A stretch of DNA of 52,357 bases from positions 1 through 52,357 of the forward strand of contig JBAXYM010000004.1 of the NCBI GenBank assembly GCA_041670805.1. The letters are read 5' to 3'. The position numbers and the translations under genes are program-made. This DNA is from Patescibacteria group bacterium. GTDB lineage: Bacteria > Patescibacteriota > Minisyncoccia > JAHIHE01 > JAGLIN01. A model generated the notes under the pieces. The model ran no database searches, was not told where the DNA came from, and was given only the letters and a program-made list of their open reading frames with translations. Positions 1 through 52,357 of the stretch are shown here, piece by piece; position 1 is the stretch's first letter, and every line of letters starts with the position of its first letter.

Positions 1-415
1 ATTTCTTTTCATTCAGTCTTTTGATTTGTCCTTGCATTTTTTTGTATGTTAAATAAATAAGTCCGAAGTAATATGTTGAAATATTAATAGTGACAATAAT
101 AGTTTCGCATAGTCTTGCGGCAGTCTTTGTTAAGACCGATTACCTTGAATTGCAAGATTCAAGCTAACGAGTTGACTATATCATAGAATAATAACGTTGT
201 CAAGCATTTTTCGTTCCAAAAAAATAGCTCGGATTATGATTTTTACTTCCAATAATTTACCTACTGATGCCTTCGAGACGACAAAGACGGATCGCTTAAT
301 TTATCTTGCCGTTTCTTATGAATCATATATAATTTTATATGCCATTAATATAGAATTATGTACGATAAAGACAAACAATTTTTATGCAATCGGCAAGGCA
401 AACAAAAAGATAACA

Positions 416-2606
416 ATGATGACCCCTCAAGAGAAAATTGAACTTTTTAAAAGCATCTTCCGCGGACGTGAAGATGTTTTTGCCGTGTATTGGAAGAAGG
501 CTGATAAATCGGCCGGCGGTTATACCCCCGGCATGTATGAACGAATGGAAATCGGGACTGTGCCACAAATTGCAAAAACAAAAATGCAAGGATTGTCCGA
601 ATGCCAAATATGCGGAACTTAACGATTATTATATTGAGCAGCATTTGCGCGGGCAAAAGCTTCTTGGCATCTATCCCCTTTTCGAAAGCAGCAAGTCGTA
701 TTTGATTGCCGCGGATTTTGACGGCAAGAATTGGCGAAAAGATATTTTAAAATCTTATAAAAAATGTACCGAATGCGATTTGCCTGTTTATGTCGAGAGA
801 TCGAAATCCGGCAAAGGCGGACATGCCTGGCTGTTTTTCGAAGACGGTTATCCGGCTTTCAAAAGTAGAAACATTGTCATCAATATTTTGAGGGAAGCCA
901 ATATCATCGACCAACTCGCAAAAGACGACAGTTTCGACCGCCTTTTTCCGAATCAAGACACTTTAAGCGGCAAGGGCTTCGGCAACCTGATCGCCCTGCC
1001 GCTTTACGGTAAGGCTCGAGAAAACGGCAACACGGTTTTTCTCGATCCAAAAAATGATCTGCTGACATTCAGCGATCAAGGGGAATTATTAGGTGGCATC
1101 CGAAAAATTACTCTCGCACAATTGGACAATCTATATGATAAATTTAACGGGAAATCGGACTCAAAAGAGCTATCGAAAAAAATTAAATCCGCCGGGCAAT
1201 TAAACCTGATCCTGGCAGAACAAATTTCTATAAGCAAAATCAATCTTCCCAAAAAGCTCATCAATTTCTTGCGGGAAGAATTGAACTTCATAAATTCGGA
1301 GTTTTTGATAAAGAAGAGGATGGGCGTCAGCACTTACAAAATCGAAAGATATTTCAAACTGATTGATTCAACCGAAGACTTTTATACCGTTCCAAGAGGC
1401 TTTTTGAGCGAAATAATAAATTTCCTGAACGAGAACGGCATAAAGTTTACGATTGAAGACGGGCGCAAGAAATGCGATGAAATCAGTTTTGAGAATTCCT
1501 GCAAACTTTACGATTACCAAACCGAGGCCGTCAAAAAAATGCTTGCCGAGGAAAATGACATTCTGGTCGCACCGCCGGGAGCAGGCAAAACGATTATGGG
1601 CATTGAGATAATTGCTCAATCAAAACAACCGACTCTGATTTTAGTCCACAAAAAACAAATATACGGCCAATGGCTTGAACGGATAGAAAGTTTTTTGAAT
1701 ATCCCCAAGAGAGAAATCGGGCAGATATGCTCCGGCAAGAAAACCGCGGGAAAGAAAATAACGATCGCCATGCTTCAAACCTTATCCAATATCGAAAACC
1801 CGGAAAAAGAATTGGGTCTTGGTGATATCGGTTTGGTGCTGGTGGATGAATGCCATCATATCCCCGCCAAAACTTTCCGGAAAGTTGTTACCAAACTGAA
1901 TCCGTATTATTTATACGGTCTCACCGCCACACCCAAAAGAAAGCACAATGATGAAAAATTAATTTATATTTTCTTGGGCGAAATCTTGCATGAAATCGAC
2001 AAGGATTTTAATTTTCCGCAAAAGAAAGAAAACACCGCCGCTGCAAATTCCGGAATAAAGGTCATAATCAAAAATACCGAAATCGACGTGCCGTTCAAAG
2101 TCAAGGTGGACAATTTTCAAGTACTGTCAAAAATAATCATCTTCGACTCAAGCCGCAATCGACTGATTGCGGATGATGTAATTAAAGAAGCGGGAGGCGG
2201 CAATAAATGTCTGATCTTAACGGAAAGAAAAGAGCACGTCGAAACTCTGAGCTATTATTTCAAAAGCGGATATGAAATAATAACCTTGACCGGCGACTTG
2301 TCGGAAAAACAAAAGAAAGAAAAAATGAAACAAATCCATGCTGGCAATTTTCAGATCTTGATCGCCACGGGGCAACTGATCGGCGAAGGCACCGACCTCC
2401 CCAGCCTGAATCGCCTATTTCTGGTCTATCCGTTTTCTTTTGAAGGCAAGCTGACTCAATATATCGGACGAATTCAAAGAGGACAAAATAGCGATAATAT
2501 CATTTACGACTATCGGGATGCCAAAATCGATTATTTGGAAAAATTTTATAAAAAACGGAGAAAGTATTATGAGAAGCATTTTTCTTTGGACAATTTGAAT
2601 GAATAA
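416..2606 (+). pseudogene. PrimPol (archaeo-eukaryotic primase) domain fused to SF2 DExH helicase; reading frame interrupted by a 1-nt indel
   Basis: ATG at 416 (MMTPQEKIELFKSIFRGREDVFAVYWKK..GGYTP, frame of ORF 197..622) continues in ORF 438..2606 as ACMNEWKSGLC..CKDCPN..LIAADFDGKNW..ERSKSGKGGHAWLFF (AEP-like motifs). Helicase motifs follow: APPGAGKT, LVDECHH, TATP and a C-terminal RecA-like domain (GQLIGEGTDLP, YIGRIQR). The frames switch at the C5 run 525-529. Confidence 0.75.
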
Positions 2607-2612
2607 TACCAG

Positions 2613-2732
2613 ATTAACTTAATCCGTTACATAATTATTTGACATTTATCCCCCCTCACCCTGACCCTCTCCCGATAGGAGAAGGAGGGGATCCAAATAC
2701 TTTATGAGCGGATTGTGGTACGGATTAAGTTA
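2613..2732. repeat. MITE-like palindromic element, copy 1 (about 120 bp)
   Basis: Terminal inverted repeats AACTTAATCCGTTAC (2616-2630) and GTACGGATTAAGTT (2718-2731). Internal GC hairpin CCCCTCACCCTGACCCTCTCC..GGAGAAGGAGGGG. About 85-90% identical by eye to 45068-45187, same orientation. Confidence 0.8.
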
Positions 2733-3075
2733 CTTTAGTATGAGAACCTTCTTCATAGACACCGCATTCCTCCATCCTTTCCAAAATCTTATCGATTTTC
2801 AAAGTAGCCTCATACAGAGCATCCGCCCTTTTTTCCGCATGCTTGGACTGCAAGTTGTCGGCAATGAGCATCAACGGAAGCAAAACCAGTTGCAGCCAGC
2901 CCGATGATATAAACTGCACATAATCCCTCCAACCGGGATTATACAAAACACTGAAACAAAGGATATTACAGATAACAAAAAAAATGACCGTTCCGACACG
3001 ATCGACTATCAGCATAGCCGCCTTATCGGACATTGACAGACTTTCCTCATGCACCACGTTGGCATTTTTCGACAT
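2725..3075 (-). CDS. small membrane protein (DUF1003-like, tentative)
   Basis: ORF 2725..3138; likely start MSKNANVVHEE at 3075. Two hydrophobic helices (VIFFVICNILCFSVLY, WLQLVLLPLMLIA) followed by QSKHAEKRADALYE. The TAA stop lies inside the right TIR of the MITE-like repeat. Confidence 0.45.
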   Translation of the reverse strand: MSKNANVVHEESLSMSDKAAMLIVDRVGTVIFFVICNILCFSVLYNPGWRDYVQFISSGWLQLVLLPLMLIADNLQSKHAEKRADALYEATLKIDKILERMEECGVYEEGSHTKVT

Positions 3076-3217
3076 ACGATTGCGATTTAATAATAAAAAT
3101 CCCCATACCTCCACGCCGGCTTTTGTTTTTATTTTCATAAAAACAAAAGAAAACCTCGACGAAAATCCATTCCTTTTTCATTCACCCCGACACCCCTTAC
3201 AATTAAACTATAATTTT

Positions 3218-3778
3218 CTAATTAAAACTGGACTTCAGTTCTTTTCTTATCTCATCATAATCAGGAATAGCTACAGACACTAGATTCCAAAATTTTCTGG
3301 AGTGATTAAACTCCTTCAGATGACAAATCTCGTGCACAACTACATATTCCGCAAGTTTTTCCGGCAAAAATAATATTTTATAATTAAAATTCAAATTACC
3401 CTTTCCAGAACAACTTCCCCATCTGGTTTTTTGGTTTTTAACATTTATCTTGTTATAGCTAAAATTATAAAACTTATTAAGTTCTTTGACCTTTTGCATT
3501 GCAAATTCCAAAGCTTCCTTTGCGTGTTTTTGATAATGAGCCTCGTCGTTTCTAAAAATCCCCAGACCGCTAAGCGACTTGAAATATTCCAATTTTTCCA
3601 GCACCCAATTAGCTCTATCTTTCAAAAAATTATCAACCAACTCATTTCTTACTCCATATGGTTTAGTCACCACAAAACTGCCGTCACAGTAAACCGCCAA
3701 ACGCATTCTCTTGGCTCGCCTGCTTGTTTTTAACTTATAAACAACCGTTTTATTATGTAATTTGATTGTTTTTTCCAT
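3218..3778 (-). CDS. YgjP-like M48/DUF45 zinc metallopeptidase
   Basis: HEICHLKEFNHSRKFW (HExxH) and RWGSCS motifs. About 186 aa, 2 nt downstream of hsdR, a typical type I R-M companion. Confidence 0.85.
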   Translation of the reverse strand: MEKTIKLHNKTVVYKLKTSRRAKRMRLAVYCDGSFVVTKPYGVRNELVDNFLKDRANWVLEKLEYFKSLSGLGIFRNDEAHYQKHAKEALEFAMQKVKELNKFYNFSYNKINVKNQKTRWGSCSGKGNLNFNYKILFLPEKLAEYVVVHEICHLKEFNHSRKFWNLVSVAIPDYDEIRKELKSSFN

Positions 3779-3780
3779 AG

Positions 3781-6732
3781 TTAAAACTTTTTAATAATAA
3801 TATCAACCAAACGATTCAGATATTTATTAAAATCATTAACTTCAAGCCTCCCCTTATATTCCTTCAAAACCAAAGATTGGACTATCTTTTTTATATCCTT
3901 AAGAAACTGATCTCTTTTAGTAGATTCTTGCCAACCCTTGTCCAAAACGCCTTCCAATTCTTTCGACAAGTCTTTTATAAAATCTTTCATCACGTCATCC
4001 TTGAAATTACTCACGAACTCTTCAGAAATAACATATAGACCGTACTCTTTCAGATTCATTCCAAGCTCTTTTGCTTCTTCCTGTTTATCCTTAATATCAT
4101 TCAGAAGTTCATAATATCTCTTTATCCTGGTTTGCAAATCAATCTGGTTTTGCTCGAATTCTTTTCTAATAGCAGACAGTCTCTCGCTGAATTTTTTATA
4201 AGCCGGATGAGAATCCATATTGATGGAAATTTCCTGCTTGAGCATTTTCTCCAAATTCAAAGCCTTCTCTTCGTCATCCATCTTGTCTAGTCTCTCAAAA
4301 GTATATAGCTCATTGACTTTCAGCTCTCTGAAATTCTTAGTAATTCCTTCATAATCAATTTTCTTCTGAATGAGTTCTTTCACTTTTTCGCCATATTCCG
4401 CCAGTTCATGACTGTCCTGTTCGTTCATTTTAAATTCCTTGGCAAAAGCCAGATAAAAACCGGTGATCCATTCGAATTTTCCCAGGTATTCTTCCAGAAA
4501 AGGATCCGGCGATAAAATTTCAAACAGTAGTTTCAGCTTGTTGTATTTGTCGGAGAAAAATTGCTGCTTGTCTTTATTCTCAATAAATATTTTAAAGCAT
4601 CGGCGCAAATTTTCAATGGATGGATCTTCTATATTAATGCCGACAAACAAATCCATAATCTCATCCAGAGTTTCAATAAACTTTTCTTTAATAGCATCAA
4701 TATTTATCAAAGCGCTATCAATCACGCTCTCGTCAAAATCCAAAGCCTTCTGCAAATTTCTGGTAATTCCATAATAATCAATGATCTTTCCGCAGCCTTT
4801 ATTCGGATATACCCTATTTGTTCTTGCGATAGCTTGAAGCAAATTATGATCACGAAGCGGCTTATCCAGATACATCGCTTGCTCGATTGGAGCGTCAAAA
4901 CCGGTAAGAAGCATATCGCAAACCAGCAAAAATCTAAGCGGACTTTCCTTGTCCTTAAAACGATTGATTATCGTCTCTCTTTCTTTTTTATTTGTATTAT
5001 ATTTTTCCAGACTGTCGCTTTCAGAGTTAGGATCCCCGGGAGAATAAACCACCTCGCTCCATTCAGACGGAACAAGTTTATCCAGCAGTTCTTTATACTT
5101 TGCCGTTGCTTCCCGATCATAGCAAACAATTTGCGCCTTAAAACCATTAGGTTCGACATAAAGCTTATAATGTTCAACAATATCTTTTGCAACAGCTTCC
5201 ATTCTCTTTTCAAGCTTCACGACAGCTTCTTTTTTGCCGTATTTTTTTGACAAATATTCTTTCTGATCTTCCGACAAATCTTTTGTAAGCTCATTAAATT
5301 GTTTTTCAACCTGTTCTTCGTCTATAAAAAATTTGGAAAGTCTGGCTTCATAAGTAACCGGCAAAGTCGCCTCGTCATCCACTGCCTGTTTGATGGAATA
5401 ATAATCCAAATATCTCTCCCCTTCCTCGCCGAAGTTTCGGTGCGTATTCAAAGTCAATTTATCAATCGGCGTTCCGGTAAAGCCGAAGAAAAAAGCATTT
5501 TTCATAGAGCTGCGCAATTTAATCGCCGAAATCCCTTCGTTATCGCGATGAGCTTCATCGGAAAGCACAATCACATTACTATTCAACATTTTCGCATCGC
5601 TTCCTAACTCTGAAAATTTCTGAATGGTCGAAATAAAGATTCCGCGCTCGGAAGATTTGATCTTTTTCTCCAAATCTTTCCTCGAAGTTACACGAATAAC
5701 ATTCTTTCCTCCGCAATTTATAAAAGTATCAAAAATCTGAGTGTCCAGGTCCACACGATCAACCAAAACAAAAACCTTGGGATTTTCCAACTTTTTTGAA
5801 AAACGAAGTTTCCAGGCTGCGAAAAACATAGTCAGGCTTTTTCCGCTCCCTTGGGTATGCCATATCAATCCTTTTTTACTTTCTCCTTTTTCTACCCTCT
5901 CAACGATTTTGTTGGCCGCGCGATATTGCTGATAGCGACAAATTTTCTTGATTCTCTGTTCTTTTTCCTGCTCAAATAAAATGAAATTGGAAATAATATC
6001 CAAAAGTCTGTTTTTTTCAAGCAAACAAAACAAAGTAAGCTCCAACTCTTCCTTGTATTTTTTCTGCAAATCTTCATCTTTCCAACGCAAAAAATATTGT
6101 TTCGGCGTATAAGTTGCTCCGTAAACCGTGTTCAAGCCATCGGAAGCAATATTGAAACAATTCGGCAAAAACATCTTGCGGGCATTTTTCTCATATCGTT
6201 TCAACTGCCCGATTGCCTTTTCAAAATCAACGCTCGTCGAAGCGGTCGGACTCTTGGCTTCAATGTCCACAATCGGAAGGCCATTCAAAAAAATCATAAT
6301 ATCAGGTCGGATGTTTTCCAGTTCACCTTCAAAATATAACTGATTCGTAACGACAAATCTATTGTTCTCTATCTTATCATAATCAACAACAAGATAATCC
6401 CGCTTCTTGCCGGTTTTCAGATCTTTGATATTGACTCCGTTACGATATAAATTTAAAAACCCCTCATTGGTATCAATTTTCCTGACTTCACGAACGACTG
6501 TCAGCGCCTCTTCTTCACTGATATTATTTATCTTTTTCACAGCTTCAAGCAAAAGCGGAACTATAACATATTCGCTCTCAAATTCCCTCGACTTTGAAAA
6601 TTCTTCCGAAGAAATATATTCATAGCCCAAACCACCTTTGTTATCTTGATCACTTTTCTTCTCAGAAAGGTTTGCTCCTGAAAGAAATTTTATAATGTGA
6701 TTTTCTACTGTATATTGTTCGTTAAACTTCAT
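3781..6732 (-). CDS. hsdR: type I restriction endonuclease subunit R
   Basis: 983 aa. N-terminal nuclease region (PDIMIFLNGLPIVDIEAKS), helicase motifs WHTQGSGKSLTM (Walker A) and VLSDEAHR (DEAH), long helical C-terminus. Confidence 0.95.
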   Translation of the reverse strand: MKFNEQYTVENHIIKFLSGANLSEKKSDQDNKGGLGYEYISSEEFSKSREFESEYVIVPLLLEAVKKINNISEEEALTVVREVRKIDTNEGFLNLYRNGVNIKDLKTGKKRDYLVVDYDKIENNRFVVTNQLYFEGELENIRPDIMIFLNGLPIVDIEAKSPTASTSVDFEKAIGQLKRYEKNARKMFLPNCFNIASDGLNTVYGATYTPKQYFLRWKDEDLQKKYKEELELTLFCLLEKNRLLDIISNFILFEQEKEQRIKKICRYQQYRAANKIVERVEKGESKKGLIWHTQGSGKSLTMFFAAWKLRFSKKLENPKVFVLVDRVDLDTQIFDTFINCGGKNVIRVTSRKDLEKKIKSSERGIFISTIQKFSELGSDAKMLNSNVIVLSDEAHRDNEGISAIKLRSSMKNAFFFGFTGTPIDKLTLNTHRNFGEEGERYLDYYSIKQAVDDEATLPVTYEARLSKFFIDEEQVEKQFNELTKDLSEDQKEYLSKKYGKKEAVVKLEKRMEAVAKDIVEHYKLYVEPNGFKAQIVCYDREATAKYKELLDKLVPSEWSEVVYSPGDPNSESDSLEKYNTNKKERETIINRFKDKESPLRFLLVCDMLLTGFDAPIEQAMYLDKPLRDHNLLQAIARTNRVYPNKGCGKIIDYYGITRNLQKALDFDESVIDSALINIDAIKEKFIETLDEIMDLFVGINIEDPSIENLRRCFKIFIENKDKQQFFSDKYNKLKLLFEILSPDPFLEEYLGKFEWITGFYLAFAKEFKMNEQDSHELAEYGEKVKELIQKKIDYEGITKNFRELKVNELYTFERLDKMDDEEKALNLEKMLKQEISINMDSHPAYKKFSERLSAIRKEFEQNQIDLQTRIKRYYELLNDIKDKQEEAKELGMNLKEYGLYVISEEFVSNFKDDVMKDFIKDLSKELEGVLDKGWQESTKRDQFLKDIKKIVQSLVLKEYKGRLEVNDFNKYLNRLVDIIIKKF

Positions 6733-6737
6733 AGGGT

Positions 6738-7586
6738 TTATTTCGCTAATTTATCTTTATCCAAATCTTTTAGGCTTTTCTTTTCGTCAGACTTTAATTT
6801 TCTTTCTATTTTTTTAATGTCTTCTTCGGCTGGTAATTTTTCAGGATATATTCCTCTGGAAATGAGAGTTTTTCTGACACTCCTATTATTAGTAACATGC
6901 TCTTCGGAAATACTTAGCTCCGTATTTAGTCCCTTCTCTTTTGCATTAAAAATTGTAATTTCAGATGCAAAATCTTTTGCTTTCAAGATAATGGTCGGCT
7001 GAAAATCGGATAATGGCCTGGATTGCGGAATGCCCAATTTATCTTTCATCTCCTGCGTAGTATATCCAAATAAGGCCTTGTCTCCTTTGCTTCTAATCAA
7101 AGCAAAATTTTTATCGCTACCGGTTTGTTGAAAGATAACTCCAGACAATTGCTTTTCCGTCTCCGTTAATTTATGCCTGGCCTGCAATCTCTCAAACTCC
7201 TGAATCTTCTTCTCTATTATCTCAAATTTTCTAGTTTGTACAGCAAAATATGTCTGCGCGAAAGCTATTTCTTCTTTGGAAGAATCGCCGTTTTGAGCAA
7301 TCAAATAACATGCATATCTTGTCAGCATCATATCAGACACCGTTTTTTCCGCATTTTTAGGCATTTTTATCGTTTTCCCGATGTCGGCAAAATGATCGGA
7401 AACTTGTCCACCGGACAATTCACAAGCCGTTTTTGCCTTAGAAATAACATTCAGAAAATTATCCCATTTGGCATAACCGAGTAAATATTGCAAATCGCGA
7501 GCAAGCCAGAATTCAATGCCATCTTCTGTTTTATTGACATACGATTCAAAATTCTTCGTAAGCGATTTTATGATTTCTTGTTCCAT
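6738..7586 (-). CDS. dinD: DNA-damage-inducible protein D (DinD/BRO-N-like)
   Basis: N-terminus GIEFWLARDLQYLLGYAKWDNFLNVISKAKTACELSG..VSDHF..MLTRYACYLIAQNGD..IAFAQTYFAVQTRK matches the DinD pattern as I recall it. Sits between the protease gene and hsdR. Confidence 0.8.
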   Translation of the reverse strand: MEQEIIKSLTKNFESYVNKTEDGIEFWLARDLQYLLGYAKWDNFLNVISKAKTACELSGGQVSDHFADIGKTIKMPKNAEKTVSDMMLTRYACYLIAQNGDSSKEEIAFAQTYFAVQTRKFEIIEKKIQEFERLQARHKLTETEKQLSGVIFQQTGSDKNFALIRSKGDKALFGYTTQEMKDKLGIPQSRPLSDFQPTIILKAKDFASEITIFNAKEKGLNTELSISEEHVTNNRSVRKTLISRGIYPEKLPAEEDIKKIERKLKSDEKKSLKDLDKDKLAK

Positions 7587-7618
7587 TGATTTAAAGCTTA
7601 CTTAGTTAATTATTTCTA

Positions 7619-8398
7619 TTAAAAGTCTTCTTCTAAAAGTTTTTCGCATGAAAATGCATACCCTATACCTGTGTTAGCTGAGCGTTTTATATTTTGCGAT
7701 ATTAATTTCATCTGATTTTGTGAAACTTTGAAAAATTCTATCGGATTTATTCCTAGCATTCCTATACTACCGTTTTTTTGTGCGGCTTCTAATGCTCTTA
7801 TATTTTCAGAAAAAGATTCTAACAAATCATCAAAATCTTTAGCCAAACCCGATTGCTTTCTTGTTACTATTCCGATCACCTTTTCCGTAGCTAAATGATA
7901 AAGTGGCCCGCCTGAGTTACCTTGATTTATACTTGCATCAATTTGGATTTTATTTATACCACCATCTTCATAAAGAGCCGAAATTCTTCCGTAATGAGTT
8001 GTTAGATAAGAAGTTCCAAAAGGAAAACCAAGCAACACGACCTCATCTCCTTCGCTAATATATTCAAGATTACTCAAGTCAAAATTAAATCGTTTTTCAA
8101 TATCTCTAACTTTCTCAGATACATCATATACAGCGAAATCTGCATTTGATTCGTCTGAACCGGTAATAAGTTTTAAATCTTTCATTTCTAGCTCTGTTTT
8201 TTCTTTATCACCAAAAATTAAATTTAATTTGGTTTCGTTGTCAAAGACAAATCCACTCGGATGAAACACATGCGAATTTGTAACAAGTCTGCCCTTATAA
8301 ATAAATCCGGATCCTGAATTAACAAGCACGCCATTAAGATAAAATTCAATTTTGCAAACCCCAGATCTAGTCTGATTTATTATTTCTTGTATAATCAT
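7619..8398 (-). CDS. trypsin-like (S1/chymotrypsin fold) serine protease, cytoplasmic
   Basis: GSGFIYKGRLVTNSHV (His), acidic residue region, GNSGGPL (catalytic Ser). No signal peptide. Its start overlaps the upstream stop by 4 nt (8395-8398). Confidence 0.8.
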   Translation of the reverse strand: MIIQEIINQTRSGVCKIEFYLNGVLVNSGSGFIYKGRLVTNSHVFHPSGFVFDNETKLNLIFGDKEKTELEMKDLKLITGSDESNADFAVYDVSEKVRDIEKRFNFDLSNLEYISEGDEVVLLGFPFGTSYLTTHYGRISALYEDGGINKIQIDASINQGNSGGPLYHLATEKVIGIVTRKQSGLAKDFDDLLESFSENIRALEAAQKNGSIGMLGINPIEFFKVSQNQMKLISQNIKRSANTGIGYAFSCEKLLEEDF

Positions 8399-8925
8399 AA
8401 ATTAAAAATATTTACCGAATCAATTATGTATCTCAAATTTTGCCATGCCATAGCATAATCAGAAGCTAACATTGCGAGAATAAAGAAAACCAAAGAAATT
8501 ATTTTATTATCCTTTACAATTGTTGCACACTTAATAATTCCTACTGAAACAAACAACAATAATTTCCATAACCACCACAACAGATTGGTAATTTCCCAAA
8601 AGTCAAAATCGGAATAAAATAACTTGTAAATTTGATATTTTTTATCGAAACCATCCAAGATTTCCACCAAAACAATATTGTAATGCTTTATCAATTCTTC
8701 TGGTGCAAAAGGCTCAAAACCATCATCACAATCGGGAAGATGCAATTTTATTATTTTCTCTTTTTGTAATTTTAACAAAATTCTCTTTTCCTCATCATCA
8801 CTTAATATCCCAGCTCCGACTAGGCGTGTATTGAAGATAAACCTAACCCACCTCGAATCAGGATTTATTTCACTTTCTTCCTTTATTTGTTTTAAAACTT
8901 TTCCTATTTTCCGTTTGGCATTCAT
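8395..8925 (-). CDS. hypothetical membrane protein (N-terminal soluble domain plus 2 TM helices)
   Basis: 176-aa ORF. C-terminal hydrophobic helices (LLWWLWKLLLFVSVGII, ISLVFFILAMLA). 4-nt overlaps with hsdS upstream and the protease downstream. Confidence 0.5.
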   Translation of the reverse strand: MNAKRKIGKVLKQIKEESEINPDSRWVRFIFNTRLVGAGILSDDEEKRILLKLQKEKIIKLHLPDCDDGFEPFAPEELIKHYNIVLVEILDGFDKKYQIYKLFYSDFDFWEITNLLWWLWKLLLFVSVGIIKCATIVKDNKIISLVFFILAMLASDYAMAWQNLRYIIDSVNIFNL

Positions 8926-9479
8926 ATTTTTACTCTAACCTCTCCACTCAAAAGATCTTGCATCAATCCGTTCTTCAGCTTCTGCGTATTTTTGATTATC
9001 TCATCCGTTTTCTCAATATCTTTATCGACACAAGCCAAAATCTCCGCAATCTTTTTTTGCTCTGAGATTGGTGGAACATTTACTTGAATATTTTGAACAA
9101 TAGGCAATCTTAAAGATTTGACTGTGCTACCGACTGCCTTTTGAGCAAAGATATATCTGTTAAAAAATAAATATTGATATAAATAAGGAAGATAGATTTT
9201 ATCATCTTTAGCAAAAATCGCATAAGCTCTTTGGTGAAGATCAAACTTCCCTTTGAAATATTTCGGTATAAAATCGGCACCCTCGCCTGGCAAAATAATT
9301 ACTTCTTTGTCAAAAAGATATTTATTGCTTCTTTTAATTAGAACAGACCTATCAAAAAGTGGATACTCTCCGTCGATAACAGCATCTTGGGTGTTAGTTT
9401 TGCCATTAGTAACAAAAGCAACTTCACCAAGCCTTACCTTTGTCCACTCTCTTGGAATTGTACTTTCTTTATTTTTCAT
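8922..9479 (-). CDS. hsdS: type I R-M specificity subunit, half-size (single target-recognition domain)
   Basis: PREWTKVRLGEVAFVTNGKT at the N-terminus and the conserved C-terminal helix PPISEQKKIAEIL..IKNTQKLKNGLMQDLLSGEVRV. Only 185 aa, against about 400 aa for a two-TRD HsdS. Confidence 0.8.
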   Translation of the reverse strand: MKNKESTIPREWTKVRLGEVAFVTNGKTNTQDAVIDGEYPLFDRSVLIKRSNKYLFDKEVIILPGEGADFIPKYFKGKFDLHQRAYAIFAKDDKIYLPYLYQYLFFNRYIFAQKAVGSTVKSLRLPIVQNIQVNVPPISEQKKIAEILACVDKDIEKTDEIIKNTQKLKNGLMQDLLSGEVRVKI

Positions 9480-9966
9480 TTATAGTTTTCCAGAATAATC
9501 CAATTATTAAATCATAACCTATCAAGTTGACTTGTTTCACAATAGCGTTATCCCAATCTCTCAATAAATCCCGCCTATGGCTAGAAAAAAAGGCGAAATG
9601 AAAGCCAGTGATGTTTTTATTTTTCAAATCGTAAATTATATCTTCGCTGGTAGGACTTTTAATCTCAATTCCATTTTGAATTTTATTGAAATGAAATTCC
9701 GAAAAAGGCCTTTTCTCATAATCAGTAATAAATATTTTTCTCTGATCTATGCTTTTATAAATTATTTTCCCATCACAGCCATAGATATGATGCTCATATG
9801 GAGGACACTTCTTATTAAAGTTTGAATGATAACTTGATTTCGTATGTAACGCCAAAATATGACGAATATAGAATCCTTGATCCTGCCCCTCTTCGCATTT
9901 CAAGAATCTGCAATAATCATTACCGCATTTTATTGTTAGATAGAATTCTTTTATTGGAGTTGCCAT
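9469..9966 (-). CDS. hypothetical protein
   Basis: ORF 9469..10005; probable start MATPIKEFYL at 9966. Cys/His-rich N-terminal half. No family recognised. Confidence 0.4.
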   Translation of the reverse strand: MATPIKEFYLTIKCGNDYCRFLKCEEGQDQGFYIRHILALHTKSSYHSNFNKKCPPYEHHIYGCDGKIIYKSIDQRKIFITDYEKRPFSEFHFNKIQNGIEIKSPTSEDIIYDLKNKNITGFHFAFFSSHRRDLLRDWDNAIVKQVNLIGYDLIIGLFWKTINEK

Positions 9967-9973
9967 AAATTTC

Positions 9974-10339
9974 TCAATTATAAGGATCAGGATCATAGGC
10001 AGCACTTTTTGCGTTGATTTCTTCCACTTCCCTTCTCATTTTGTCTTGTTCTTCTTTAGTAGATCGATCGATATCAACCCCGAATTTGATTCTACTTACA
10101 GACGAGTTTCTGCTCTCCTTGGAGATATTTCCGCCTCCTTCTATCACCTTATAAATCCTAATGCCCGCCTTTCCTGAGTTGGCAGTTGAGTCTTCCACGG
10201 TTACGGCAATATCAAATTCTACTGTTCTGTTTTCTTTTGTGCCAGAAAGCCTCATATCTCGATTGGATTGCGTTCTAACCTCTTCAACAGAATCCACCAA
10301 ATCTGACAAAACATTTTTCACGAAATCTTTTAATTCCAT
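9974..10339 (-). CDS. small charged protein (possibly trypsin-co-occurring 'trypco2'-like domain)
   Basis: 121 aa. The pattern MELKDFVKNVLSDLVDSVEEV..VEFDIAVTVEDS..GIRIYKVIEGGG..RIKFGVDI recalls the effector-associated beta-rich domain found beside trypsin-like proteases. From memory only. Confidence 0.4.
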   Translation of the reverse strand: MELKDFVKNVLSDLVDSVEEVRTQSNRDMRLSGTKENRTVEFDIAVTVEDSTANSGKAGIRIYKVIEGGGNISKESRNSSVSRIKFGVDIDRSTKEEQDKMRREVEEINAKSAAYDPDPYN

Positions 10340-10422
10340 ATTTTAAAGTTAACGAATTTACAACTTAAAATCTGACAAAATTAACAACTTGACAGGATTT
10401 TTAAATCTGATAAACTGTTCTC

Positions 10423-10491
10423 ATAACCTACTCGAGGTTAATTCGAGACAACAATTCACAAAGACCTGACCTAGTCAGGTCTTTGTTTTTT
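10423..10491 (+). ncRNA. candidate small antisense RNA (promoter plus intrinsic terminator, about 70 nt)
   Basis: TTGACA (10389-10394), 16 nt, TAAACT (10411-10416). Then a hairpin CTCGA..TCGAG and an 11-bp perfect hairpin AAAGACCTGAC/GTCAGGTCTTT (10460-10484) followed by T6. Antisense to the last codons of the NYN gene. Confidence 0.3.
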
Positions 10492-11140
10492 CTATTCTGG
10501 CTATATGTCTTTTTATATTCTGCGCATTAACCACTAAGTCAGCAGATTCCTTCAATTTAGTAGTTATATAACCGCCTTTTATTAGGATAACTTTCTTCCG
10601 TCTTTTTCTTAAAAAGTTATTAAGATAAACAAAATCCGCATCTCCGGAAAATAAACAGAAAGTATCATAATGATCCATCATCTTGATAACATCAACCGAA
10701 ATCTCGACATCAAAATTGCATTTTCTGATCTCTACATAAAGATCCCCGTTTTCATCCGTAGAGATATATTTTGCGTCACTCCCCGATTCGTCAAGCTCAA
10801 TATAATGTTTTATCTTCTGCAGATCTTTTGTAATAACATCACGATTCCCGAATACCTGCCTCATTACGTATGTAAATTTCAACGATTTGGGATTTTTCGG
10901 ATCTTCACCATAATAAACTCGGACTCTTTGACTAAAAGTGCCTGCAAAGCTTTTCAGATTAGCAATATCAATGCAAAGTCTCTCATCTTTTGCAAGTAAC
11001 TTGTTATTCCAGTCCTGAGTATCTTTTTTGAACCAGTTGTTCACATTGGAAAAATCTATGAAAGAAAAAACTTTCCCGTAGGTATCGGAAATTCCCGATT
11101 CTTCTCGTATGAACTGTTTTTTGAGTTCGTGTAAATCCAT
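10475..11140 (-). CDS. NYN (LabA-like) domain protein, putative RNase
   Basis: FSFIDFSNVNNW at the N-terminus and FCLFSGDADFVYL..KKVILIK..LKESADLVV, typical of NYN/LabA domains. 1 nt after the hsdM stop. Confidence 0.7.
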   Translation of the reverse strand: MDLHELKKQFIREESGISDTYGKVFSFIDFSNVNNWFKKDTQDWNNKLLAKDERLCIDIANLKSFAGTFSQRVRVYYGEDPKNPKSLKFTYVMRQVFGNRDVITKDLQKIKHYIELDESGSDAKYISTDENGDLYVEIRKCNFDVEISVDVIKMMDHYDTFCLFSGDADFVYLNNFLRKRRKKVILIKGGYITTKLKESADLVVNAQNIKRHIARIEKTKT

Positions 11141-11141
11141 A

Positions 11142-12920
11142 TTAGTATTTTAATTCCTTTAAAAACTTTTTCACTTTCTCGCCAATCTTCTCCCTCTCCT
11201 TCTCAAGCTCCGCAATCTCTGCTTTGACCGCTTTGACATCAATCTTTTCCTCTTCCTCACTATTATCCACATACCTGCGAATATTGAGATTAAAATCGTT
11301 CTCCCCTATTTCTTTCAAATCAACAACTCTGGCATATTTCTCTATATTTTTATAACCGTCATAAGCCTCTACGATTTTATCAATGTCCTGCTTTCTTAAA
11401 GAATTCTGATTCTTGCCTTCCAGATAATCATTTTCCGCATTAATGAAAAGTATTCTATTCTTCCTATTCTCTGGTTTGTTGTTATTAAAAATCAGAATCG
11501 AAACGGGAATCCCCGTGCCAAAAAACAGTTTGGCAGGAAGCCCAATCACGGCATCAATCAAATCGTTTTTTATAATTTGTTCTCGAAGCCTTCCTTCCGC
11601 CCCGCCACGAAACAAAACTCCATGCGGAAGAATCACGCCCGCTCGACCATTAGCATTCATTGATTTGAGGATGTGTAAAACGAAAGCGAAATCAGCGTTT
11701 TTCGTCGGTGGCAATTCATATCCATCAAGTCGCCCGTATTTATTATTTCTAAAAATTTCATACTCCCAATCTTTGATTGAATAGGGGGGATTTGCTACCA
11801 GAATATCAAATCTTTGCAAGTTTCCGTCATTATTCAGGAATTGCGGATTTGCAAGCGTGTCTCCACGAACAATCTCGGCACTGTCGAGCCCATGCAGGAA
11901 CATATTTATCTTAGCGATCGCATATGTCCCGATATTTATTTCCTGTCCGTAAAGGTATAAAGTTTTTGCGATCTTCTCACCCGATTTATTTTTCAAATAA
12001 TTATAAGCCTCAAGAAGAAATCCCCCGCTTCCCACGGTCGGGTCGCAAATGTGATCTTTCTCGTGAGGTTTTAAAATATTAATAATCACTCTCTCAACTT
12101 CACGGGGAGAATAAAATTCCCCGCCTTTTTTGCCGGCATCCGCTGCGAACTGCTTGATCAGATATTCATAAGCGTCGCCCAGCAGATCAGAACTGATATA
12201 TGTGTTACCAAAGTTATATTCAGAAAAATGATTTATAAGGCGCTGCAATGTTTCGTTTGGAAACCTGTCTTTGTTTGCAAAATCAAGATCATCAAATATC
12301 TTGTCCAACTTGGGACTGTTAGCATTTGCAAGTTTATCAAAAATATCATTCAGCTTACTGCCAATCCCGTCAGCCTGTTTGGTGATAACTTCCCACCGAC
12401 AATCCTTAGGAACCTGAAAGCGATGGTTATAATCCGCCGTTGCCAGTTCTTCGTTATGATATTCTTCCATAATCTGATTATATTCTTCATCCCAGATGTC
12501 GCTGATTCTTTTATAAAACAAGAGTCCAAAAATATATTTCTTATAATCCGAGCTGTCAATTTTCCCCCTGAGAATATCAGCGCTCTTCCAAAGAAACTGC
12601 TTGAGAACGGCCAGTGTCATTTTTTCCTCGCTTATCTCAACCATAAGCGATCCCATATCCTGGTCAATAATTTTTTCGATATCCGCAGGCCTGTATTTTC
12701 TGTCCTTCCTCGCACCTACCCGAAGAGGGGTAATCATGCCTCTTTTCTCCCAGTTCCTTAGGGTATCCACATGGACATTAAAAAGCTCTGCGGCCTCGCC
12801 TATTGATAACAATTTCACATTTTTATCTTCAGTTTTTTTGTTCCCAGTTTTCATGGCTTGTATAATTAAGCAGCTATCTGTATAAATTATATTATCAAGC
12901 ATAAATTTGTCAAATTTCAT
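11142..12920 (-). CDS. hsdM: type I R-M methyltransferase subunit M with an N-terminal MerR/excisionase-type HTH extension
   Basis: Canonical HsdM starts at MTLAVLKQFLWKSADILRG (M at 12620). It has FYSPREV, VGSGGFLL (SAM binding) and NPPYS motifs. The preceding 100 in-frame aa contain LLSIGEAAELFNVHVDTLRNWEKRGMI (HTH). Confidence 0.9.
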   Translation of the reverse strand: MKFDKFMLDNIIYTDSCLIIQAMKTGNKKTEDKNVKLLSIGEAAELFNVHVDTLRNWEKRGMITPLRVGARKDRKYRPADIEKIIDQDMGSLMVEISEEKMTLAVLKQFLWKSADILRGKIDSSDYKKYIFGLLFYKRISDIWDEEYNQIMEEYHNEELATADYNHRFQVPKDCRWEVITKQADGIGSKLNDIFDKLANANSPKLDKIFDDLDFANKDRFPNETLQRLINHFSEYNFGNTYISSDLLGDAYEYLIKQFAADAGKKGGEFYSPREVERVIINILKPHEKDHICDPTVGSGGFLLEAYNYLKNKSGEKIAKTLYLYGQEINIGTYAIAKINMFLHGLDSAEIVRGDTLANPQFLNNDGNLQRFDILVANPPYSIKDWEYEIFRNNKYGRLDGYELPPTKNADFAFVLHILKSMNANGRAGVILPHGVLFRGGAEGRLREQIIKNDLIDAVIGLPAKLFFGTGIPVSILIFNNNKPENRKNRILFINAENDYLEGKNQNSLRKQDIDKIVEAYDGYKNIEKYARVVDLKEIGENDFNLNIRRYVDNSEEEEKIDVKAVKAEIAELEKEREKIGEKVKKFLKELKY

Positions 12921-13072
12921 ACTTTTTCATAGGTTATCTATGTCATAAACATTTACAACAAGCAAGTTTCAAAAATATACCAAATATCCCTATAGTTATG
13001 GTAAGAAATATGAAAAGTGCCGCGGGAAGCTAGGTTCTTAAAAATAAGCAGTGGAAGAAAGGAGGTGATCCA

Positions 13073-13200
13073 TCCACAGCCTTCTGCTCCACTGTAGTTC
13101 GAGACCCATTCCACATCAAAAAAATACCGAGCTTTCACTCGGCATTTTTTGCTTGTTTTAGCCACGCATACGGGTCGCTTTCACAAAAATTAACTGCTCG
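13073..13200. repeat. module-boundary repeat unit, copy A (long form)
   Basis: CACAG..CTGTAG hairpin, AGTTCGAGACCC, A-run, hairpin TACCGAG..CTCGGCA, T-run, then the core CTTGTTTTAGCCACGCATACGGGTCGCTTTCACAAAAATTAACTGCTCG (13152-13200). Confidence 0.8.
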
Positions 13201-13513
13201 CCTGGCGGAACAGCTTTCGAACTTTTGACTGGGAAAAGGCACTGCCGGTGCCGGAAATGGTGATAAAAGATGTTGGGAAGTTATTAACTCTAACTTAATA
13301 TTCTTGCTATCCCCACCCCTTTGGAATTTCCAGATCGGGGCGCTTATTGTGAATCATTCTTATAAACTTTTTATGTCTTCTATTTTATTGTTACATTGAG
13401 ATTATCTTTGCACGCTCTTAAGACACACTATCCGAAAAATTATACCCGAAGAGATAAAAACATGAAAAGAGCCTGACAAGTGTTAAACTAGCCAGGCTTT
13501 TAGATACTTATAG

Positions 13514-13540
13514 TTAAAACTGATCTTCGCATTGCGAAGA
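13514..13540 (-). terminator. intrinsic terminator downstream of the radical-SAM operon
   Basis: On the minus strand, TCTTCGC-AAT-GCGAAGA hairpin (13524-13540) followed by TCAGTTTT. Lies 45 nt after the stop at 13585. Confidence 0.45.
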
Positions 13541-13584
13541 GAATCCGTTCGACCTCCGAAAGAGATCAATGGTCTCATTTTTAA

Positions 13585-14551
13585 TCACTTGATGCAATCA
13601 GTATCTGATCCATTTAATTTATTTTTCTGATAATAAGCTCTTGCCCTGCACCCTCCACAATATGATAGATATTCACACCCACCGCATGGTTCGTCAAATG
13701 AAGAACGATCTCTTAGAATGTTGAATATCTCCGATTCAAACCATAATTGCTTTAGGTCGGTTTCATAGATATTACCCGCTTTGAGTCTGAGAAACGGACA
13801 AGGAACAACATCTCCATTCGGCAGAACTACGCATGCAGCAACACCAGCAGTGCATCCACCCTTGATACCAAGATACTTTTCCGTTTTTTGCTCTTTCAAG
13901 ATCGCTGCAAACGGAGAAGTGAATCGCAGAGTTTTTTTATTTAGATACAGCCGATGTAGCTTTTTCATAACCTCAACCTTTTGGCTGGAGGTTAATTGAA
14001 GATCTTCCTTATCACCGGGAATGCACAGATTGAAGCCGATGTCTATACCATTATGATTCGCTATATCTACCATCCAGTCAATCTTATCGATATTACCGGG
14101 ATTGGACTGTCGCGAAAAAATAAGTATAGATTCCGGCATCAATAAATCGTTTAGCAGTATTCACCATATCTTTTACGAAAGTTTTCCGTATAGCAGAATC
14201 ATCAATCTCAAAACTGAGATGAACAATATCAAAAGCTTTGACAATCTCGATATCCATTTTACCTATCAAACCATTTGATTGAACAACCATTTTGAGATTC
14301 GGCTTGTTTGACTTTATGTAGTCAGCCAAATCTTCGAATTTTTCATGCAACGCCGCTTCGCCGCCTGAAACGATGAACTTTTGGACACCATTCGCCTCCG
14401 CAAACCTAATCAGATTGATCACGTCGTCCAGAGGCATATCGTGGTTCTTGTTGGTTCGATTGTAGCAATGGCGGCAATCCAGGTTGCATTTGGTGGTTAT
14501 CTCAACTTCCAATAAATGCAGACCCAATTTCGCATCGTCGATCTCTGACAT
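13585..14551 (-). pseudogene. radical SAM/SPASM enzyme no. 3, split into two frames
   Basis: ORF 14093..14572 holds the rSAM core (TTKCNLDCRHCYN, SGGEAALH). ORF 13585..14142 holds the SPASM part (GGCTAGVAACVVLPNGDVVPCPF, CGGCEYLSYCGGCRARAY). The 50-nt overlap contains an A6/T6 run at 14115-14120; removing one base joins ..GIYTYF to SRQSNPGNI. Confidence 0.7.
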
Positions 14552-15569
14552 TTTCGAATCCTCCCTCTTCATAAGTTGATGCCCATGCTCTACAGCCAGA
14601 ATAGCATCTCGGTTTTTTCAGACACTTGTTGCATTCTCCGGGAACTTTGTCGCCAAGTATAAGCTGGCGAAAAAGATTAAAACCCTTGCCCGTCTTCCAG
14701 ATACAGTATTCATTGCCGGTTAAAATATTTCCGCAATAAAATTCTTCACTCTTGAAGAAATTACACGGAAAAACTCTACCGTCGCTTTCTACTACCAGTT
14801 TGTACTTCCCTGCTGCACAATTGGGCAGCAACAGACCTGAATTTCTATAATGTTCTTTATTGTTAATGAAGATACTATGAAAGCCATGTTTCAATGTCAG
14901 TTTGTTTTTGGGAATTTTTTTCAGATTATCCATATAATCTATCAACAATCCCCTATCCAAAACTAACGCGACATCTTCGAAAGCATTTCCGAATCGTGAA
15001 AACACTGGAATAGACGGTGCGAATTTATGAATACTGAACCTTGAATCGAAATACTCGAACACTTCCATCATCTGATGATAGTTCGACTTGACCAGTGACA
15101 TGTTTATCGAAACCCTTACCCCCTCTGCTACAGCTCGTCTTATATTGTTTTCGATCAAATCAAATGACTTAGCTTTTCCAACAATTTCGTCGTGAACACT
15201 TCCGATACCATGAACTGAAAAAACCACTTCATCGACGCTTGCCAATACACTCGAAACATCCAATGTTCCGTTTGTGTTGATTCTTATTTCGAAATTCAAT
15301 CTCTTGCACCAGTTTACCAATGTTGCAAAATCAGGATATAAAAAGCTTTCACGCCCCGTAAAATCCAACCGTCTAATTCCAAGATTACGGAGCTTGAGAA
15401 TTATACACTGCCACTGCACCAGCGTAAGATCGGGTTTTGTTTCCACGATCTTTTTACCGGTATAACAGAATTTGCACCTTTGATTACATTTGGCTGTAAG
15501 CTCAAGCTGGGCCAAAATCGGTTTTTCCCATGCCATCTCAAGCAGCTCCTCACGACTAAACCCATTCAT
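14502..15569 (-). CDS. radical SAM/SPASM enzyme no. 2
   Basis: LELTAKCNQRCKFCY (CxxxCxxC). C-terminal Cys clusters LPNCAAGKYKLVVESDGRVFPC and CNKCLKKPRCYSGCRA. 4-nt overlap with the upstream PqqD-like gene. Confidence 0.85.
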   Translation of the reverse strand: MNGFSREELLEMAWEKPILAQLELTAKCNQRCKFCYTGKKIVETKPDLTLVQWQCIILKLRNLGIRRLDFTGRESFLYPDFATLVNWCKRLNFEIRINTNGTLDVSSVLASVDEVVFSVHGIGSVHDEIVGKAKSFDLIENNIRRAVAEGVRVSINMSLVKSNYHQMMEVFEYFDSRFSIHKFAPSIPVFSRFGNAFEDVALVLDRGLLIDYMDNLKKIPKNKLTLKHGFHSIFINNKEHYRNSGLLLPNCAAGKYKLVVESDGRVFPCNFFKSEEFYCGNILTGNEYCIWKTGKGFNLFRQLILGDKVPGECNKCLKKPRCYSGCRAWASTYEEGGFENVRDRRCEIGSAFIGS

Positions 15570-15823
15570 GACTGTTCCTCCAGTATCTTCTTTGAGATGA
15601 GATAATTCAGAAACGATTCAGGCAACTCCCTAAGACTGCGCTTCTCGTTGATGATTACAAACATCTGATTGATAAGTTTTGCAGCAGCCCCCGTAAAAAA
15701 TGTGTAACCAAAGTCGTAGTAAAAAACATAGACTCCGCTTTTTTCTCGGTAGGCGACAGCAGGATTGAGCAGCAATAGCTTTTTCATCGCTTCCTCCCTA
15801 AAAAAATTGAGAGGTTCCATCAT
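15566..15823 (-). CDS. PqqD-like peptide chaperone (RiPP recognition element), tentative
   Basis: 85 aa. The pattern LNPAVAYREKSGVYVFYYDFGYTFFTGAAAKLINQM..SLRELPESFLNYLISKKIL resembles PqqD/MftB-type proteins. Lies between the small ORF and an rSAM/SPASM gene. Confidence 0.55.
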   Translation of the reverse strand: MMEPLNFFREEAMKKLLLLNPAVAYREKSGVYVFYYDFGYTFFTGAAAKLINQMFVIINEKRSLRELPESFLNYLISKKILEEQS

Positions 15824-15851
15824 GGTTATAACGGAACCTCAATCTGAGACA

Positions 15852-15953
15852 TTAATCGGCGTTAATAAGACAGCCATTGGCATTAAACTCTTCGACGTCC
15901 ATCTGCCAGTTTGCAACTTCGACGTTAGATTCTTCCTGCGCGATTGGTTCCAT
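15852..15953 (-). CDS. candidate RiPP precursor peptide, 33 aa (not in ORF track)
   Basis: My translation: MEPIAQEESNVEVANWQMDVEEFNANGCLINAD*. SD AAGAGGTG lies 5 nt upstream of the ATG (15951-15953). It fills the only intergenic gap of the operon, directly upstream of the PqqD-like gene. Confidence 0.45.
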   Translation of the reverse strand: MEPIAQEESNVEVANWQMDVEEFNANGCLINAD

Positions 15954-15972
15954 TGTTACACCTCTTTTTTGT

Positions 15973-16737
15973 TTAGTTTTTCTGAGCAACAAAGTAGAGT
16001 CTGCTCAGGTGCTTTTCGTTATCTTCGTAAACTTTGTATTCTTCTCTGACTTCCAGCAAATTGAAGCCAGCTTGCTCAAGCAACGGAGCAATATCCTCCT
16101 TGTCGTATCCTCTCTCAATGTGCCTTTCCTTTATTAGATGATAACACTCCCTCTCTCTGACGAAGAAATCGATGTCCAGCGTCCAGAACCTGCCCTCGCC
16201 ACCGAAACGGAATACCGAATAGAATTCGGCTTCTTCGAATACCCGCGGCTTGAATTTTTGAGCAGTTTGAACGTGATCCATAGGATTCATATCGAAAAGA
16301 AAGATCGTGCCTACCGGAATGTTGCGGTTTACTGCTTTAAATGTTTGCAACATGTCCTCATCGGAAAGCAGATAATTCAAGGAGTCATAGAAGGAAACCG
16401 CCAGTGTGACTGGTTTGACCTGGTCTCCCAAATCAAAGTTCCTCGCATCCACACAGACGAACTGCTCATCAGGAAATTTTTGCTTAGCAACCGAGATCAT
16501 CTCATCCGAGATATCGATTCCGATCACTTTGAATCCCAGCTCAATCAAGAGCTTGGAAATATTTCCAGTTCCGCAAGCCACATCCAGGCAAACACCCTTA
16601 GGAATGTTATATTTTTCAACAACTTCGGCAATAAGGTTTTTCCAACCAAGATATTTGCTTTCCCCCATCAACCTATCGTAGAATCTTGCCATCACACGAT
16701 AGCCTTCTGAATTGTCATATTGTTTTTCTTTGTCCAT
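15973..16737 (-). CDS. class I SAM-dependent methyltransferase
   Basis: CLDVACGTGNIS (motif I), GIDISDEM, VSFYDSLNYL. 254 aa. Confidence 0.85.
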   Translation of the reverse strand: MDKEKQYDNSEGYRVMARFYDRLMGESKYLGWKNLIAEVVEKYNIPKGVCLDVACGTGNISKLLIELGFKVIGIDISDEMISVAKQKFPDEQFVCVDARNFDLGDQVKPVTLAVSFYDSLNYLLSDEDMLQTFKAVNRNIPVGTIFLFDMNPMDHVQTAQKFKPRVFEEAEFYSVFRFGGEGRFWTLDIDFFVRERECYHLIKERHIERGYDKEDIAPLLEQAGFNLLEVREEYKVYEDNEKHLSRLYFVAQKN

Positions 16738-16739
16738 AA

Positions 16740-17993
16740 TTATTCTCCAATAATTGTTTTCTTATAACGGTTTGAGAACCTACAAAAACCTCCGCAAACG
16801 ATTTCTTTGTCGTTTTTAGTGCATCTGCGACAATCTTCATTTTGTATCAGCAATCTTTTGGTTTCATCTTCCAAATCACTCACCAACATTGTTAGCGAAT
16901 AATCTTCGATATTACGCAAAAAACGTGACCGATCCATAACACAGGGATATAGCACCCCACGACTGTCAACAGAAATCCTCTTTCTTAGTCCGCATCCGTA
17001 ATAGTGTGAATCAGGAACAGTTTTTTTGGTATTTAACAGTCCGTTTCGCACATTCGGATGTTTCAATAATATTCCCAATTCTCTCGCAAGATCCACTCGC
17101 TCAAGATTGTTGAGAATTGCCGCACCGGTTTGGATAGTGGGTCGAAAATGGACTGTCGTATTGAATCTCTTTGCGACATCGACCATTTCCTTGGCACTGC
17201 TAAGATTTTCTTTATTCAAGGTTGAAATAAAATAAATGCTAACCCCCTTGGAATAAAGCTTCTCCAGCCCTGCCATCATCTTACCATACAACCCGGCACG
17301 ACGTCTAACCCGATCGTGAATCTCGCCGATCCCGTCCAGACTTACTGCCAATCCTAAGCCTTCTTTTAAAATATCAACCAGTTCATCCGACGAATCAATT
17401 AGAAATTCGCCGTTGGTCACAACATAAAAATGCAACCCATGCTGTTTGATAAAAGTTAGAATTTGACATAAATCCTTACGAGAAAACGGCTCACCCCCTG
17501 TTACCTCAAACAACCCCACCCCCAGATCCTTCAGCTTTAAAATCCTGGCAAGCAGGTCTTCAAGTGGAGGAACATAGTGATCAAGATCCGATTTGTGATA
17601 ACAAGTTATGCAATCACAATTGCAGAAAGAAGTTACTTCGAACAATACCTGAGTCGGCAAGCCGCTGACATCAACATACATTTCTCTGTATGCCTGAGTT
17701 AAAGCTGGATTTGCCAGAATAACCTCGTTCTCAAGCAAAACTGACAACACATGATTCGATATACCTTTTCCTGAAAATGTCCTGCTTCTCAGCAGATCCG
17801 CCATTTCTTCATCCACAAACAAAAAGGAGGAATACAGCATTGGCGGAGTAATAACAGCTCCGTTCGGCTCATAACGAATAATTGCCGAAGGATTAAGATG
17901 ATAAAAATCATCTCTTTGGCAAACAGTGTCGTCAGATTCTCTGATTCGTACAATACAGGGAACCGCCAGATGATGCAGATTGGTAACAAACAT
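16740..17993 (-). CDS. radical SAM/SPASM enzyme no. 1 with an N-terminal extension of about 100 aa
   Basis: FEVTSFCNCDCITCYH (CxxxCxxC), VTGGEPF. SPASM-type clusters YYGCGLRKRISVDSRGVLYPC and CRRCTKNDKEIVCGGFCRF. Confidence 0.85.
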   Translation of the reverse strand: MFVTNLHHLAVPCIVRIRESDDTVCQRDDFYHLNPSAIIRYEPNGAVITPPMLYSSFLFVDEEMADLLRSRTFSGKGISNHVLSVLLENEVILANPALTQAYREMYVDVSGLPTQVLFEVTSFCNCDCITCYHKSDLDHYVPPLEDLLARILKLKDLGVGLFEVTGGEPFSRKDLCQILTFIKQHGLHFYVVTNGEFLIDSSDELVDILKEGLGLAVSLDGIGEIHDRVRRRAGLYGKMMAGLEKLYSKGVSIYFISTLNKENLSSAKEMVDVAKRFNTTVHFRPTIQTGAAILNNLERVDLARELGILLKHPNVRNGLLNTKKTVPDSHYYGCGLRKRISVDSRGVLYPCVMDRSRFLRNIEDYSLTMLVSDLEDETKRLLIQNEDCRRCTKNDKEIVCGGFCRFSNRYKKTIIGE

Positions 17994-18004
17994 GGATAAC
18001 CTCC

Positions 18005-18994
18005 TTATAAACTTTTTATTTCAAGAATTTCCACCAGCTCCTTGTAGGACTGTTCGTTTGAAATATCTACATTAGTAATCATTTTCAAAGCTTCAGCATA
18101 ATCAATCACACCAAAGCGCACCCTTTCTGCCAGATAGTCTAAAATGATCGGATATTTTGCGATCACAAATTCCATCTCCTGATTGGGTTGAAAATTTAAT
18201 CCCTCCGCAAAAAATACACCGGGGACAAGACAATCGGTATCAAATCCGCCACATCCAGAGTAAACCCATGGAATCTTATGATCCCTAATGTAATCAGAAT
18301 TAGCCGATTTTGAAAGACCGAAAGCATATGCGCCACGTACAATGATAATACCGCTTGGCTTGGTCCAAAAAAGAGAATATGCTCCTTTTGAATTTTTTTT
18401 GGGAGTATCCCCTCCCGTAACCAATGTAGTAAATCCCAAATCTTTCATCACAGAAGCGTATGTCCCGTCTATCATAGTATTGCATATCTCGCCACAGGGC
18501 AGTATGCCTTTTTCTCTACAGATCCTGTAAACATTAAGCGTCGTGGCCGGATTTCCGGTTATTTTCAGGATTTTTTGATCATCCTGAATTTTATCGGCAA
18601 CATCTATATAGCGATGGTCCTCCCTAAGATTGAGAAAGTTTAAAACATTCTCGATATTTTTTTCCGCAATCCTGCCCTTCACTCCCGTATTTACAGTAAA
18701 AAGCTGCAGTTCAATAGACTTTTTCTGGCATTCCCGAGCAAGCTTCGCTAAAACAGCCGTGCTGTCCAAACCTCCCGAGTATGCGAAAAGAATTTTTTTG
18801 TTCTCTCGCAAAAACAACTCAAACTCTTCATTGAATTGCTTTCTGGAAGGCAAGTTGCCAGAATTTAGGACATCAAAGCAGATATCACAGACGACTCCCT
18901 CGCCACTTTCGTGGAATTTCAGTTCTTCTCCGGTTCTAGGATTAATAACGTTCAAACCTACCGGATTAATGCAATATTTGCAATGCTTTTCCAT
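18005..18994 (-). CDS. PP-loop (N-type ATP pyrophosphatase) family protein with N-terminal zinc ribbon
   Basis: FAYSGGLDSTAV (SGGxDS PP-loop). N-terminal CKYC..CDIC. SD AAGGAG 8 nt upstream. First gene of the operon. Confidence 0.7.
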   Translation of the reverse strand: MEKHCKYCINPVGLNVINPRTGEELKFHESGEGVVCDICFDVLNSGNLPSRKQFNEEFELFLRENKKILFAYSGGLDSTAVLAKLARECQKKSIELQLFTVNTGVKGRIAEKNIENVLNFLNLREDHRYIDVADKIQDDQKILKITGNPATTLNVYRICREKGILPCGEICNTMIDGTYASVMKDLGFTTLVTGGDTPKKNSKGAYSLFWTKPSGIIIVRGAYAFGLSKSANSDYIRDHKIPWVYSGCGGFDTDCLVPGVFFAEGLNFQPNQEMEFVIAKYPIILDYLAERVRFGVIDYAEALKMITNVDISNEQSYKELVEILEIKSL

Positions 18995-19056
18995 TATCTT
19001 GTCTCCTTTTCGTTGTCAATGTACTTTCCAAGCTAAGCCTTCTAGCTTTACACTAA

Positions 19057-19084
19057 ACTTTATACCAAATTCCTGAATTGTCAA
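19057..19084 (-). promoter_or_regulatory. candidate promoter of the rSAM operon
   Basis: Minus strand TTGACA (19079-19084), 16 nt, TAAAGT (19057-19062), about 60 nt upstream of the ATG at 18994. Confidence 0.35.
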
Positions 19085-19235
19085 CTATTCTAGCCTACAT
19101 TCTAATCCCAATCTTAATCTCCCAAAAGAACATCTCAGTAGATGGGCGACGAGCTATCTGTACTCTAAAGAGTGGGAATGAAACAGAATAAGAAACAGAA
19201 GACAAGTGTCAGGCGCCAGATAGCTTTGCTAGTAG

Positions 19236-19320
19236 CATTGCAGTTCGAACCCGTTAGGGGTATAAAAAATTACCGCTTGTTAAAGCGGTAATTTGCCAGT
19301 TCCCCAAGCAGGTCTAGAAC
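19236..19320. repeat. module-boundary repeat unit, short form
   Basis: GCAGTTCGAACCCGTTAGGGGTATAAAAAA, hairpin TACCGCTTGTTAAAGCGGTA, then ATTTGCCAG..TCTAGAAC. Lacks the GCGAC..GTCGC core. Resembles 39271-39351. Confidence 0.55.
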
Positions 19321-19458
19321 CAAATAGCTTCAATCCCATAAAGCCTTTTTAGGCTATCTTTCCAGAAATCCAAGATGGGAACGGGTCGGGGTCTAAAAAG
19401 CAAAATGAGACAAATGAGACAAATATAAAAGAAAGCGCTATGTACCATTTTCAAATGA

Positions 19459-19487
19459 TTGACATTTTTCAATATTTGTTTTACAAT
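19459..19487 (+). promoter_or_regulatory. near-consensus sigma70-type promoter of the nucleotide operon
   Basis: TTGACA (19459-19464), 17 nt, TACAAT (19482-19487). About 55 nt upstream of the ATG at 19544, which has the SD AAGGAG. Confidence 0.55.
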
Positions 19488-19543
19488 AAGCCAGTCCTTT
19501 AAAAAGTAGTAGCCGAAAGTTAAAGTTATTAAGGAGAAATTAA

Positions 19544-19891
19544 ATGAGCAACGATTCTCAAAAAATCTATAAAATCAAAAAAGATAGATACCTTAGAGCT
19601 AGAGGAGGTACATCAAAAATCCTAAGAATAGATTGCAGTCAATGCGGAGCCAATATAGCTTTCTATCAGAAAGACGGACCTGGTTCCCTATTGAGGATGT
19701 ATCTGGATAGGATACATGATTGCGAGAGCACCAAAAGTTTGGGCAATGTCTCGGCAGAATCTCAGCTACCAAATATAAACTGTCCGACTTGCGGAGCTCT
19801 TATAGCAACTCCGATGATTTATGAACCAGAACAAAGGCTTGCATTCAGAGTCATAAAAGGTTCAATCAGAAAAACAATAATGAAAAAATAA
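19544..19891 (+). CDS. small zinc-ribbon protein, unknown function
   Basis: 115 aa with CSQC...CPTC. Strong SD. First gene of a four-gene plus-strand operon. Confidence 0.6.
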   Translation: MSNDSQKIYKIKKDRYLRARGGTSKILRIDCSQCGANIAFYQKDGPGSLLRMYLDRIHDCESTKSLGNVSAESQLPNINCPTCGALIATPMIYEPEQRLAFRVIKGSIRKTIMKK

Positions 19892-19905
19892 AACAAGGTA
19901 ATAGA

Positions 19906-20727
19906 ATGAAACCCCACTCCCCCACAGATATGACACCAGAATCAATAGCACGAGAAAATGGATTGGATTTGGAAGATCTAAATAATCTTCTTGATAAAAT
20001 CCATAGAAGTATGCAAATTCCTGCACAAAGAGTGTTCGTCCAAGAAAACGACCTAGGCCGTTACTTCATGGTAGAGCTCAAAGGGGCAGGAAAAATAACG
20101 ACTCCATACGGAAAATTTTGGGAGTATGACTTCCGAATTGACGATGAATGGAGGAAATATTCTGTAATTTTCAAAGGAGAAATTGATGAAGAAACTTTCC
20201 TTCCAATTTTCAAGAACAATAAAGAATTAGTACTAAGAACAGATTCTGGCTGTGAAACCGGACAAGTATTTAAAGATATAACCTGCGAATGCGGCGATCA
20301 ATTGGATTTGGCATTGAAGACTATCGCCGAAGTGGGCGAAGGAATGATAATCCATATTCCAAGGCAAGATGGTCGAGGCATGGGATTACCGTTCAAGCTT
20401 GCTACGTTATGGCTACAAGATGAGTTTAAGATAAACACAGTGGAAGCTGCTTGCCTGTTGGCTCCTGGTGGAGTTATCGATGTAAGAACATACACCGGAG
20501 TAATATGCATTCTTAAATTCTTCCAAGTTTCTACCGAATGCCATATAAAGTTAGCAACCAACAATCCCAAGAAGGCCGAAATATTCCAAGAAAACGGTTA
20601 TATTATACCGGACTATGTGCCAGTTATAATAGAGCCGAATGAAAACACTAGGCGCCACTTGACTGCCAAACAGGATTGCCTTGGACATATTGGACTTGTT
20701 CATCCTGATATAGAGGAGCAAGAATGA
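19906..20727 (+). CDS. GTP cyclohydrolase II-like protein with an N-terminal extension of about 110 aa
   Basis: LRTDSGCETGQVFKDITCECGDQL (Zn-Cys motif), RQDGRGMGL, ..DVRTY.., KLATNNPKK. These parallel RibA motifs (SECLTGD..CDCG, QEGRGIGL, LLTNNP). Confidence 0.7.
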   Translation: MKPHSPTDMTPESIARENGLDLEDLNNLLDKIHRSMQIPAQRVFVQENDLGRYFMVELKGAGKITTPYGKFWEYDFRIDDEWRKYSVIFKGEIDEETFLPIFKNNKELVLRTDSGCETGQVFKDITCECGDQLDLALKTIAEVGEGMIIHIPRQDGRGMGLPFKLATLWLQDEFKINTVEAACLLAPGGVIDVRTYTGVICILKFFQVSTECHIKLATNNPKKAEIFQENGYIIPDYVPVIIEPNENTRRHLTAKQDCLGHIGLVHPDIEEQE

Positions 20728-21578
20728 ATGCCATAGAAATGCTAAGAAACCGAGCAAGACAGAAAAATACTTTTGCATGTTGCGGCTTAGATCCTGATAA
20801 GACTAAGCTGCCACAAGCAATTCTAGAAATGGATTGTTCGGACAGGGAAAGAATATATATATTTCTTAGAACAGTAATCGAAATTACAGCGCCTCACGTA
20901 TGTGCATACAAGATACAAAAGGCCTGTTTTGACCTACTGCCTTCTGGATACAGCCTCCTCAAGGAGATTATTGCATATATCCACGAAAAGCACCCGGAAA
21001 TTCCCGTCATTATTGATTGTAAGATTGGAGATATAGGCAACACTATGGAAGCTTTTTATGCCCTTAGTATCTTCGAACGGTTGCAAGCTGACGGGGTGGT
21101 AGTTAATCCCTATATGGGCGATGAAGTGTTCACTTCTCTGGAAGGTTATCCTGATAAAATTGTCGTGGTATTAGTAAAAACAAGCAATAAAGGAAGCGCG
21201 GCAGTGCAAGACATTGTAACTCAATCAGGGGAAAAAGTCTGGGAGGTAATTCTGGGCCTTGCAATGAACAGATGGAATAGACATGGGAATATAGTTCCCG
21301 TCATATCATCCACTGCCGGAGTTGATTTAGTAAAAGTCAGAAGAGCAATTCCCAACGAAACTCCCATCCTCTTTGCAGGTGTCGGAGCCCAAGGCGGAAG
21401 CTATGATGGATTCGCACATCTGTTTACAGACGAAGAATCTTGCGTTTTTGCTAATTCCTCGAGAAAAATATTGTATTCTCCTGCAGAAAAAGGTAAAAGC
21501 TGGCAAGATTTAGTCGAGGAACGGATAATAGAACTTAAAAACGAACTAAACGCCAGCAGGAGGTTGAAAAGCATTTGA
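20724..21578 (+). CDS. pyrF: orotidine-5'-phosphate decarboxylase family (type 2)
   Basis: CCGLDPD, VIIDCKIGDIGNT, GVGAQGG. 4-nt overlap with the upstream gene. Confidence 0.75.
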   Translation: MNAIEMLRNRARQKNTFACCGLDPDKTKLPQAILEMDCSDRERIYIFLRTVIEITAPHVCAYKIQKACFDLLPSGYSLLKEIIAYIHEKHPEIPVIIDCKIGDIGNTMEAFYALSIFERLQADGVVVNPYMGDEVFTSLEGYPDKIVVVLVKTSNKGSAAVQDIVTQSGEKVWEVILGLAMNRWNRHGNIVPVISSTAGVDLVKVRRAIPNETPILFAGVGAQGGSYDGFAHLFTDEESCVFANSSRKILYSPAEKGKSWQDLVEERIIELKNELNASRRLKSI

Positions 21579-22135
21579 CTAAATTTCTACTTCTGCTTGG
21601 ACCTTCGGGCGTAGGCAAGAGTACCATAATAAAAGAATTGCGGCAGATGGACAAACGTTTCATATACATATCGCCTTACATCACTCGCCCTCTTCGAGAA
21701 AACGAGACTGATAAGGTGCATATAAGCGACCAGGAAATGGACTTAAGAGAAGCGAACGGCGAATTCCTTATTATTAACAATTTATATGGAATAAGGTATG
21801 CCACGCCCATTGAGCCCATCACAAAAGCACTGGAAGATAACCTTTTTCCAGTGCTGGACTGGCCAATTAGCCGGATGGAAATAATGACCAATTCTTTCTC
21901 CGGCCAATTGTATACCGTATACGTTTGTCCGCCTTCTTGGGAAGAGCTGCAAGAAAGAATGGCAAGGGATCAGAGGAATAAAAACACGGACAGACTAAAA
22001 GCTGCCCGCAAGGAATTTAATGAATTTCAGACTGGAGGCTACGAAGGATTATTTGATTTTCAGATAATATCTTACAATTTTAGAATTTCTGAAATTGCCA
22101 AGAGTATATATCTGAATTATCTACAAAATATTTAA
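21575..22135 (+). CDS. gmk: guanylate kinase-like P-loop NMP kinase
   Basis: LLGPSGVGKSTII, SPYITRPLRENE (compare S-TTR-PR-GE), YGIRYATP, VYVCPPSWEELQERM. TTG start overlapping the pyrF stop (TTGA). Confidence 0.65.
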   Translation: MTKFLLLLGPSGVGKSTIIKELRQMDKRFIYISPYITRPLRENETDKVHISDQEMDLREANGEFLIINNLYGIRYATPIEPITKALEDNLFPVLDWPISRMEIMTNSFSGQLYTVYVCPPSWEELQERMARDQRNKNTDRLKAARKEFNEFQTGGYEGLFDFQIISYNFRISEIAKSIYLNYLQNI

Positions 22136-22137
22136 AG

Positions 22138-22168
22138 GGGGCTTAGGTTTCAAACTTAAGTCCTTTTA
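22138..22168. terminator. bidirectional terminator between convergent genes
   Basis: CTTAGGT-TTCAA-ACTTAAG hairpin (22142-22160), flanked by AAAGGGG on one side and TCCTTTT on the other. Confidence 0.4.
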
Positions 22169-22792
22169 TATTTGCCCAATCAAATTTTCCACCTTTTCTT
22201 TGTCCGTATAATTGAAATGTAAAGAATCCGTGAACTGCACATATTTGCCGGTTTCGATACCCAAACGCTTCGCCATATATTTTTGCAGAGATGCAAATTC
22301 ACCTAAGTTCATAAGGAATTTGCCATAACAGTCAGAAGTTCGCATGTGGACATGCATATCCAGCTTATTATCGGTTATTTCTGTCCATATGATCTGCAAA
22401 CAGGGACCTATCTCTCCATACATGTCTTCTTCCTGCTTCCATATGCTTGCCTGAGCCCTCTTACCTGTAGGTTTCTTTGTTAAGTATTCGATGATATTTT
22501 CTATTTGGCTATAATTTTCAGAAAATAACCTGTGCCGGTATATCTTCGTCCATTCATGAATAACTTTATCCTCGTTTTCTCCCGTCACCAGGTAATCATT
22601 GATAATCTCCATATCTTTTCTGGATATGGGAAATTTATCATCATAAAAATCTTCATTGACATTTTCTATCTCCACAACCGCAAGGTCATATCTATAGAAT
22701 TCCTTTTCTTGAGACCCTGATCCATGTAGATAAAGTTCCTTAAAGCTCTTTTGCCAGCACTCGGCTACGGTTCTTGCTTTTATATGCAGCAT
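22166..22792 (-). CDS. short thymidylate synthase (ThyA)-family enzyme; could be a pyrimidine hydroxymethylase
   Basis: 208 aa. GPCLQ (catalytic Cys context), RTSDCYGKFLMNLGEF (R-S-x-D motif), TDSLHFNY (D-x-H-x-Y). Confidence 0.7.
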   Translation of the reverse strand: MLHIKARTVAECWQKSFKELYLHGSGSQEKEFYRYDLAVVEIENVNEDFYDDKFPISRKDMEIINDYLVTGENEDKVIHEWTKIYRHRLFSENYSQIENIIEYLTKKPTGKRAQASIWKQEEDMYGEIGPCLQIIWTEITDNKLDMHVHMRTSDCYGKFLMNLGEFASLQKYMAKRLGIETGKYVQFTDSLHFNYTDKEKVENLIGQI

Positions 22793-22902
22793 AATATATA
22801 CATTATTGATTTAATAATTATATTTTAACAGAGCAATGCATAATTTCAAAATACCACGTCACTCCAACGGAATATTCTAAAATAAAAAAAGAATGTACCC
22901 TC

Positions 22903-23547
22903 TTATTTTTTAATAACCCTAACTACCACCCCATTAACCATATATCCCGAAGTATTAACATCTTCTTCGTGAAGCACAATAGGAGGAATGTCCAAAGTTG
23001 ATTCCGAAACAAGACGTATCTCTTCTTTATCTTTAAAGAATCTTTTAAAATTTGCAGCACCACCGATAATAGATAACACATAATCTCCATTTTTGGGTTG
23101 ATTCCTGCAGTCTACAATCACATAATCTCCATTTTCAATATTACCGCCTTTAAGTTTAGCTTTATTCAAAGAGTCACCCACTGCCCTAACCGCAATCAAT
23201 CCATCAGGCGCGCTTCTATCTATAAGCTTCTTGGATATTTTAAGAAAAGCTTGAATATCCTCTAGCGCCAGCTCCATAGCAGGTCCGCAATTAGCCGATC
23301 CCACCACAGGAATATTAAAGTATTTATCCACAGCAAATGCTTTGTTTTTAGCGGGCTCTATTTTTTTAGTTTTTCGATCAAAATATAACCAGCCCTGCTT
23401 TTCTATCTTTTTTAAGTAATAAAGTACTGTTTGAGGATTAGTGATATCTAATCGCCTTGCCGTTTCCCTGATTCCGATCTCTCGTATATCGTTTTTCCTG
23501 TGAAATTCCAGTATTTTTCGCATAGTTTCATTCATTTCCTGTTTCAT
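22903..23547 (-). CDS. LexA/CI-like S24 peptidase repressor
   Basis: N-terminal wHTH (IRETARRLDITNPQTVLYYLKKIEKQG), linker with ANCGP, catalytic GDSL (Ser) and FKRF (Lys). Confidence 0.8.
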   Translation of the reverse strand: MKQEMNETMRKILEFHRKNDIREIGIRETARRLDITNPQTVLYYLKKIEKQGWLYFDRKTKKIEPAKNKAFAVDKYFNIPVVGSANCGPAMELALEDIQAFLKISKKLIDRSAPDGLIAVRAVGDSLNKAKLKGGNIENGDYVIVDCRNQPKNGDYVLSIIGGAANFKRFFKDKEEIRLVSESTLDIPPIVLHEEDVNTSGYMVNGVVVRVIKK

Positions 23548-23642
23548 ATGTGTTTGCTTAAAAATAATTTTTAAACCATTTATAAACTATCTTAAATCTA
23601 CCACATATAAACTATTTTGTAAACTGTGTATATTTACACTTA

Positions 23643-23671
23643 TTGACAGTAAATAGTGGAAAGCGTAAAAT
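23643..23671 (+). promoter_or_regulatory. near-consensus promoter facing the methyltransferase genes
   Basis: TTGACA (23643-23648), 17 nt, TAAAAT (23666-23671). An SOS-box-like CTGT-N8-ACAC lies at 23624-23639, just upstream. Confidence 0.5.
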
Positions 23672-23866
23672 ATAATTAGCTTCAAGATATGCACCTTGCA
23701 AATCAACGATGAGCTGCCAAATATGAAGCTTAGAAGGCAGGATATAGGGCTGGTGTGAACCCAGACCATTTTAAAATTGAGCAACCATCACATGTCAATT
23801 TTTATACAAAATTAGACATTCGGTAAATTACTGAGTACAAGAAGGGCTATAACACGCCCGGTAATG

Positions 23867-23938
23867 AGTCCGAGAAAAGTTCGAGATACCTTTTTCTTAC
23901 AAAAGGGGTGTTTTGGGTTTTTCTCGGACTTTTTTATT
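23867..23938 (+). terminator. terminator/attenuator-like hairpin in the leader of the ParB-methyltransferase gene
   Basis: 12-bp perfect stem AGTCCGAGAAAA (23867-23878) / TTTTCTCGGACT (23919-23930) followed by TTTTT. Alternative 10-bp pairing GGGGTGTTTT (23905-23914) / AAAACACCCC (23944-23953). Confidence 0.45.
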
Positions 23939-23961
23939 AATCAAAAACACCCCATAAATAT

Positions 23962-25230
23962 ATGAAAGACAGAAAAATCAAAATTGAGCAGGTTCCCACT
24001 TCCCTACTCAAAGAAGCAGAGTATAATCCTCGCAAACTGACATCTCGGCAAGAGGAAGATTTAACTGAATCAATCAAAAAGTTCGGCCTTGCCGATCCAT
24101 TGATAGTTAACAGTTACAAATTCAGAAAGAACGTAATAATCGGAGGCCACCAAAGATTCAAGATTGCGAAAAAGCTGGGATATAAAGAAGTGCCTGTTGT
24201 GTACGTAAACTTAAATCCTAGCCAAGAGAAAGAATTCAATTTGAGACTCAATCGAAATACTGGAGAGTGGGACTGGGAAATGCTCAAAGAATTTGACATA
24301 GATCTACTGCTTGATGTTGGTTTTATTGATGAGGATCTTTCAAGTATCTGGGATGAGTCTTTGGAAACGGAAGATGATGAGTTCAATCAGACAAAGGAAT
24401 TGGAAAAGATCAAGAAAACTGATATCAAAAATGGTAATATATTCTCTCTCGGCAGCCATACTCTTCTCTGCGGAGACGCAACTGCTCTGGAAGCTGTGAA
24501 CAAGTTAGTAGGTAAGGAAAAAATCAATATGATCTATAATGATCCGCCGTATAACACGGGTGTTAATTATAACAAAGGAATTGGTGGGAAGAAAACATAC
24601 GGCGGAGATGTGAATGATAATAAGAGTGATGAAGAATACAGGAATTTTCTAGAAACGAATATTTCCAACGCTCTGAGCGTATCTCAAAAGGATGTTCACG
24701 TTTTCTATTACTGCGATCAGCGATATATATGGCTACTTCAGGAAATATATAAAAAGTTTGGCATTGATAATAGACGCGTATGTATGTGGATTAAAAACGG
24801 CTTTAATGTCACTCCACAAATCGCTTTCAATAAAGGCTACGAGCCTTGCGTATACGGCACTCGCGGAAAGCCTTATCTTGCCAATATTAAGAATCTTAAT
24901 GAGATATTAAACAAAGAAATCGAAACCGGCAACCGAACCATAGATGATATATTGGATATTTTTGATATCTGGCTTGTTAAAAGAATAGCGGGGCAGGAAT
25001 ACGAGCACCCCACGCAAAAACCTCCTACTTTGCACGAGAAAGCGTTGAGGCGATGCACCAAGATTAATGATACAGTATTGGATTTATTTGGCGGTTCAGG
25101 CTCAACTCTCATTGCCTGCGAACAGCTAAAACGCAGATGTTTTATCATGGAGCAAAATCCAATCTTTTGCCAGTTAATAATTAACCGATTTGAAAGATAT
25201 GCAAACAAGAAAGCAAAAAAGCTTGGTTAA
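23962..25230 (+). CDS. ParB-like nuclease domain fused to N4/N6 DNA methyltransferase
   Basis: N-terminus LKEAEYNPRKL..PLIVN..IIGGHQRF (ParB/Srx). Then YNDPPYNTG and TQKPPTLHEKAL..DLFGGSGSTLIACEQ (beta-class MTase). Confidence 0.85.
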   Translation: MKDRKIKIEQVPTSLLKEAEYNPRKLTSRQEEDLTESIKKFGLADPLIVNSYKFRKNVIIGGHQRFKIAKKLGYKEVPVVYVNLNPSQEKEFNLRLNRNTGEWDWEMLKEFDIDLLLDVGFIDEDLSSIWDESLETEDDEFNQTKELEKIKKTDIKNGNIFSLGSHTLLCGDATALEAVNKLVGKEKINMIYNDPPYNTGVNYNKGIGGKKTYGGDVNDNKSDEEYRNFLETNISNALSVSQKDVHVFYYCDQRYIWLLQEIYKKFGIDNRRVCMWIKNGFNVTPQIAFNKGYEPCVYGTRGKPYLANIKNLNEILNKEIETGNRTIDDILDIFDIWLVKRIAGQEYEHPTQKPPTLHEKALRRCTKINDTVLDLFGGSGSTLIACEQLKRRCFIMEQNPIFCQLIINRFERYANKKAKKLG

Positions 25231-25969
25231 AGCTGGGGACATTTTTCAGCTAGGAGATCACAGATTGATGTGTGCAGACGCTAAAGATAAAGACGGTGTG
25301 GCAAAGCTATTTCAAAAAGATAAGATGCAACTCATACTCACAGATCCGCCTTATGCCATTGATTATGTAAACAGCAAAGCCGGATTTAAACAAAAACTAG
25401 CCAAAGCAAAAACTATCGAGAACGATCAGTTGCAAAGTGAAGATGACTATATAAAGTTTACCGAGGAATGGCTAAGTACGATTATACCCAATTTGGATAA
25501 GAAAAACTCTATCTATATTTTTAATTGCGACAAAATGATATTTGCCTTAAAACAAGGCATGGAGGATGTAGGAATATATTTTTCTCAGCTTCTGGTTTGG
25601 GTTAAAAGTAATGCAGTGGTAGGAAGAAAAGATTATCTTCCCCAGCATGAACTTATAGCCTACGGATGGCTTGGAAGTCATATTTTTCATAAGGCCAAGG
25701 ACAAAAGTATATTCTTTGTCCCCAAGCCCAACAAGAGCAAACTTCATCCGACAATGAAGCCAATCCCGCTTCTTAGAAAGATTATCCTAAACAGCACAAG
25801 GATTGGAGATATTGTCTATGATCCATTTGGCGGATCTGGTAGCACTCTTATTGCCTGCGAACAAACCAAAAGAAAATGTCTGATGGTAGAATTAGATCCT
25901 GAATATTGCCAGACGATTATGGACAGATATGAAAGATTGACTGGAAATAAAGCTATAAAGTTAAGTTAA
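25190..25969 (+). CDS. N4/N6 DNA methyltransferase (second copy, no ParB domain)
   Basis: LTDPPYAIDY, HPTMKPIPLL, DPFGGSGSTLIACEQ. Overlaps the upstream gene by 41 nt. Confidence 0.85.
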   Translation: MKDMQTRKQKSLVKAGDIFQLGDHRLMCADAKDKDGVAKLFQKDKMQLILTDPPYAIDYVNSKAGFKQKLAKAKTIENDQLQSEDDYIKFTEEWLSTIIPNLDKKNSIYIFNCDKMIFALKQGMEDVGIYFSQLLVWVKSNAVVGRKDYLPQHELIAYGWLGSHIFHKAKDKSIFFVPKPNKSKLHPTMKPIPLLRKIILNSTRIGDIVYDPFGGSGSTLIACEQTKRKCLMVELDPEYCQTIMDRYERLTGNKAIKLS

Positions 25970-25973
25970 ATAT

Positions 25974-26372
25974 ATGGCCAAGGAAAGGGTTAAGGCAAAA
26001 TTACAAAAAGAACTTTTTCTTACAAGGCTGGAGGAAATGCCAGTTACTTCTGTTGTATGCAAAAAGATTGGTGTTTCCAGAGCAAGTATATATCGCTGGA
26101 GAGATAAAGATCCTGAATTTGACGCAAAGGTAATTGAAGCCAAAATTAAAGGAGATGATAACATGCGAGATCTTGCAGAATATCAAGTGCTTAAAAAAAT
26201 GCAAGAAGGAGATCTTTCTGCTGCCAAATATTATCTCGATAGAAAACATCCAGCTTATGCCAGAAGGACTTCCATACCTGACACTGCAAGGCAACCTAAT
26301 TTATTCCAGTTGATTATAAGCAAAGTCGGTAATAAAGGAAAAAAGGCGGCAGAACATAAGAACGAAAAATAA
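25974..26372 (+). CDS. phage terminase small-subunit-like HTH protein
   Basis: VCKKIGVSRASIYRWRDKDPEFDAKV (HTH) and DLSAAKYYLDRKHPAYARR, a pattern common in TerS-like proteins. Confidence 0.5.
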   Translation: MAKERVKAKLQKELFLTRLEEMPVTSVVCKKIGVSRASIYRWRDKDPEFDAKVIEAKIKGDDNMRDLAEYQVLKKMQEGDLSAAKYYLDRKHPAYARRTSIPDTARQPNLFQLIISKVGNKGKKAAEHKNEK

Positions 26373-26385
26373 AGTTAATCAACAT

Positions 26386-26414
26386 AAAACATCCTTTGCG
26401 TCTAAGGATGTTTT
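26386..26414. terminator. bidirectional intrinsic terminator
   Basis: AAAACATCCTT-TGCGTCT-AAGGATGTTTT, an 11-bp perfect stem with A/T runs on both sides, between convergent genes. Confidence 0.6.
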
Positions 26415-26502
26415 ATCTGTCTTATGGTTATTCTATAATCTTGTTTAATATATCTCCAGATCCAGTCTTAACAGTCTGATTGTTTTCTCTTGTTTACTCA
26501 AA

Positions 26503-27171
26503 TTAGTTAAGTTCAATATATGCTTTATCGGGACTACCGAATCCACCGCTCACTTCAAGCTTAAGGTTACTGGCATCTTTGGGAATATCAAAGATAAGTA
26601 CTCCGTTTATTTCCAAACCGGGATTCGCCTGTTTTAAGAAAAGATCGTATTGATTGTTATTAGCGATAGAATAAGCACTGGTAGCTTCAGTGGAAACGAC
26701 AAACGATCTGCCTTGATCATCCATCAGTTTAAACATGTTGCTATCCGCATAGCGTGATTCTTTGTCATTGTTTCTAAGCGTCAAAGATACGATTTCATAA
26801 ACTCCAGAAGCATCATGGTTAATATACTGGTTACCGACCGACTGGGCCTGTTCCGCCTTCTGCACTCTGTAGCTGAAATTTCCAACAGAAATAGTTTCAT
26901 TTATTTTACCAGTCTTTTGCTCTGCCTTGGTATTATTTTGAATGCCATTAGAAGTTTGCCCATTGTTAGAGTTATTTGAATTACTTCCTCCACCTAGGAT
27001 ACTGATAAGTATAAGAACAAGAAATGCGGAGAGAACCTTGTGACGCATAAACCAGCTTCTAATATCCGCACCGCAATACTTGCACTTTTTCGCACCTTTT
27101 AAAACTTCTTCTTTGCACTTGGGACACTTTGTCGTTTCGCTTACTTGGTTTTCCTGACTCATAGTTTTCAA
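26503..27171 (-). CDS. membrane-anchored protein: zinc ribbon, TM helix, Asn/Ser linker, DUF4352-like beta domain
   Basis: CPKCKEEV..CKYCGADI, TM VLSAFLVLILISILGG, low-complexity NSNNSNNG. The C-terminal domain ends with LIFDIPKDASNLKLEV, typical of DUF4352. Confidence 0.6.
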   Translation of the reverse strand: MKTMSQENQVSETTKCPKCKEEVLKGAKKCKYCGADIRSWFMRHKVLSAFLVLILISILGGGSNSNNSNNGQTSNGIQNNTKAEQKTGKINETISVGNFSYRVQKAEQAQSVGNQYINHDASGVYEIVSLTLRNNDKESRYADSNMFKLMDDQGRSFVVSTEATSAYSIANNNQYDLFLKQANPGLEINGVLIFDIPKDASNLKLEVSGGFGSPDKAYIELN

Positions 27172-27513
27172 TAATTAAGATTAATTAGAAAAAATCATTT
27201 TCGACCTTTTGTATGAGGTCGGGTCAGAAAAACAAAAATGGACACCCGACCTAGTTGCGAAACAGTAAAAGGTGTCCGTGAGGATCCTACTTACGTTCGG
27301 TCGGAGTGTCCGTTCCTGTACGTAAATAGGAAAAAATACCATTATAAATGGCAAATCCTCACACATTAACTTTTACTGTTTCGCACCTAAAATATAGCTC
27401 AAAACAGGCCAAAAGTAAAGCCAAGTTACCAACAGTTTGTCTACTCCTTGCTCTGGACAACGGAAACGGGTCGCGTCATCAATGTAAGTGTAATAAGTAA
27501 AGATGAAAGTATT

Positions 27514-28833
27514 ATGGAAATACAAAGAGAAATACAAACTATGGCACAGGAAAAAGAAGGCTTATCCCCTATTAGGTACTGCCTTTATGCCAGAAAATCA
27601 ACGGAATCGGACGAACTGCAAGCCCTTTCAATAGACTCGCAGATTAAAGAGATGTTGGATATGGCAAAAGCGGAAAATATGAACATAGTGGAAATACGAA
27701 GAGAAAGCCACTCGGCCAAAGATTCGGGACAAAGACCAGTATATAATCAACTTCTCATGGATATACGAGAAGGTATGTTTAATGGTATTTTATGCTGGGC
27801 ACCAGACAGATTAAGCCGAAATGCAGGAGACTTGGGAGCATTAGTGGATTTAATGGATCAAGGCAAAATATTGGAGATACGAACTCATGGACAAAGGTTT
27901 GGCAACAATCCTAATGAAAAGTTTTTACTTATGATTCTCGGATCACAAGCTAAATTGGAAAATGATCATAAAGGAGTAAATGTGAAGCGAGGATTGCGAG
28001 CCAAATGCGAACAGGGGTGGAGACCGGGAATGCCACCCTTAGGATATATTCATGATAAATATGCGGATAAAGGAAAAAAGAAAGTATCGATAGATCCTAA
28101 AAGAGCGCCATATATCAAGACAGTATTTGAAAAAGTAGCCGATGATGGATGGAGCGGAAGAGATATTCTCAAATGGATAACAAATGAAACTGATTTCAGG
28201 ACAAAAAATAACAAGAATCTTTCGCTGAGTATGATATATAGGATGCTTAATGAACCGTATTATTACGGAGAGTTTGAATATCCAGTAGGAAGCGGTAATT
28301 TCTACAAAGGAGGATATGATCCCATAATTTCCAAAGAGCTTTTTCTCAAAGTCAGAGATAAACTGAGCGTTGCCCCAAGGAGACATCCAGGAAGCATTGA
28401 CTTTGCATTTACTAAGCTTCTCTATTGCGGAAGCTGCGGATCAGGAATATGTGCAGAGGAAAAATTCAAGCATCAAAAAAATGGCAATATTCATAGATAT
28501 GTTTATTACCATTGCACTTGCGGGAAAGACCGAGATTGCAAAGAACCTGCCATTAGAGAAGAAGACTTGATAAATCAGATGGTTGAACTTATTGATAAGG
28601 TAGATATCGATAAACTAAAAACCGTAGAGAAGATCAAGAAAGAGATTGATAGATTTCAAAAGTTTAGTTATATAATAGGCAGCGAGGAAACAAGTACAAA
28701 AGCAACAGATGTTAATATAAAAAACTATGGTAAATATATTCTGCTGGAAGGAACAAAACAAGAAAAAAGAGACCTGTTGGAATGCTTGAAAAGTAAGATT
28801 CATTTGAAAGATAAAAATATTTATTTAAAATAA
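27514..28833 (+). CDS. large serine recombinase (integrase)
   Basis: YCLYARKSTESDELQALSIDSQ (catalytic Ser region), DRLSRN, recombinase domain, Cys cluster LYCGSCGSG..YYHCTC, coiled-coil tail. ORF track start 27448; the ATG at 27514 is more likely. Confidence 0.9.
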   Translation: MEIQREIQTMAQEKEGLSPIRYCLYARKSTESDELQALSIDSQIKEMLDMAKAENMNIVEIRRESHSAKDSGQRPVYNQLLMDIREGMFNGILCWAPDRLSRNAGDLGALVDLMDQGKILEIRTHGQRFGNNPNEKFLLMILGSQAKLENDHKGVNVKRGLRAKCEQGWRPGMPPLGYIHDKYADKGKKKVSIDPKRAPYIKTVFEKVADDGWSGRDILKWITNETDFRTKNNKNLSLSMIYRMLNEPYYYGEFEYPVGSGNFYKGGYDPIISKELFLKVRDKLSVAPRRHPGSIDFAFTKLLYCGSCGSGICAEEKFKHQKNGNIHRYVYYHCTCGKDRDCKEPAIREEDLINQMVELIDKVDIDKLKTVEKIKKEIDRFQKFSYIIGSEETSTKATDVNIKNYGKYILLEGTKQEKRDLLECLKSKIHLKDKNIYLK

Positions 28834-28851
28834 TATTTATATTTTTAGACG

Positions 28852-31191
28852 CTATTTAACAATAGCTGTAAAATCGTTGATTTTCACTTTGAGCTGCTCA
28901 AGTCCATAATCGTCACCAACATCAACATGAGAAGTCGTCCAATTACAAAATGAATAGATTTGCTTAATCTTGTCCAAATCGCTGTCATCGATTTCTTTAT
29001 TTTCTTTTACACCATCGATAGCGGATGAAAAGTCATTAGCATTCCAATGCAACAAGTTATTTTTGATATACCTCTCAACCTCATACCGCAGATATTGACC
29101 ATATTCAACGGTCTTTAGTTCAATATCAAGACTTGCTGGTGGTATTTTTTTCAAATCTGTTTCAAAGTTTTTGAGCTTATCAAGGAACTTATCTATTTTA
29201 CTCCTACAAACAAAGCTTCCACCGAGCTCTTTCTTGTTTCGTATTAAATTATACTCCTGGCAATGCTTGTCAAAACGCTTTCTCAGAAATTTAAAAAAGG
29301 CTTTATGATGAGTAAAAACAAAAACTTGAGAGAAAACTTTATATTCTTCTGCAATCAGGTCAACAAGACAGCTCAAATTGTTATTATCTAAGCTTGTTAT
29401 AGGATCGTCAAAAACAAGTATTTTTATATTTTTATCTTTTTGAATATCCAGAAAGGCAAAGAAAAAACAAAGCGATAAAACCTGAACTTCGCCCTCTGAA
29501 AGCCCCTCTTTAAAATCGCGCTCATTATCCTCTAAGTCTAAGACTTTAAAAGCAAAAGGAAATTCCGTTTTATTTCCCGTTGGATCTGTCTTTAGTTTAA
29601 GTTTGAAACTGAAATTAAAATTTTTGAAATAGTCTTGAATCTTTGATAAAAGGTTAGAAAAGGCTTTTGTAGAACAATGGTCTTCATATTCCCTCAATGC
29701 TATTTCATGCTCTGTTTTTAATATGTTAAAAACTGCTTGCAATTCCCTTAATTCTTTTTCTTTATCCTCTTTCTTCTTCTGCTCCTTAATTTTATTTCTA
29801 TTAATAAAATTCAATTCCTTATCAATTTCTAAAGTTCGTTTTATATTTATATCTAATCGGGATTTAATTTTTTCATCGGTATTTTCAATCTTGAATTCGA
29901 CAATAAGTTTATTTTTCTTCTCCACAAAATCATTAACTGCTTGAAAATATTTTTCAACCTCTTCAAATTCTGCTAGTACCTTATCATAGAGCTCCTGGAT
30001 GTCTTCTTTACTTGGTTTTGTGAGCTCTATTATCTTTGTTCTCAATTTATTTATTTCTTGAATCCGAGGTTTCTTGTATATTATTTCGTCATCAACAGAA
30101 TAGATATTCGGAACCTTATAATTTTGATCGAGTCTTTTCAACTCAATAAAAATTGAATTCAAATCAAAATCGGAAATAGTTTGAAAAAGCAGTAAAAGTT
30201 CATCAGCCAAATTTTGCTTATCTTTTCCAAATTGACGTGTCTGCGTTTGATATGTTATATCATATATTTGCCCGTACAAATCCACGATTTTTTCAATTCT
30301 TCCTTCTTCATTTTTAGACTGACAAAAAGGACATTCATTTCGATATATTTTTCTTATTTCAAGACCAGCATCGAAAAAATGTTTGTGTGTTTTGATTTTA
30401 TCAATTAGAGCTTGCTCTGCTTCTATTTTTACCTGTTCTTTCAGATCAAAATCAAAGATTGCCCGGTATGCTTCATAATTCGATAATAAAACCTCGACTT
30501 CAACTTTCGGAATAATACTTATATCGCTTTGAATATTTGACACTTTCTTTTGTAGTACCTGATCTGTTTCAAGATTTTTTTCTATTTCTTTTTCCTCGTC
30601 TGACAAATCCTGCTTTTTCTTGTTAATTTCTTCTTCGTCTTTGTCTTTATAGCTTTGATAGCATAGTTCTTCCTCATCACTCAAATTGAAAGCTAGGATG
30701 TCTTTATTAGTCAAACTGAATTCTTTTATTTTTTGATCCTGTTCCTCTTTCGCCTTTTTTGCTTTATCTTTTACCTCTCGCAAGTTGATAGCATCGCAAT
30801 CAAACTCGATAATCATTTTTCCAGATACTTGCTCCTGTCCATTTTGGGTAGTGTCTCTTCTACTTCCTAAATGCACATTTTTATCAACAAACTCACGATC
30901 AAAGAACAAAATAGAATCTTTTGTCACTTTCTTATCCCAATCATTATTCACGGGATATTTTCTGTCTCCAATATCAAAAGACAGGCAGATTTCGGTTGGT
31001 CTGTATTTACCAAAAGATTTATTATCAGAAATATTTTTCAAAAGGTTACAAATCGTACTTTTTCCACTTCCATTTTCACCATATATAATGTTTATATCCT
31101 CATGAAAATTTTCACTATTCAGAAAAGGCTGCCAAGAAAAGTCATAAAACGATTTGTAACCTTTTATTGTCTTTATACGTAATAATTTCAT
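28852..31191 (-). CDS. AAA_13/RloC-like ABC-type ATPase with coiled-coil zinc hook; possible anticodon-nuclease-type effector
   Basis: YGENGSGKST (Walker A), long coiled-coil insert with CPFCQS (CxxC hook), LSEGEVQVLSLCFFFA (signature), ILVFDDPITSLD (Walker B). C-terminal tail of about 150 aa with RYEVE and NWTTSH. Confidence 0.7.
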   Translation of the reverse strand: MKLLRIKTIKGYKSFYDFSWQPFLNSENFHEDINIIYGENGSGKSTICNLLKNISDNKSFGKYRPTEICLSFDIGDRKYPVNNDWDKKVTKDSILFFDREFVDKNVHLGSRRDTTQNGQEQVSGKMIIEFDCDAINLREVKDKAKKAKEEQDQKIKEFSLTNKDILAFNLSDEEELCYQSYKDKDEEEINKKKQDLSDEEKEIEKNLETDQVLQKKVSNIQSDISIIPKVEVEVLLSNYEAYRAIFDFDLKEQVKIEAEQALIDKIKTHKHFFDAGLEIRKIYRNECPFCQSKNEEGRIEKIVDLYGQIYDITYQTQTRQFGKDKQNLADELLLLFQTISDFDLNSIFIELKRLDQNYKVPNIYSVDDEIIYKKPRIQEINKLRTKIIELTKPSKEDIQELYDKVLAEFEEVEKYFQAVNDFVEKKNKLIVEFKIENTDEKIKSRLDINIKRTLEIDKELNFINRNKIKEQKKKEDKEKELRELQAVFNILKTEHEIALREYEDHCSTKAFSNLLSKIQDYFKNFNFSFKLKLKTDPTGNKTEFPFAFKVLDLEDNERDFKEGLSEGEVQVLSLCFFFAFLDIQKDKNIKILVFDDPITSLDNNNLSCLVDLIAEEYKVFSQVFVFTHHKAFFKFLRKRFDKHCQEYNLIRNKKELGGSFVCRSKIDKFLDKLKNFETDLKKIPPASLDIELKTVEYGQYLRYEVERYIKNNLLHWNANDFSSAIDGVKENKEIDDSDLDKIKQIYSFCNWTTSHVDVGDDYGLEQLKVKINDFTAIVK

Positions 31192-31233
31192 ATTTTTGGT
31201 TTGGATTGTATCCTTAAGTCTCTGTAATATTCA

Positions 31234-34200
31234 CTATTTCTTCGTTCCTCTGCAATATGGGAACCTTGAACATCCATAGAATTTTCCGTACTTGCCAGAT
31301 CTTAACACCATCGCAGAGCCACATCTTGGGCATAATATGTTTTCCTCAATAGTAAGAGCCGTTTCTTCACCCTTCTCGATGTTTTTTGTTTTACCGCTTT
31401 TGCAATAGCAACAAAATCTCCCGTATCCAGTAATCAAAGAATTGTCTTTAAAGTCATTTAGGTTTCTAATTTCCTTACACTTAGGACATTCTTTCATTTC
31501 ACCGCTTTGCAGACTCTGTATATTACCGTATATAGAGTCTAGATATTTGTTATCTTCATATTCTTTTATCAATAATTCTATTCTCTCATCCAGTGTTTCA
31601 ATAGGATTTTCCCCGACATTAAACCTGTTAATTCGCAAAAACTTATAACCATAACTTTCTAAAACTTTCTGCCGATAGACATCTTCTTCAGAGTAATAGT
31701 CATTGAAATTGTATTTATTAACCGCTTCAAGATCAGTAAAATGCTCCTTAAATCCATCGTACTCAATAATAATCTTATGTTCTTTACCAAGTTTATTATA
31801 TACCAGAAGAAAATCTACCTTGTAATTTGGATGGTTATAAGTAGGATCCATTTGATGTAAATATTTACCGAGTTCGAACTGAGGGAAAAATTCTACATTT
31901 TCAGAATTTTTAAGATAAAATTGAGTTTGATAGTACCAATGCAAGACCCGTTCTTCCATTTTGGAGTTTTTATCTACCTCATCTATACTTTTTTCATTTT
32001 TGGCTTGCTCAAGAGTATTATAATAATATCGAATTGCGTCCCCTATAGAACCCTTAAATTTATCAATTGGTTTGCTTAGTACAAAATGCATACACTCTTT
32101 GGCACGACTAAAGCCGACATTTAATCTCTGAGCTTTAATTTTATCTTCTTCTTCAACATCAATTTTACTCAAATCACTAGCGAACACTCCCCATAGACGA
32201 TCACGTTCTTCAGTAGCAACCATAGAATAGTAAACAATGTCTCGTTCTTCTCCTTGGCATGTATCAAAGGTCATTATTTTTAGACCCAACTCGTCAAAAT
32301 AATAATCCCTATCTGCCAATTTATTAATTTTTTCCATTAGCAGTTTCTGCTGATCAGTATGAGGAGTGATGATACCAACAGAATATCTACAATTTTCATT
32401 TTTTAATCTGTGTAATTCATCAATGATAAAATCAGCCTCGGAGGCGTTGGTATTTGAGCTGACCTCTATCTTACCGTCATGATTTATTACCGAAAATTTC
32501 AAAACATCATCAATGGACTTACCCCTTATTTTCATTACCTGCAAACTGCCTTGATAGAAAAACTTATTAGAATAAGATATTATTTCTTTATATCCCCTGA
32601 AATGCTTTTTTAGTTGAGTATTATAATTGCTGATAAACTCAAAAAACTCCAGAATGGAAGTTTTTATATCAAACTTCCCTAATTTAACTAATTTAGTCGG
32701 TTCTTGAGAAATATATTTTTTAAAAGATTCATCAAGCCTATTTAAGTATTCTTTATTCGTATCCGATCTTGCTTGTGCTGCCTTTACATTACTGAATTGT
32801 TTCCTGTCCCCTAGGATTAAAACTTTTTTCGCCCTTAACAAAGCTGGAAAGGCTTGAGCAATACTGACCTGAGAAGCTTCATCAATAATGACCAAATCAA
32901 ATAATTCCGGCTCTAAAGGGATATATTCGGCATAATCTCTTATCCCAGCAAGAATACATGGAAAAGCCTCCTTTAACTTCATAAATTCATCTTTCGGAAA
33001 CCTCTGCTTGCTTTTTATTATTTCCCTCAGGGCTTTAGCAGTAGCTTTATTCCCTTCGAAAAATTTTATTACCCTACCATCCATCAGATAAGCCATTTGG
33101 GTAGTTACAAGACTTTCAATATTTTTTTGCTGATCAGAATAGTTAACAAATGGTACTCTTGCAAAGTCGGTCTCTATTTTTTTCTTGAGATAAAAATATC
33201 TAGCTAACTTATCAAATTCCGAATCAGGCAATTTAGCTAATTCGTTCTGAACTATCGTCTCAAAGTTTCCTATGTCTATACCAACTTTTTCGAAAGTCTT
33301 CGGATAGATTTCTGAATCGTTAATCAGACCTTTTATGTCCGCTTCTACAGAAACCAATTCTTCCATGGCAACCGATATATCGCCATTTTTTATAAACTTA
33401 TCCGCTAACATTATGAAGTCTTGCTTTATTCTAGAATCAAAAACTTGCTCTTTACCATAGTGTGAAACGAAGTTATAAAATTCTTGTATTTTTTTAAGTT
33501 CGTTTATGTTTTTATGCGGCTGCGCCAACTTTATGTTTGGCATATTAAGGCAAAATTCATTATCCATTCTTTCAATATTTTTCTTTTTGAAAATATACCC
33601 TAATACTGGAGATTTTATATCATCATATTCTTTTATAAATTCACCTACATAGCCTAAATTATTCTCAGAAAAACCATCAACAATTTTTAGATAACCCAAA
33701 TCCTCACCGAATTTTTCTTTTATCTTATTGCTTAAACTTAAAAAACTTTTAGCCAACTTTAAAATACTTGACAGATCGTCTAGGTTTTTTATGTTATCAA
33801 TATATATTTTGAGTAAAGTCAGAGCTTGATTTTCACTCAATTTTTTAATTTTTAGCAAAGCTGAACGCAGTTCGTCTAATTCGAATGCTGGATCGGGCTG
33901 AGACATAAATTCATCCGTATCCACAATGAATCCGCGCTCTTCGATGCAAATCTCCAGCCCATTCAACTCTTGTAGTTCTTGAATTGAGATATCTCGATAA
34001 GCTAGAATCTCAGCTTCTATATCTTCTCTTAAAGTATTTGATAATTTCTCAATGTTTTGATCAAGAGCCTCATGCTCCTTTTTCACGGCCTTATAATGTA
34101 ACCAGATTTTATCAAGAGAGGATGGAGACAATATCTGGCTATAAGTGCTTCCAGTTTTCCCTAATCTTAGAATAGGATTTTGAAAACTCTTCTCAAGTCT

Positions 34201-35757
34201 CACCTTATTCATAGTATTAGTAATTTTGTCTTCAACAACATCAAGGGCTTCCTTCTTATCTGATAAAACCAAGATAGATTTGTTTTTCAAAATCATATCA
34301 AAAACGATAGCTGTAATCGTATGACTCTTACCTGTTCCCGGAGGTCCCTCGACTATAAGATATTTGCATTTGTCTTTGTTAATAGCGGACAATATCTGTC
34401 TTTGTTCACTGTTTAATGGAATTGGGCTTACGGACAAAAGTTTCTCTGTGACATCAGTACCGTCCCATTCTTCATCAATAGCTGTATTAAATGAATCCGG
34501 ATCATTATTGATAAAATCTTCTATTAACTTACCAAAAGCCTCTCCCAAGACGCTGTCCTCAGAATCTATTAATTGTAGGATATCTTCATAATCATTAATT
34601 AAAGCCTCGTCCGACTTATCAAACAAAGAGATATAGCAAGAATTTGAAATTCTAACCAGCAAACTCTTAGATACCTGATGATTTCCCTCATAGATATCAA
34701 TATCCTTGTCTAACTCGAAAGAATTAACAATTTCTTTTAATATTATATCCATCAGATCCTTGAACTTCTCTTGATACTGAGCCAAATATACTATTCTCTC
34801 ATTAACAGTTTTTAGATTACCGGCCTTACCCGTACTTTTATTGTATTCTTGCATTATATATTCAAGCGCTTTTTTATTTATGTATACTTGTGCATCAAAA
34901 TCTAAATTTAAATGATTACTGTCTTTATTTATAGAAAATGGAATATAAAAAATAGGATATTTCACCTTATCAAAAGTAATATCGCAAAAATACAAATAGA
35001 AATCTTGCTTATCTAAAATGTTTTTATTTCTATCTATCTCATAAATTTCATTAAACAAATCTGCAACCTTGAAATCTTCAAAAAAATCAATTATTTTTCC
35101 TTTTACCTCTTCAGTTTCAAAAACAACCCTAAGCTGTTTTGGAATATTTACTTTAACATCAGACAGCAATAATTTTAAGACTTCAGACACTTCATTCTCT
35201 AGCAATTTGCTAAGCACGCTAGTCAGATCCTCTTCCATTAGAAAAAGACCATTTTCATCGCCAAGATCAAGATTCTCTAACGATTTCTCCATGCTCTCAA
35301 TAAAAGGAAGAACAAGGCTCTGTTTTATAATAAGGCTAGTCGCGTCAAGTGAATTAATTATAGCTGCATCATAATCCTGTTTATATAAAACAGCAGCCTC
35401 TTCAATTCGAGCTGATACGTCTTTAACAACTTTTTGTATAGTTTTATCTGGAACCCTATCGATTTGTAGCTTAATCAATTCCTGTAAATTTGCAGGAATA
35501 TTAGTCCTATATACACCTTTTTCAATTTTATTTAATTTGTCCCGATCAAATCCATGATTTATAAGGCTCCATATTTTATTTCTAAAATTAGGATATTTGT
35601 CTAAATTTAAACCGAGTAAAAGATTGTCTTCGTTATGCAATTTAATACTTCTCTTTGGATTCTTCCTCTTATGAAAATCCGTCTCAAGAAAGTCCATAAA
35701 ATACTTAGCCACTTCCTTGATAAAGGATAGACCATCCACACTTTTTTCTTCTGGCAT
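31234..35757 (-). CDS. 1507-aa multidomain protein: DUF4011-like N-region, SF1 (Dna2/Upf1-type) helicase, DUF559/Vsr-like PD-(D/E)xK nuclease, two zinc ribbons (topoisomerase-type C4)
   Basis: EGPPGTGKSHT (Walker A), VIIDEASQV (Walker B), CQGEERDIVYYS, NVGFSRAK. Then VDFLLVY..IIIEYDGFKEHF (DUF559-like), CPKC..CCYC and CPRCGSAMVLRSGKYGKFYGCSRFPYC. Confidence 0.85.
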   Translation of the reverse strand: MPEEKSVDGLSFIKEVAKYFMDFLETDFHKRKNPKRSIKLHNEDNLLLGLNLDKYPNFRNKIWSLINHGFDRDKLNKIEKGVYRTNIPANLQELIKLQIDRVPDKTIQKVVKDVSARIEEAAVLYKQDYDAAIINSLDATSLIIKQSLVLPFIESMEKSLENLDLGDENGLFLMEEDLTSVLSKLLENEVSEVLKLLLSDVKVNIPKQLRVVFETEEVKGKIIDFFEDFKVADLFNEIYEIDRNKNILDKQDFYLYFCDITFDKVKYPIFYIPFSINKDSNHLNLDFDAQVYINKKALEYIMQEYNKSTGKAGNLKTVNERIVYLAQYQEKFKDLMDIILKEIVNSFELDKDIDIYEGNHQVSKSLLVRISNSCYISLFDKSDEALINDYEDILQLIDSEDSVLGEAFGKLIEDFINNDPDSFNTAIDEEWDGTDVTEKLLSVSPIPLNSEQRQILSAINKDKCKYLIVEGPPGTGKSHTITAIVFDMILKNKSILVLSDKKEALDVVEDKITNTMNKVRLEKSFQNPILRLGKTGSTYSQILSPSSLDKIWLHYKAVKKEHEALDQNIEKLSNTLREDIEAEILAYRDISIQELQELNGLEICIEERGFIVDTDEFMSQPDPAFELDELRSALLKIKKLSENQALTLLKIYIDNIKNLDDLSSILKLAKSFLSLSNKIKEKFGEDLGYLKIVDGFSENNLGYVGEFIKEYDDIKSPVLGYIFKKKNIERMDNEFCLNMPNIKLAQPHKNINELKKIQEFYNFVSHYGKEQVFDSRIKQDFIMLADKFIKNGDISVAMEELVSVEADIKGLINDSEIYPKTFEKVGIDIGNFETIVQNELAKLPDSEFDKLARYFYLKKKIETDFARVPFVNYSDQQKNIESLVTTQMAYLMDGRVIKFFEGNKATAKALREIIKSKQRFPKDEFMKLKEAFPCILAGIRDYAEYIPLEPELFDLVIIDEASQVSIAQAFPALLRAKKVLILGDRKQFSNVKAAQARSDTNKEYLNRLDESFKKYISQEPTKLVKLGKFDIKTSILEFFEFISNYNTQLKKHFRGYKEIISYSNKFFYQGSLQVMKIRGKSIDDVLKFSVINHDGKIEVSSNTNASEADFIIDELHRLKNENCRYSVGIITPHTDQQKLLMEKINKLADRDYYFDELGLKIMTFDTCQGEERDIVYYSMVATEERDRLWGVFASDLSKIDVEEEDKIKAQRLNVGFSRAKECMHFVLSKPIDKFKGSIGDAIRYYYNTLEQAKNEKSIDEVDKNSKMEERVLHWYYQTQFYLKNSENVEFFPQFELGKYLHQMDPTYNHPNYKVDFLLVYNKLGKEHKIIIEYDGFKEHFTDLEAVNKYNFNDYYSEEDVYRQKVLESYGYKFLRINRFNVGENPIETLDERIELLIKEYEDNKYLDSIYGNIQSLQSGEMKECPKCKEIRNLNDFKDNSLITGYGRFCCYCKSGKTKNIEKGEETALTIEENILCPRCGSAMVLRSGKYGKFYGCSRFPYCRGTKK

Positions 35758-35832
35758 GCTATTATAAAATTATTATTTCTTTCATCCTTAATATACCATT
35801 AATACCCCATAAAGTAAAAACAAAAGCTCTTA

Positions 35833-35955
35833 TAGTTCGAGTCCTTTTCCTATCAAAAAACATCGAGTTTTTACTCGATATTTTTTAGCTTGTTTTAGCG
35901 ACGCATGCAGATCGCTTTCACAAGAATTTACTACTCCGGCTATGAGACCACATTG
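35833..35955. repeat. module-boundary repeat unit, copy B (long form)
   Basis: TAGTTCGAGTCC..ATCAAAAAA, hairpin CATCGAGTTTTTACTCGATA, T-run, then the core CTTGTTTTAGCGACGCATGCAGATCGCTTTCACAAGAATTTACTACTCCGGC. Confidence 0.8.
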
Positions 35956-36008
35956 AAATCTTTTTTATCTCAAATGCTGATTTATGTCGAATTCGACAAT
36001 AAAATGCG

Positions 36009-36464
36009 CTATCTATCCATTAGATCCTTCTCTTTACTACGATATTCTTCAATACTGCCTACACATGTTTCACAATAACTGGTAAGGACTTTCCCCTCTG
36101 TCGTAATATAAGTTAAGACCTCCTCATTTGTTTGGCAGTTTACAACTCGATTCGTCTGCCCCTGCCCTTTAATGGAAAGATACAACCAACCTCCAGAATA
36201 AAAACATGCATTTTTATATTTATTGTATGCATATTGTGGATTATAAACTGAATAATCCGGCTCTAGTAACGATTTTAAATCATCATGATAAAGATTTTCG
36301 CAAAGATTCTTACATTCAGTTTGCTTCTCAAATATAAATGTTTGTTGATCTTGTTCCATTTGTATGTTTTTCTGTACTGGCAAAAAAGAAATATAATAAT
36401 AAGAAATCGACAGTGTCACCATTATTAGTAATAAAAAACTTACTTTTTTCATAAGATCAAGCAA
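36009..36464 (-). CDS. small membrane-anchored Cys-containing protein
   Basis: 151 aa with N-terminal TM (VSFLLLIMVTLSISYYYISFL) and 6 Cys in the ectodomain. 6 nt downstream of the 653-aa gene. Confidence 0.5.
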   Translation of the reverse strand: MLDLMKKVSFLLLIMVTLSISYYYISFLPVQKNIQMEQDQQTFIFEKQTECKNLCENLYHDDLKSLLEPDYSVYNPQYAYNKYKNACFYSGGWLYLSIKGQGQTNRVVNCQTNEEVLTYITTEGKVLTSYCETCVGSIEEYRSKEKDLMDR

Positions 36465-36470
36465 TAAAAT

Positions 36471-38432
36471 TTAAGAAATACCCAATTCTCTTTTTGTATC
36501 TTCCGGCAATCCTTTAACTTTTTTCATATACTTTATAAAAGGATTATCGTAGAGTATCTGTCCTAAAAAAGATACAATACTCATCAAAAAACTTGATGCA
36601 TCATTATATTTTATTTTTGCTATATAATAAAGCAAGATTGAAATCAATAAGATTGTAATACACCTATAAAAAAGTTCTTTGTCTAGTTGTTTTTTATTAT
36701 CTTTAATCTTTCCTTCTATAAGTTGCCCCTCTCTTTTAATTCTCTTTTCTTTCTCTTCTTCATATTTTTTTTCAGTATCCCTTCTTTTTTCTTCTTGTGC
36801 TTCGATTTCTTGTTTTATCGTCCCCTCTTCTCTTTCACAAATCCTGTTAATTCTTAGCTGAAGATATGTATCTTCAATTTTTTTTCCAGACATCCTCTCT
36901 TTTGCGACTATATTAACGATTTCCTTCACTTTACCTGATGGTAAGTTTGCAGTATTATTATAAATTTTATGAAACCAGTACAGGTCTTCAATAGTATATA
37001 TATTTTCCGGAGGATGGAACTGCGATAAAAGAACATTCGCAAATAAAGGGGTATAATTCACAGCGTCATAGTCATCTGAACAAAAATTAATTGATAATAA
37101 CTGAATTAAAGCATCCAAGGAGATAACTTTAGGCGAAGTATTTTTACTAAGAATATCGCTTGAATATTTTTGCAAAGATCTGTCTAAAGTTAAGACATAA
37201 GTGTTTTTTCTCTCCTGTCTTAAGAGATCAATAACATAAAACAGTGCTACGTCATGACTCAAGGCGGTTTCTGTTTTTGATCTAAACCAAGAAGGCTTTG
37301 TTTCTTTATAAGATTCGCGCAATCTTTCTTTTAGCTTACTGTCTTTTTCAGCATTTGATATATTATCAACTATCTCCTCATATTCTTCTATTTGGATATT
37401 TTGATTTTCTGAAAACTTTTCTGGCATTTCTCTTATGCTTTCAAAAAATCTTTCACAATCTTCTTTCGTCCTGCACCCTCTCGCTTTAGCCGTTTTAACA
37501 AAATCATCATTCGAATCAAGCACTACATCCACATTAAACTTATCTAGAAGATTGATAATCTGAGATTGCCTACTGTTTACAACTCTGTTATACTCCTCTT
37601 TCGTTGGCCTTATATAAACCGTTTCACAGTTTAATTTTGACAAAGTATCTCCAAAAGAGTTAAGCGAACCAGAAATCTTATGACTTTCAAGCGCTAATGC
37701 AAAAAATACGTTTGTATCCACTATAATTTTCGCTTTTTCTATTTCGTTTACTGTTAGAGGATCTGCGCTAACCTCACTAGCCACCAGCCTCGCAAAAAAC
37801 ATTGATCGTATGAGACTATTTAACAGTATTAGATCTTCACGATCATTGCTTGATATAAAATCAACAAAGCCCCGCACTAAATCATCTTTATATTTAGAAA
37901 GTTTATGCTTTTCGATGGATACTTCTAATATTTCCTCCAAAGTTTTAATTTTTGAGAAATTTGGTTTTATATTTTTACAAATTGATTTAACCAATTCATC
38001 TCCATAAGCACCAAAAAAAATAGATACAGCGTCATAAAACCAATCTTTCAGCACCTCTATGTCTATTTCTTTTGTAAAATGTTTCGTTAATACTTTTTCC
38101 TTTTCTAGATTATTGCTTTTTAATACTTCAAGGATCCTTTCTCTCTCTTTACCGCTCAATGACCATTTGTTAGACATTTTTTCTATTCCAAAGGTTCCAG
38201 AAAAATCCTGCAATGATTTTCCCACCAATACGATAGAAATTCCTTTTGTATGAATCAGTTTGGATATCTCTGATGCTATCTCTTCTTTAGTTAACGCTTC
38301 ATTTCTTACAAACAATACCTTTGCACATAATTGAGCAAAAGCTAAATTCTTAAGAGGAATAGCTCTTGCATTATATTTTAAGTTAACAGAAACAATCTGA
38401 TCAATGTCTATACTATCAGAGTATTTATCCAT
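36471..38432 (-). CDS. 653-aa protein: N-terminal wHTH-like region, PIN-like nuclease fold, coiled coil, C-terminal TM helices
   Basis: KIIVDTNVFFALAL and YVLTLDRSL resemble PIN acidic motifs. Charged coiled coil (EAQEEKRRDTEKKYEEEKEKR). Hydrophobic helices ITILLISILLYYIA and FLMSIVSFLGQIL. Confidence 0.5.
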   Translation of the reverse strand: MDKYSDSIDIDQIVSVNLKYNARAIPLKNLAFAQLCAKVLFVRNEALTKEEIASEISKLIHTKGISIVLVGKSLQDFSGTFGIEKMSNKWSLSGKERERILEVLKSNNLEKEKVLTKHFTKEIDIEVLKDWFYDAVSIFFGAYGDELVKSICKNIKPNFSKIKTLEEILEVSIEKHKLSKYKDDLVRGFVDFISSNDREDLILLNSLIRSMFFARLVASEVSADPLTVNEIEKAKIIVDTNVFFALALESHKISGSLNSFGDTLSKLNCETVYIRPTKEEYNRVVNSRQSQIINLLDKFNVDVVLDSNDDFVKTAKARGCRTKEDCERFFESIREMPEKFSENQNIQIEEYEEIVDNISNAEKDSKLKERLRESYKETKPSWFRSKTETALSHDVALFYVIDLLRQERKNTYVLTLDRSLQKYSSDILSKNTSPKVISLDALIQLLSINFCSDDYDAVNYTPLFANVLLSQFHPPENIYTIEDLYWFHKIYNNTANLPSGKVKEIVNIVAKERMSGKKIEDTYLQLRINRICEREEGTIKQEIEAQEEKRRDTEKKYEEEKEKRIKREGQLIEGKIKDNKKQLDKELFYRCITILLISILLYYIAKIKYNDASSFLMSIVSFLGQILYDNPFIKYMKKVKGLPEDTKRELGIS

Positions 38433-38560
38433 ATAATTTTATTAATTATATATGAATATTAACCCTTTTAGACCATTTTGCAAATAAAAGTCAAAATTAT
38501 CAATTTAGAATCCTAGCCCTCGCTAGATTATAAAAATAACCGTTTCGGCAAAGAGATATC

Positions 38561-38870
38561 AACCAGTCGGTTGCACAGAAATATTTCTGTGCAGTTCAAA
38601 ACCCTTTCCCGTCACAAAAATACCGAGTTTAAACTCGGTATTTTATCCTGTTTTAGCGACGCATACGGGTCGCTTTCACAAGAATTGACTGCTCCGGCAA
38701 TGGGATGCGAACCGGTCGGTTGCACGAAAATATTGCCGTCAGTTCGATACCCGTTTCTGTCACAAAAAACACCAGATTTGACACTGGTGTTTTTTGGCTT
38801 GTTTAAGCGACTGTAGGTCGGTCGCTTTCACAAGAATTGACTGCTCGGGGTCTGGGACGATGTTGGAACG
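38561..38870. repeat. module-boundary repeat units C1 (38561-38697) and C2 (38711-38870), tandem, long form
   Basis: Each unit: GGTCGGTTGCAC hairpin region, AGTTC(A/G)A.ACCC, A-run, hairpin (TACCGAG..CTCGGTA or CACCAG..CTGGTG), T-run, then C(C/T)TGTTT(T/A)AGCGAC-N8/9-GTCGCTTTCACAAGAATTGACTGCTC. Confidence 0.85.
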
Positions 38871-38955
38871 TTTTTTAGGGGAAAAATGATGTAATATTAA
38901 TATTACAATTATGACTTTTATTATAAGTTAAGAATTATTTCGTCCATATAATTAT

Positions 38956-39216
38956 CTAATTATCGAATGCTTCTATGGCTTCAATACCAATCGCATATTT
39001 CGAATAATACCTGCTTGCATAACCTTCAAGATCTTCGATATCGTTTGAAATTTCTTTAAAAATTTCAAAAAATTCAGCAGAGGACAACCCCTTATCATTG
39101 TTTCTATAAGCTTCGGCAACGAATTGATAAAATCTCTTAAGATCGTCTGGATGTCCACTAGTCCAAGTGTCCTGTGTCAGAAAATATTTTAATTTTTCCT
39201 GTGTTCCTTCTTGCAT
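38956..39216 (-). CDS. hypothetical 86-aa cytoplasmic protein
   Basis: Single small ORF flanked on both sides by module-boundary repeat units. No family recognised. Confidence 0.4.
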   Translation of the reverse strand: MQEGTQEKLKYFLTQDTWTSGHPDDLKRFYQFVAEAYRNNDKGLSSAEFFEIFKEISNDIEDLEGYASRYYSKYAIGIEAIEAFDN

Positions 39217-39270
39217 ATTTTTAAAGTTAATAATTATACCTATATCCTATCATAAGTATACAGAAAGCCC

Positions 39271-39351
39271 TAGTTCTCCTAATGGTATAAAAAATAACCG
39301 CTTAAACAAGCGATTATTTGACTGGCTCGGAATCTGGGACGATGTTAGAAC
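39271..39351. repeat. module-boundary repeat unit, short form
   Basis: TAGTTCTCC..GGTATAAAAAA, hairpin AACCGCTTAAACAAGCGATT, then ATTTGACTGGCTCGGAATCTGGGACGATGTTAGAAC. The tail matches C2 (TTGACTGCTCGGGGTCTGGGACGATGTTGGAAC). Confidence 0.6.
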
Positions 39352-39396
39352 ATTTTTAACAACAAACACAGCTTGCCCTCAAATAAACTAGAGATT

Positions 39397-39642
39397 TTAT
39401 ATCCCGTTCCTTTTTAGACAGATATCAAATGCAAACTCATAGATTTGTTTTTTTTCTGAGGGCGCTTCGTCTGCCGATTTAAGAGCTTCCAAATTACAGG
39501 TTTTCTTTACCTCACTTGGTCGCCATTCATACCAATAGAATAATCCTAGACTAACAAAAATTATAAGAAGAAACGGTAAAGCTTTTACGATTTTTGATTT
39601 CATATAATGTAATTTAGTGCTACATTCCTTGTAGATCAACAC
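39397..39642 (-). CDS. small membrane protein
   Basis: 81 aa with one TM helix (ALPFLLIIFVSLGLFYWY). Overlaps the upstream gene by 23 nt. Confidence 0.4.
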   Translation of the reverse strand: MLIYKECSTKLHYMKSKIVKALPFLLIIFVSLGLFYWYEWRPSEVKKTCNLEALKSADEAPSEKKQIYEFAFDICLKRNGI

Positions 39643-40378
39643 CGCATAAAATCAAATATGCCCTATCAATATTCGGAAGTGCCGTCCCATAACTCATATA
39701 ATCCCCAATTTTTTTAACAATGACGGCCAGTCTTTCTCTCTTATCCAATAAATAATTGTATCTTTCTGCCATAGCGTTATATTCAGAAACTGAACTTGTT
39801 TGTCTTGTAGCTATCTCTAATTCCGCCAGTTCAGTGTTTATATCCTTTGCTATAGACGATATTTCTTTGTCTATTGCAGCCCCCTTAGTTATTCTATCCA
39901 ATCTCGCTTGCGTTTCAGAATTATATATAGCGTCGGTTTTATTTCCAGTATCAGTTCTAGAAATTTTATCCTCTATACTCCCCCTATAAATATAATTGCC
40001 AAAATCAGTAGCATTTATAGTATAAGCGGAGTTTAGGTCGTATCCGTCGGTAGATGTTAACACATATTTATCTCCATTATCTCCATTAGGAAAAAGTTTG
40101 TATACAGCAGTATATCCATCAACCCTTACCAAATCCGAAGTTGTATAAGAGTCCATCTCGGATTGAGAAATTGTTAAAAGGTTTTCCCATTTCAAATGTC
40201 CGTAACTTTTAAAGACTAAAGGATTTAAAACTAACCGCTTATACTGCTTACCTGCATTATACTTTACGATATATACGTCTGGGTTATTAGCCGTTTTGAC
40301 GATAGCACCTTCTGGAATAGTTGAGGCATTAGCACTAAAAGCAAACAAAAATGCGAATAAAAACAATAACTTTTTCAT
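39620..40378 (-). CDS. secreted protein, unknown function
   Basis: Signal peptide MKKLLFLFAFLFAFSANA. 252 aa. Confidence 0.6.
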   Translation of the reverse strand: MKKLLFLFAFLFAFSANASTIPEGAIVKTANNPDVYIVKYNAGKQYKRLVLNPLVFKSYGHLKWENLLTISQSEMDSYTTSDLVRVDGYTAVYKLFPNGDNGDKYVLTSTDGYDLNSAYTINATDFGNYIYRGSIEDKISRTDTGNKTDAIYNSETQARLDRITKGAAIDKEISSIAKDINTELAELEIATRQTSSVSEYNAMAERYNYLLDKRERLAVIVKKIGDYMSYGTALPNIDRAYLILCGVDLQGM

Positions 40379-41337
40379 ATTTAGTATATTAAATTAATGA
40401 CAACTCTTAATACAAATGATACAACTTTTATAAGATAAGTCAAAATAACGAACAAATCACAAGCTCTTTACAAAATCTATAAAAGGTATATAATACTATT
40501 AGTTTGATTAACTGTGTTGTGGCTACAAATTTTTGTTAAATTATACTGCGAAAAACGCTATTACTAGTAGCGTTTTTTATATTATATATACCTCATAATA
40601 ATCCTTTCTATTATAAATAACGTTATTCTTTTAATTATCTCTCTCATTTCTTTTTTTAACTTTATCATATTTTTGTGTAATGTTAGATTGTAGCCACAAC
40701 GCAACAAACCAATTTTTTATACAAAAAGGGCGATCTATGCTTTTAACACAAATCGCCCCGATAAATTCTAATATAAGCTATCTCTTTTTTGCTAAAGAAT
40801 TTAAACATATAAAAAAGGCACATAATGCCTCGCCCTTAAATCTTTTTCACTTCACTATAGTTGCAGTATATCATGGATTGGTTTTTTTGTCAATACCCTG
40901 CCTATAAATCCCTATACTAAGCCTATTATAGGCTATTACATTTTTTTAGCCTGATTTTAGCATAAAGTCAGGTCAGAACAAATAAAGAAAGTTATCCATA
41001 GCACCCTCTATTTTACTGAGAAATTTTAAAAAATTGCCAAGAATAATAATATGGTGTAAAATGGCTTTAACGTTTTAGAACTTTGAAAAATCAAACTATT
41101 ATTATTTATTTTTATTTATTATTATATACACCACAAATATATTATAGTTGCATATTATTATCTTATTTATTAGCGGCCTAGCGCTCTAGGAGCCACATAT
41201 ATTACATTATCTCAAAGCAACACTCAAAAAAAGAAGGTGAAATCAAATTATTATTATTATTTTTATTTCATCTTCTTTTTTAAAACAATCTAGCATTGGT
41301 TCTTTAAAAAGCGGATGAAATACTCATCTGTTTTTTT

Positions 41338-41499
41338 ATGTATAAATTCAGTCAAAAACTTAGAAAGCGGATTATCGCCTATTTCTTACAAGAGCATAAG
41401 GTCGTAATCACAAATGAAAAAGCCGAGCAATACTTAGACTCTTTGGCTGATTTTTATTTGGCTTTGAGCCAGAAAAAAGGAACAAAGCAAGCTTTCTAG
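41338..41499 (+). CDS. possible 53-aa ORF upstream of rep (not in ORF track)
   Basis: My translation: MYKFSQKLRKRIIAYFLQEHKVVITNEKAEQYLDSLADFYLALSQKKGTKQAF*. No clear SD. Confidence 0.25.
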   Translation: MYKFSQKLRKRIIAYFLQEHKVVITNEKAEQYLDSLADFYLALSQKKGTKQAF

Positions 41500-41766
41500 A
41501 AAGCGGTTTGGTTCTTTTTTATGGCGCAAAGCGTTATACATCGCAAAAACGTTGAAGACTCACAAAAACTATTTTCGTCTTACCGAAGGCATTTCATTTT
41601 CCGGTAATCCGGAAAATAGCGGAGCAGTCCTCCGTAGGAGGACAAGCGGAGCCTCTCCGGTAAGACGGATACCACCCAATTGTTGGAGTCTCCTCGCTCT
41701 CTCGTATGGTTATACTTGATATATTGCATACTTAATCAGAAAACTAATTAATCAAATTACAACAAT

Positions 41767-42606
41767 ATGAAAAAAATCACAAACAAAAAAATGATAGTCT
41801 CAGGGGATTTCGTAGAAATCTTTGAATTTGAAGAAGGTGTCATTTATGGAAAAGACGACCGCCCGAGAAAAAGCACCTACGTTGGAATCAGAAAAGAAAA
41901 CACCTTAGAAAATAGGCAGAGATCCTTGGGAACTGCCAAAGGCAATTTAAAAAGATTAATAAACGCCAATGCTGGAAAATGGGAAGATAAATATGGTCAG
42001 TGGTTTATGCCTGTTTTTCTCACACTTACTTTTGCGGAAAATATAACCAACATCAAAAGAGCAAATCGGATTTTCAGCAAATTCAAACAGAGACTCGATT
42101 ATGAAATAATGGGAAAGAAAAAAAGCTATTTAAAGTATGTTGGAATTATAGAATTTCAGAAAAGAGGCGCAATCCATTATCACGTTTTAATTTTCAATCT
42201 CCCCTATTTGGAAAATATCTATGACAAAATAAGGGAGATATGGGGAGAGGGTCACATTATTGTAAAATCCATAAAAGATATAAAAACTGTCGCCTCTTAT
42301 GTCTGTAAATATATGACCAAAGGAAAAGCCGATGAAAGACTGTGCGGACAAAAAAGTTATTTTTCAAGCAACGGACTTAAGAAGCCAATTGAGATTTTAA
42401 ATGATAGCCAGATAACAGAAATATTAAATAGTGATCTGGAAAATGTAGAATTTCGCGAAGATAAATTTGTAAGTGAGTTTTGCGGTGAGACTCGCTATAG
42501 AGTATATAATTTGCAGGATATGAAAGCCGCAGGGAAAAATCCAAAAGAATTTCTGGATAAAATAAATCCGAACTTGATAGCAATAAAATTTAATGATACA
42601 GTGTAA
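41767..42606 (+). CDS. rep: HUH rolling-circle replication initiator (Rep)
   Basis: RCR motif 1 FLTLTF, motif 2 AIHYHVLIF (HUH), motif 3 YVCKYMTKG (catalytic Tyr). 279 aa. Confidence 0.8.
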   Translation: MKKITNKKMIVSGDFVEIFEFEEGVIYGKDDRPRKSTYVGIRKENTLENRQRSLGTAKGNLKRLINANAGKWEDKYGQWFMPVFLTLTFAENITNIKRANRIFSKFKQRLDYEIMGKKKSYLKYVGIIEFQKRGAIHYHVLIFNLPYLENIYDKIREIWGEGHIIVKSIKDIKTVASYVCKYMTKGKADERLCGQKSYFSSNGLKKPIEILNDSQITEILNSDLENVEFREDKFVSEFCGETRYRVYNLQDMKAAGKNPKEFLDKINPNLIAIKFNDTV

Positions 42607-42748
42607 GTGCTTACTCAACATAAATAAATGCTATAAAGCTTTATCGTTTTTGTCGCCTGAAATGGGCGGTTCTGCCGACAAAGTTGCTTTATAGTAATTG
42701 TGTTGGGTAAGCCAGAACCGTCCTTTTTAGTTATTTAATTATTAAAAT

Positions 42749-44239
42749 ATGGAATATATAATCTATTGCCGAAAATCATCGGAAGCGGAAGATAGGCAAG
42801 TTCTATCTATCGACTCCCAATTTAACGAATTGCAAAATCTGGCAAAACGAGAAAATCTAAAAATCAAAAAGGTGTTTAAAGAGAGTATGTCCGCCAAAGC
42901 TCCAGGCAGACCTGTTTTTAATGAGATGATGAACTATATCAAAGAAAACGAAAATAAAGAAATAGGGCTTTTGGTTTGGAAACTGGACCGCCTTTCCCGA
43001 AATCCTGTAGATGGAGGAAATTTAATATGGCTGTTAGATACAAAAGATATTTTGGAAATAAAGACTTTTGAAAAAACTTATAAAAATATTGCTGATGACA
43101 AATTTTTTATGAGCATTGATTTTGGTATATCTAAAAAGTTTGTAGACGATTTAAGCGTGAATGTTAAAAGAGGAAACAGGGCAAAACTTGAGACGGGAGG
43201 CTGGCCCAATCACGCCCCGCTTGGATATAAAAATGACAAAACAAACAATACGATAGTGATAGATAAAAAATTATCGGTATATATTGTAAGGTCCTTTGAG
43301 CTTTGCGCTACTGGAAATTACAGCATAAAAGAAATATCCGACGCTTTATATCAAGACGGAATGAGAACGAAATCAGGCAAGAAAGTTTTTAAAGGGACTT
43401 TTCAGAGAATGCTAAATAAAACTTTCTATTACGGCGTTATGGAGAGAGACGGGAAATTTTATAAAGGCACTCATAAACCATTGATATCTAAAGAACTTTT
43501 TGATAAAGCGAAATATGCGCTCGAAGAAAGAAACCGACCCAAGCGACAGAGCCTATTTTTTCCCTATCGAGGTTTTATAAACTGCTCTTGCGGTTGTGCT
43601 TATACTGCTTCGATAAAAAGAGGTCACGACTATTATTATTGCACCAATGGAAAAAGTATCTGTGAGGCTCATAAAAACTATATGCGATCTGAAAATATTG
43701 ATGAGCTAATGGCAGCAGAGCTTGAAAAAATAAAGTTTAATAAAGAAAATATTGAAATTTCATACGAGGCTTGCAAAGAAAAACATCTAAACAATGCGGA
43801 TTATAGAGAAAATGCAAAAGCCAATATCGAGAAAGAGCTTCTAGACGTCCAAAGAAAGGAGGCAAAGCTCTTAGACACATATTTATCCGACTTGATAGAG
43901 CAAAGCCTCTACGAGGCAAAATTGAGAGAATTAGAGAATAATAAAACGGCACTTGAAAGCCAAATTAAGAACTCAAACTTTGTAAATGGAAACGGCGAAA
44001 CTACTTTGGAACAAATAAAAAACATCTTTTTAACCGCTAACAGAGCCAAAGAAAACTTCCTAGAACGCGATCCATCTCAGAAAAGAAACTTGCTTGAAAC
44101 ACTACTTTGGAACGTTGAAATTGAAAACGAAAAAATCGCTCATTCTAGGTTTAAAGAGCCATATACCATACTGGCTAATACTCCTAAAAATTGCGATTTT
44201 TCAACAATGCTCGGGGACAGGGATTCGAACCCCGATTAA
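42749..44239 (+). CDS. large serine recombinase (integrase), paralogue of 27514..28833
   Basis: IIYCRKSSEAEDRQVLSIDSQ, LDRLSRN, recombinase domain, Cys cluster INCSCGC..YYYCTNG, coiled coil. The last 30 nt overlap the 3' end of tRNA-Gln on the opposite strand. Confidence 0.9.
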   Translation: MEYIIYCRKSSEAEDRQVLSIDSQFNELQNLAKRENLKIKKVFKESMSAKAPGRPVFNEMMNYIKENENKEIGLLVWKLDRLSRNPVDGGNLIWLLDTKDILEIKTFEKTYKNIADDKFFMSIDFGISKKFVDDLSVNVKRGNRAKLETGGWPNHAPLGYKNDKTNNTIVIDKKLSVYIVRSFELCATGNYSIKEISDALYQDGMRTKSGKKVFKGTFQRMLNKTFYYGVMERDGKFYKGTHKPLISKELFDKAKYALEERNRPKRQSLFFPYRGFINCSCGCAYTASIKRGHDYYYCTNGKSICEAHKNYMRSENIDELMAAELEKIKFNKENIEISYEACKEKHLNNADYRENAKANIEKELLDVQRKEAKLLDTYLSDLIEQSLYEAKLRELENNKTALESQIKNSNFVNGNGETTLEQIKNIFLTANRAKENFLERDPSQKRNLLETLLWNVEIENEKIAHSRFKEPYTILANTPKNCDFSTMLGDRDSNPD

Positions 44240-44280
44240 CAGGACCAGAACCTGTCGTCCTACCGTTAGACGATCCCCGA
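44210..44280 (-). tRNA. tRNA-Gln (anticodon CUG)
   Basis: Hand-folded cloverleaf. Acceptor TCGGGGA/TCCCCGA (U1-A72), D arm GTCT-AACGGTA-GGAC, anticodon arm ACAGG-TTCTGGT-CCTGT, variable TAAT, T arm CGGGG-TTCGAAT-CCCTG, discriminator G. No encoded CCA. Confidence 0.9.
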
Positions 44281-44424
44281 ATAATATCGATCGGTAGTTT
44301 ATAAAGAATGACTAATAACAAGAAGAAGTATATATCAAAAAAATAGGAAAGTAAAGATTAATGAGGTTTGATGAGAGTTAAAGTTTGATATTTGAATTTT
44401 TGTTTGATAATATTGGATAAAAAT

Positions 44425-44975
44425 GAATTACCCCGCCGCAAGCGGACGAGGTATCCGGCTAGAATAGTCGGAGTTGGTGATCTTCGTGCATTTTCTTGTA
44501 TTCTTGACCTTGGGTTCTAACGTAATCCTTGATCATATCTTCATTTCCATGCTTTCCGACCGTACTTGCAAAATATCCGTCCGTCCAAAATTCTCCTCCC
44601 CATAGCCTTTTCCTAACATCGGGATATAGCTTAAACACTTCTCTGGCTGTTATATTTTTTATCATAGTTACTATCTTTGTCAGGCTATAGGTTGGAACAC
44701 TTTGTACTAGCAAGTGGATGTGATCTTCATCGGTTCCTATTTCTAAAAAATGCACCTCATATCTTTTTTCTATTTCCAAACAAATATCTTTGATTGTATT
44801 ATCAATTTTTTCATCAATAACAACCTTGCGATATTTCGTTGGAAATACGATATGATACATTAGGGCAGTTACATTGTGTCTTTTGTGAATATAGTCGCTC
44901 ATAACCCTATTGTATCATATCTTGGAATCACGCCCCAAGGGGACGGGGAATTAACCCAGAGGGATTAAAAACGCC
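44425..44975 (-). mobile_element. IS200/IS605-family element (tnpA only)
   Basis: The Y1 transposase gene is flanked by GC-rich subterminal hairpins in AT-rich DNA (CCGCCGCAAGCGG at about 44433-44445; CGCCCCAAGGGGACG at about 44931-44945). Ends are approximate. Confidence 0.65.
44459..44902 (-). CDS. tnpA: IS200/IS605 family Y1 (HUH) transposase TnpA
   Basis: YHIVFPTKYRK, DEDHIHLLV (HUH), WGGEFWTDGYFASTVG (catalytic Tyr region). 147 aa. Confidence 0.9.
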   Translation of the reverse strand: MSDYIHKRHNVTALMYHIVFPTKYRKVVIDEKIDNTIKDICLEIEKRYEVHFLEIGTDEDHIHLLVQSVPTYSLTKIVTMIKNITAREVFKLYPDVRKRLWGGEFWTDGYFASTVGKHGNEDMIKDYVRTQGQEYKKMHEDHQLRLF

Positions 44976-45067
44976 AGAGAAGAAAGTCCTGATGTAGTTT
45001 TAACCAACCGCGACATTAAAATTGTTTTTTCTCTTGGAATACCAAACAATATCAGAGCTTATGCCGA

Positions 45068-45187
45068 ATTAACTTAATCTGTTACATAATTGATTTCACA
45101 TTTATTCCCCCTCACCCCGACCCTCTCCCGATAGAAGAGGGAGAAAATCCGAATACTTTATAAGCAGATTGTGATATAGATTAAGTT
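45068..45187. repeat. MITE-like palindromic element, copy 2
   Basis: ATTAACTTAATCTGTTACATAATTGATTTCACATTTATTCCCCCTCACCCCGACCCTCTCCCGATAGAAGAGGGAG..GATTAAGTT. Same orientation as 2613-2732. Confidence 0.8.
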
Positions 45188-45371
45188 GATTTGGTTTTAC
45201 GCGTTTAAACCATAAAAAATCACCTTTCTATAATTCCCGCATTGATACATTCCTTTTGTCATCTTTGTAAAGATCCCTTGTATACGGTTAAACAAAATAA
45301 TCAAGGGATTCTTACCAGAATGACAAAATATCGGTTCTATCGCGAAAAAGAAAGTATTGAAGATTGACCCC

Positions 45372-45580
45372 ATTTGTCATCTCGAAGGAGTACTCGACTG
45401 AGAGATCTGGGAAATGCACGAAGACTTCGTTGGTATTGTTTTTACAGTAAGATTATATTTACATAGTATTGTTCTTAAGATTTCTCAATCGGAGTACCTC
45501 ATTTCGAAATGACAAATATTGATTGTTTCTTTTAACGAGAGTACCTTCTCACAACGACAAGCTAAACGCGTAAGTCCTAA
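45372..45580. repeat. 209-bp direct repeat, copy 1 (contains an internal TGTCAT..ATGACA inverted repeat)
   Basis: About 85-90% identical by eye to 52045-52252. Internal arms TTGTCATCTCGAAGGAGTACTCGACTGAGAGA and TCTCAATCGGAGTACCTCATTTCGAAATGACAA. Confidence 0.8.
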
Positions 45581-45831
45581 AAATGTATCTTTCGCAAATT
45601 GTCCGGCATCGGAAATATGCATCGGCTTTTTCATTATTAGGCACGTCTTCCAGTAAGGGAAAATCGACTTTTTCCGTCACCAAAACGGCGCCGCTTCCAA
45701 CAAGACTGACAAGAAGACAAAGTGCGCCTGTGGATAAGATAGACCACATCTTTATTTGCAAACCAACGAAACGACCAAGATCTTGCTTATTTTAAATTAA
45801 TACTCTATCAATATCCTGTGGATAACTTCGT

Positions 45832-45859
45832 TTGACATGTAGCAGGTGCAAGGTATAAA
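45832..45859 (+). promoter_or_regulatory. candidate promoter far upstream of the secreted-protein genes
   Basis: TTGACA (45832-45837), 16 nt, TATAAA (45854-45859). About 340 nt upstream of the ATG at 46199. Confidence 0.3.
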
Positions 45860-46198
45860 ATGAAACTACAAACTAAAGTTATGACCTTTCTCCCTTTCTT
45901 TTTTTTCAAAAACAGCGAGTGACTACAAACTGCCGAGAAAAACCGAAATGACCGAAAGACCATAATTTTCGCAAATTAAAAAAATTTTGCACAGACCTCA
46001 GGAAAGCTACAACCACTTGACTTTAGTTTTTAAGTAAATTAATTTCGATTACGGTTGTTTTTTGTTTTTCAATAAAGGTCGAAGTTATTGATCTCGATTC
46101 TTGGCTGCAAACGCGGCTAAGGGTGAAAAATCGAAACCGATAACTAAAAAATCTTTAAAAAAATAATTTTGCTCAAAAGGCAAATTAAGGAGAAAAAT

Positions 46199-47329
46199 AT
46201 GAACATTAAAAAAATGAAAAGTTTTTGCGCCTCAGTTCTTGCCTTCGCCATGGCTTTTAATTTTTTCGTTCCCGCCATCGCGGGTGCGGCTGACACGGGG
46301 GCAACCAATTATCAAACCAGTCTAACCAGGGAATCGGCCGGAGGAGCCAACCCTGTTATCAAAGCCAAATGGGAAATGAACGCGACCAAAGATGACGGGG
46401 GCAAATATCTCGGTACCGATGACGCTGCCACCACCGGAGCCCAATTCATTCCCTCGGGAGTTTATGAAAACAACAAAAGAATCGCGGTTTGCGCGATTGT
46501 GACCGACCCGGACGGTGTTGCCGATATAAACAAAGTCACCGCAGATACTTTCTATCCGGAAGGAATAACCTTGGGTCCGAACCACCAAGCCGACAGGCAA
46601 GGTTGCGGTCAAACGATGGGCGAGTTCACCCTAAACAAACTTTCCAAAGCTGACGGCATTGACCTTTTCTGCAGCAAGGTAAGAACCGGTAATACCAATT
46701 TACCAACCTTCAACACCACGCCCGTGGCTTATGACTACGACGAAATCTGCGCCGCCGACGGAGAACTTACAAAGGAAACTGCTTACGTTTATTGCGGAGA
46801 AAAGGATCTTTCCTACGAAGACCCGTCCGGTGACTACAAAACCTTGGTGATGGCTCAAGACAAAGCCGGTCTGGACGGTACTTTGACCAACTACTTCAAA
46901 TACCTGCCTTTGACCGCTTTCGAAACTGACTTTTCCAAGGTCGTCTATGGCACTGTCAAATTGAACACTCACAAAATCATCAATGGGGATTTGACATGGG
47001 ATGCCGTTGTGGACTCCGGAAAAGCGTCGGTCCGTAATGTGGGCAATACCAGGCTTGCCATGAAAGTCACTCAAGACGACATGGGCTTTGGGCAAACCGA
47101 CACCACTTGGAATGTAAAGTATGACGGAAGAGTGGGCAGTGATGCGGTATTCAAAACCTATAATCCGAATACTCTCACTACGCTTAACGATCCGTTAAAT
47201 CTTTCCGAAACCGACGAGATGGATTTCTCAATTGATATCTCCAAGTTTCCGCCGACTCATACCGGCGCCAGTTATACGGGGAATATGACGCTTAGCGCCA
47301 CAAACGTAGCTCACTTGCCTTGCGTATAG
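46199..47329 (+). CDS. secreted protein, unknown function
   Basis: SD AAGGAG, 7 nt, ATG at 46199. Signal peptide MNIKKMKSFCASVLAFAMAFNFFVPAIAGA. Visibly more GC-rich than its neighbours. Confidence 0.7.
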   Translation: MNIKKMKSFCASVLAFAMAFNFFVPAIAGAADTGATNYQTSLTRESAGGANPVIKAKWEMNATKDDGGKYLGTDDAATTGAQFIPSGVYENNKRIAVCAIVTDPDGVADINKVTADTFYPEGITLGPNHQADRQGCGQTMGEFTLNKLSKADGIDLFCSKVRTGNTNLPTFNTTPVAYDYDEICAADGELTKETAYVYCGEKDLSYEDPSGDYKTLVMAQDKAGLDGTLTNYFKYLPLTAFETDFSKVVYGTVKLNTHKIINGDLTWDAVVDSGKASVRNVGNTRLAMKVTQDDMGFGQTDTTWNVKYDGRVGSDAVFKTYNPNTLTTLNDPLNLSETDEMDFSIDISKFPPTHTGASYTGNMTLSATNVAHLPCV

Positions 47330-47450
47330 TGGATTTCATCAGGCACTCTCTCCGAAAACGAGAGACGGGGAGACTTAGGTCTCCCCAAAAGTTTGCACCT
47401 GAAGATCAGCTTCGGATTCAGACTTTTGCCAATCATTTTAAGCGAAAAAT

Positions 47451-48407
47451 ATGAAAAAACCAAACGTAAAAATTCTTGCGTCTTTTGCGCTCACGGTTAT
47501 TTCTTTGCTGCTGCTCTCCTCGAATGCTTATGCCATCGGACAGATTACCGAGCCTATAGACATAAAGAACGCTCTTCGTGAAAAGACCTACAACGAAACG
47601 ATAACCGTGGTTAACACGGAAAGCACCGCGAGCACGATACAGCTTTCCGCAGAGGGAGATATCGCCGGCTGGGTAAGATTTTATAAAAACGCCAAAGACA
47701 TGGACAACATTACCGACATAGAAGTTCCAGCCAATTCCAGAATTGACGTTATCGCCAAATTTACCATACCGGCAGGAACTCCAAACGGCAGTTATCACGG
47801 CAATGTCGGCGTGTTCAAAAAAGCCGGAGACAGTATGAGCGACACGGAAGGCTCAAAAAGCTCATTGTCGCAAAAAATCGACCGTGAAATTACAGTGGAA
47901 GTTAATGACACAGAAAATATAATTTTTGACGCTTCCCTGATACCCGAAACTTACGACCTCAATCAAGGGCAATCGTTGAAAATCAGAGTTATCTATGACA
48001 ACCGCGGCAACGTGGAAATAAAGCCACAAATCGGTTTGAAAATCAAACAAAAAGAAAATGTCTTTTATAGTGCCATATTCCCCTATCCGGACAGCCAACC
48101 AGGGGTGAGCCCTTATTCCATTTTTGAAATACCCGCACTGGAGATTCCAACCTCCGGCTTGCAAAATGGAAAATACGAGGCCGCCTTCACAATAGCTGAG
48201 GGAAATAAATTTTCAATAAACAAAGACTTCACTTTCTCCGTCGGCATGGTAAAAGCCGCGAGCACTGCCGTCACCGCATCTTCAATACCCCTTTTGAGGA
48301 TATCCCGGATAATCATCGTTTTGATTACCGCCTTTATTCTATATTTAATTCTTCGTTCTGCAATCAAAAAGACTTTAAAAAGACGTGAAGAGGATTTGGA
48401 CATCTGA
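47451..48407 (+). CDS. secreted beta-rich protein with C-terminal TM anchor
   Basis: Signal peptide MKKPNVKILASFALTVISLLLLSSNAYA. Repeated beta-sandwich-like segments (..VPANSRIDVIAKFTIPAGTPNGSYHGNV..). C-terminal helix IIIVLITAFILYLIL followed by basic residues. Confidence 0.7.
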   Translation: MKKPNVKILASFALTVISLLLLSSNAYAIGQITEPIDIKNALREKTYNETITVVNTESTASTIQLSAEGDIAGWVRFYKNAKDMDNITDIEVPANSRIDVIAKFTIPAGTPNGSYHGNVGVFKKAGDSMSDTEGSKSSLSQKIDREITVEVNDTENIIFDASLIPETYDLNQGQSLKIRVIYDNRGNVEIKPQIGLKIKQKENVFYSAIFPYPDSQPGVSPYSIFEIPALEIPTSGLQNGKYEAAFTIAEGNKFSINKDFTFSVGMVKAASTAVTASSIPLLRISRIIIVLITAFILYLILRSAIKKTLKRREEDLDI

Positions 48408-48662
48408 CAAATCTTGATCGCGCTGCATACTTTCGGAATTAACTTTTCGCAAACGGCTTGAATAAAAACTAACGAGAAAATGCCGAATGGGGGGGGCTAT
48501 AGGTCACGCCAAATTCGGATTCTTGGTGTCTGTCATAAAACTATATTTTGCGTATGACCCCCAAAATGCGGCGTATATATTCGTTCTTTCCGCGTGGGAT
48601 AGCGGCGCAGGCTAAAGCCTGCTACTCCGTGCATAGTAAAAAGAACTAAAAACGGATTTTAT

Positions 48663-49055
48663 CTACCAAAAAAGTTGTATAGCCCTTGATGTATTTTTAT
48701 ATGTCCCAAAAATATCTATAGTAAGAGTATTTGCTCCTTCGTCCTTGGCGGACACTTTGGCCCTAACAGCACCTCCGAGAGAAGTGAACAAGTTGCCATC
48801 GATAGGAACGCTGCTCCCCACGCCCGGTGAATATTCTTCATTTTCAGACAAATAATAAAGAGCATTTTCCGTCCCCGTATCGGCAATATAATAGGCTTGC
48901 ACCGAGCTTACTACACTTGAAGAAACCTTGGCCTGTCTAAGGAGATTTTTTGAGATAAAAAGGCTGACAAATAAGACCAGAAACAACACCACGAAAATGA
49001 TGAACATAATCACCTGCCCGGAGTCTTTCTTTAAAAGTTTTGTTTCAATCTCCAT
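48663..49055 (-). CDS. PilX/GspK-like minor pilus protein (N-terminal TM, no classical prepilin motif)
   Basis: GQVIMFIIFVVLFLVLFVSLFIS helix. Last gene of the pilin operon. Confidence 0.45.
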   Translation of the reverse strand: MEIETKLLKKDSGQVIMFIIFVVLFLVLFVSLFISKNLLRQAKVSSSVVSSVQAYYIADTGTENALYYLSENEEYSPGVGSSVPIDGNLFTSLGGAVRAKVSAKDEGANTLTIDIFGTYKNTSRAIQLFW

Positions 49056-49068
49056 ATTCTGATTTTAT

Positions 49069-49599
49069 TTATTTTTTATTATACAGCCTCATCGCTACAC
49101 TCGTTTGCAAAACGGTGCTGACGCTTGGTTCTTTCACGGACTGCATCCTCATAGAAATGGTTATCAGAGGCTGAGCATCGGAGAAACTCTCCGAAGTGAA
49201 AAAATTCAAATCGGCAACCTTGACGCTCGAAGAATTTACCTGCTGCCATTCGCCATGATCTCGACGTACGGAGAAATTTTCCCCCGACTCGGCGTTGCTA
49301 CAATTACCATGCGAATTGGTAAAGCAATACTCAATAGGGTTTCCTTCATGATCTTCAAAAGTCAACTTGTAAGCACCGTCGAGATCCGCCTGGCTGTTAT
49401 TGATATCGGAAGCCATTCTTACTTCCCGGGAAATCAGTTCCATTAGATACGACCCTTCTCTTTCCACTGTCTGCATTTCCGCTATCCTTTTTTGATAATA
49501 AAAACCTTTTACAAAAGTATTCAAGACGGCAACAAGCAAAATAGAAAATATCGCCAGCGAAACCAGCATCTCGACCAGTGTAAATCCTTTATTTTTCAT
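49069..49599 (-). CDS. prepilin-type N-terminal cleavage/methylation domain protein (minor pilin, PilW/GspJ-like)
   Basis: MKNKGFTLVEMLVSLAIFSILL. Confidence 0.8.
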   Translation of the reverse strand: MKNKGFTLVEMLVSLAIFSILLVAVLNTFVKGFYYQKRIAEMQTVEREGSYLMELISREVRMASDINNSQADLDGAYKLTFEDHEGNPIEYCFTNSHGNCSNAESGENFSVRRDHGEWQQVNSSSVKVADLNFFTSESFSDAQPLITISMRMQSVKEPSVSTVLQTSVAMRLYNKK

Positions 49600-49604
49600 A
49601 AGCG

Positions 49605-50150
49605 CTACTCCTTATACCAATTATTAAAAAGATAAGAAACCACCTGTACCTTGCCGTTGTCATTCTCCCCGAAATACACCGTTGCCGTCACTTTTATCTG
49701 GTAATCTGCCGGTTTTGCTATGGAAATAACCCTCCTGAATTTGGTCTTTTCCCACGAAGCCGGATGCGCTCCGTTGGCCTGAACATAGACGCCGCTAACG
49801 AGAAATATCTGTTTATTGTCATTGTTCGCAGGCACTAATGCCCACCCCGACGGCAGGCTGAGAGGACTGACTTCAAGCAAACTTAGCGCCTGTTGTTCTC
49901 CGCTATTGATTCCGTTATCCCAATCGGTACCTATGAACCAATTGGTGTCCCTCTTTTGTTTAATAATTTCCACGCCCTCTTGCGCCAGATAAGCGGCGGT
50001 AATCCTGTCACGGCTGAGCATCTCCGCCCTGATATTGCTGGCAAACACAGCCATCACACCCACAAAAGCAAAAGAAATAATCCCAATTGAGATAATAACC
50101 TCCATTAAACTAAAACCTTTATCCTTTTTATTTTTTATCTTGAAAAGCAT
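49605..50150 (-). CDS. prepilin-type minor pilin (PilV/GspI-like)
   Basis: KDKGFSLMEVIISIGIISFAF. Confidence 0.75.
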   Translation of the reverse strand: MLFKIKNKKDKGFSLMEVIISIGIISFAFVGVMAVFASNIRAEMLSRDRITAAYLAQEGVEIIKQKRDTNWFIGTDWDNGINSGEQQALSLLEVSPLSLPSGWALVPANNDNKQIFLVSGVYVQANGAHPASWEKTKFRRVISIAKPADYQIKVTATVYFGENDNGKVQVVSYLFNNWYKE

Positions 50151-50159
50151 AGGTCACGA

Positions 50160-50687
50160 TTAACTGATAAATCCGGAGTTGTTTATTGTGATGGTCTCGC
50201 TCAGCCCGGCATTGTTGGTAAAAGTAATAACCAAAGTGATATCATCATCCAAATTATTTATATAGATCTTGCCATATGGAGGCTCGCTCACATAATTTAC
50301 AACATCCATATCATTTCCGTTCAAGGTCAGCCTGGAAATCGTTACATTTCCAACCAGCTTGACCGTCTCAAATAATTCATTTCCACCGCCATATGCATGA
50401 TCCGGATCCGCCCCTCCATCTCCGAAGATAATGTAAGAACTGCCTTTCCTAAACTGAACTCCGAACCCTCCGGTAGCGGATGTCCCGTCCAAAAGCTTCT
50501 TGGTTCCCAGAGTGTAATCCTGCGTATATCTCAAATCGGTAATTATTTGCGTCCTGGCGTAAGACATGGACTTTTTATTACGATAAGAAGCGTACCTTGG
50601 AACGATTATCACTGCCATAATCGCCATAATAAAGATTACGACCAAGAGTTCTATCAGAGTAAAACCTTTTTTGTTTTTATTTCTCAT
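50160..50687 (-). CDS. type IV pilin/pseudopilin (GspH/FimT-like)
   Basis: KKGFTLIELLVVIFIMAIMAV, the canonical G/FTLIE class III signal. Confidence 0.85.
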   Translation of the reverse strand: MRNKNKKGFTLIELLVVIFIMAIMAVIIVPRYASYRNKKSMSYARTQIITDLRYTQDYTLGTKKLLDGTSATGGFGVQFRKGSSYIIFGDGGADPDHAYGGGNELFETVKLVGNVTISRLTLNGNDMDVVNYVSEPPYGKIYINNLDDDITLVITFTNNAGLSETITINNSGFIS

Positions 50688-50692
50688 AGTTT

Positions 50693-51916
50693 TTACATAA
50701 ACTCTGTCATTTGATAAATCGGCATAATAATAGCGGCGACCAACAGACCCACTCCTCCTCCCAAAACCAGAATCAGTATAGGCTCAATAATCGCCGTCAA
50801 ACCGTCAACTGCAATATCAACTTCCTTTGTATAAAAATCCGCCACATCCTTCAAAGTCGAATCAATTTTTCCCGTCCTCTCTCCGATATTCAACATCTTG
50901 GAAATCATGGGCGAAACGTATTTATTGTTTTCAAAAGCATAGGCAATCGACCCCCCGACTTTCACATCTTCCACGCTTTCGAGAATTATTTTCTTATAGA
51001 CCATATTACCCGCCACGCTCGCTGAAATCTCCAGAGCGTTGACGATATTTACCCCGCTGCCGATAAGCATGGAGAGATTGTCGGCAAAACGCGCCAGATA
51101 ATATTTCTTAAAAAGCTCATTGAAAGGCGGAATGGAAAGGCACAAAACATCCACTTTTTCTTTTCCTGACGGCGTTTTGACATAACGTCTGACCACGACA
51201 AGGAAAAAAACAACCGCGAGCACGAAAAGTAAAAAGTGATTTACCAAAAAATTACTGACTGCTATCAAAATTTTGGTAGGCAAAGGAAGCTCCGTCGCAT
51301 TCTGCTCAAAGATGCCCACCAGCTGAGGAACGACAAAAATCATCATTGCAATGCCCACCCCGAGGAATCCCAGCATAATCACAGCCGGATAAAGCATGGC
51401 ATTCTTGACTTTTGCGGAAAGCAGATAGCTCTTCTCCACATAGTCCGCCAAATGCAAAAGAGCTTCCTGCATTTTACCTGAGACTTCTCCGGATCTCACG
51501 ATATTGATATAAAAATCCGAGAAGGTGTCCGGAAATCTGGATAGAGTGGCCGAAAACGCATAACCATCCTCAACCATATCTGCCATAGTGGCAATCTGGT
51601 CCTTGAAACGTTTATTGTCTTCCTGTTCGCATTGGATATGCAAAGACTCCACCAAAGAAACCCCGGAAGAAATGAGAATCGACAACTCCTTTGAAAACAT
51701 CACCAGTTTTTTAGGAGAAACCCTCCTGTGGAATTTATTGAAAATTCCCGACATGGAAAACTCATTAACTTTATCCAAGGACGTCAAAGTAAAATCGTAT
51801 TTCTGCATAATTTCCACGGCTTTCTCATGGCTATTTGCTTCAATAATTCCGGATTGTTCTTCCCCCTTTTTTCCGATGGCTTGATATTTAAATTTCATAT
51901 TAAATTCAGTAAACAT
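50693..51916 (-). CDS. pilC: type IV pilus/T2SS platform protein, GspF/PilC family
   Basis: Two GspF-type repeats, three TM segments. The N-terminus MKFKYQAIGKKGEEQSGIIEA suggests the true start is at 51898. Confidence 0.85.
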   Translation of the reverse strand: MFTEFNMKFKYQAIGKKGEEQSGIIEANSHEKAVEIMQKYDFTLTSLDKVNEFSMSGIFNKFHRRVSPKKLVMFSKELSILISSGVSLVESLHIQCEQEDNKRFKDQIATMADMVEDGYAFSATLSRFPDTFSDFYINIVRSGEVSGKMQEALLHLADYVEKSYLLSAKVKNAMLYPAVIMLGFLGVGIAMMIFVVPQLVGIFEQNATELPLPTKILIAVSNFLVNHFLLFVLAVVFFLVVVRRYVKTPSGKEKVDVLCLSIPPFNELFKKYYLARFADNLSMLIGSGVNIVNALEISASVAGNMVYKKIILESVEDVKVGGSIAYAFENNKYVSPMISKMLNIGERTGKIDSTLKDVADFYTKEVDIAVDGLTAIIEPILILVLGGGVGLLVAAIIMPIYQMTEFM

Positions 51917-52044
51917 TAATTAAATTGAGTTTTTTACACATAAGGCATCTAAATTAGGACTACGCGATCGATACTGTTTGTCATTGCGAGGAGCCGGTAC
52001 TCTGGGCGACGTGGCAATCCCGATACCGGAGCTTAACTAACCCT

Positions 52045-52252
52045 ATTTGTCGTCTCGAAGGAGTACTCGACTGAGAGATCCGAGAAATGCACGAAAACTT
52101 TGTTGTTATTGTTTTTACAGTAAGATTATATTTGCATAGCATTATTCCCGGATTTCTCAATCGGAGTACCTCATTTCGAAATGACAAATATTGATTGTTT
52201 CTTTTAACAGGAGCACCTTCTAGCAACAACAAGTTAAATGCGTAAGTTCTAT
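52045..52252. repeat. 209-bp direct repeat, copy 2
   Basis: ATTTGTCGTCTCGAAGGAGTACTCGACTGAGAGATCCGAGAAATGCACGAAAAC..GTAAGTTCT aligns with 45372-45580. Confidence 0.8.
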
Positions 52253-52357
52253 AAATAATATTTTCTCACTAAGAATGTCCCCAATGACGTTTTTTTTAAA
52301 ATTCAATGCCACGCGAACAGCCACAAATGTTATGCTCGACCAACTATTGTCCGTATG

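Follow-up and report, generated by a model that had tools for sequence, protein, structure and literature searches.

The stretch of DNA analyzed here (the window; 52,357 nucleotides from a Patescibacteria group bacterium) contains a cassette of seven co-directional genes. In minus-strand order they specify a PP-loop ATPase, a radical-SAM enzyme (rSAM1), a methyltransferase, a 33-aa peptide, a 73-aa protein, and two further radical-SAM enzymes (rSAM2 and rSAM3). The genes abut or overlap, and the operon and its gene order, as proposed in the initial annotation, were borne out (Table 1). DNA homology to a related Moranbacteria locus, L004 (80.5%), spans positions 13588–19084 and stops exactly at the operon ends; a promoter-like site coincides with its upstream limit and is a putative promoter at the edge of the cassette. 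Of the repeats described as bracketing the cassette, both exist and lie outside it as bounded by this homology, but they do not form a matched pair: one (13106–13210) belongs to a four-copy family of ~105 nt with other copies at 35842, 38602, and 38752, and the other (19259–19295) is a separate hairpin of 37 nt that recurs at 39284. The surrounding genes encode a TOTE primase-helicase, a type I restriction-modification system, NYN and trypsin-like proteins, an AAA_13 ATPase, a 1507-aa helicase, a Rep protein, and two serine recombinases. The window copy is cargo of a mobile defense island, as the initial annotation had suggested.

Table 1. Features of the cassette in the window
Feature	Position	Strand	Basis
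Promoter-like site TTGACA-16-TAAAGT	19057..19084	−	Consensus scan, 10/12 matches
PP-loop ATPase (adenine-nucleotide alpha-hydrolase superfamily), 329 aa	18005..18994	−	SGGLDS; N-terminal CxxC...CxxC (Cys4 ribbon)
rSAM1, 417 aa	16740..17993	−	PF04055, 66 bits; CNCDCITC motif
Class-I SAM-dependent methyltransferase	15973..16737	−	Methyltransf_25/11/31 above cut-off
Predicted precursor peptide gene, 33 aa	15852..15953	−	Variable N-terminal part and conserved C-terminal WQMDVEEFNANGCLINAD
13-bp stem-loop and T-run	15811..15840	−	Terminator-like scan; directly 3' of precursor stop codon
73-aa RRE (PqqD-fold) protein	15566..15787	−	Predicted fold
rSAM/SPASM2	14502..15569	−	PF04055 and PF13186 above cut-off; full seven-Cys SPASM
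rSAM/SPASM3, disrupted	13585..14572	−	Two ORFs: 14093–14572 (N-terminal), 13585–14142 (C-terminal)

The distribution of the cassette was analyzed in 19 related, non-redundant loci, each flanked by 5 kb or more on either side. The PP-loop gene, rSAM2, rSAM3, and the small ORF occur together in all of them, while rSAM1 is present in 12. The full set is found in Patescibacteria, where gene order and content are kept across unrelated genomic contexts, and the core set in DPANN or other archaea. The RRE gene co-varies with bacterial-type rSAM2, and no RRE was detectable in the archaeal core version. Judged from these comparisons, peptide, rSAM2, rSAM3, and PP-loop enzyme are the core conserved across lineages, and rSAM1, the methyltransferase, and the RRE protein are lineage-specific additions, mainly in Patescibacteria. 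Across the loci there is no conserved neighbor family, and no peptidase, transporter or exporter, or immunity gene travels with the cassette; a search for viral copies found none. With the exception of rSAM3 and the SPASM-domain model TIGR04085, no cassette protein passes a curated NCBIfam family cut-off, and no paper on the cassette was found in the literature searched. In L004, the cassette adjoins another rSAM/SPASM pair, which is accompanied by a 50-aa ORF.

The 33-aa ORF, MEPIAQEESNVEVANWQMDVEEFNANGCLINAD, is preceded by a Shine-Dalgarno-like sequence. Its N-terminal part is variable, while the C-terminal 18 residues are conserved and follow the pattern W-x-[ML]-x-[VIA]-x-x-phi-x-x-x-G-C-[LMA]-[ILV]-N-x-[DN], finishing at or near the stop codon (...GCLINAD in the window). 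Trp at −18, Cys at −6, and Asn at −3 are invariant in all 33 unique cores, every one of which has Asp or Asn at position −1; Gly at −7 is found in 29, and 31 contain a single Cys. The invariant residues are maintained while their codons vary synonymously, and the core is under purifying selection. Most loci have one precursor copy and L062 has two in tandem. The stem-loop that follows the stop codon has counterparts, strong hairpins of differing sequence, at the equivalent position in L004, L006, L011, L012, and L014, and may serve as an attenuator, a terminator, or a transcript-stabilizing hairpin.

The next gene encodes a protein of 73 aa when read from its homolog-supported start (85 aa in the mechanical ORF list), which had been described as PqqD-like. 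At the level of sequence this description found no support: in 11 homologs neither PF05402 nor any other Pfam family matched even at E ≤ 10, and a PDB profile search gave no match. The predicted fold does agree with it. The AF2 model (pLDDT 91.9) was built from a shallow five-sequence alignment, with three of the five models at low confidence; 10 of its 11 best Foldseek matches were RREs or RRE-containing RiPP enzymes. These searches returned TbiB1 (5v1v, TM 0.65) and the PbtF RRE (8t19, TM 0.67), with E-values of only ~0.04, and further matches to LynD, TruD, McbB, and ThcOx. The model can be superposed on solved RREs and shares their winged-helix fold of three beta-strands followed by helices. 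The 73-aa protein is thus predicted to have an RRE fold.

All three radical-SAM enzymes have CxxxCxxC motifs and SPASM-type sets of Cys residues. The proposal that each is an rSAM/SPASM protein was confirmed by SPASM HMMs for rSAM2 (PF13186, 28 bits versus a cut-off of 21.5) and rSAM3 (PF13186, 39.3 bits versus 21.5; TIGR04085, 52.7 bits versus 27), but not for rSAM1, which matched no SPASM HMM and whose C-terminus holds six conserved Cys (C334, C351, C388, C391, C400, and C404) in a SPASM-like arrangement, C-x16-C ... C-x2-C-x8-C-x3-C. Conserved Cys of rSAM2 are C28/32/35, C251, C269, C313, C316, C322, C326, and C346, and all seven SPASM Cys are conserved in rSAM3, which in almost every locus begins ~50 nt before rSAM2 ends. 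An N-terminal extension of ~110 aa in rSAM1 is RRE-like and aligns to the 73-aa family (hhalign P = 0.0024). In L008/L015, rSAM1 and the methyltransferase form a single fusion protein, and the L008 fusion suggests that the two enzymatic steps are tied together.

The best curated model for rSAM2 is MftC (TIGR03962, cut-off 265), at 86.7 bits; on the same model intact rSAM3 scores 77.8 bits and an archaeal rSAM2 143 bits. The nearest solved structures over the cassette rSAMs are those of the peptide-modifying enzymes SkfB, PqqE, and SuiB: SkfB (the nearest) and PqqE for rSAM2, with SkfB also ranking in the top three for rSAM1 and for rSAM3. As to non-RiPP SPASM enzymes, the best cassette-family scores were 164 bits for NirJ2, 154 for AhbD (cut-offs 500), and 86 for anSME (cut-off 349), the best NirJ2/AhbD scores of the cassette rSAMs lying at 124–165 bits. 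With values so far below the equivalog cut-offs, none of the rSAMs is placed in the AhbD, NirJ, or anSME families; the initial annotation had named placement in such families as an outcome that would count against a RiPP pathway, and its reading withstood this check.

The PP-loop protein, recognized earlier from its SGGLDS motif and N-terminal ribbon, does have both. SGGxDS is invariant among 28 homologs, as are C159, C167, C171, C248, and C255. Its PF01171 score is 24.2 bits, under the cut-off of 27. With the AF2 model (pLDDT 94.6), Foldseek returned TtuA, LarE, NadE, TilS, and an amidotransferase at probability 1.0; the matches, adenylating N/S-transferases, include the [4Fe-4S] sulfurtransferase TtuA, the N-acetyl sugar amidotransferase 8wex (TM 0.53), [4Fe-4S] LarE, and NAD synthetase. 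The conserved Cys residues are potential ligands for a metal or Fe-S site. The family, for which CGGYDTDC was picked as a search motif, is very small, with only 24 clusters at E ≤ 1e-30 in a set of 1.84 billion representative proteins, and the cassette enzyme is its founding member. The methyltransferase reached none of the NCBIfam equivalogs, the best being CpaM (44 bits) and the daptide MTase (42.5 bits).

Contrary to the initial annotation, rSAM3 is not one gene in the window. The N-terminal ORF has the CxxxCxxC half with a Radical_SAM match, the C-terminal ORF has the SPASM half with a SPASM match, and the two are split by a 1-nt insertion at 14102–14103 (coding strand CCAATCC in place of CCATCC, one A more). 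The extra base is missing from L032, L034, and L035, whose assemblies are 99.6%–99.9% identical, and L032 and L035 have rSAM3 called as an intact 321-aa gene; L033 has the same frameshift as the window. Because of the rSAM3 frameshift, the window copy is probably non-functional or impaired. In the sister assembly L032 it is rSAM1 that is broken, in three, and these lesions together hint at possible decay of the cassette in this population.

We consider it probable (roughly 0.78) that the cassette represents a self-contained, horizontally mobile RiPP-type biosynthetic family with the 33-aa peptide as its substrate. RiPP clusters in general are marked by a short precursor co-located and conserved with its enzymes, and such a peptide is present in 19 of 19 loci; the initial annotation had made its RiPP reading depend on this recurrence of the small ORF in homologous clusters. 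Evidence of selection on the core, the predicted RRE fold, and the position of the rSAMs outside curated non-RiPP families argue for the same reading. The RRE/rSAM-SPASM logic is established in PQQ, mycofactocin, and sactipeptide pathways, and the proposed resemblance of the cassette center (peptide, RRE protein, rSAM/SPASM) to mft and pqq loci is upheld by the gene layout and by the fold of the 73-aa protein. Against a RiPP pathway stand the lack of a leader peptidase, exporter, or immunity gene conserved alongside, the archaeal core version with no detectable RRE, the shallow alignment and Foldseek E-values behind the RRE call, the missing SPASM HMM match of rSAM1, and the lesions in rSAM3 of the window and rSAM1 of L032, with the possible decay that they suggest. 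The family is without a curated model or paper in the resources searched, while the kind of system is already known.

In the proposed pathway, the fixed C-terminal segment of the peptide, which follows the variable N-terminal part, would be the site of modification. The RRE protein would bind the peptide and present it to rSAM/SPASM2, as PqqD does for PqqE and MftB for MftC, and rSAM1 would bring its own RRE-like domain. Hydrogen abstraction by the SPASM enzymes would lead to cross-links or oxidative changes around Cys-6, Asn-3, the C-terminal Asp/Asn, and possibly Trp-18. PP-loop enzymes are known for adenylation chemistry; by analogy with its superfamily, the cassette enzyme may use ATP to adenylate a peptide carboxylate or carbonyl and swap in N or S, giving an amide, amidine, nitrile, thio-derivative, or ring closure. 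The methyltransferase would add a tailoring methyl group.

What the product does may be read in several ways. It may be a secreted bioactive peptide (a bacteriocin, signal, or host-interaction factor) carried as mobile-island cargo and processed and exported by generic peptidases and transporters. We regard this as doubtful, although the cassette moves between unrelated contexts, lies in a defense/mobile island in the window, has a copy (L004) beside a second rSAM/SPASM pair with a small ORF, and shows strain-level loss-of-function alleles of the sort common among accessory competition genes: a conserved transporter, peptidase, or immunity gene dedicated to it is missing, and the core hardly varies between domains, unlike antimicrobial cores, which tend to diversify. 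Such extreme conservation across bacteria and archaea is typical of PqqA and MftA rather than of antimicrobial cores, and would suit a redox cofactor or small metabolite made from a peptide in the manner of PQQ or mycofactocin, with the last few residues (G-C-L-I-N-x-D) excised and used intracellularly by ultra-small symbiotic prokaryotes. The C-terminal position of the core, MftC as the best curated match of rSAM2, the discrete RRE partner, the single precursor copy in most loci, and the absence of a conserved exporter or immunity gene point the same way. We nevertheless think a cofactor unlikely: the family is very rare and patchy (the 24 clusters above), no client oxidoreductase or peptidase is conserved nearby, and the MftC and PqqE scores fall short of their cut-offs, with MftA and PqqA motifs missing. 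The mobile-island location and the frameshifts in some strains of one population also speak against it; this pattern fits an accessory trait.

Highly improbable is a function of the enzymes in modifying a nucleotide, tRNA, or DNA (QueC/QueE-like or anti-phage), with the small ORF as a regulatory leader peptide. The PP-loop fold does resemble the tRNA thiolase TtuA, and the protein has a weak PHROG QueC-like match (E 1e-4); a distant PP-loop relative adjoins a TatD nuclease in a Qat-defense-like arrangement, the window neighbors are nucleotide-metabolism and defense genes, and a terminator-like hairpin lies 3' of the small ORF. Those neighbors, however, are not kept alongside the cassette in other loci, viral copies were looked for and not found, the rSAMs belong to the SPASM peptide-maturase type and come with an RRE-fold protein, and peptide residues at fixed spacing across domains go far beyond the needs of a leader peptide. 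The PP-loop protein, peptide, and RRE had no PADLOC match, and the pVip matches cover only the generic rSAM core; by these models the cassette does not belong to the known anti-phage systems (pVip, Qat, and others).

The genomes of Patescibacteria and DPANN archaea are tiny, and few biosynthetic clusters have been recognized in them. Since such genomes keep a conserved set of six to seven genes devoted to one short peptide, common to both domains, the product, whether cofactor, signal, or weapon, may be important for lifestyle. More tentatively, at somewhat less than even odds, the RiPP-type cassette may define a new RiPP class or peptide-derived cofactor common to ultra-small, probably symbiotic Patescibacteria and DPANN or other archaea and characterized by PP-loop peptide activation with two SPASM rSAMs. 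If so, a metal- or Fe-S-binding PP-loop enzyme would carry out C-terminal or backbone amidation, nitrile formation, thio-modification, or ring closure, acting with the two SPASM rSAMs on the fixed Cys/Asn/Asp motif. To our knowledge, such PP-loop/SPASM enzymology has no characterized precedent in RiPP biosynthesis. The precursor family W-x11-C-x2-N-x-[DN] and the PP-loop family, neither with a characterized member, offer natural-product enzymologists a compact, testable system, with intact alleles in public assemblies.

Among known systems, mycofactocin shares with the cassette a ~30-aa precursor with a conserved Gly-Cys-containing C-terminal core and a discrete small RRE protein directly upstream of an rSAM/SPASM gene. 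In contrast to MftA, the cassette peptide lacks a C-terminal Gly-Val-Tyr; no MftD, MftE, or MftF was recognized among Pfam-annotated neighbors; the cassette has two more rSAMs and a PP-loop enzyme, and its methyltransferase is a different one; and mycofactocin hosts are Actinobacteria rather than Patescibacteria and DPANN archaea. Identity with mycofactocin was rejected on the missing MftA motif and the MftC score of rSAM2. PQQ biosynthesis has the same peptide/RRE/rSAM-SPASM logic, and PqqE is among the nearest structures, but the PqqE model (TIGR02109) gave 68 bits versus a cut-off of 381, and the cassette lacks PqqB, PqqC, the Glu-X3-Tyr motif of PqqA, and a PqqD Pfam match, so that this identity was rejected on score and motif.

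Sactipeptide and ranthipeptide enzymes (AlbA, SkfB, StsB, and PapB) are likewise rSAM/SPASM proteins acting on Cys-containing peptides, and AlbA and its relatives have an N-terminal RRE-like domain, as does rSAM1. The cores of these classes usually contain several Cys, whereas 31 of the 33 cassette cores have one, and the PP-loop enzyme is obligatory in the cassette. Cut-offs were widely missed for AlbA and for StsB (67 bits versus 625), SkfB (59 versus 300), and PapB (116 versus 340), so both classes were rejected, in agreement with the misfit noted initially. Haft's uncharacterized GeoRSP and SynChlorMet (ScmE/ScmF) cassettes have paired rSAM/SPASM genes beside a small peptide and, in some cases, a PqqD-family protein. 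They differ in their precursor family and in having no PP-loop enzyme, and sequence similarity is moderate: GeoRSP_rSAM reached at most 165 bits, for an archaeal rSAM2, against a cut-off of 400. The PP-loop enzyme itself shares SGGxDS and an overall alpha/beta fold with TtuA/NcsA, LarE, 8wex, NAD synthetase, and the Asn-synthetase-like lasso-peptide cyclase, and an N-terminal Zn-ribbon with TtuA and the amidotransferase; it differs from PP-loop N/S-transferases in that identities are only 12%–17% (TM 0.38–0.53) and no family HMM is reached. The lasso cyclase provides a RiPP precedent for a member of this superfamily that activates a peptide carboxylate.

The mobile unit shown here joins a conserved peptide gene with genes for an RRE-fold protein, three rSAM enzymes, a PP-loop enzyme and a methyltransferase. 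In the window, its components lie in a tight co-directional run of ORFs at 13585-18994; the whole window is identical to a stretch of ENA contig ERZ27249489:k141_939646 (154.8 kb). The initial annotation described a seven-gene minus-strand operon with three rSAM/SPASM enzymes. The run of genes is indeed present over that span, but rSAM3 is frameshifted here and split into two ORFs. SPASM-type Cys patterns occur in all three enzymes (rSAM2 and rSAM3 have the full seven-Cys motif, rSAM1 a six-Cys variant of it), but HMMs confirm the domain in only two: a Pfam scan of the window products found Radical_SAM in all three and SPASM in rSAM2 and the second half of rSAM3. The same scan detected methyltransferase domains in the methyltransferase, a sub-threshold PP-loop match in the ATPase and no match for the 33-aa peptide or the 73-aa protein.

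Components of the cassette in the window, their scores against curated NCBIfam models, and their occurrence in 19 homologous loci with full flanks
Component	Coordinates	Strand	Length (aa)	Features	Best curated models, score (cut-off)	Loci
PP-loop ATPase	18005-18994	minus	329	SGGLDS; N-terminal CxxC...CxxC		
rSAM1	16740-17993	minus	417		NirJ1, 75 (650); StsB, 67 (625)	12/19
Class-I SAM methyltransferase	15973-16737	minus	254			11/19 (as separate gene)
Small ORF (peptide)	15852-15953	minus	33	MEPIAQEESNVEVANWQMDVEEFNANGCLINAD		19/19 (W-x11-C-x2-N-x-[DN] near stop)
73-aa small protein	15566-15787	minus	73	Start backed by homologues and a Shine-Dalgarno sequence		13/19
rSAM/SPASM2	14502-15569	minus	355		MftC (best), 86.7 (265)	19/19
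rSAM/SPASM3 (split)	Overlapping ORFs 14093-14572 and 13585-14142	minus	159 + 185		Intact allele: NirJ2, 124 (500); AhbD, 108 (500)	19/19

A protein search returned 55 relatives of the PP-loop protein, and those with informative names all come from Patescibacteria (Moranbacteria, Falkowbacteria and unclassified members). The same gene order recurs on the relatives' contigs in unrelated surroundings: the cassette lies between ribosomal-protein operons in one locus (L006) and adjoins another rSAM pair in a Moranbacteria locus (L004, GCA_034003805.1), while a third (L008) has rSAM1 joined to the methyltransferase in a single 666-aa fusion protein. Scans added 21 loci from species-representative genomes and 40 from metagenomes. 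Several of these are archaeal by label (Woesearchaeota, 'Methanosarcinales' or unclassified), and the contigs are truly archaeal, since they carry MCM, an archaeal-type LeuRS and an AglJ-like glycosyltransferase with a geranylgeranyl reductase. A search of viral contigs gave no relatives.

At least 5 kb is available on either side of the PP-loop gene in 19 of 45 non-redundant loci. The component counts in this full-flank set (Table) mark the peptide, two SPASM enzymes and the PP-loop enzyme as the ancestral core. The small ORF is therefore not absent from homologous clusters. Presence of the 73-aa protein tracks the bacterial rSAM2 subtype rather than rSAM1. When a conserved neighbor was sought (peptidase, transporter, immunity protein or oxidoreductase), no family recurred in more than 3 of 20 loci; hence no peptidase, transporter or immunity gene accompanies the cassette.

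Two relatives carry further candidate peptide loci. Beside the cassette in L004, at 5088-7603, lies a second, different rSAM/SPASM pair (436 and 344 aa); next come a 50-aa ORF, an NTP_transf_2 protein and an RNHCP protein, and the group may constitute a further cluster for peptide modification. On a contig with a divergent cassette copy (L009, 14471-15870), a Cys-rich 38-aa ORF (MEILIEAEQKCFFNNDCYNDYCSADFGDYCGCDSDNNS) lies some 2.4 kb downstream of rSAM3 and directly ahead of a 425-aa radical SAM gene, probably as a separate RiPP locus.

Across 33 unique C-terminal cores of the peptide, numbered back from the last conserved residue, W-18, C-6 and N-3 never vary. The residue at -1 is D in 26 cores and N in 7, G-7 is present in 29 of 33, and hydrophobic residues occupy -16, -14, -5 and -4. 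The N-terminal part differs in length and charge: Moranbacteria have an acidic version, other lineages a lysine-rich one. At invariant positions codons vary synonymously (four Gly, both Cys, both Asn and six Leu codons are used), the hallmark of selection on the amino-acid sequence. The peptide gene is real and under constraint. One locus (L062) contains two precursor genes in tandem. Immediately 3' of the peptide stop codon in the window, a 13-bp hairpin with a trailing T-run is found at 15811-15840, and five other loci have a strong hairpin of different sequence at the equivalent place. In other RiPP operons, precursor genes are likewise followed by hairpins of this kind. A link between Phe-11/Asn-8 in the core and the presence of rSAM1 and methyltransferase looked suggestive in the first 18 loci and was broken by L028, L044, L048, L054, L059 and L062.

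The 73-aa protein had been called PqqD-like. Its sequence gave nothing relevant, either in Pfam (11 homologues, E<=10) or in a profile search of the PDB, but the predicted fold is that of an RRE. The AlphaFold model, built from a shallow five-sequence alignment, reached a pLDDT of 91.9, with two of five models confident, and its best Foldseek matches (TM up to 0.67) were almost all RREs, including TbiB1 with leader peptide, the PbtF RRE, LynD, TruD, McbB and ThcOx. The model thus identifies the protein as a putative RRE by fold, not by sequence.

No cassette protein reached an NCBIfam cut-off, the intact rSAM3 allele and archaeal homologues included, and with scores below every cut-off (Table) none of the enzymes falls cleanly into a known non-RiPP family. 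Among defense-system and phage models, PADLOC and PHROGs gave nothing beyond generic rSAM, methyltransferase and weak QueC-like matches. The nearest solved structures of the rSAMs include the peptide-modifying SkfB, PqqE and SuiB as well as anSME; the list for rSAM1 is headed by BlsE, a cytosylglucuronate decarboxylase.

The PP-loop protein was modeled confidently (pLDDT 94.6). In Foldseek the model resembles TtuA, NcsA, [4Fe-4S] LarE and NAD synthetase at only 12-17% identity, the best TM (0.53) being to an N-acetyl sugar amidotransferase with a similar N-terminal ribbon. Five Cys residues (C159, C167, C171, C248 and C255) are invariant in 28 homologues and are candidate ligands, whether of Zn or of an Fe-S cluster. 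Among 1.84 billion representative proteins, a profile search gave only 24 clusters at E<=1e-30; the family is small and closely tied to the cassette. Distant relatives occur in other contexts, one adjoining a TatD nuclease and another with LuxE and LuxC.

The window copy can be compared with four independent assemblies, three of them (L032, L034 and L035) 99.6-99.9% identical. rSAM2 is exactly alike in five assemblies, the window's own contig among them. The three read ...GTCCATCCCGG... in rSAM3, and an intact 321-aa protein is called in L032 and L035; the window and the fourth assembly, L033, read ...GTCCAATCCCGG..., with an extra base at window 14102-14103. A T6 run was ruled out as the frameshift site, as the near-identical assemblies place the extra A slightly downstream. 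Because the site is no long homopolymer and the same change appears in two samples, the difference is probably a real allele. L032 (515-1830) has rSAM1 in three ORFs (162, 211 and 96 aa) and an intact rSAM3, the reverse of the window. Different strains of one population bear different lesions, which seem to be piling up in the cassette, and the copy in the window is probably defective.

DNA homology to an 80%-identical Moranbacteria locus spans window 13588-19084 and ends there, a stretch bounded by the stop codon of rSAM3 on one side and a promoter-like TTGACA-16-TAAAGT (19084-19057) on the other. The cassette had been placed between two module-boundary repeats. Both repeats exist and lie outside the homology block, but they are different elements and not a matched pair. 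That at 13106-13210 is one of four copies of an intergenic element of ~105 nt (the others at 35842-35947, 38602-38705 and 38752-38857), each opening with a sequence like a tRNA 3' end (AGTTCGAGaCCC...CA), followed by a GC-rich hairpin with T-run and a conserved TTGTTTTAGCGACGCAT..GGTCGCTTTCACAAGAATTGACTGCTC block. It has no Rfam match, the Rfam scan giving only tRNA-Gln, and the copies could be attachment sites left by serial integrations, or a small RNA. The repeat at 19259-19295 is a 37-nt hairpin present in two copies. A search of 12800-19700 for a matched flanking pair, direct or inverted, gave only short chance-level matches, the longer repeats belonging to these two families.

The surroundings bear out the proposed defense/mobile island: they include a TOTE primase-helicase, a type I restriction-modification system, NYN and trypsin-like proteins, an AAA_13 ATPase, a 1507-aa helicase, a Rep protein, two serine recombinases, an S24 repressor, a ParB-methylase and tRNA-Gln. 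Direct repeats at 2606-2739 and 45061-45195 (83-87% identical, 42.4 kb apart) bracket the whole island, rSAM cassette included, and may be its attachment sites, given the nearby serine recombinase (42749-44239) and tRNA-Gln (44209-44280). A second long direct pair, 45367-45584 and 52040-52256, is 91% identical over about 215 nt.

A 722-aa protein at 438-2606 fuses an N-terminal TOTE-conflict-system archaeo-eukaryotic primase domain (222 bits) to a ResIII/DEAD helicase. Diverging from the cassette, 19544-22792 encodes a 115-aa Zn-ribbon protein, a GTP cyclohydrolase II homologue, an OMP-decarboxylase-family protein and a guanylate kinase, followed on the opposite strand by thymidylate synthase; this nucleotide-metabolism set, unusual within a mobile island and not conserved with the cassette elsewhere, could serve nucleotide modification or depletion. 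The large-gene block at 28852-38432, flanked by 105-nt repeat copies, comprises an AAA_13/SMC-like ATPase (779 aa), the 1507-aa AAA_11/AAA_12 helicase with a C-terminal topoisomerase-type Zn ribbon, and 151-aa and 653-aa proteins without Pfam match, and may be an uncharacterized defense system.

In the pathway we propose, the RRE would hand the peptide to rSAM2, and the rSAMs would cross-link or oxidatively alter its Cys/Asn/Asp end and perhaps also Trp. The PP-loop enzyme would adenylate a carboxylate or carbonyl of the peptide, leading to N or S substitution or ring closure, and the methyltransferase would tailor the product. Action of the enzymes on a non-peptide substrate is unlikely. The product may be an intracellular cofactor-like molecule or an exported bioactive peptide: the invariant core, the lack of an exporter gene and a center resembling MftC/PqqE favor the former, whereas the nature of the cassette as mobile cargo, its strain-level loss and its rarity favor the latter.

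In the largely non-subscription literature searched, where absence is no proof, there is no description of the cassette, its motif or a PP-loop enzyme in an rSAM RiPP pathway. No curated model describes the cassette, and source annotations read only 'hypothetical protein' or 'radical SAM protein'. What sets the cassette apart as a novel form is its precursor family, a PP-loop enzyme dedicated to it and its confinement to Patescibacteria and DPANN or other archaea. Over its N-terminal ~100 residues, rSAM1 aligns weakly to the 73-aa family (hhalign P=0.0024), suggesting that it has an RRE-like domain of its own, as sactisynthases do. The cassette obeys known RiPP grammar and is therefore not categorically new.
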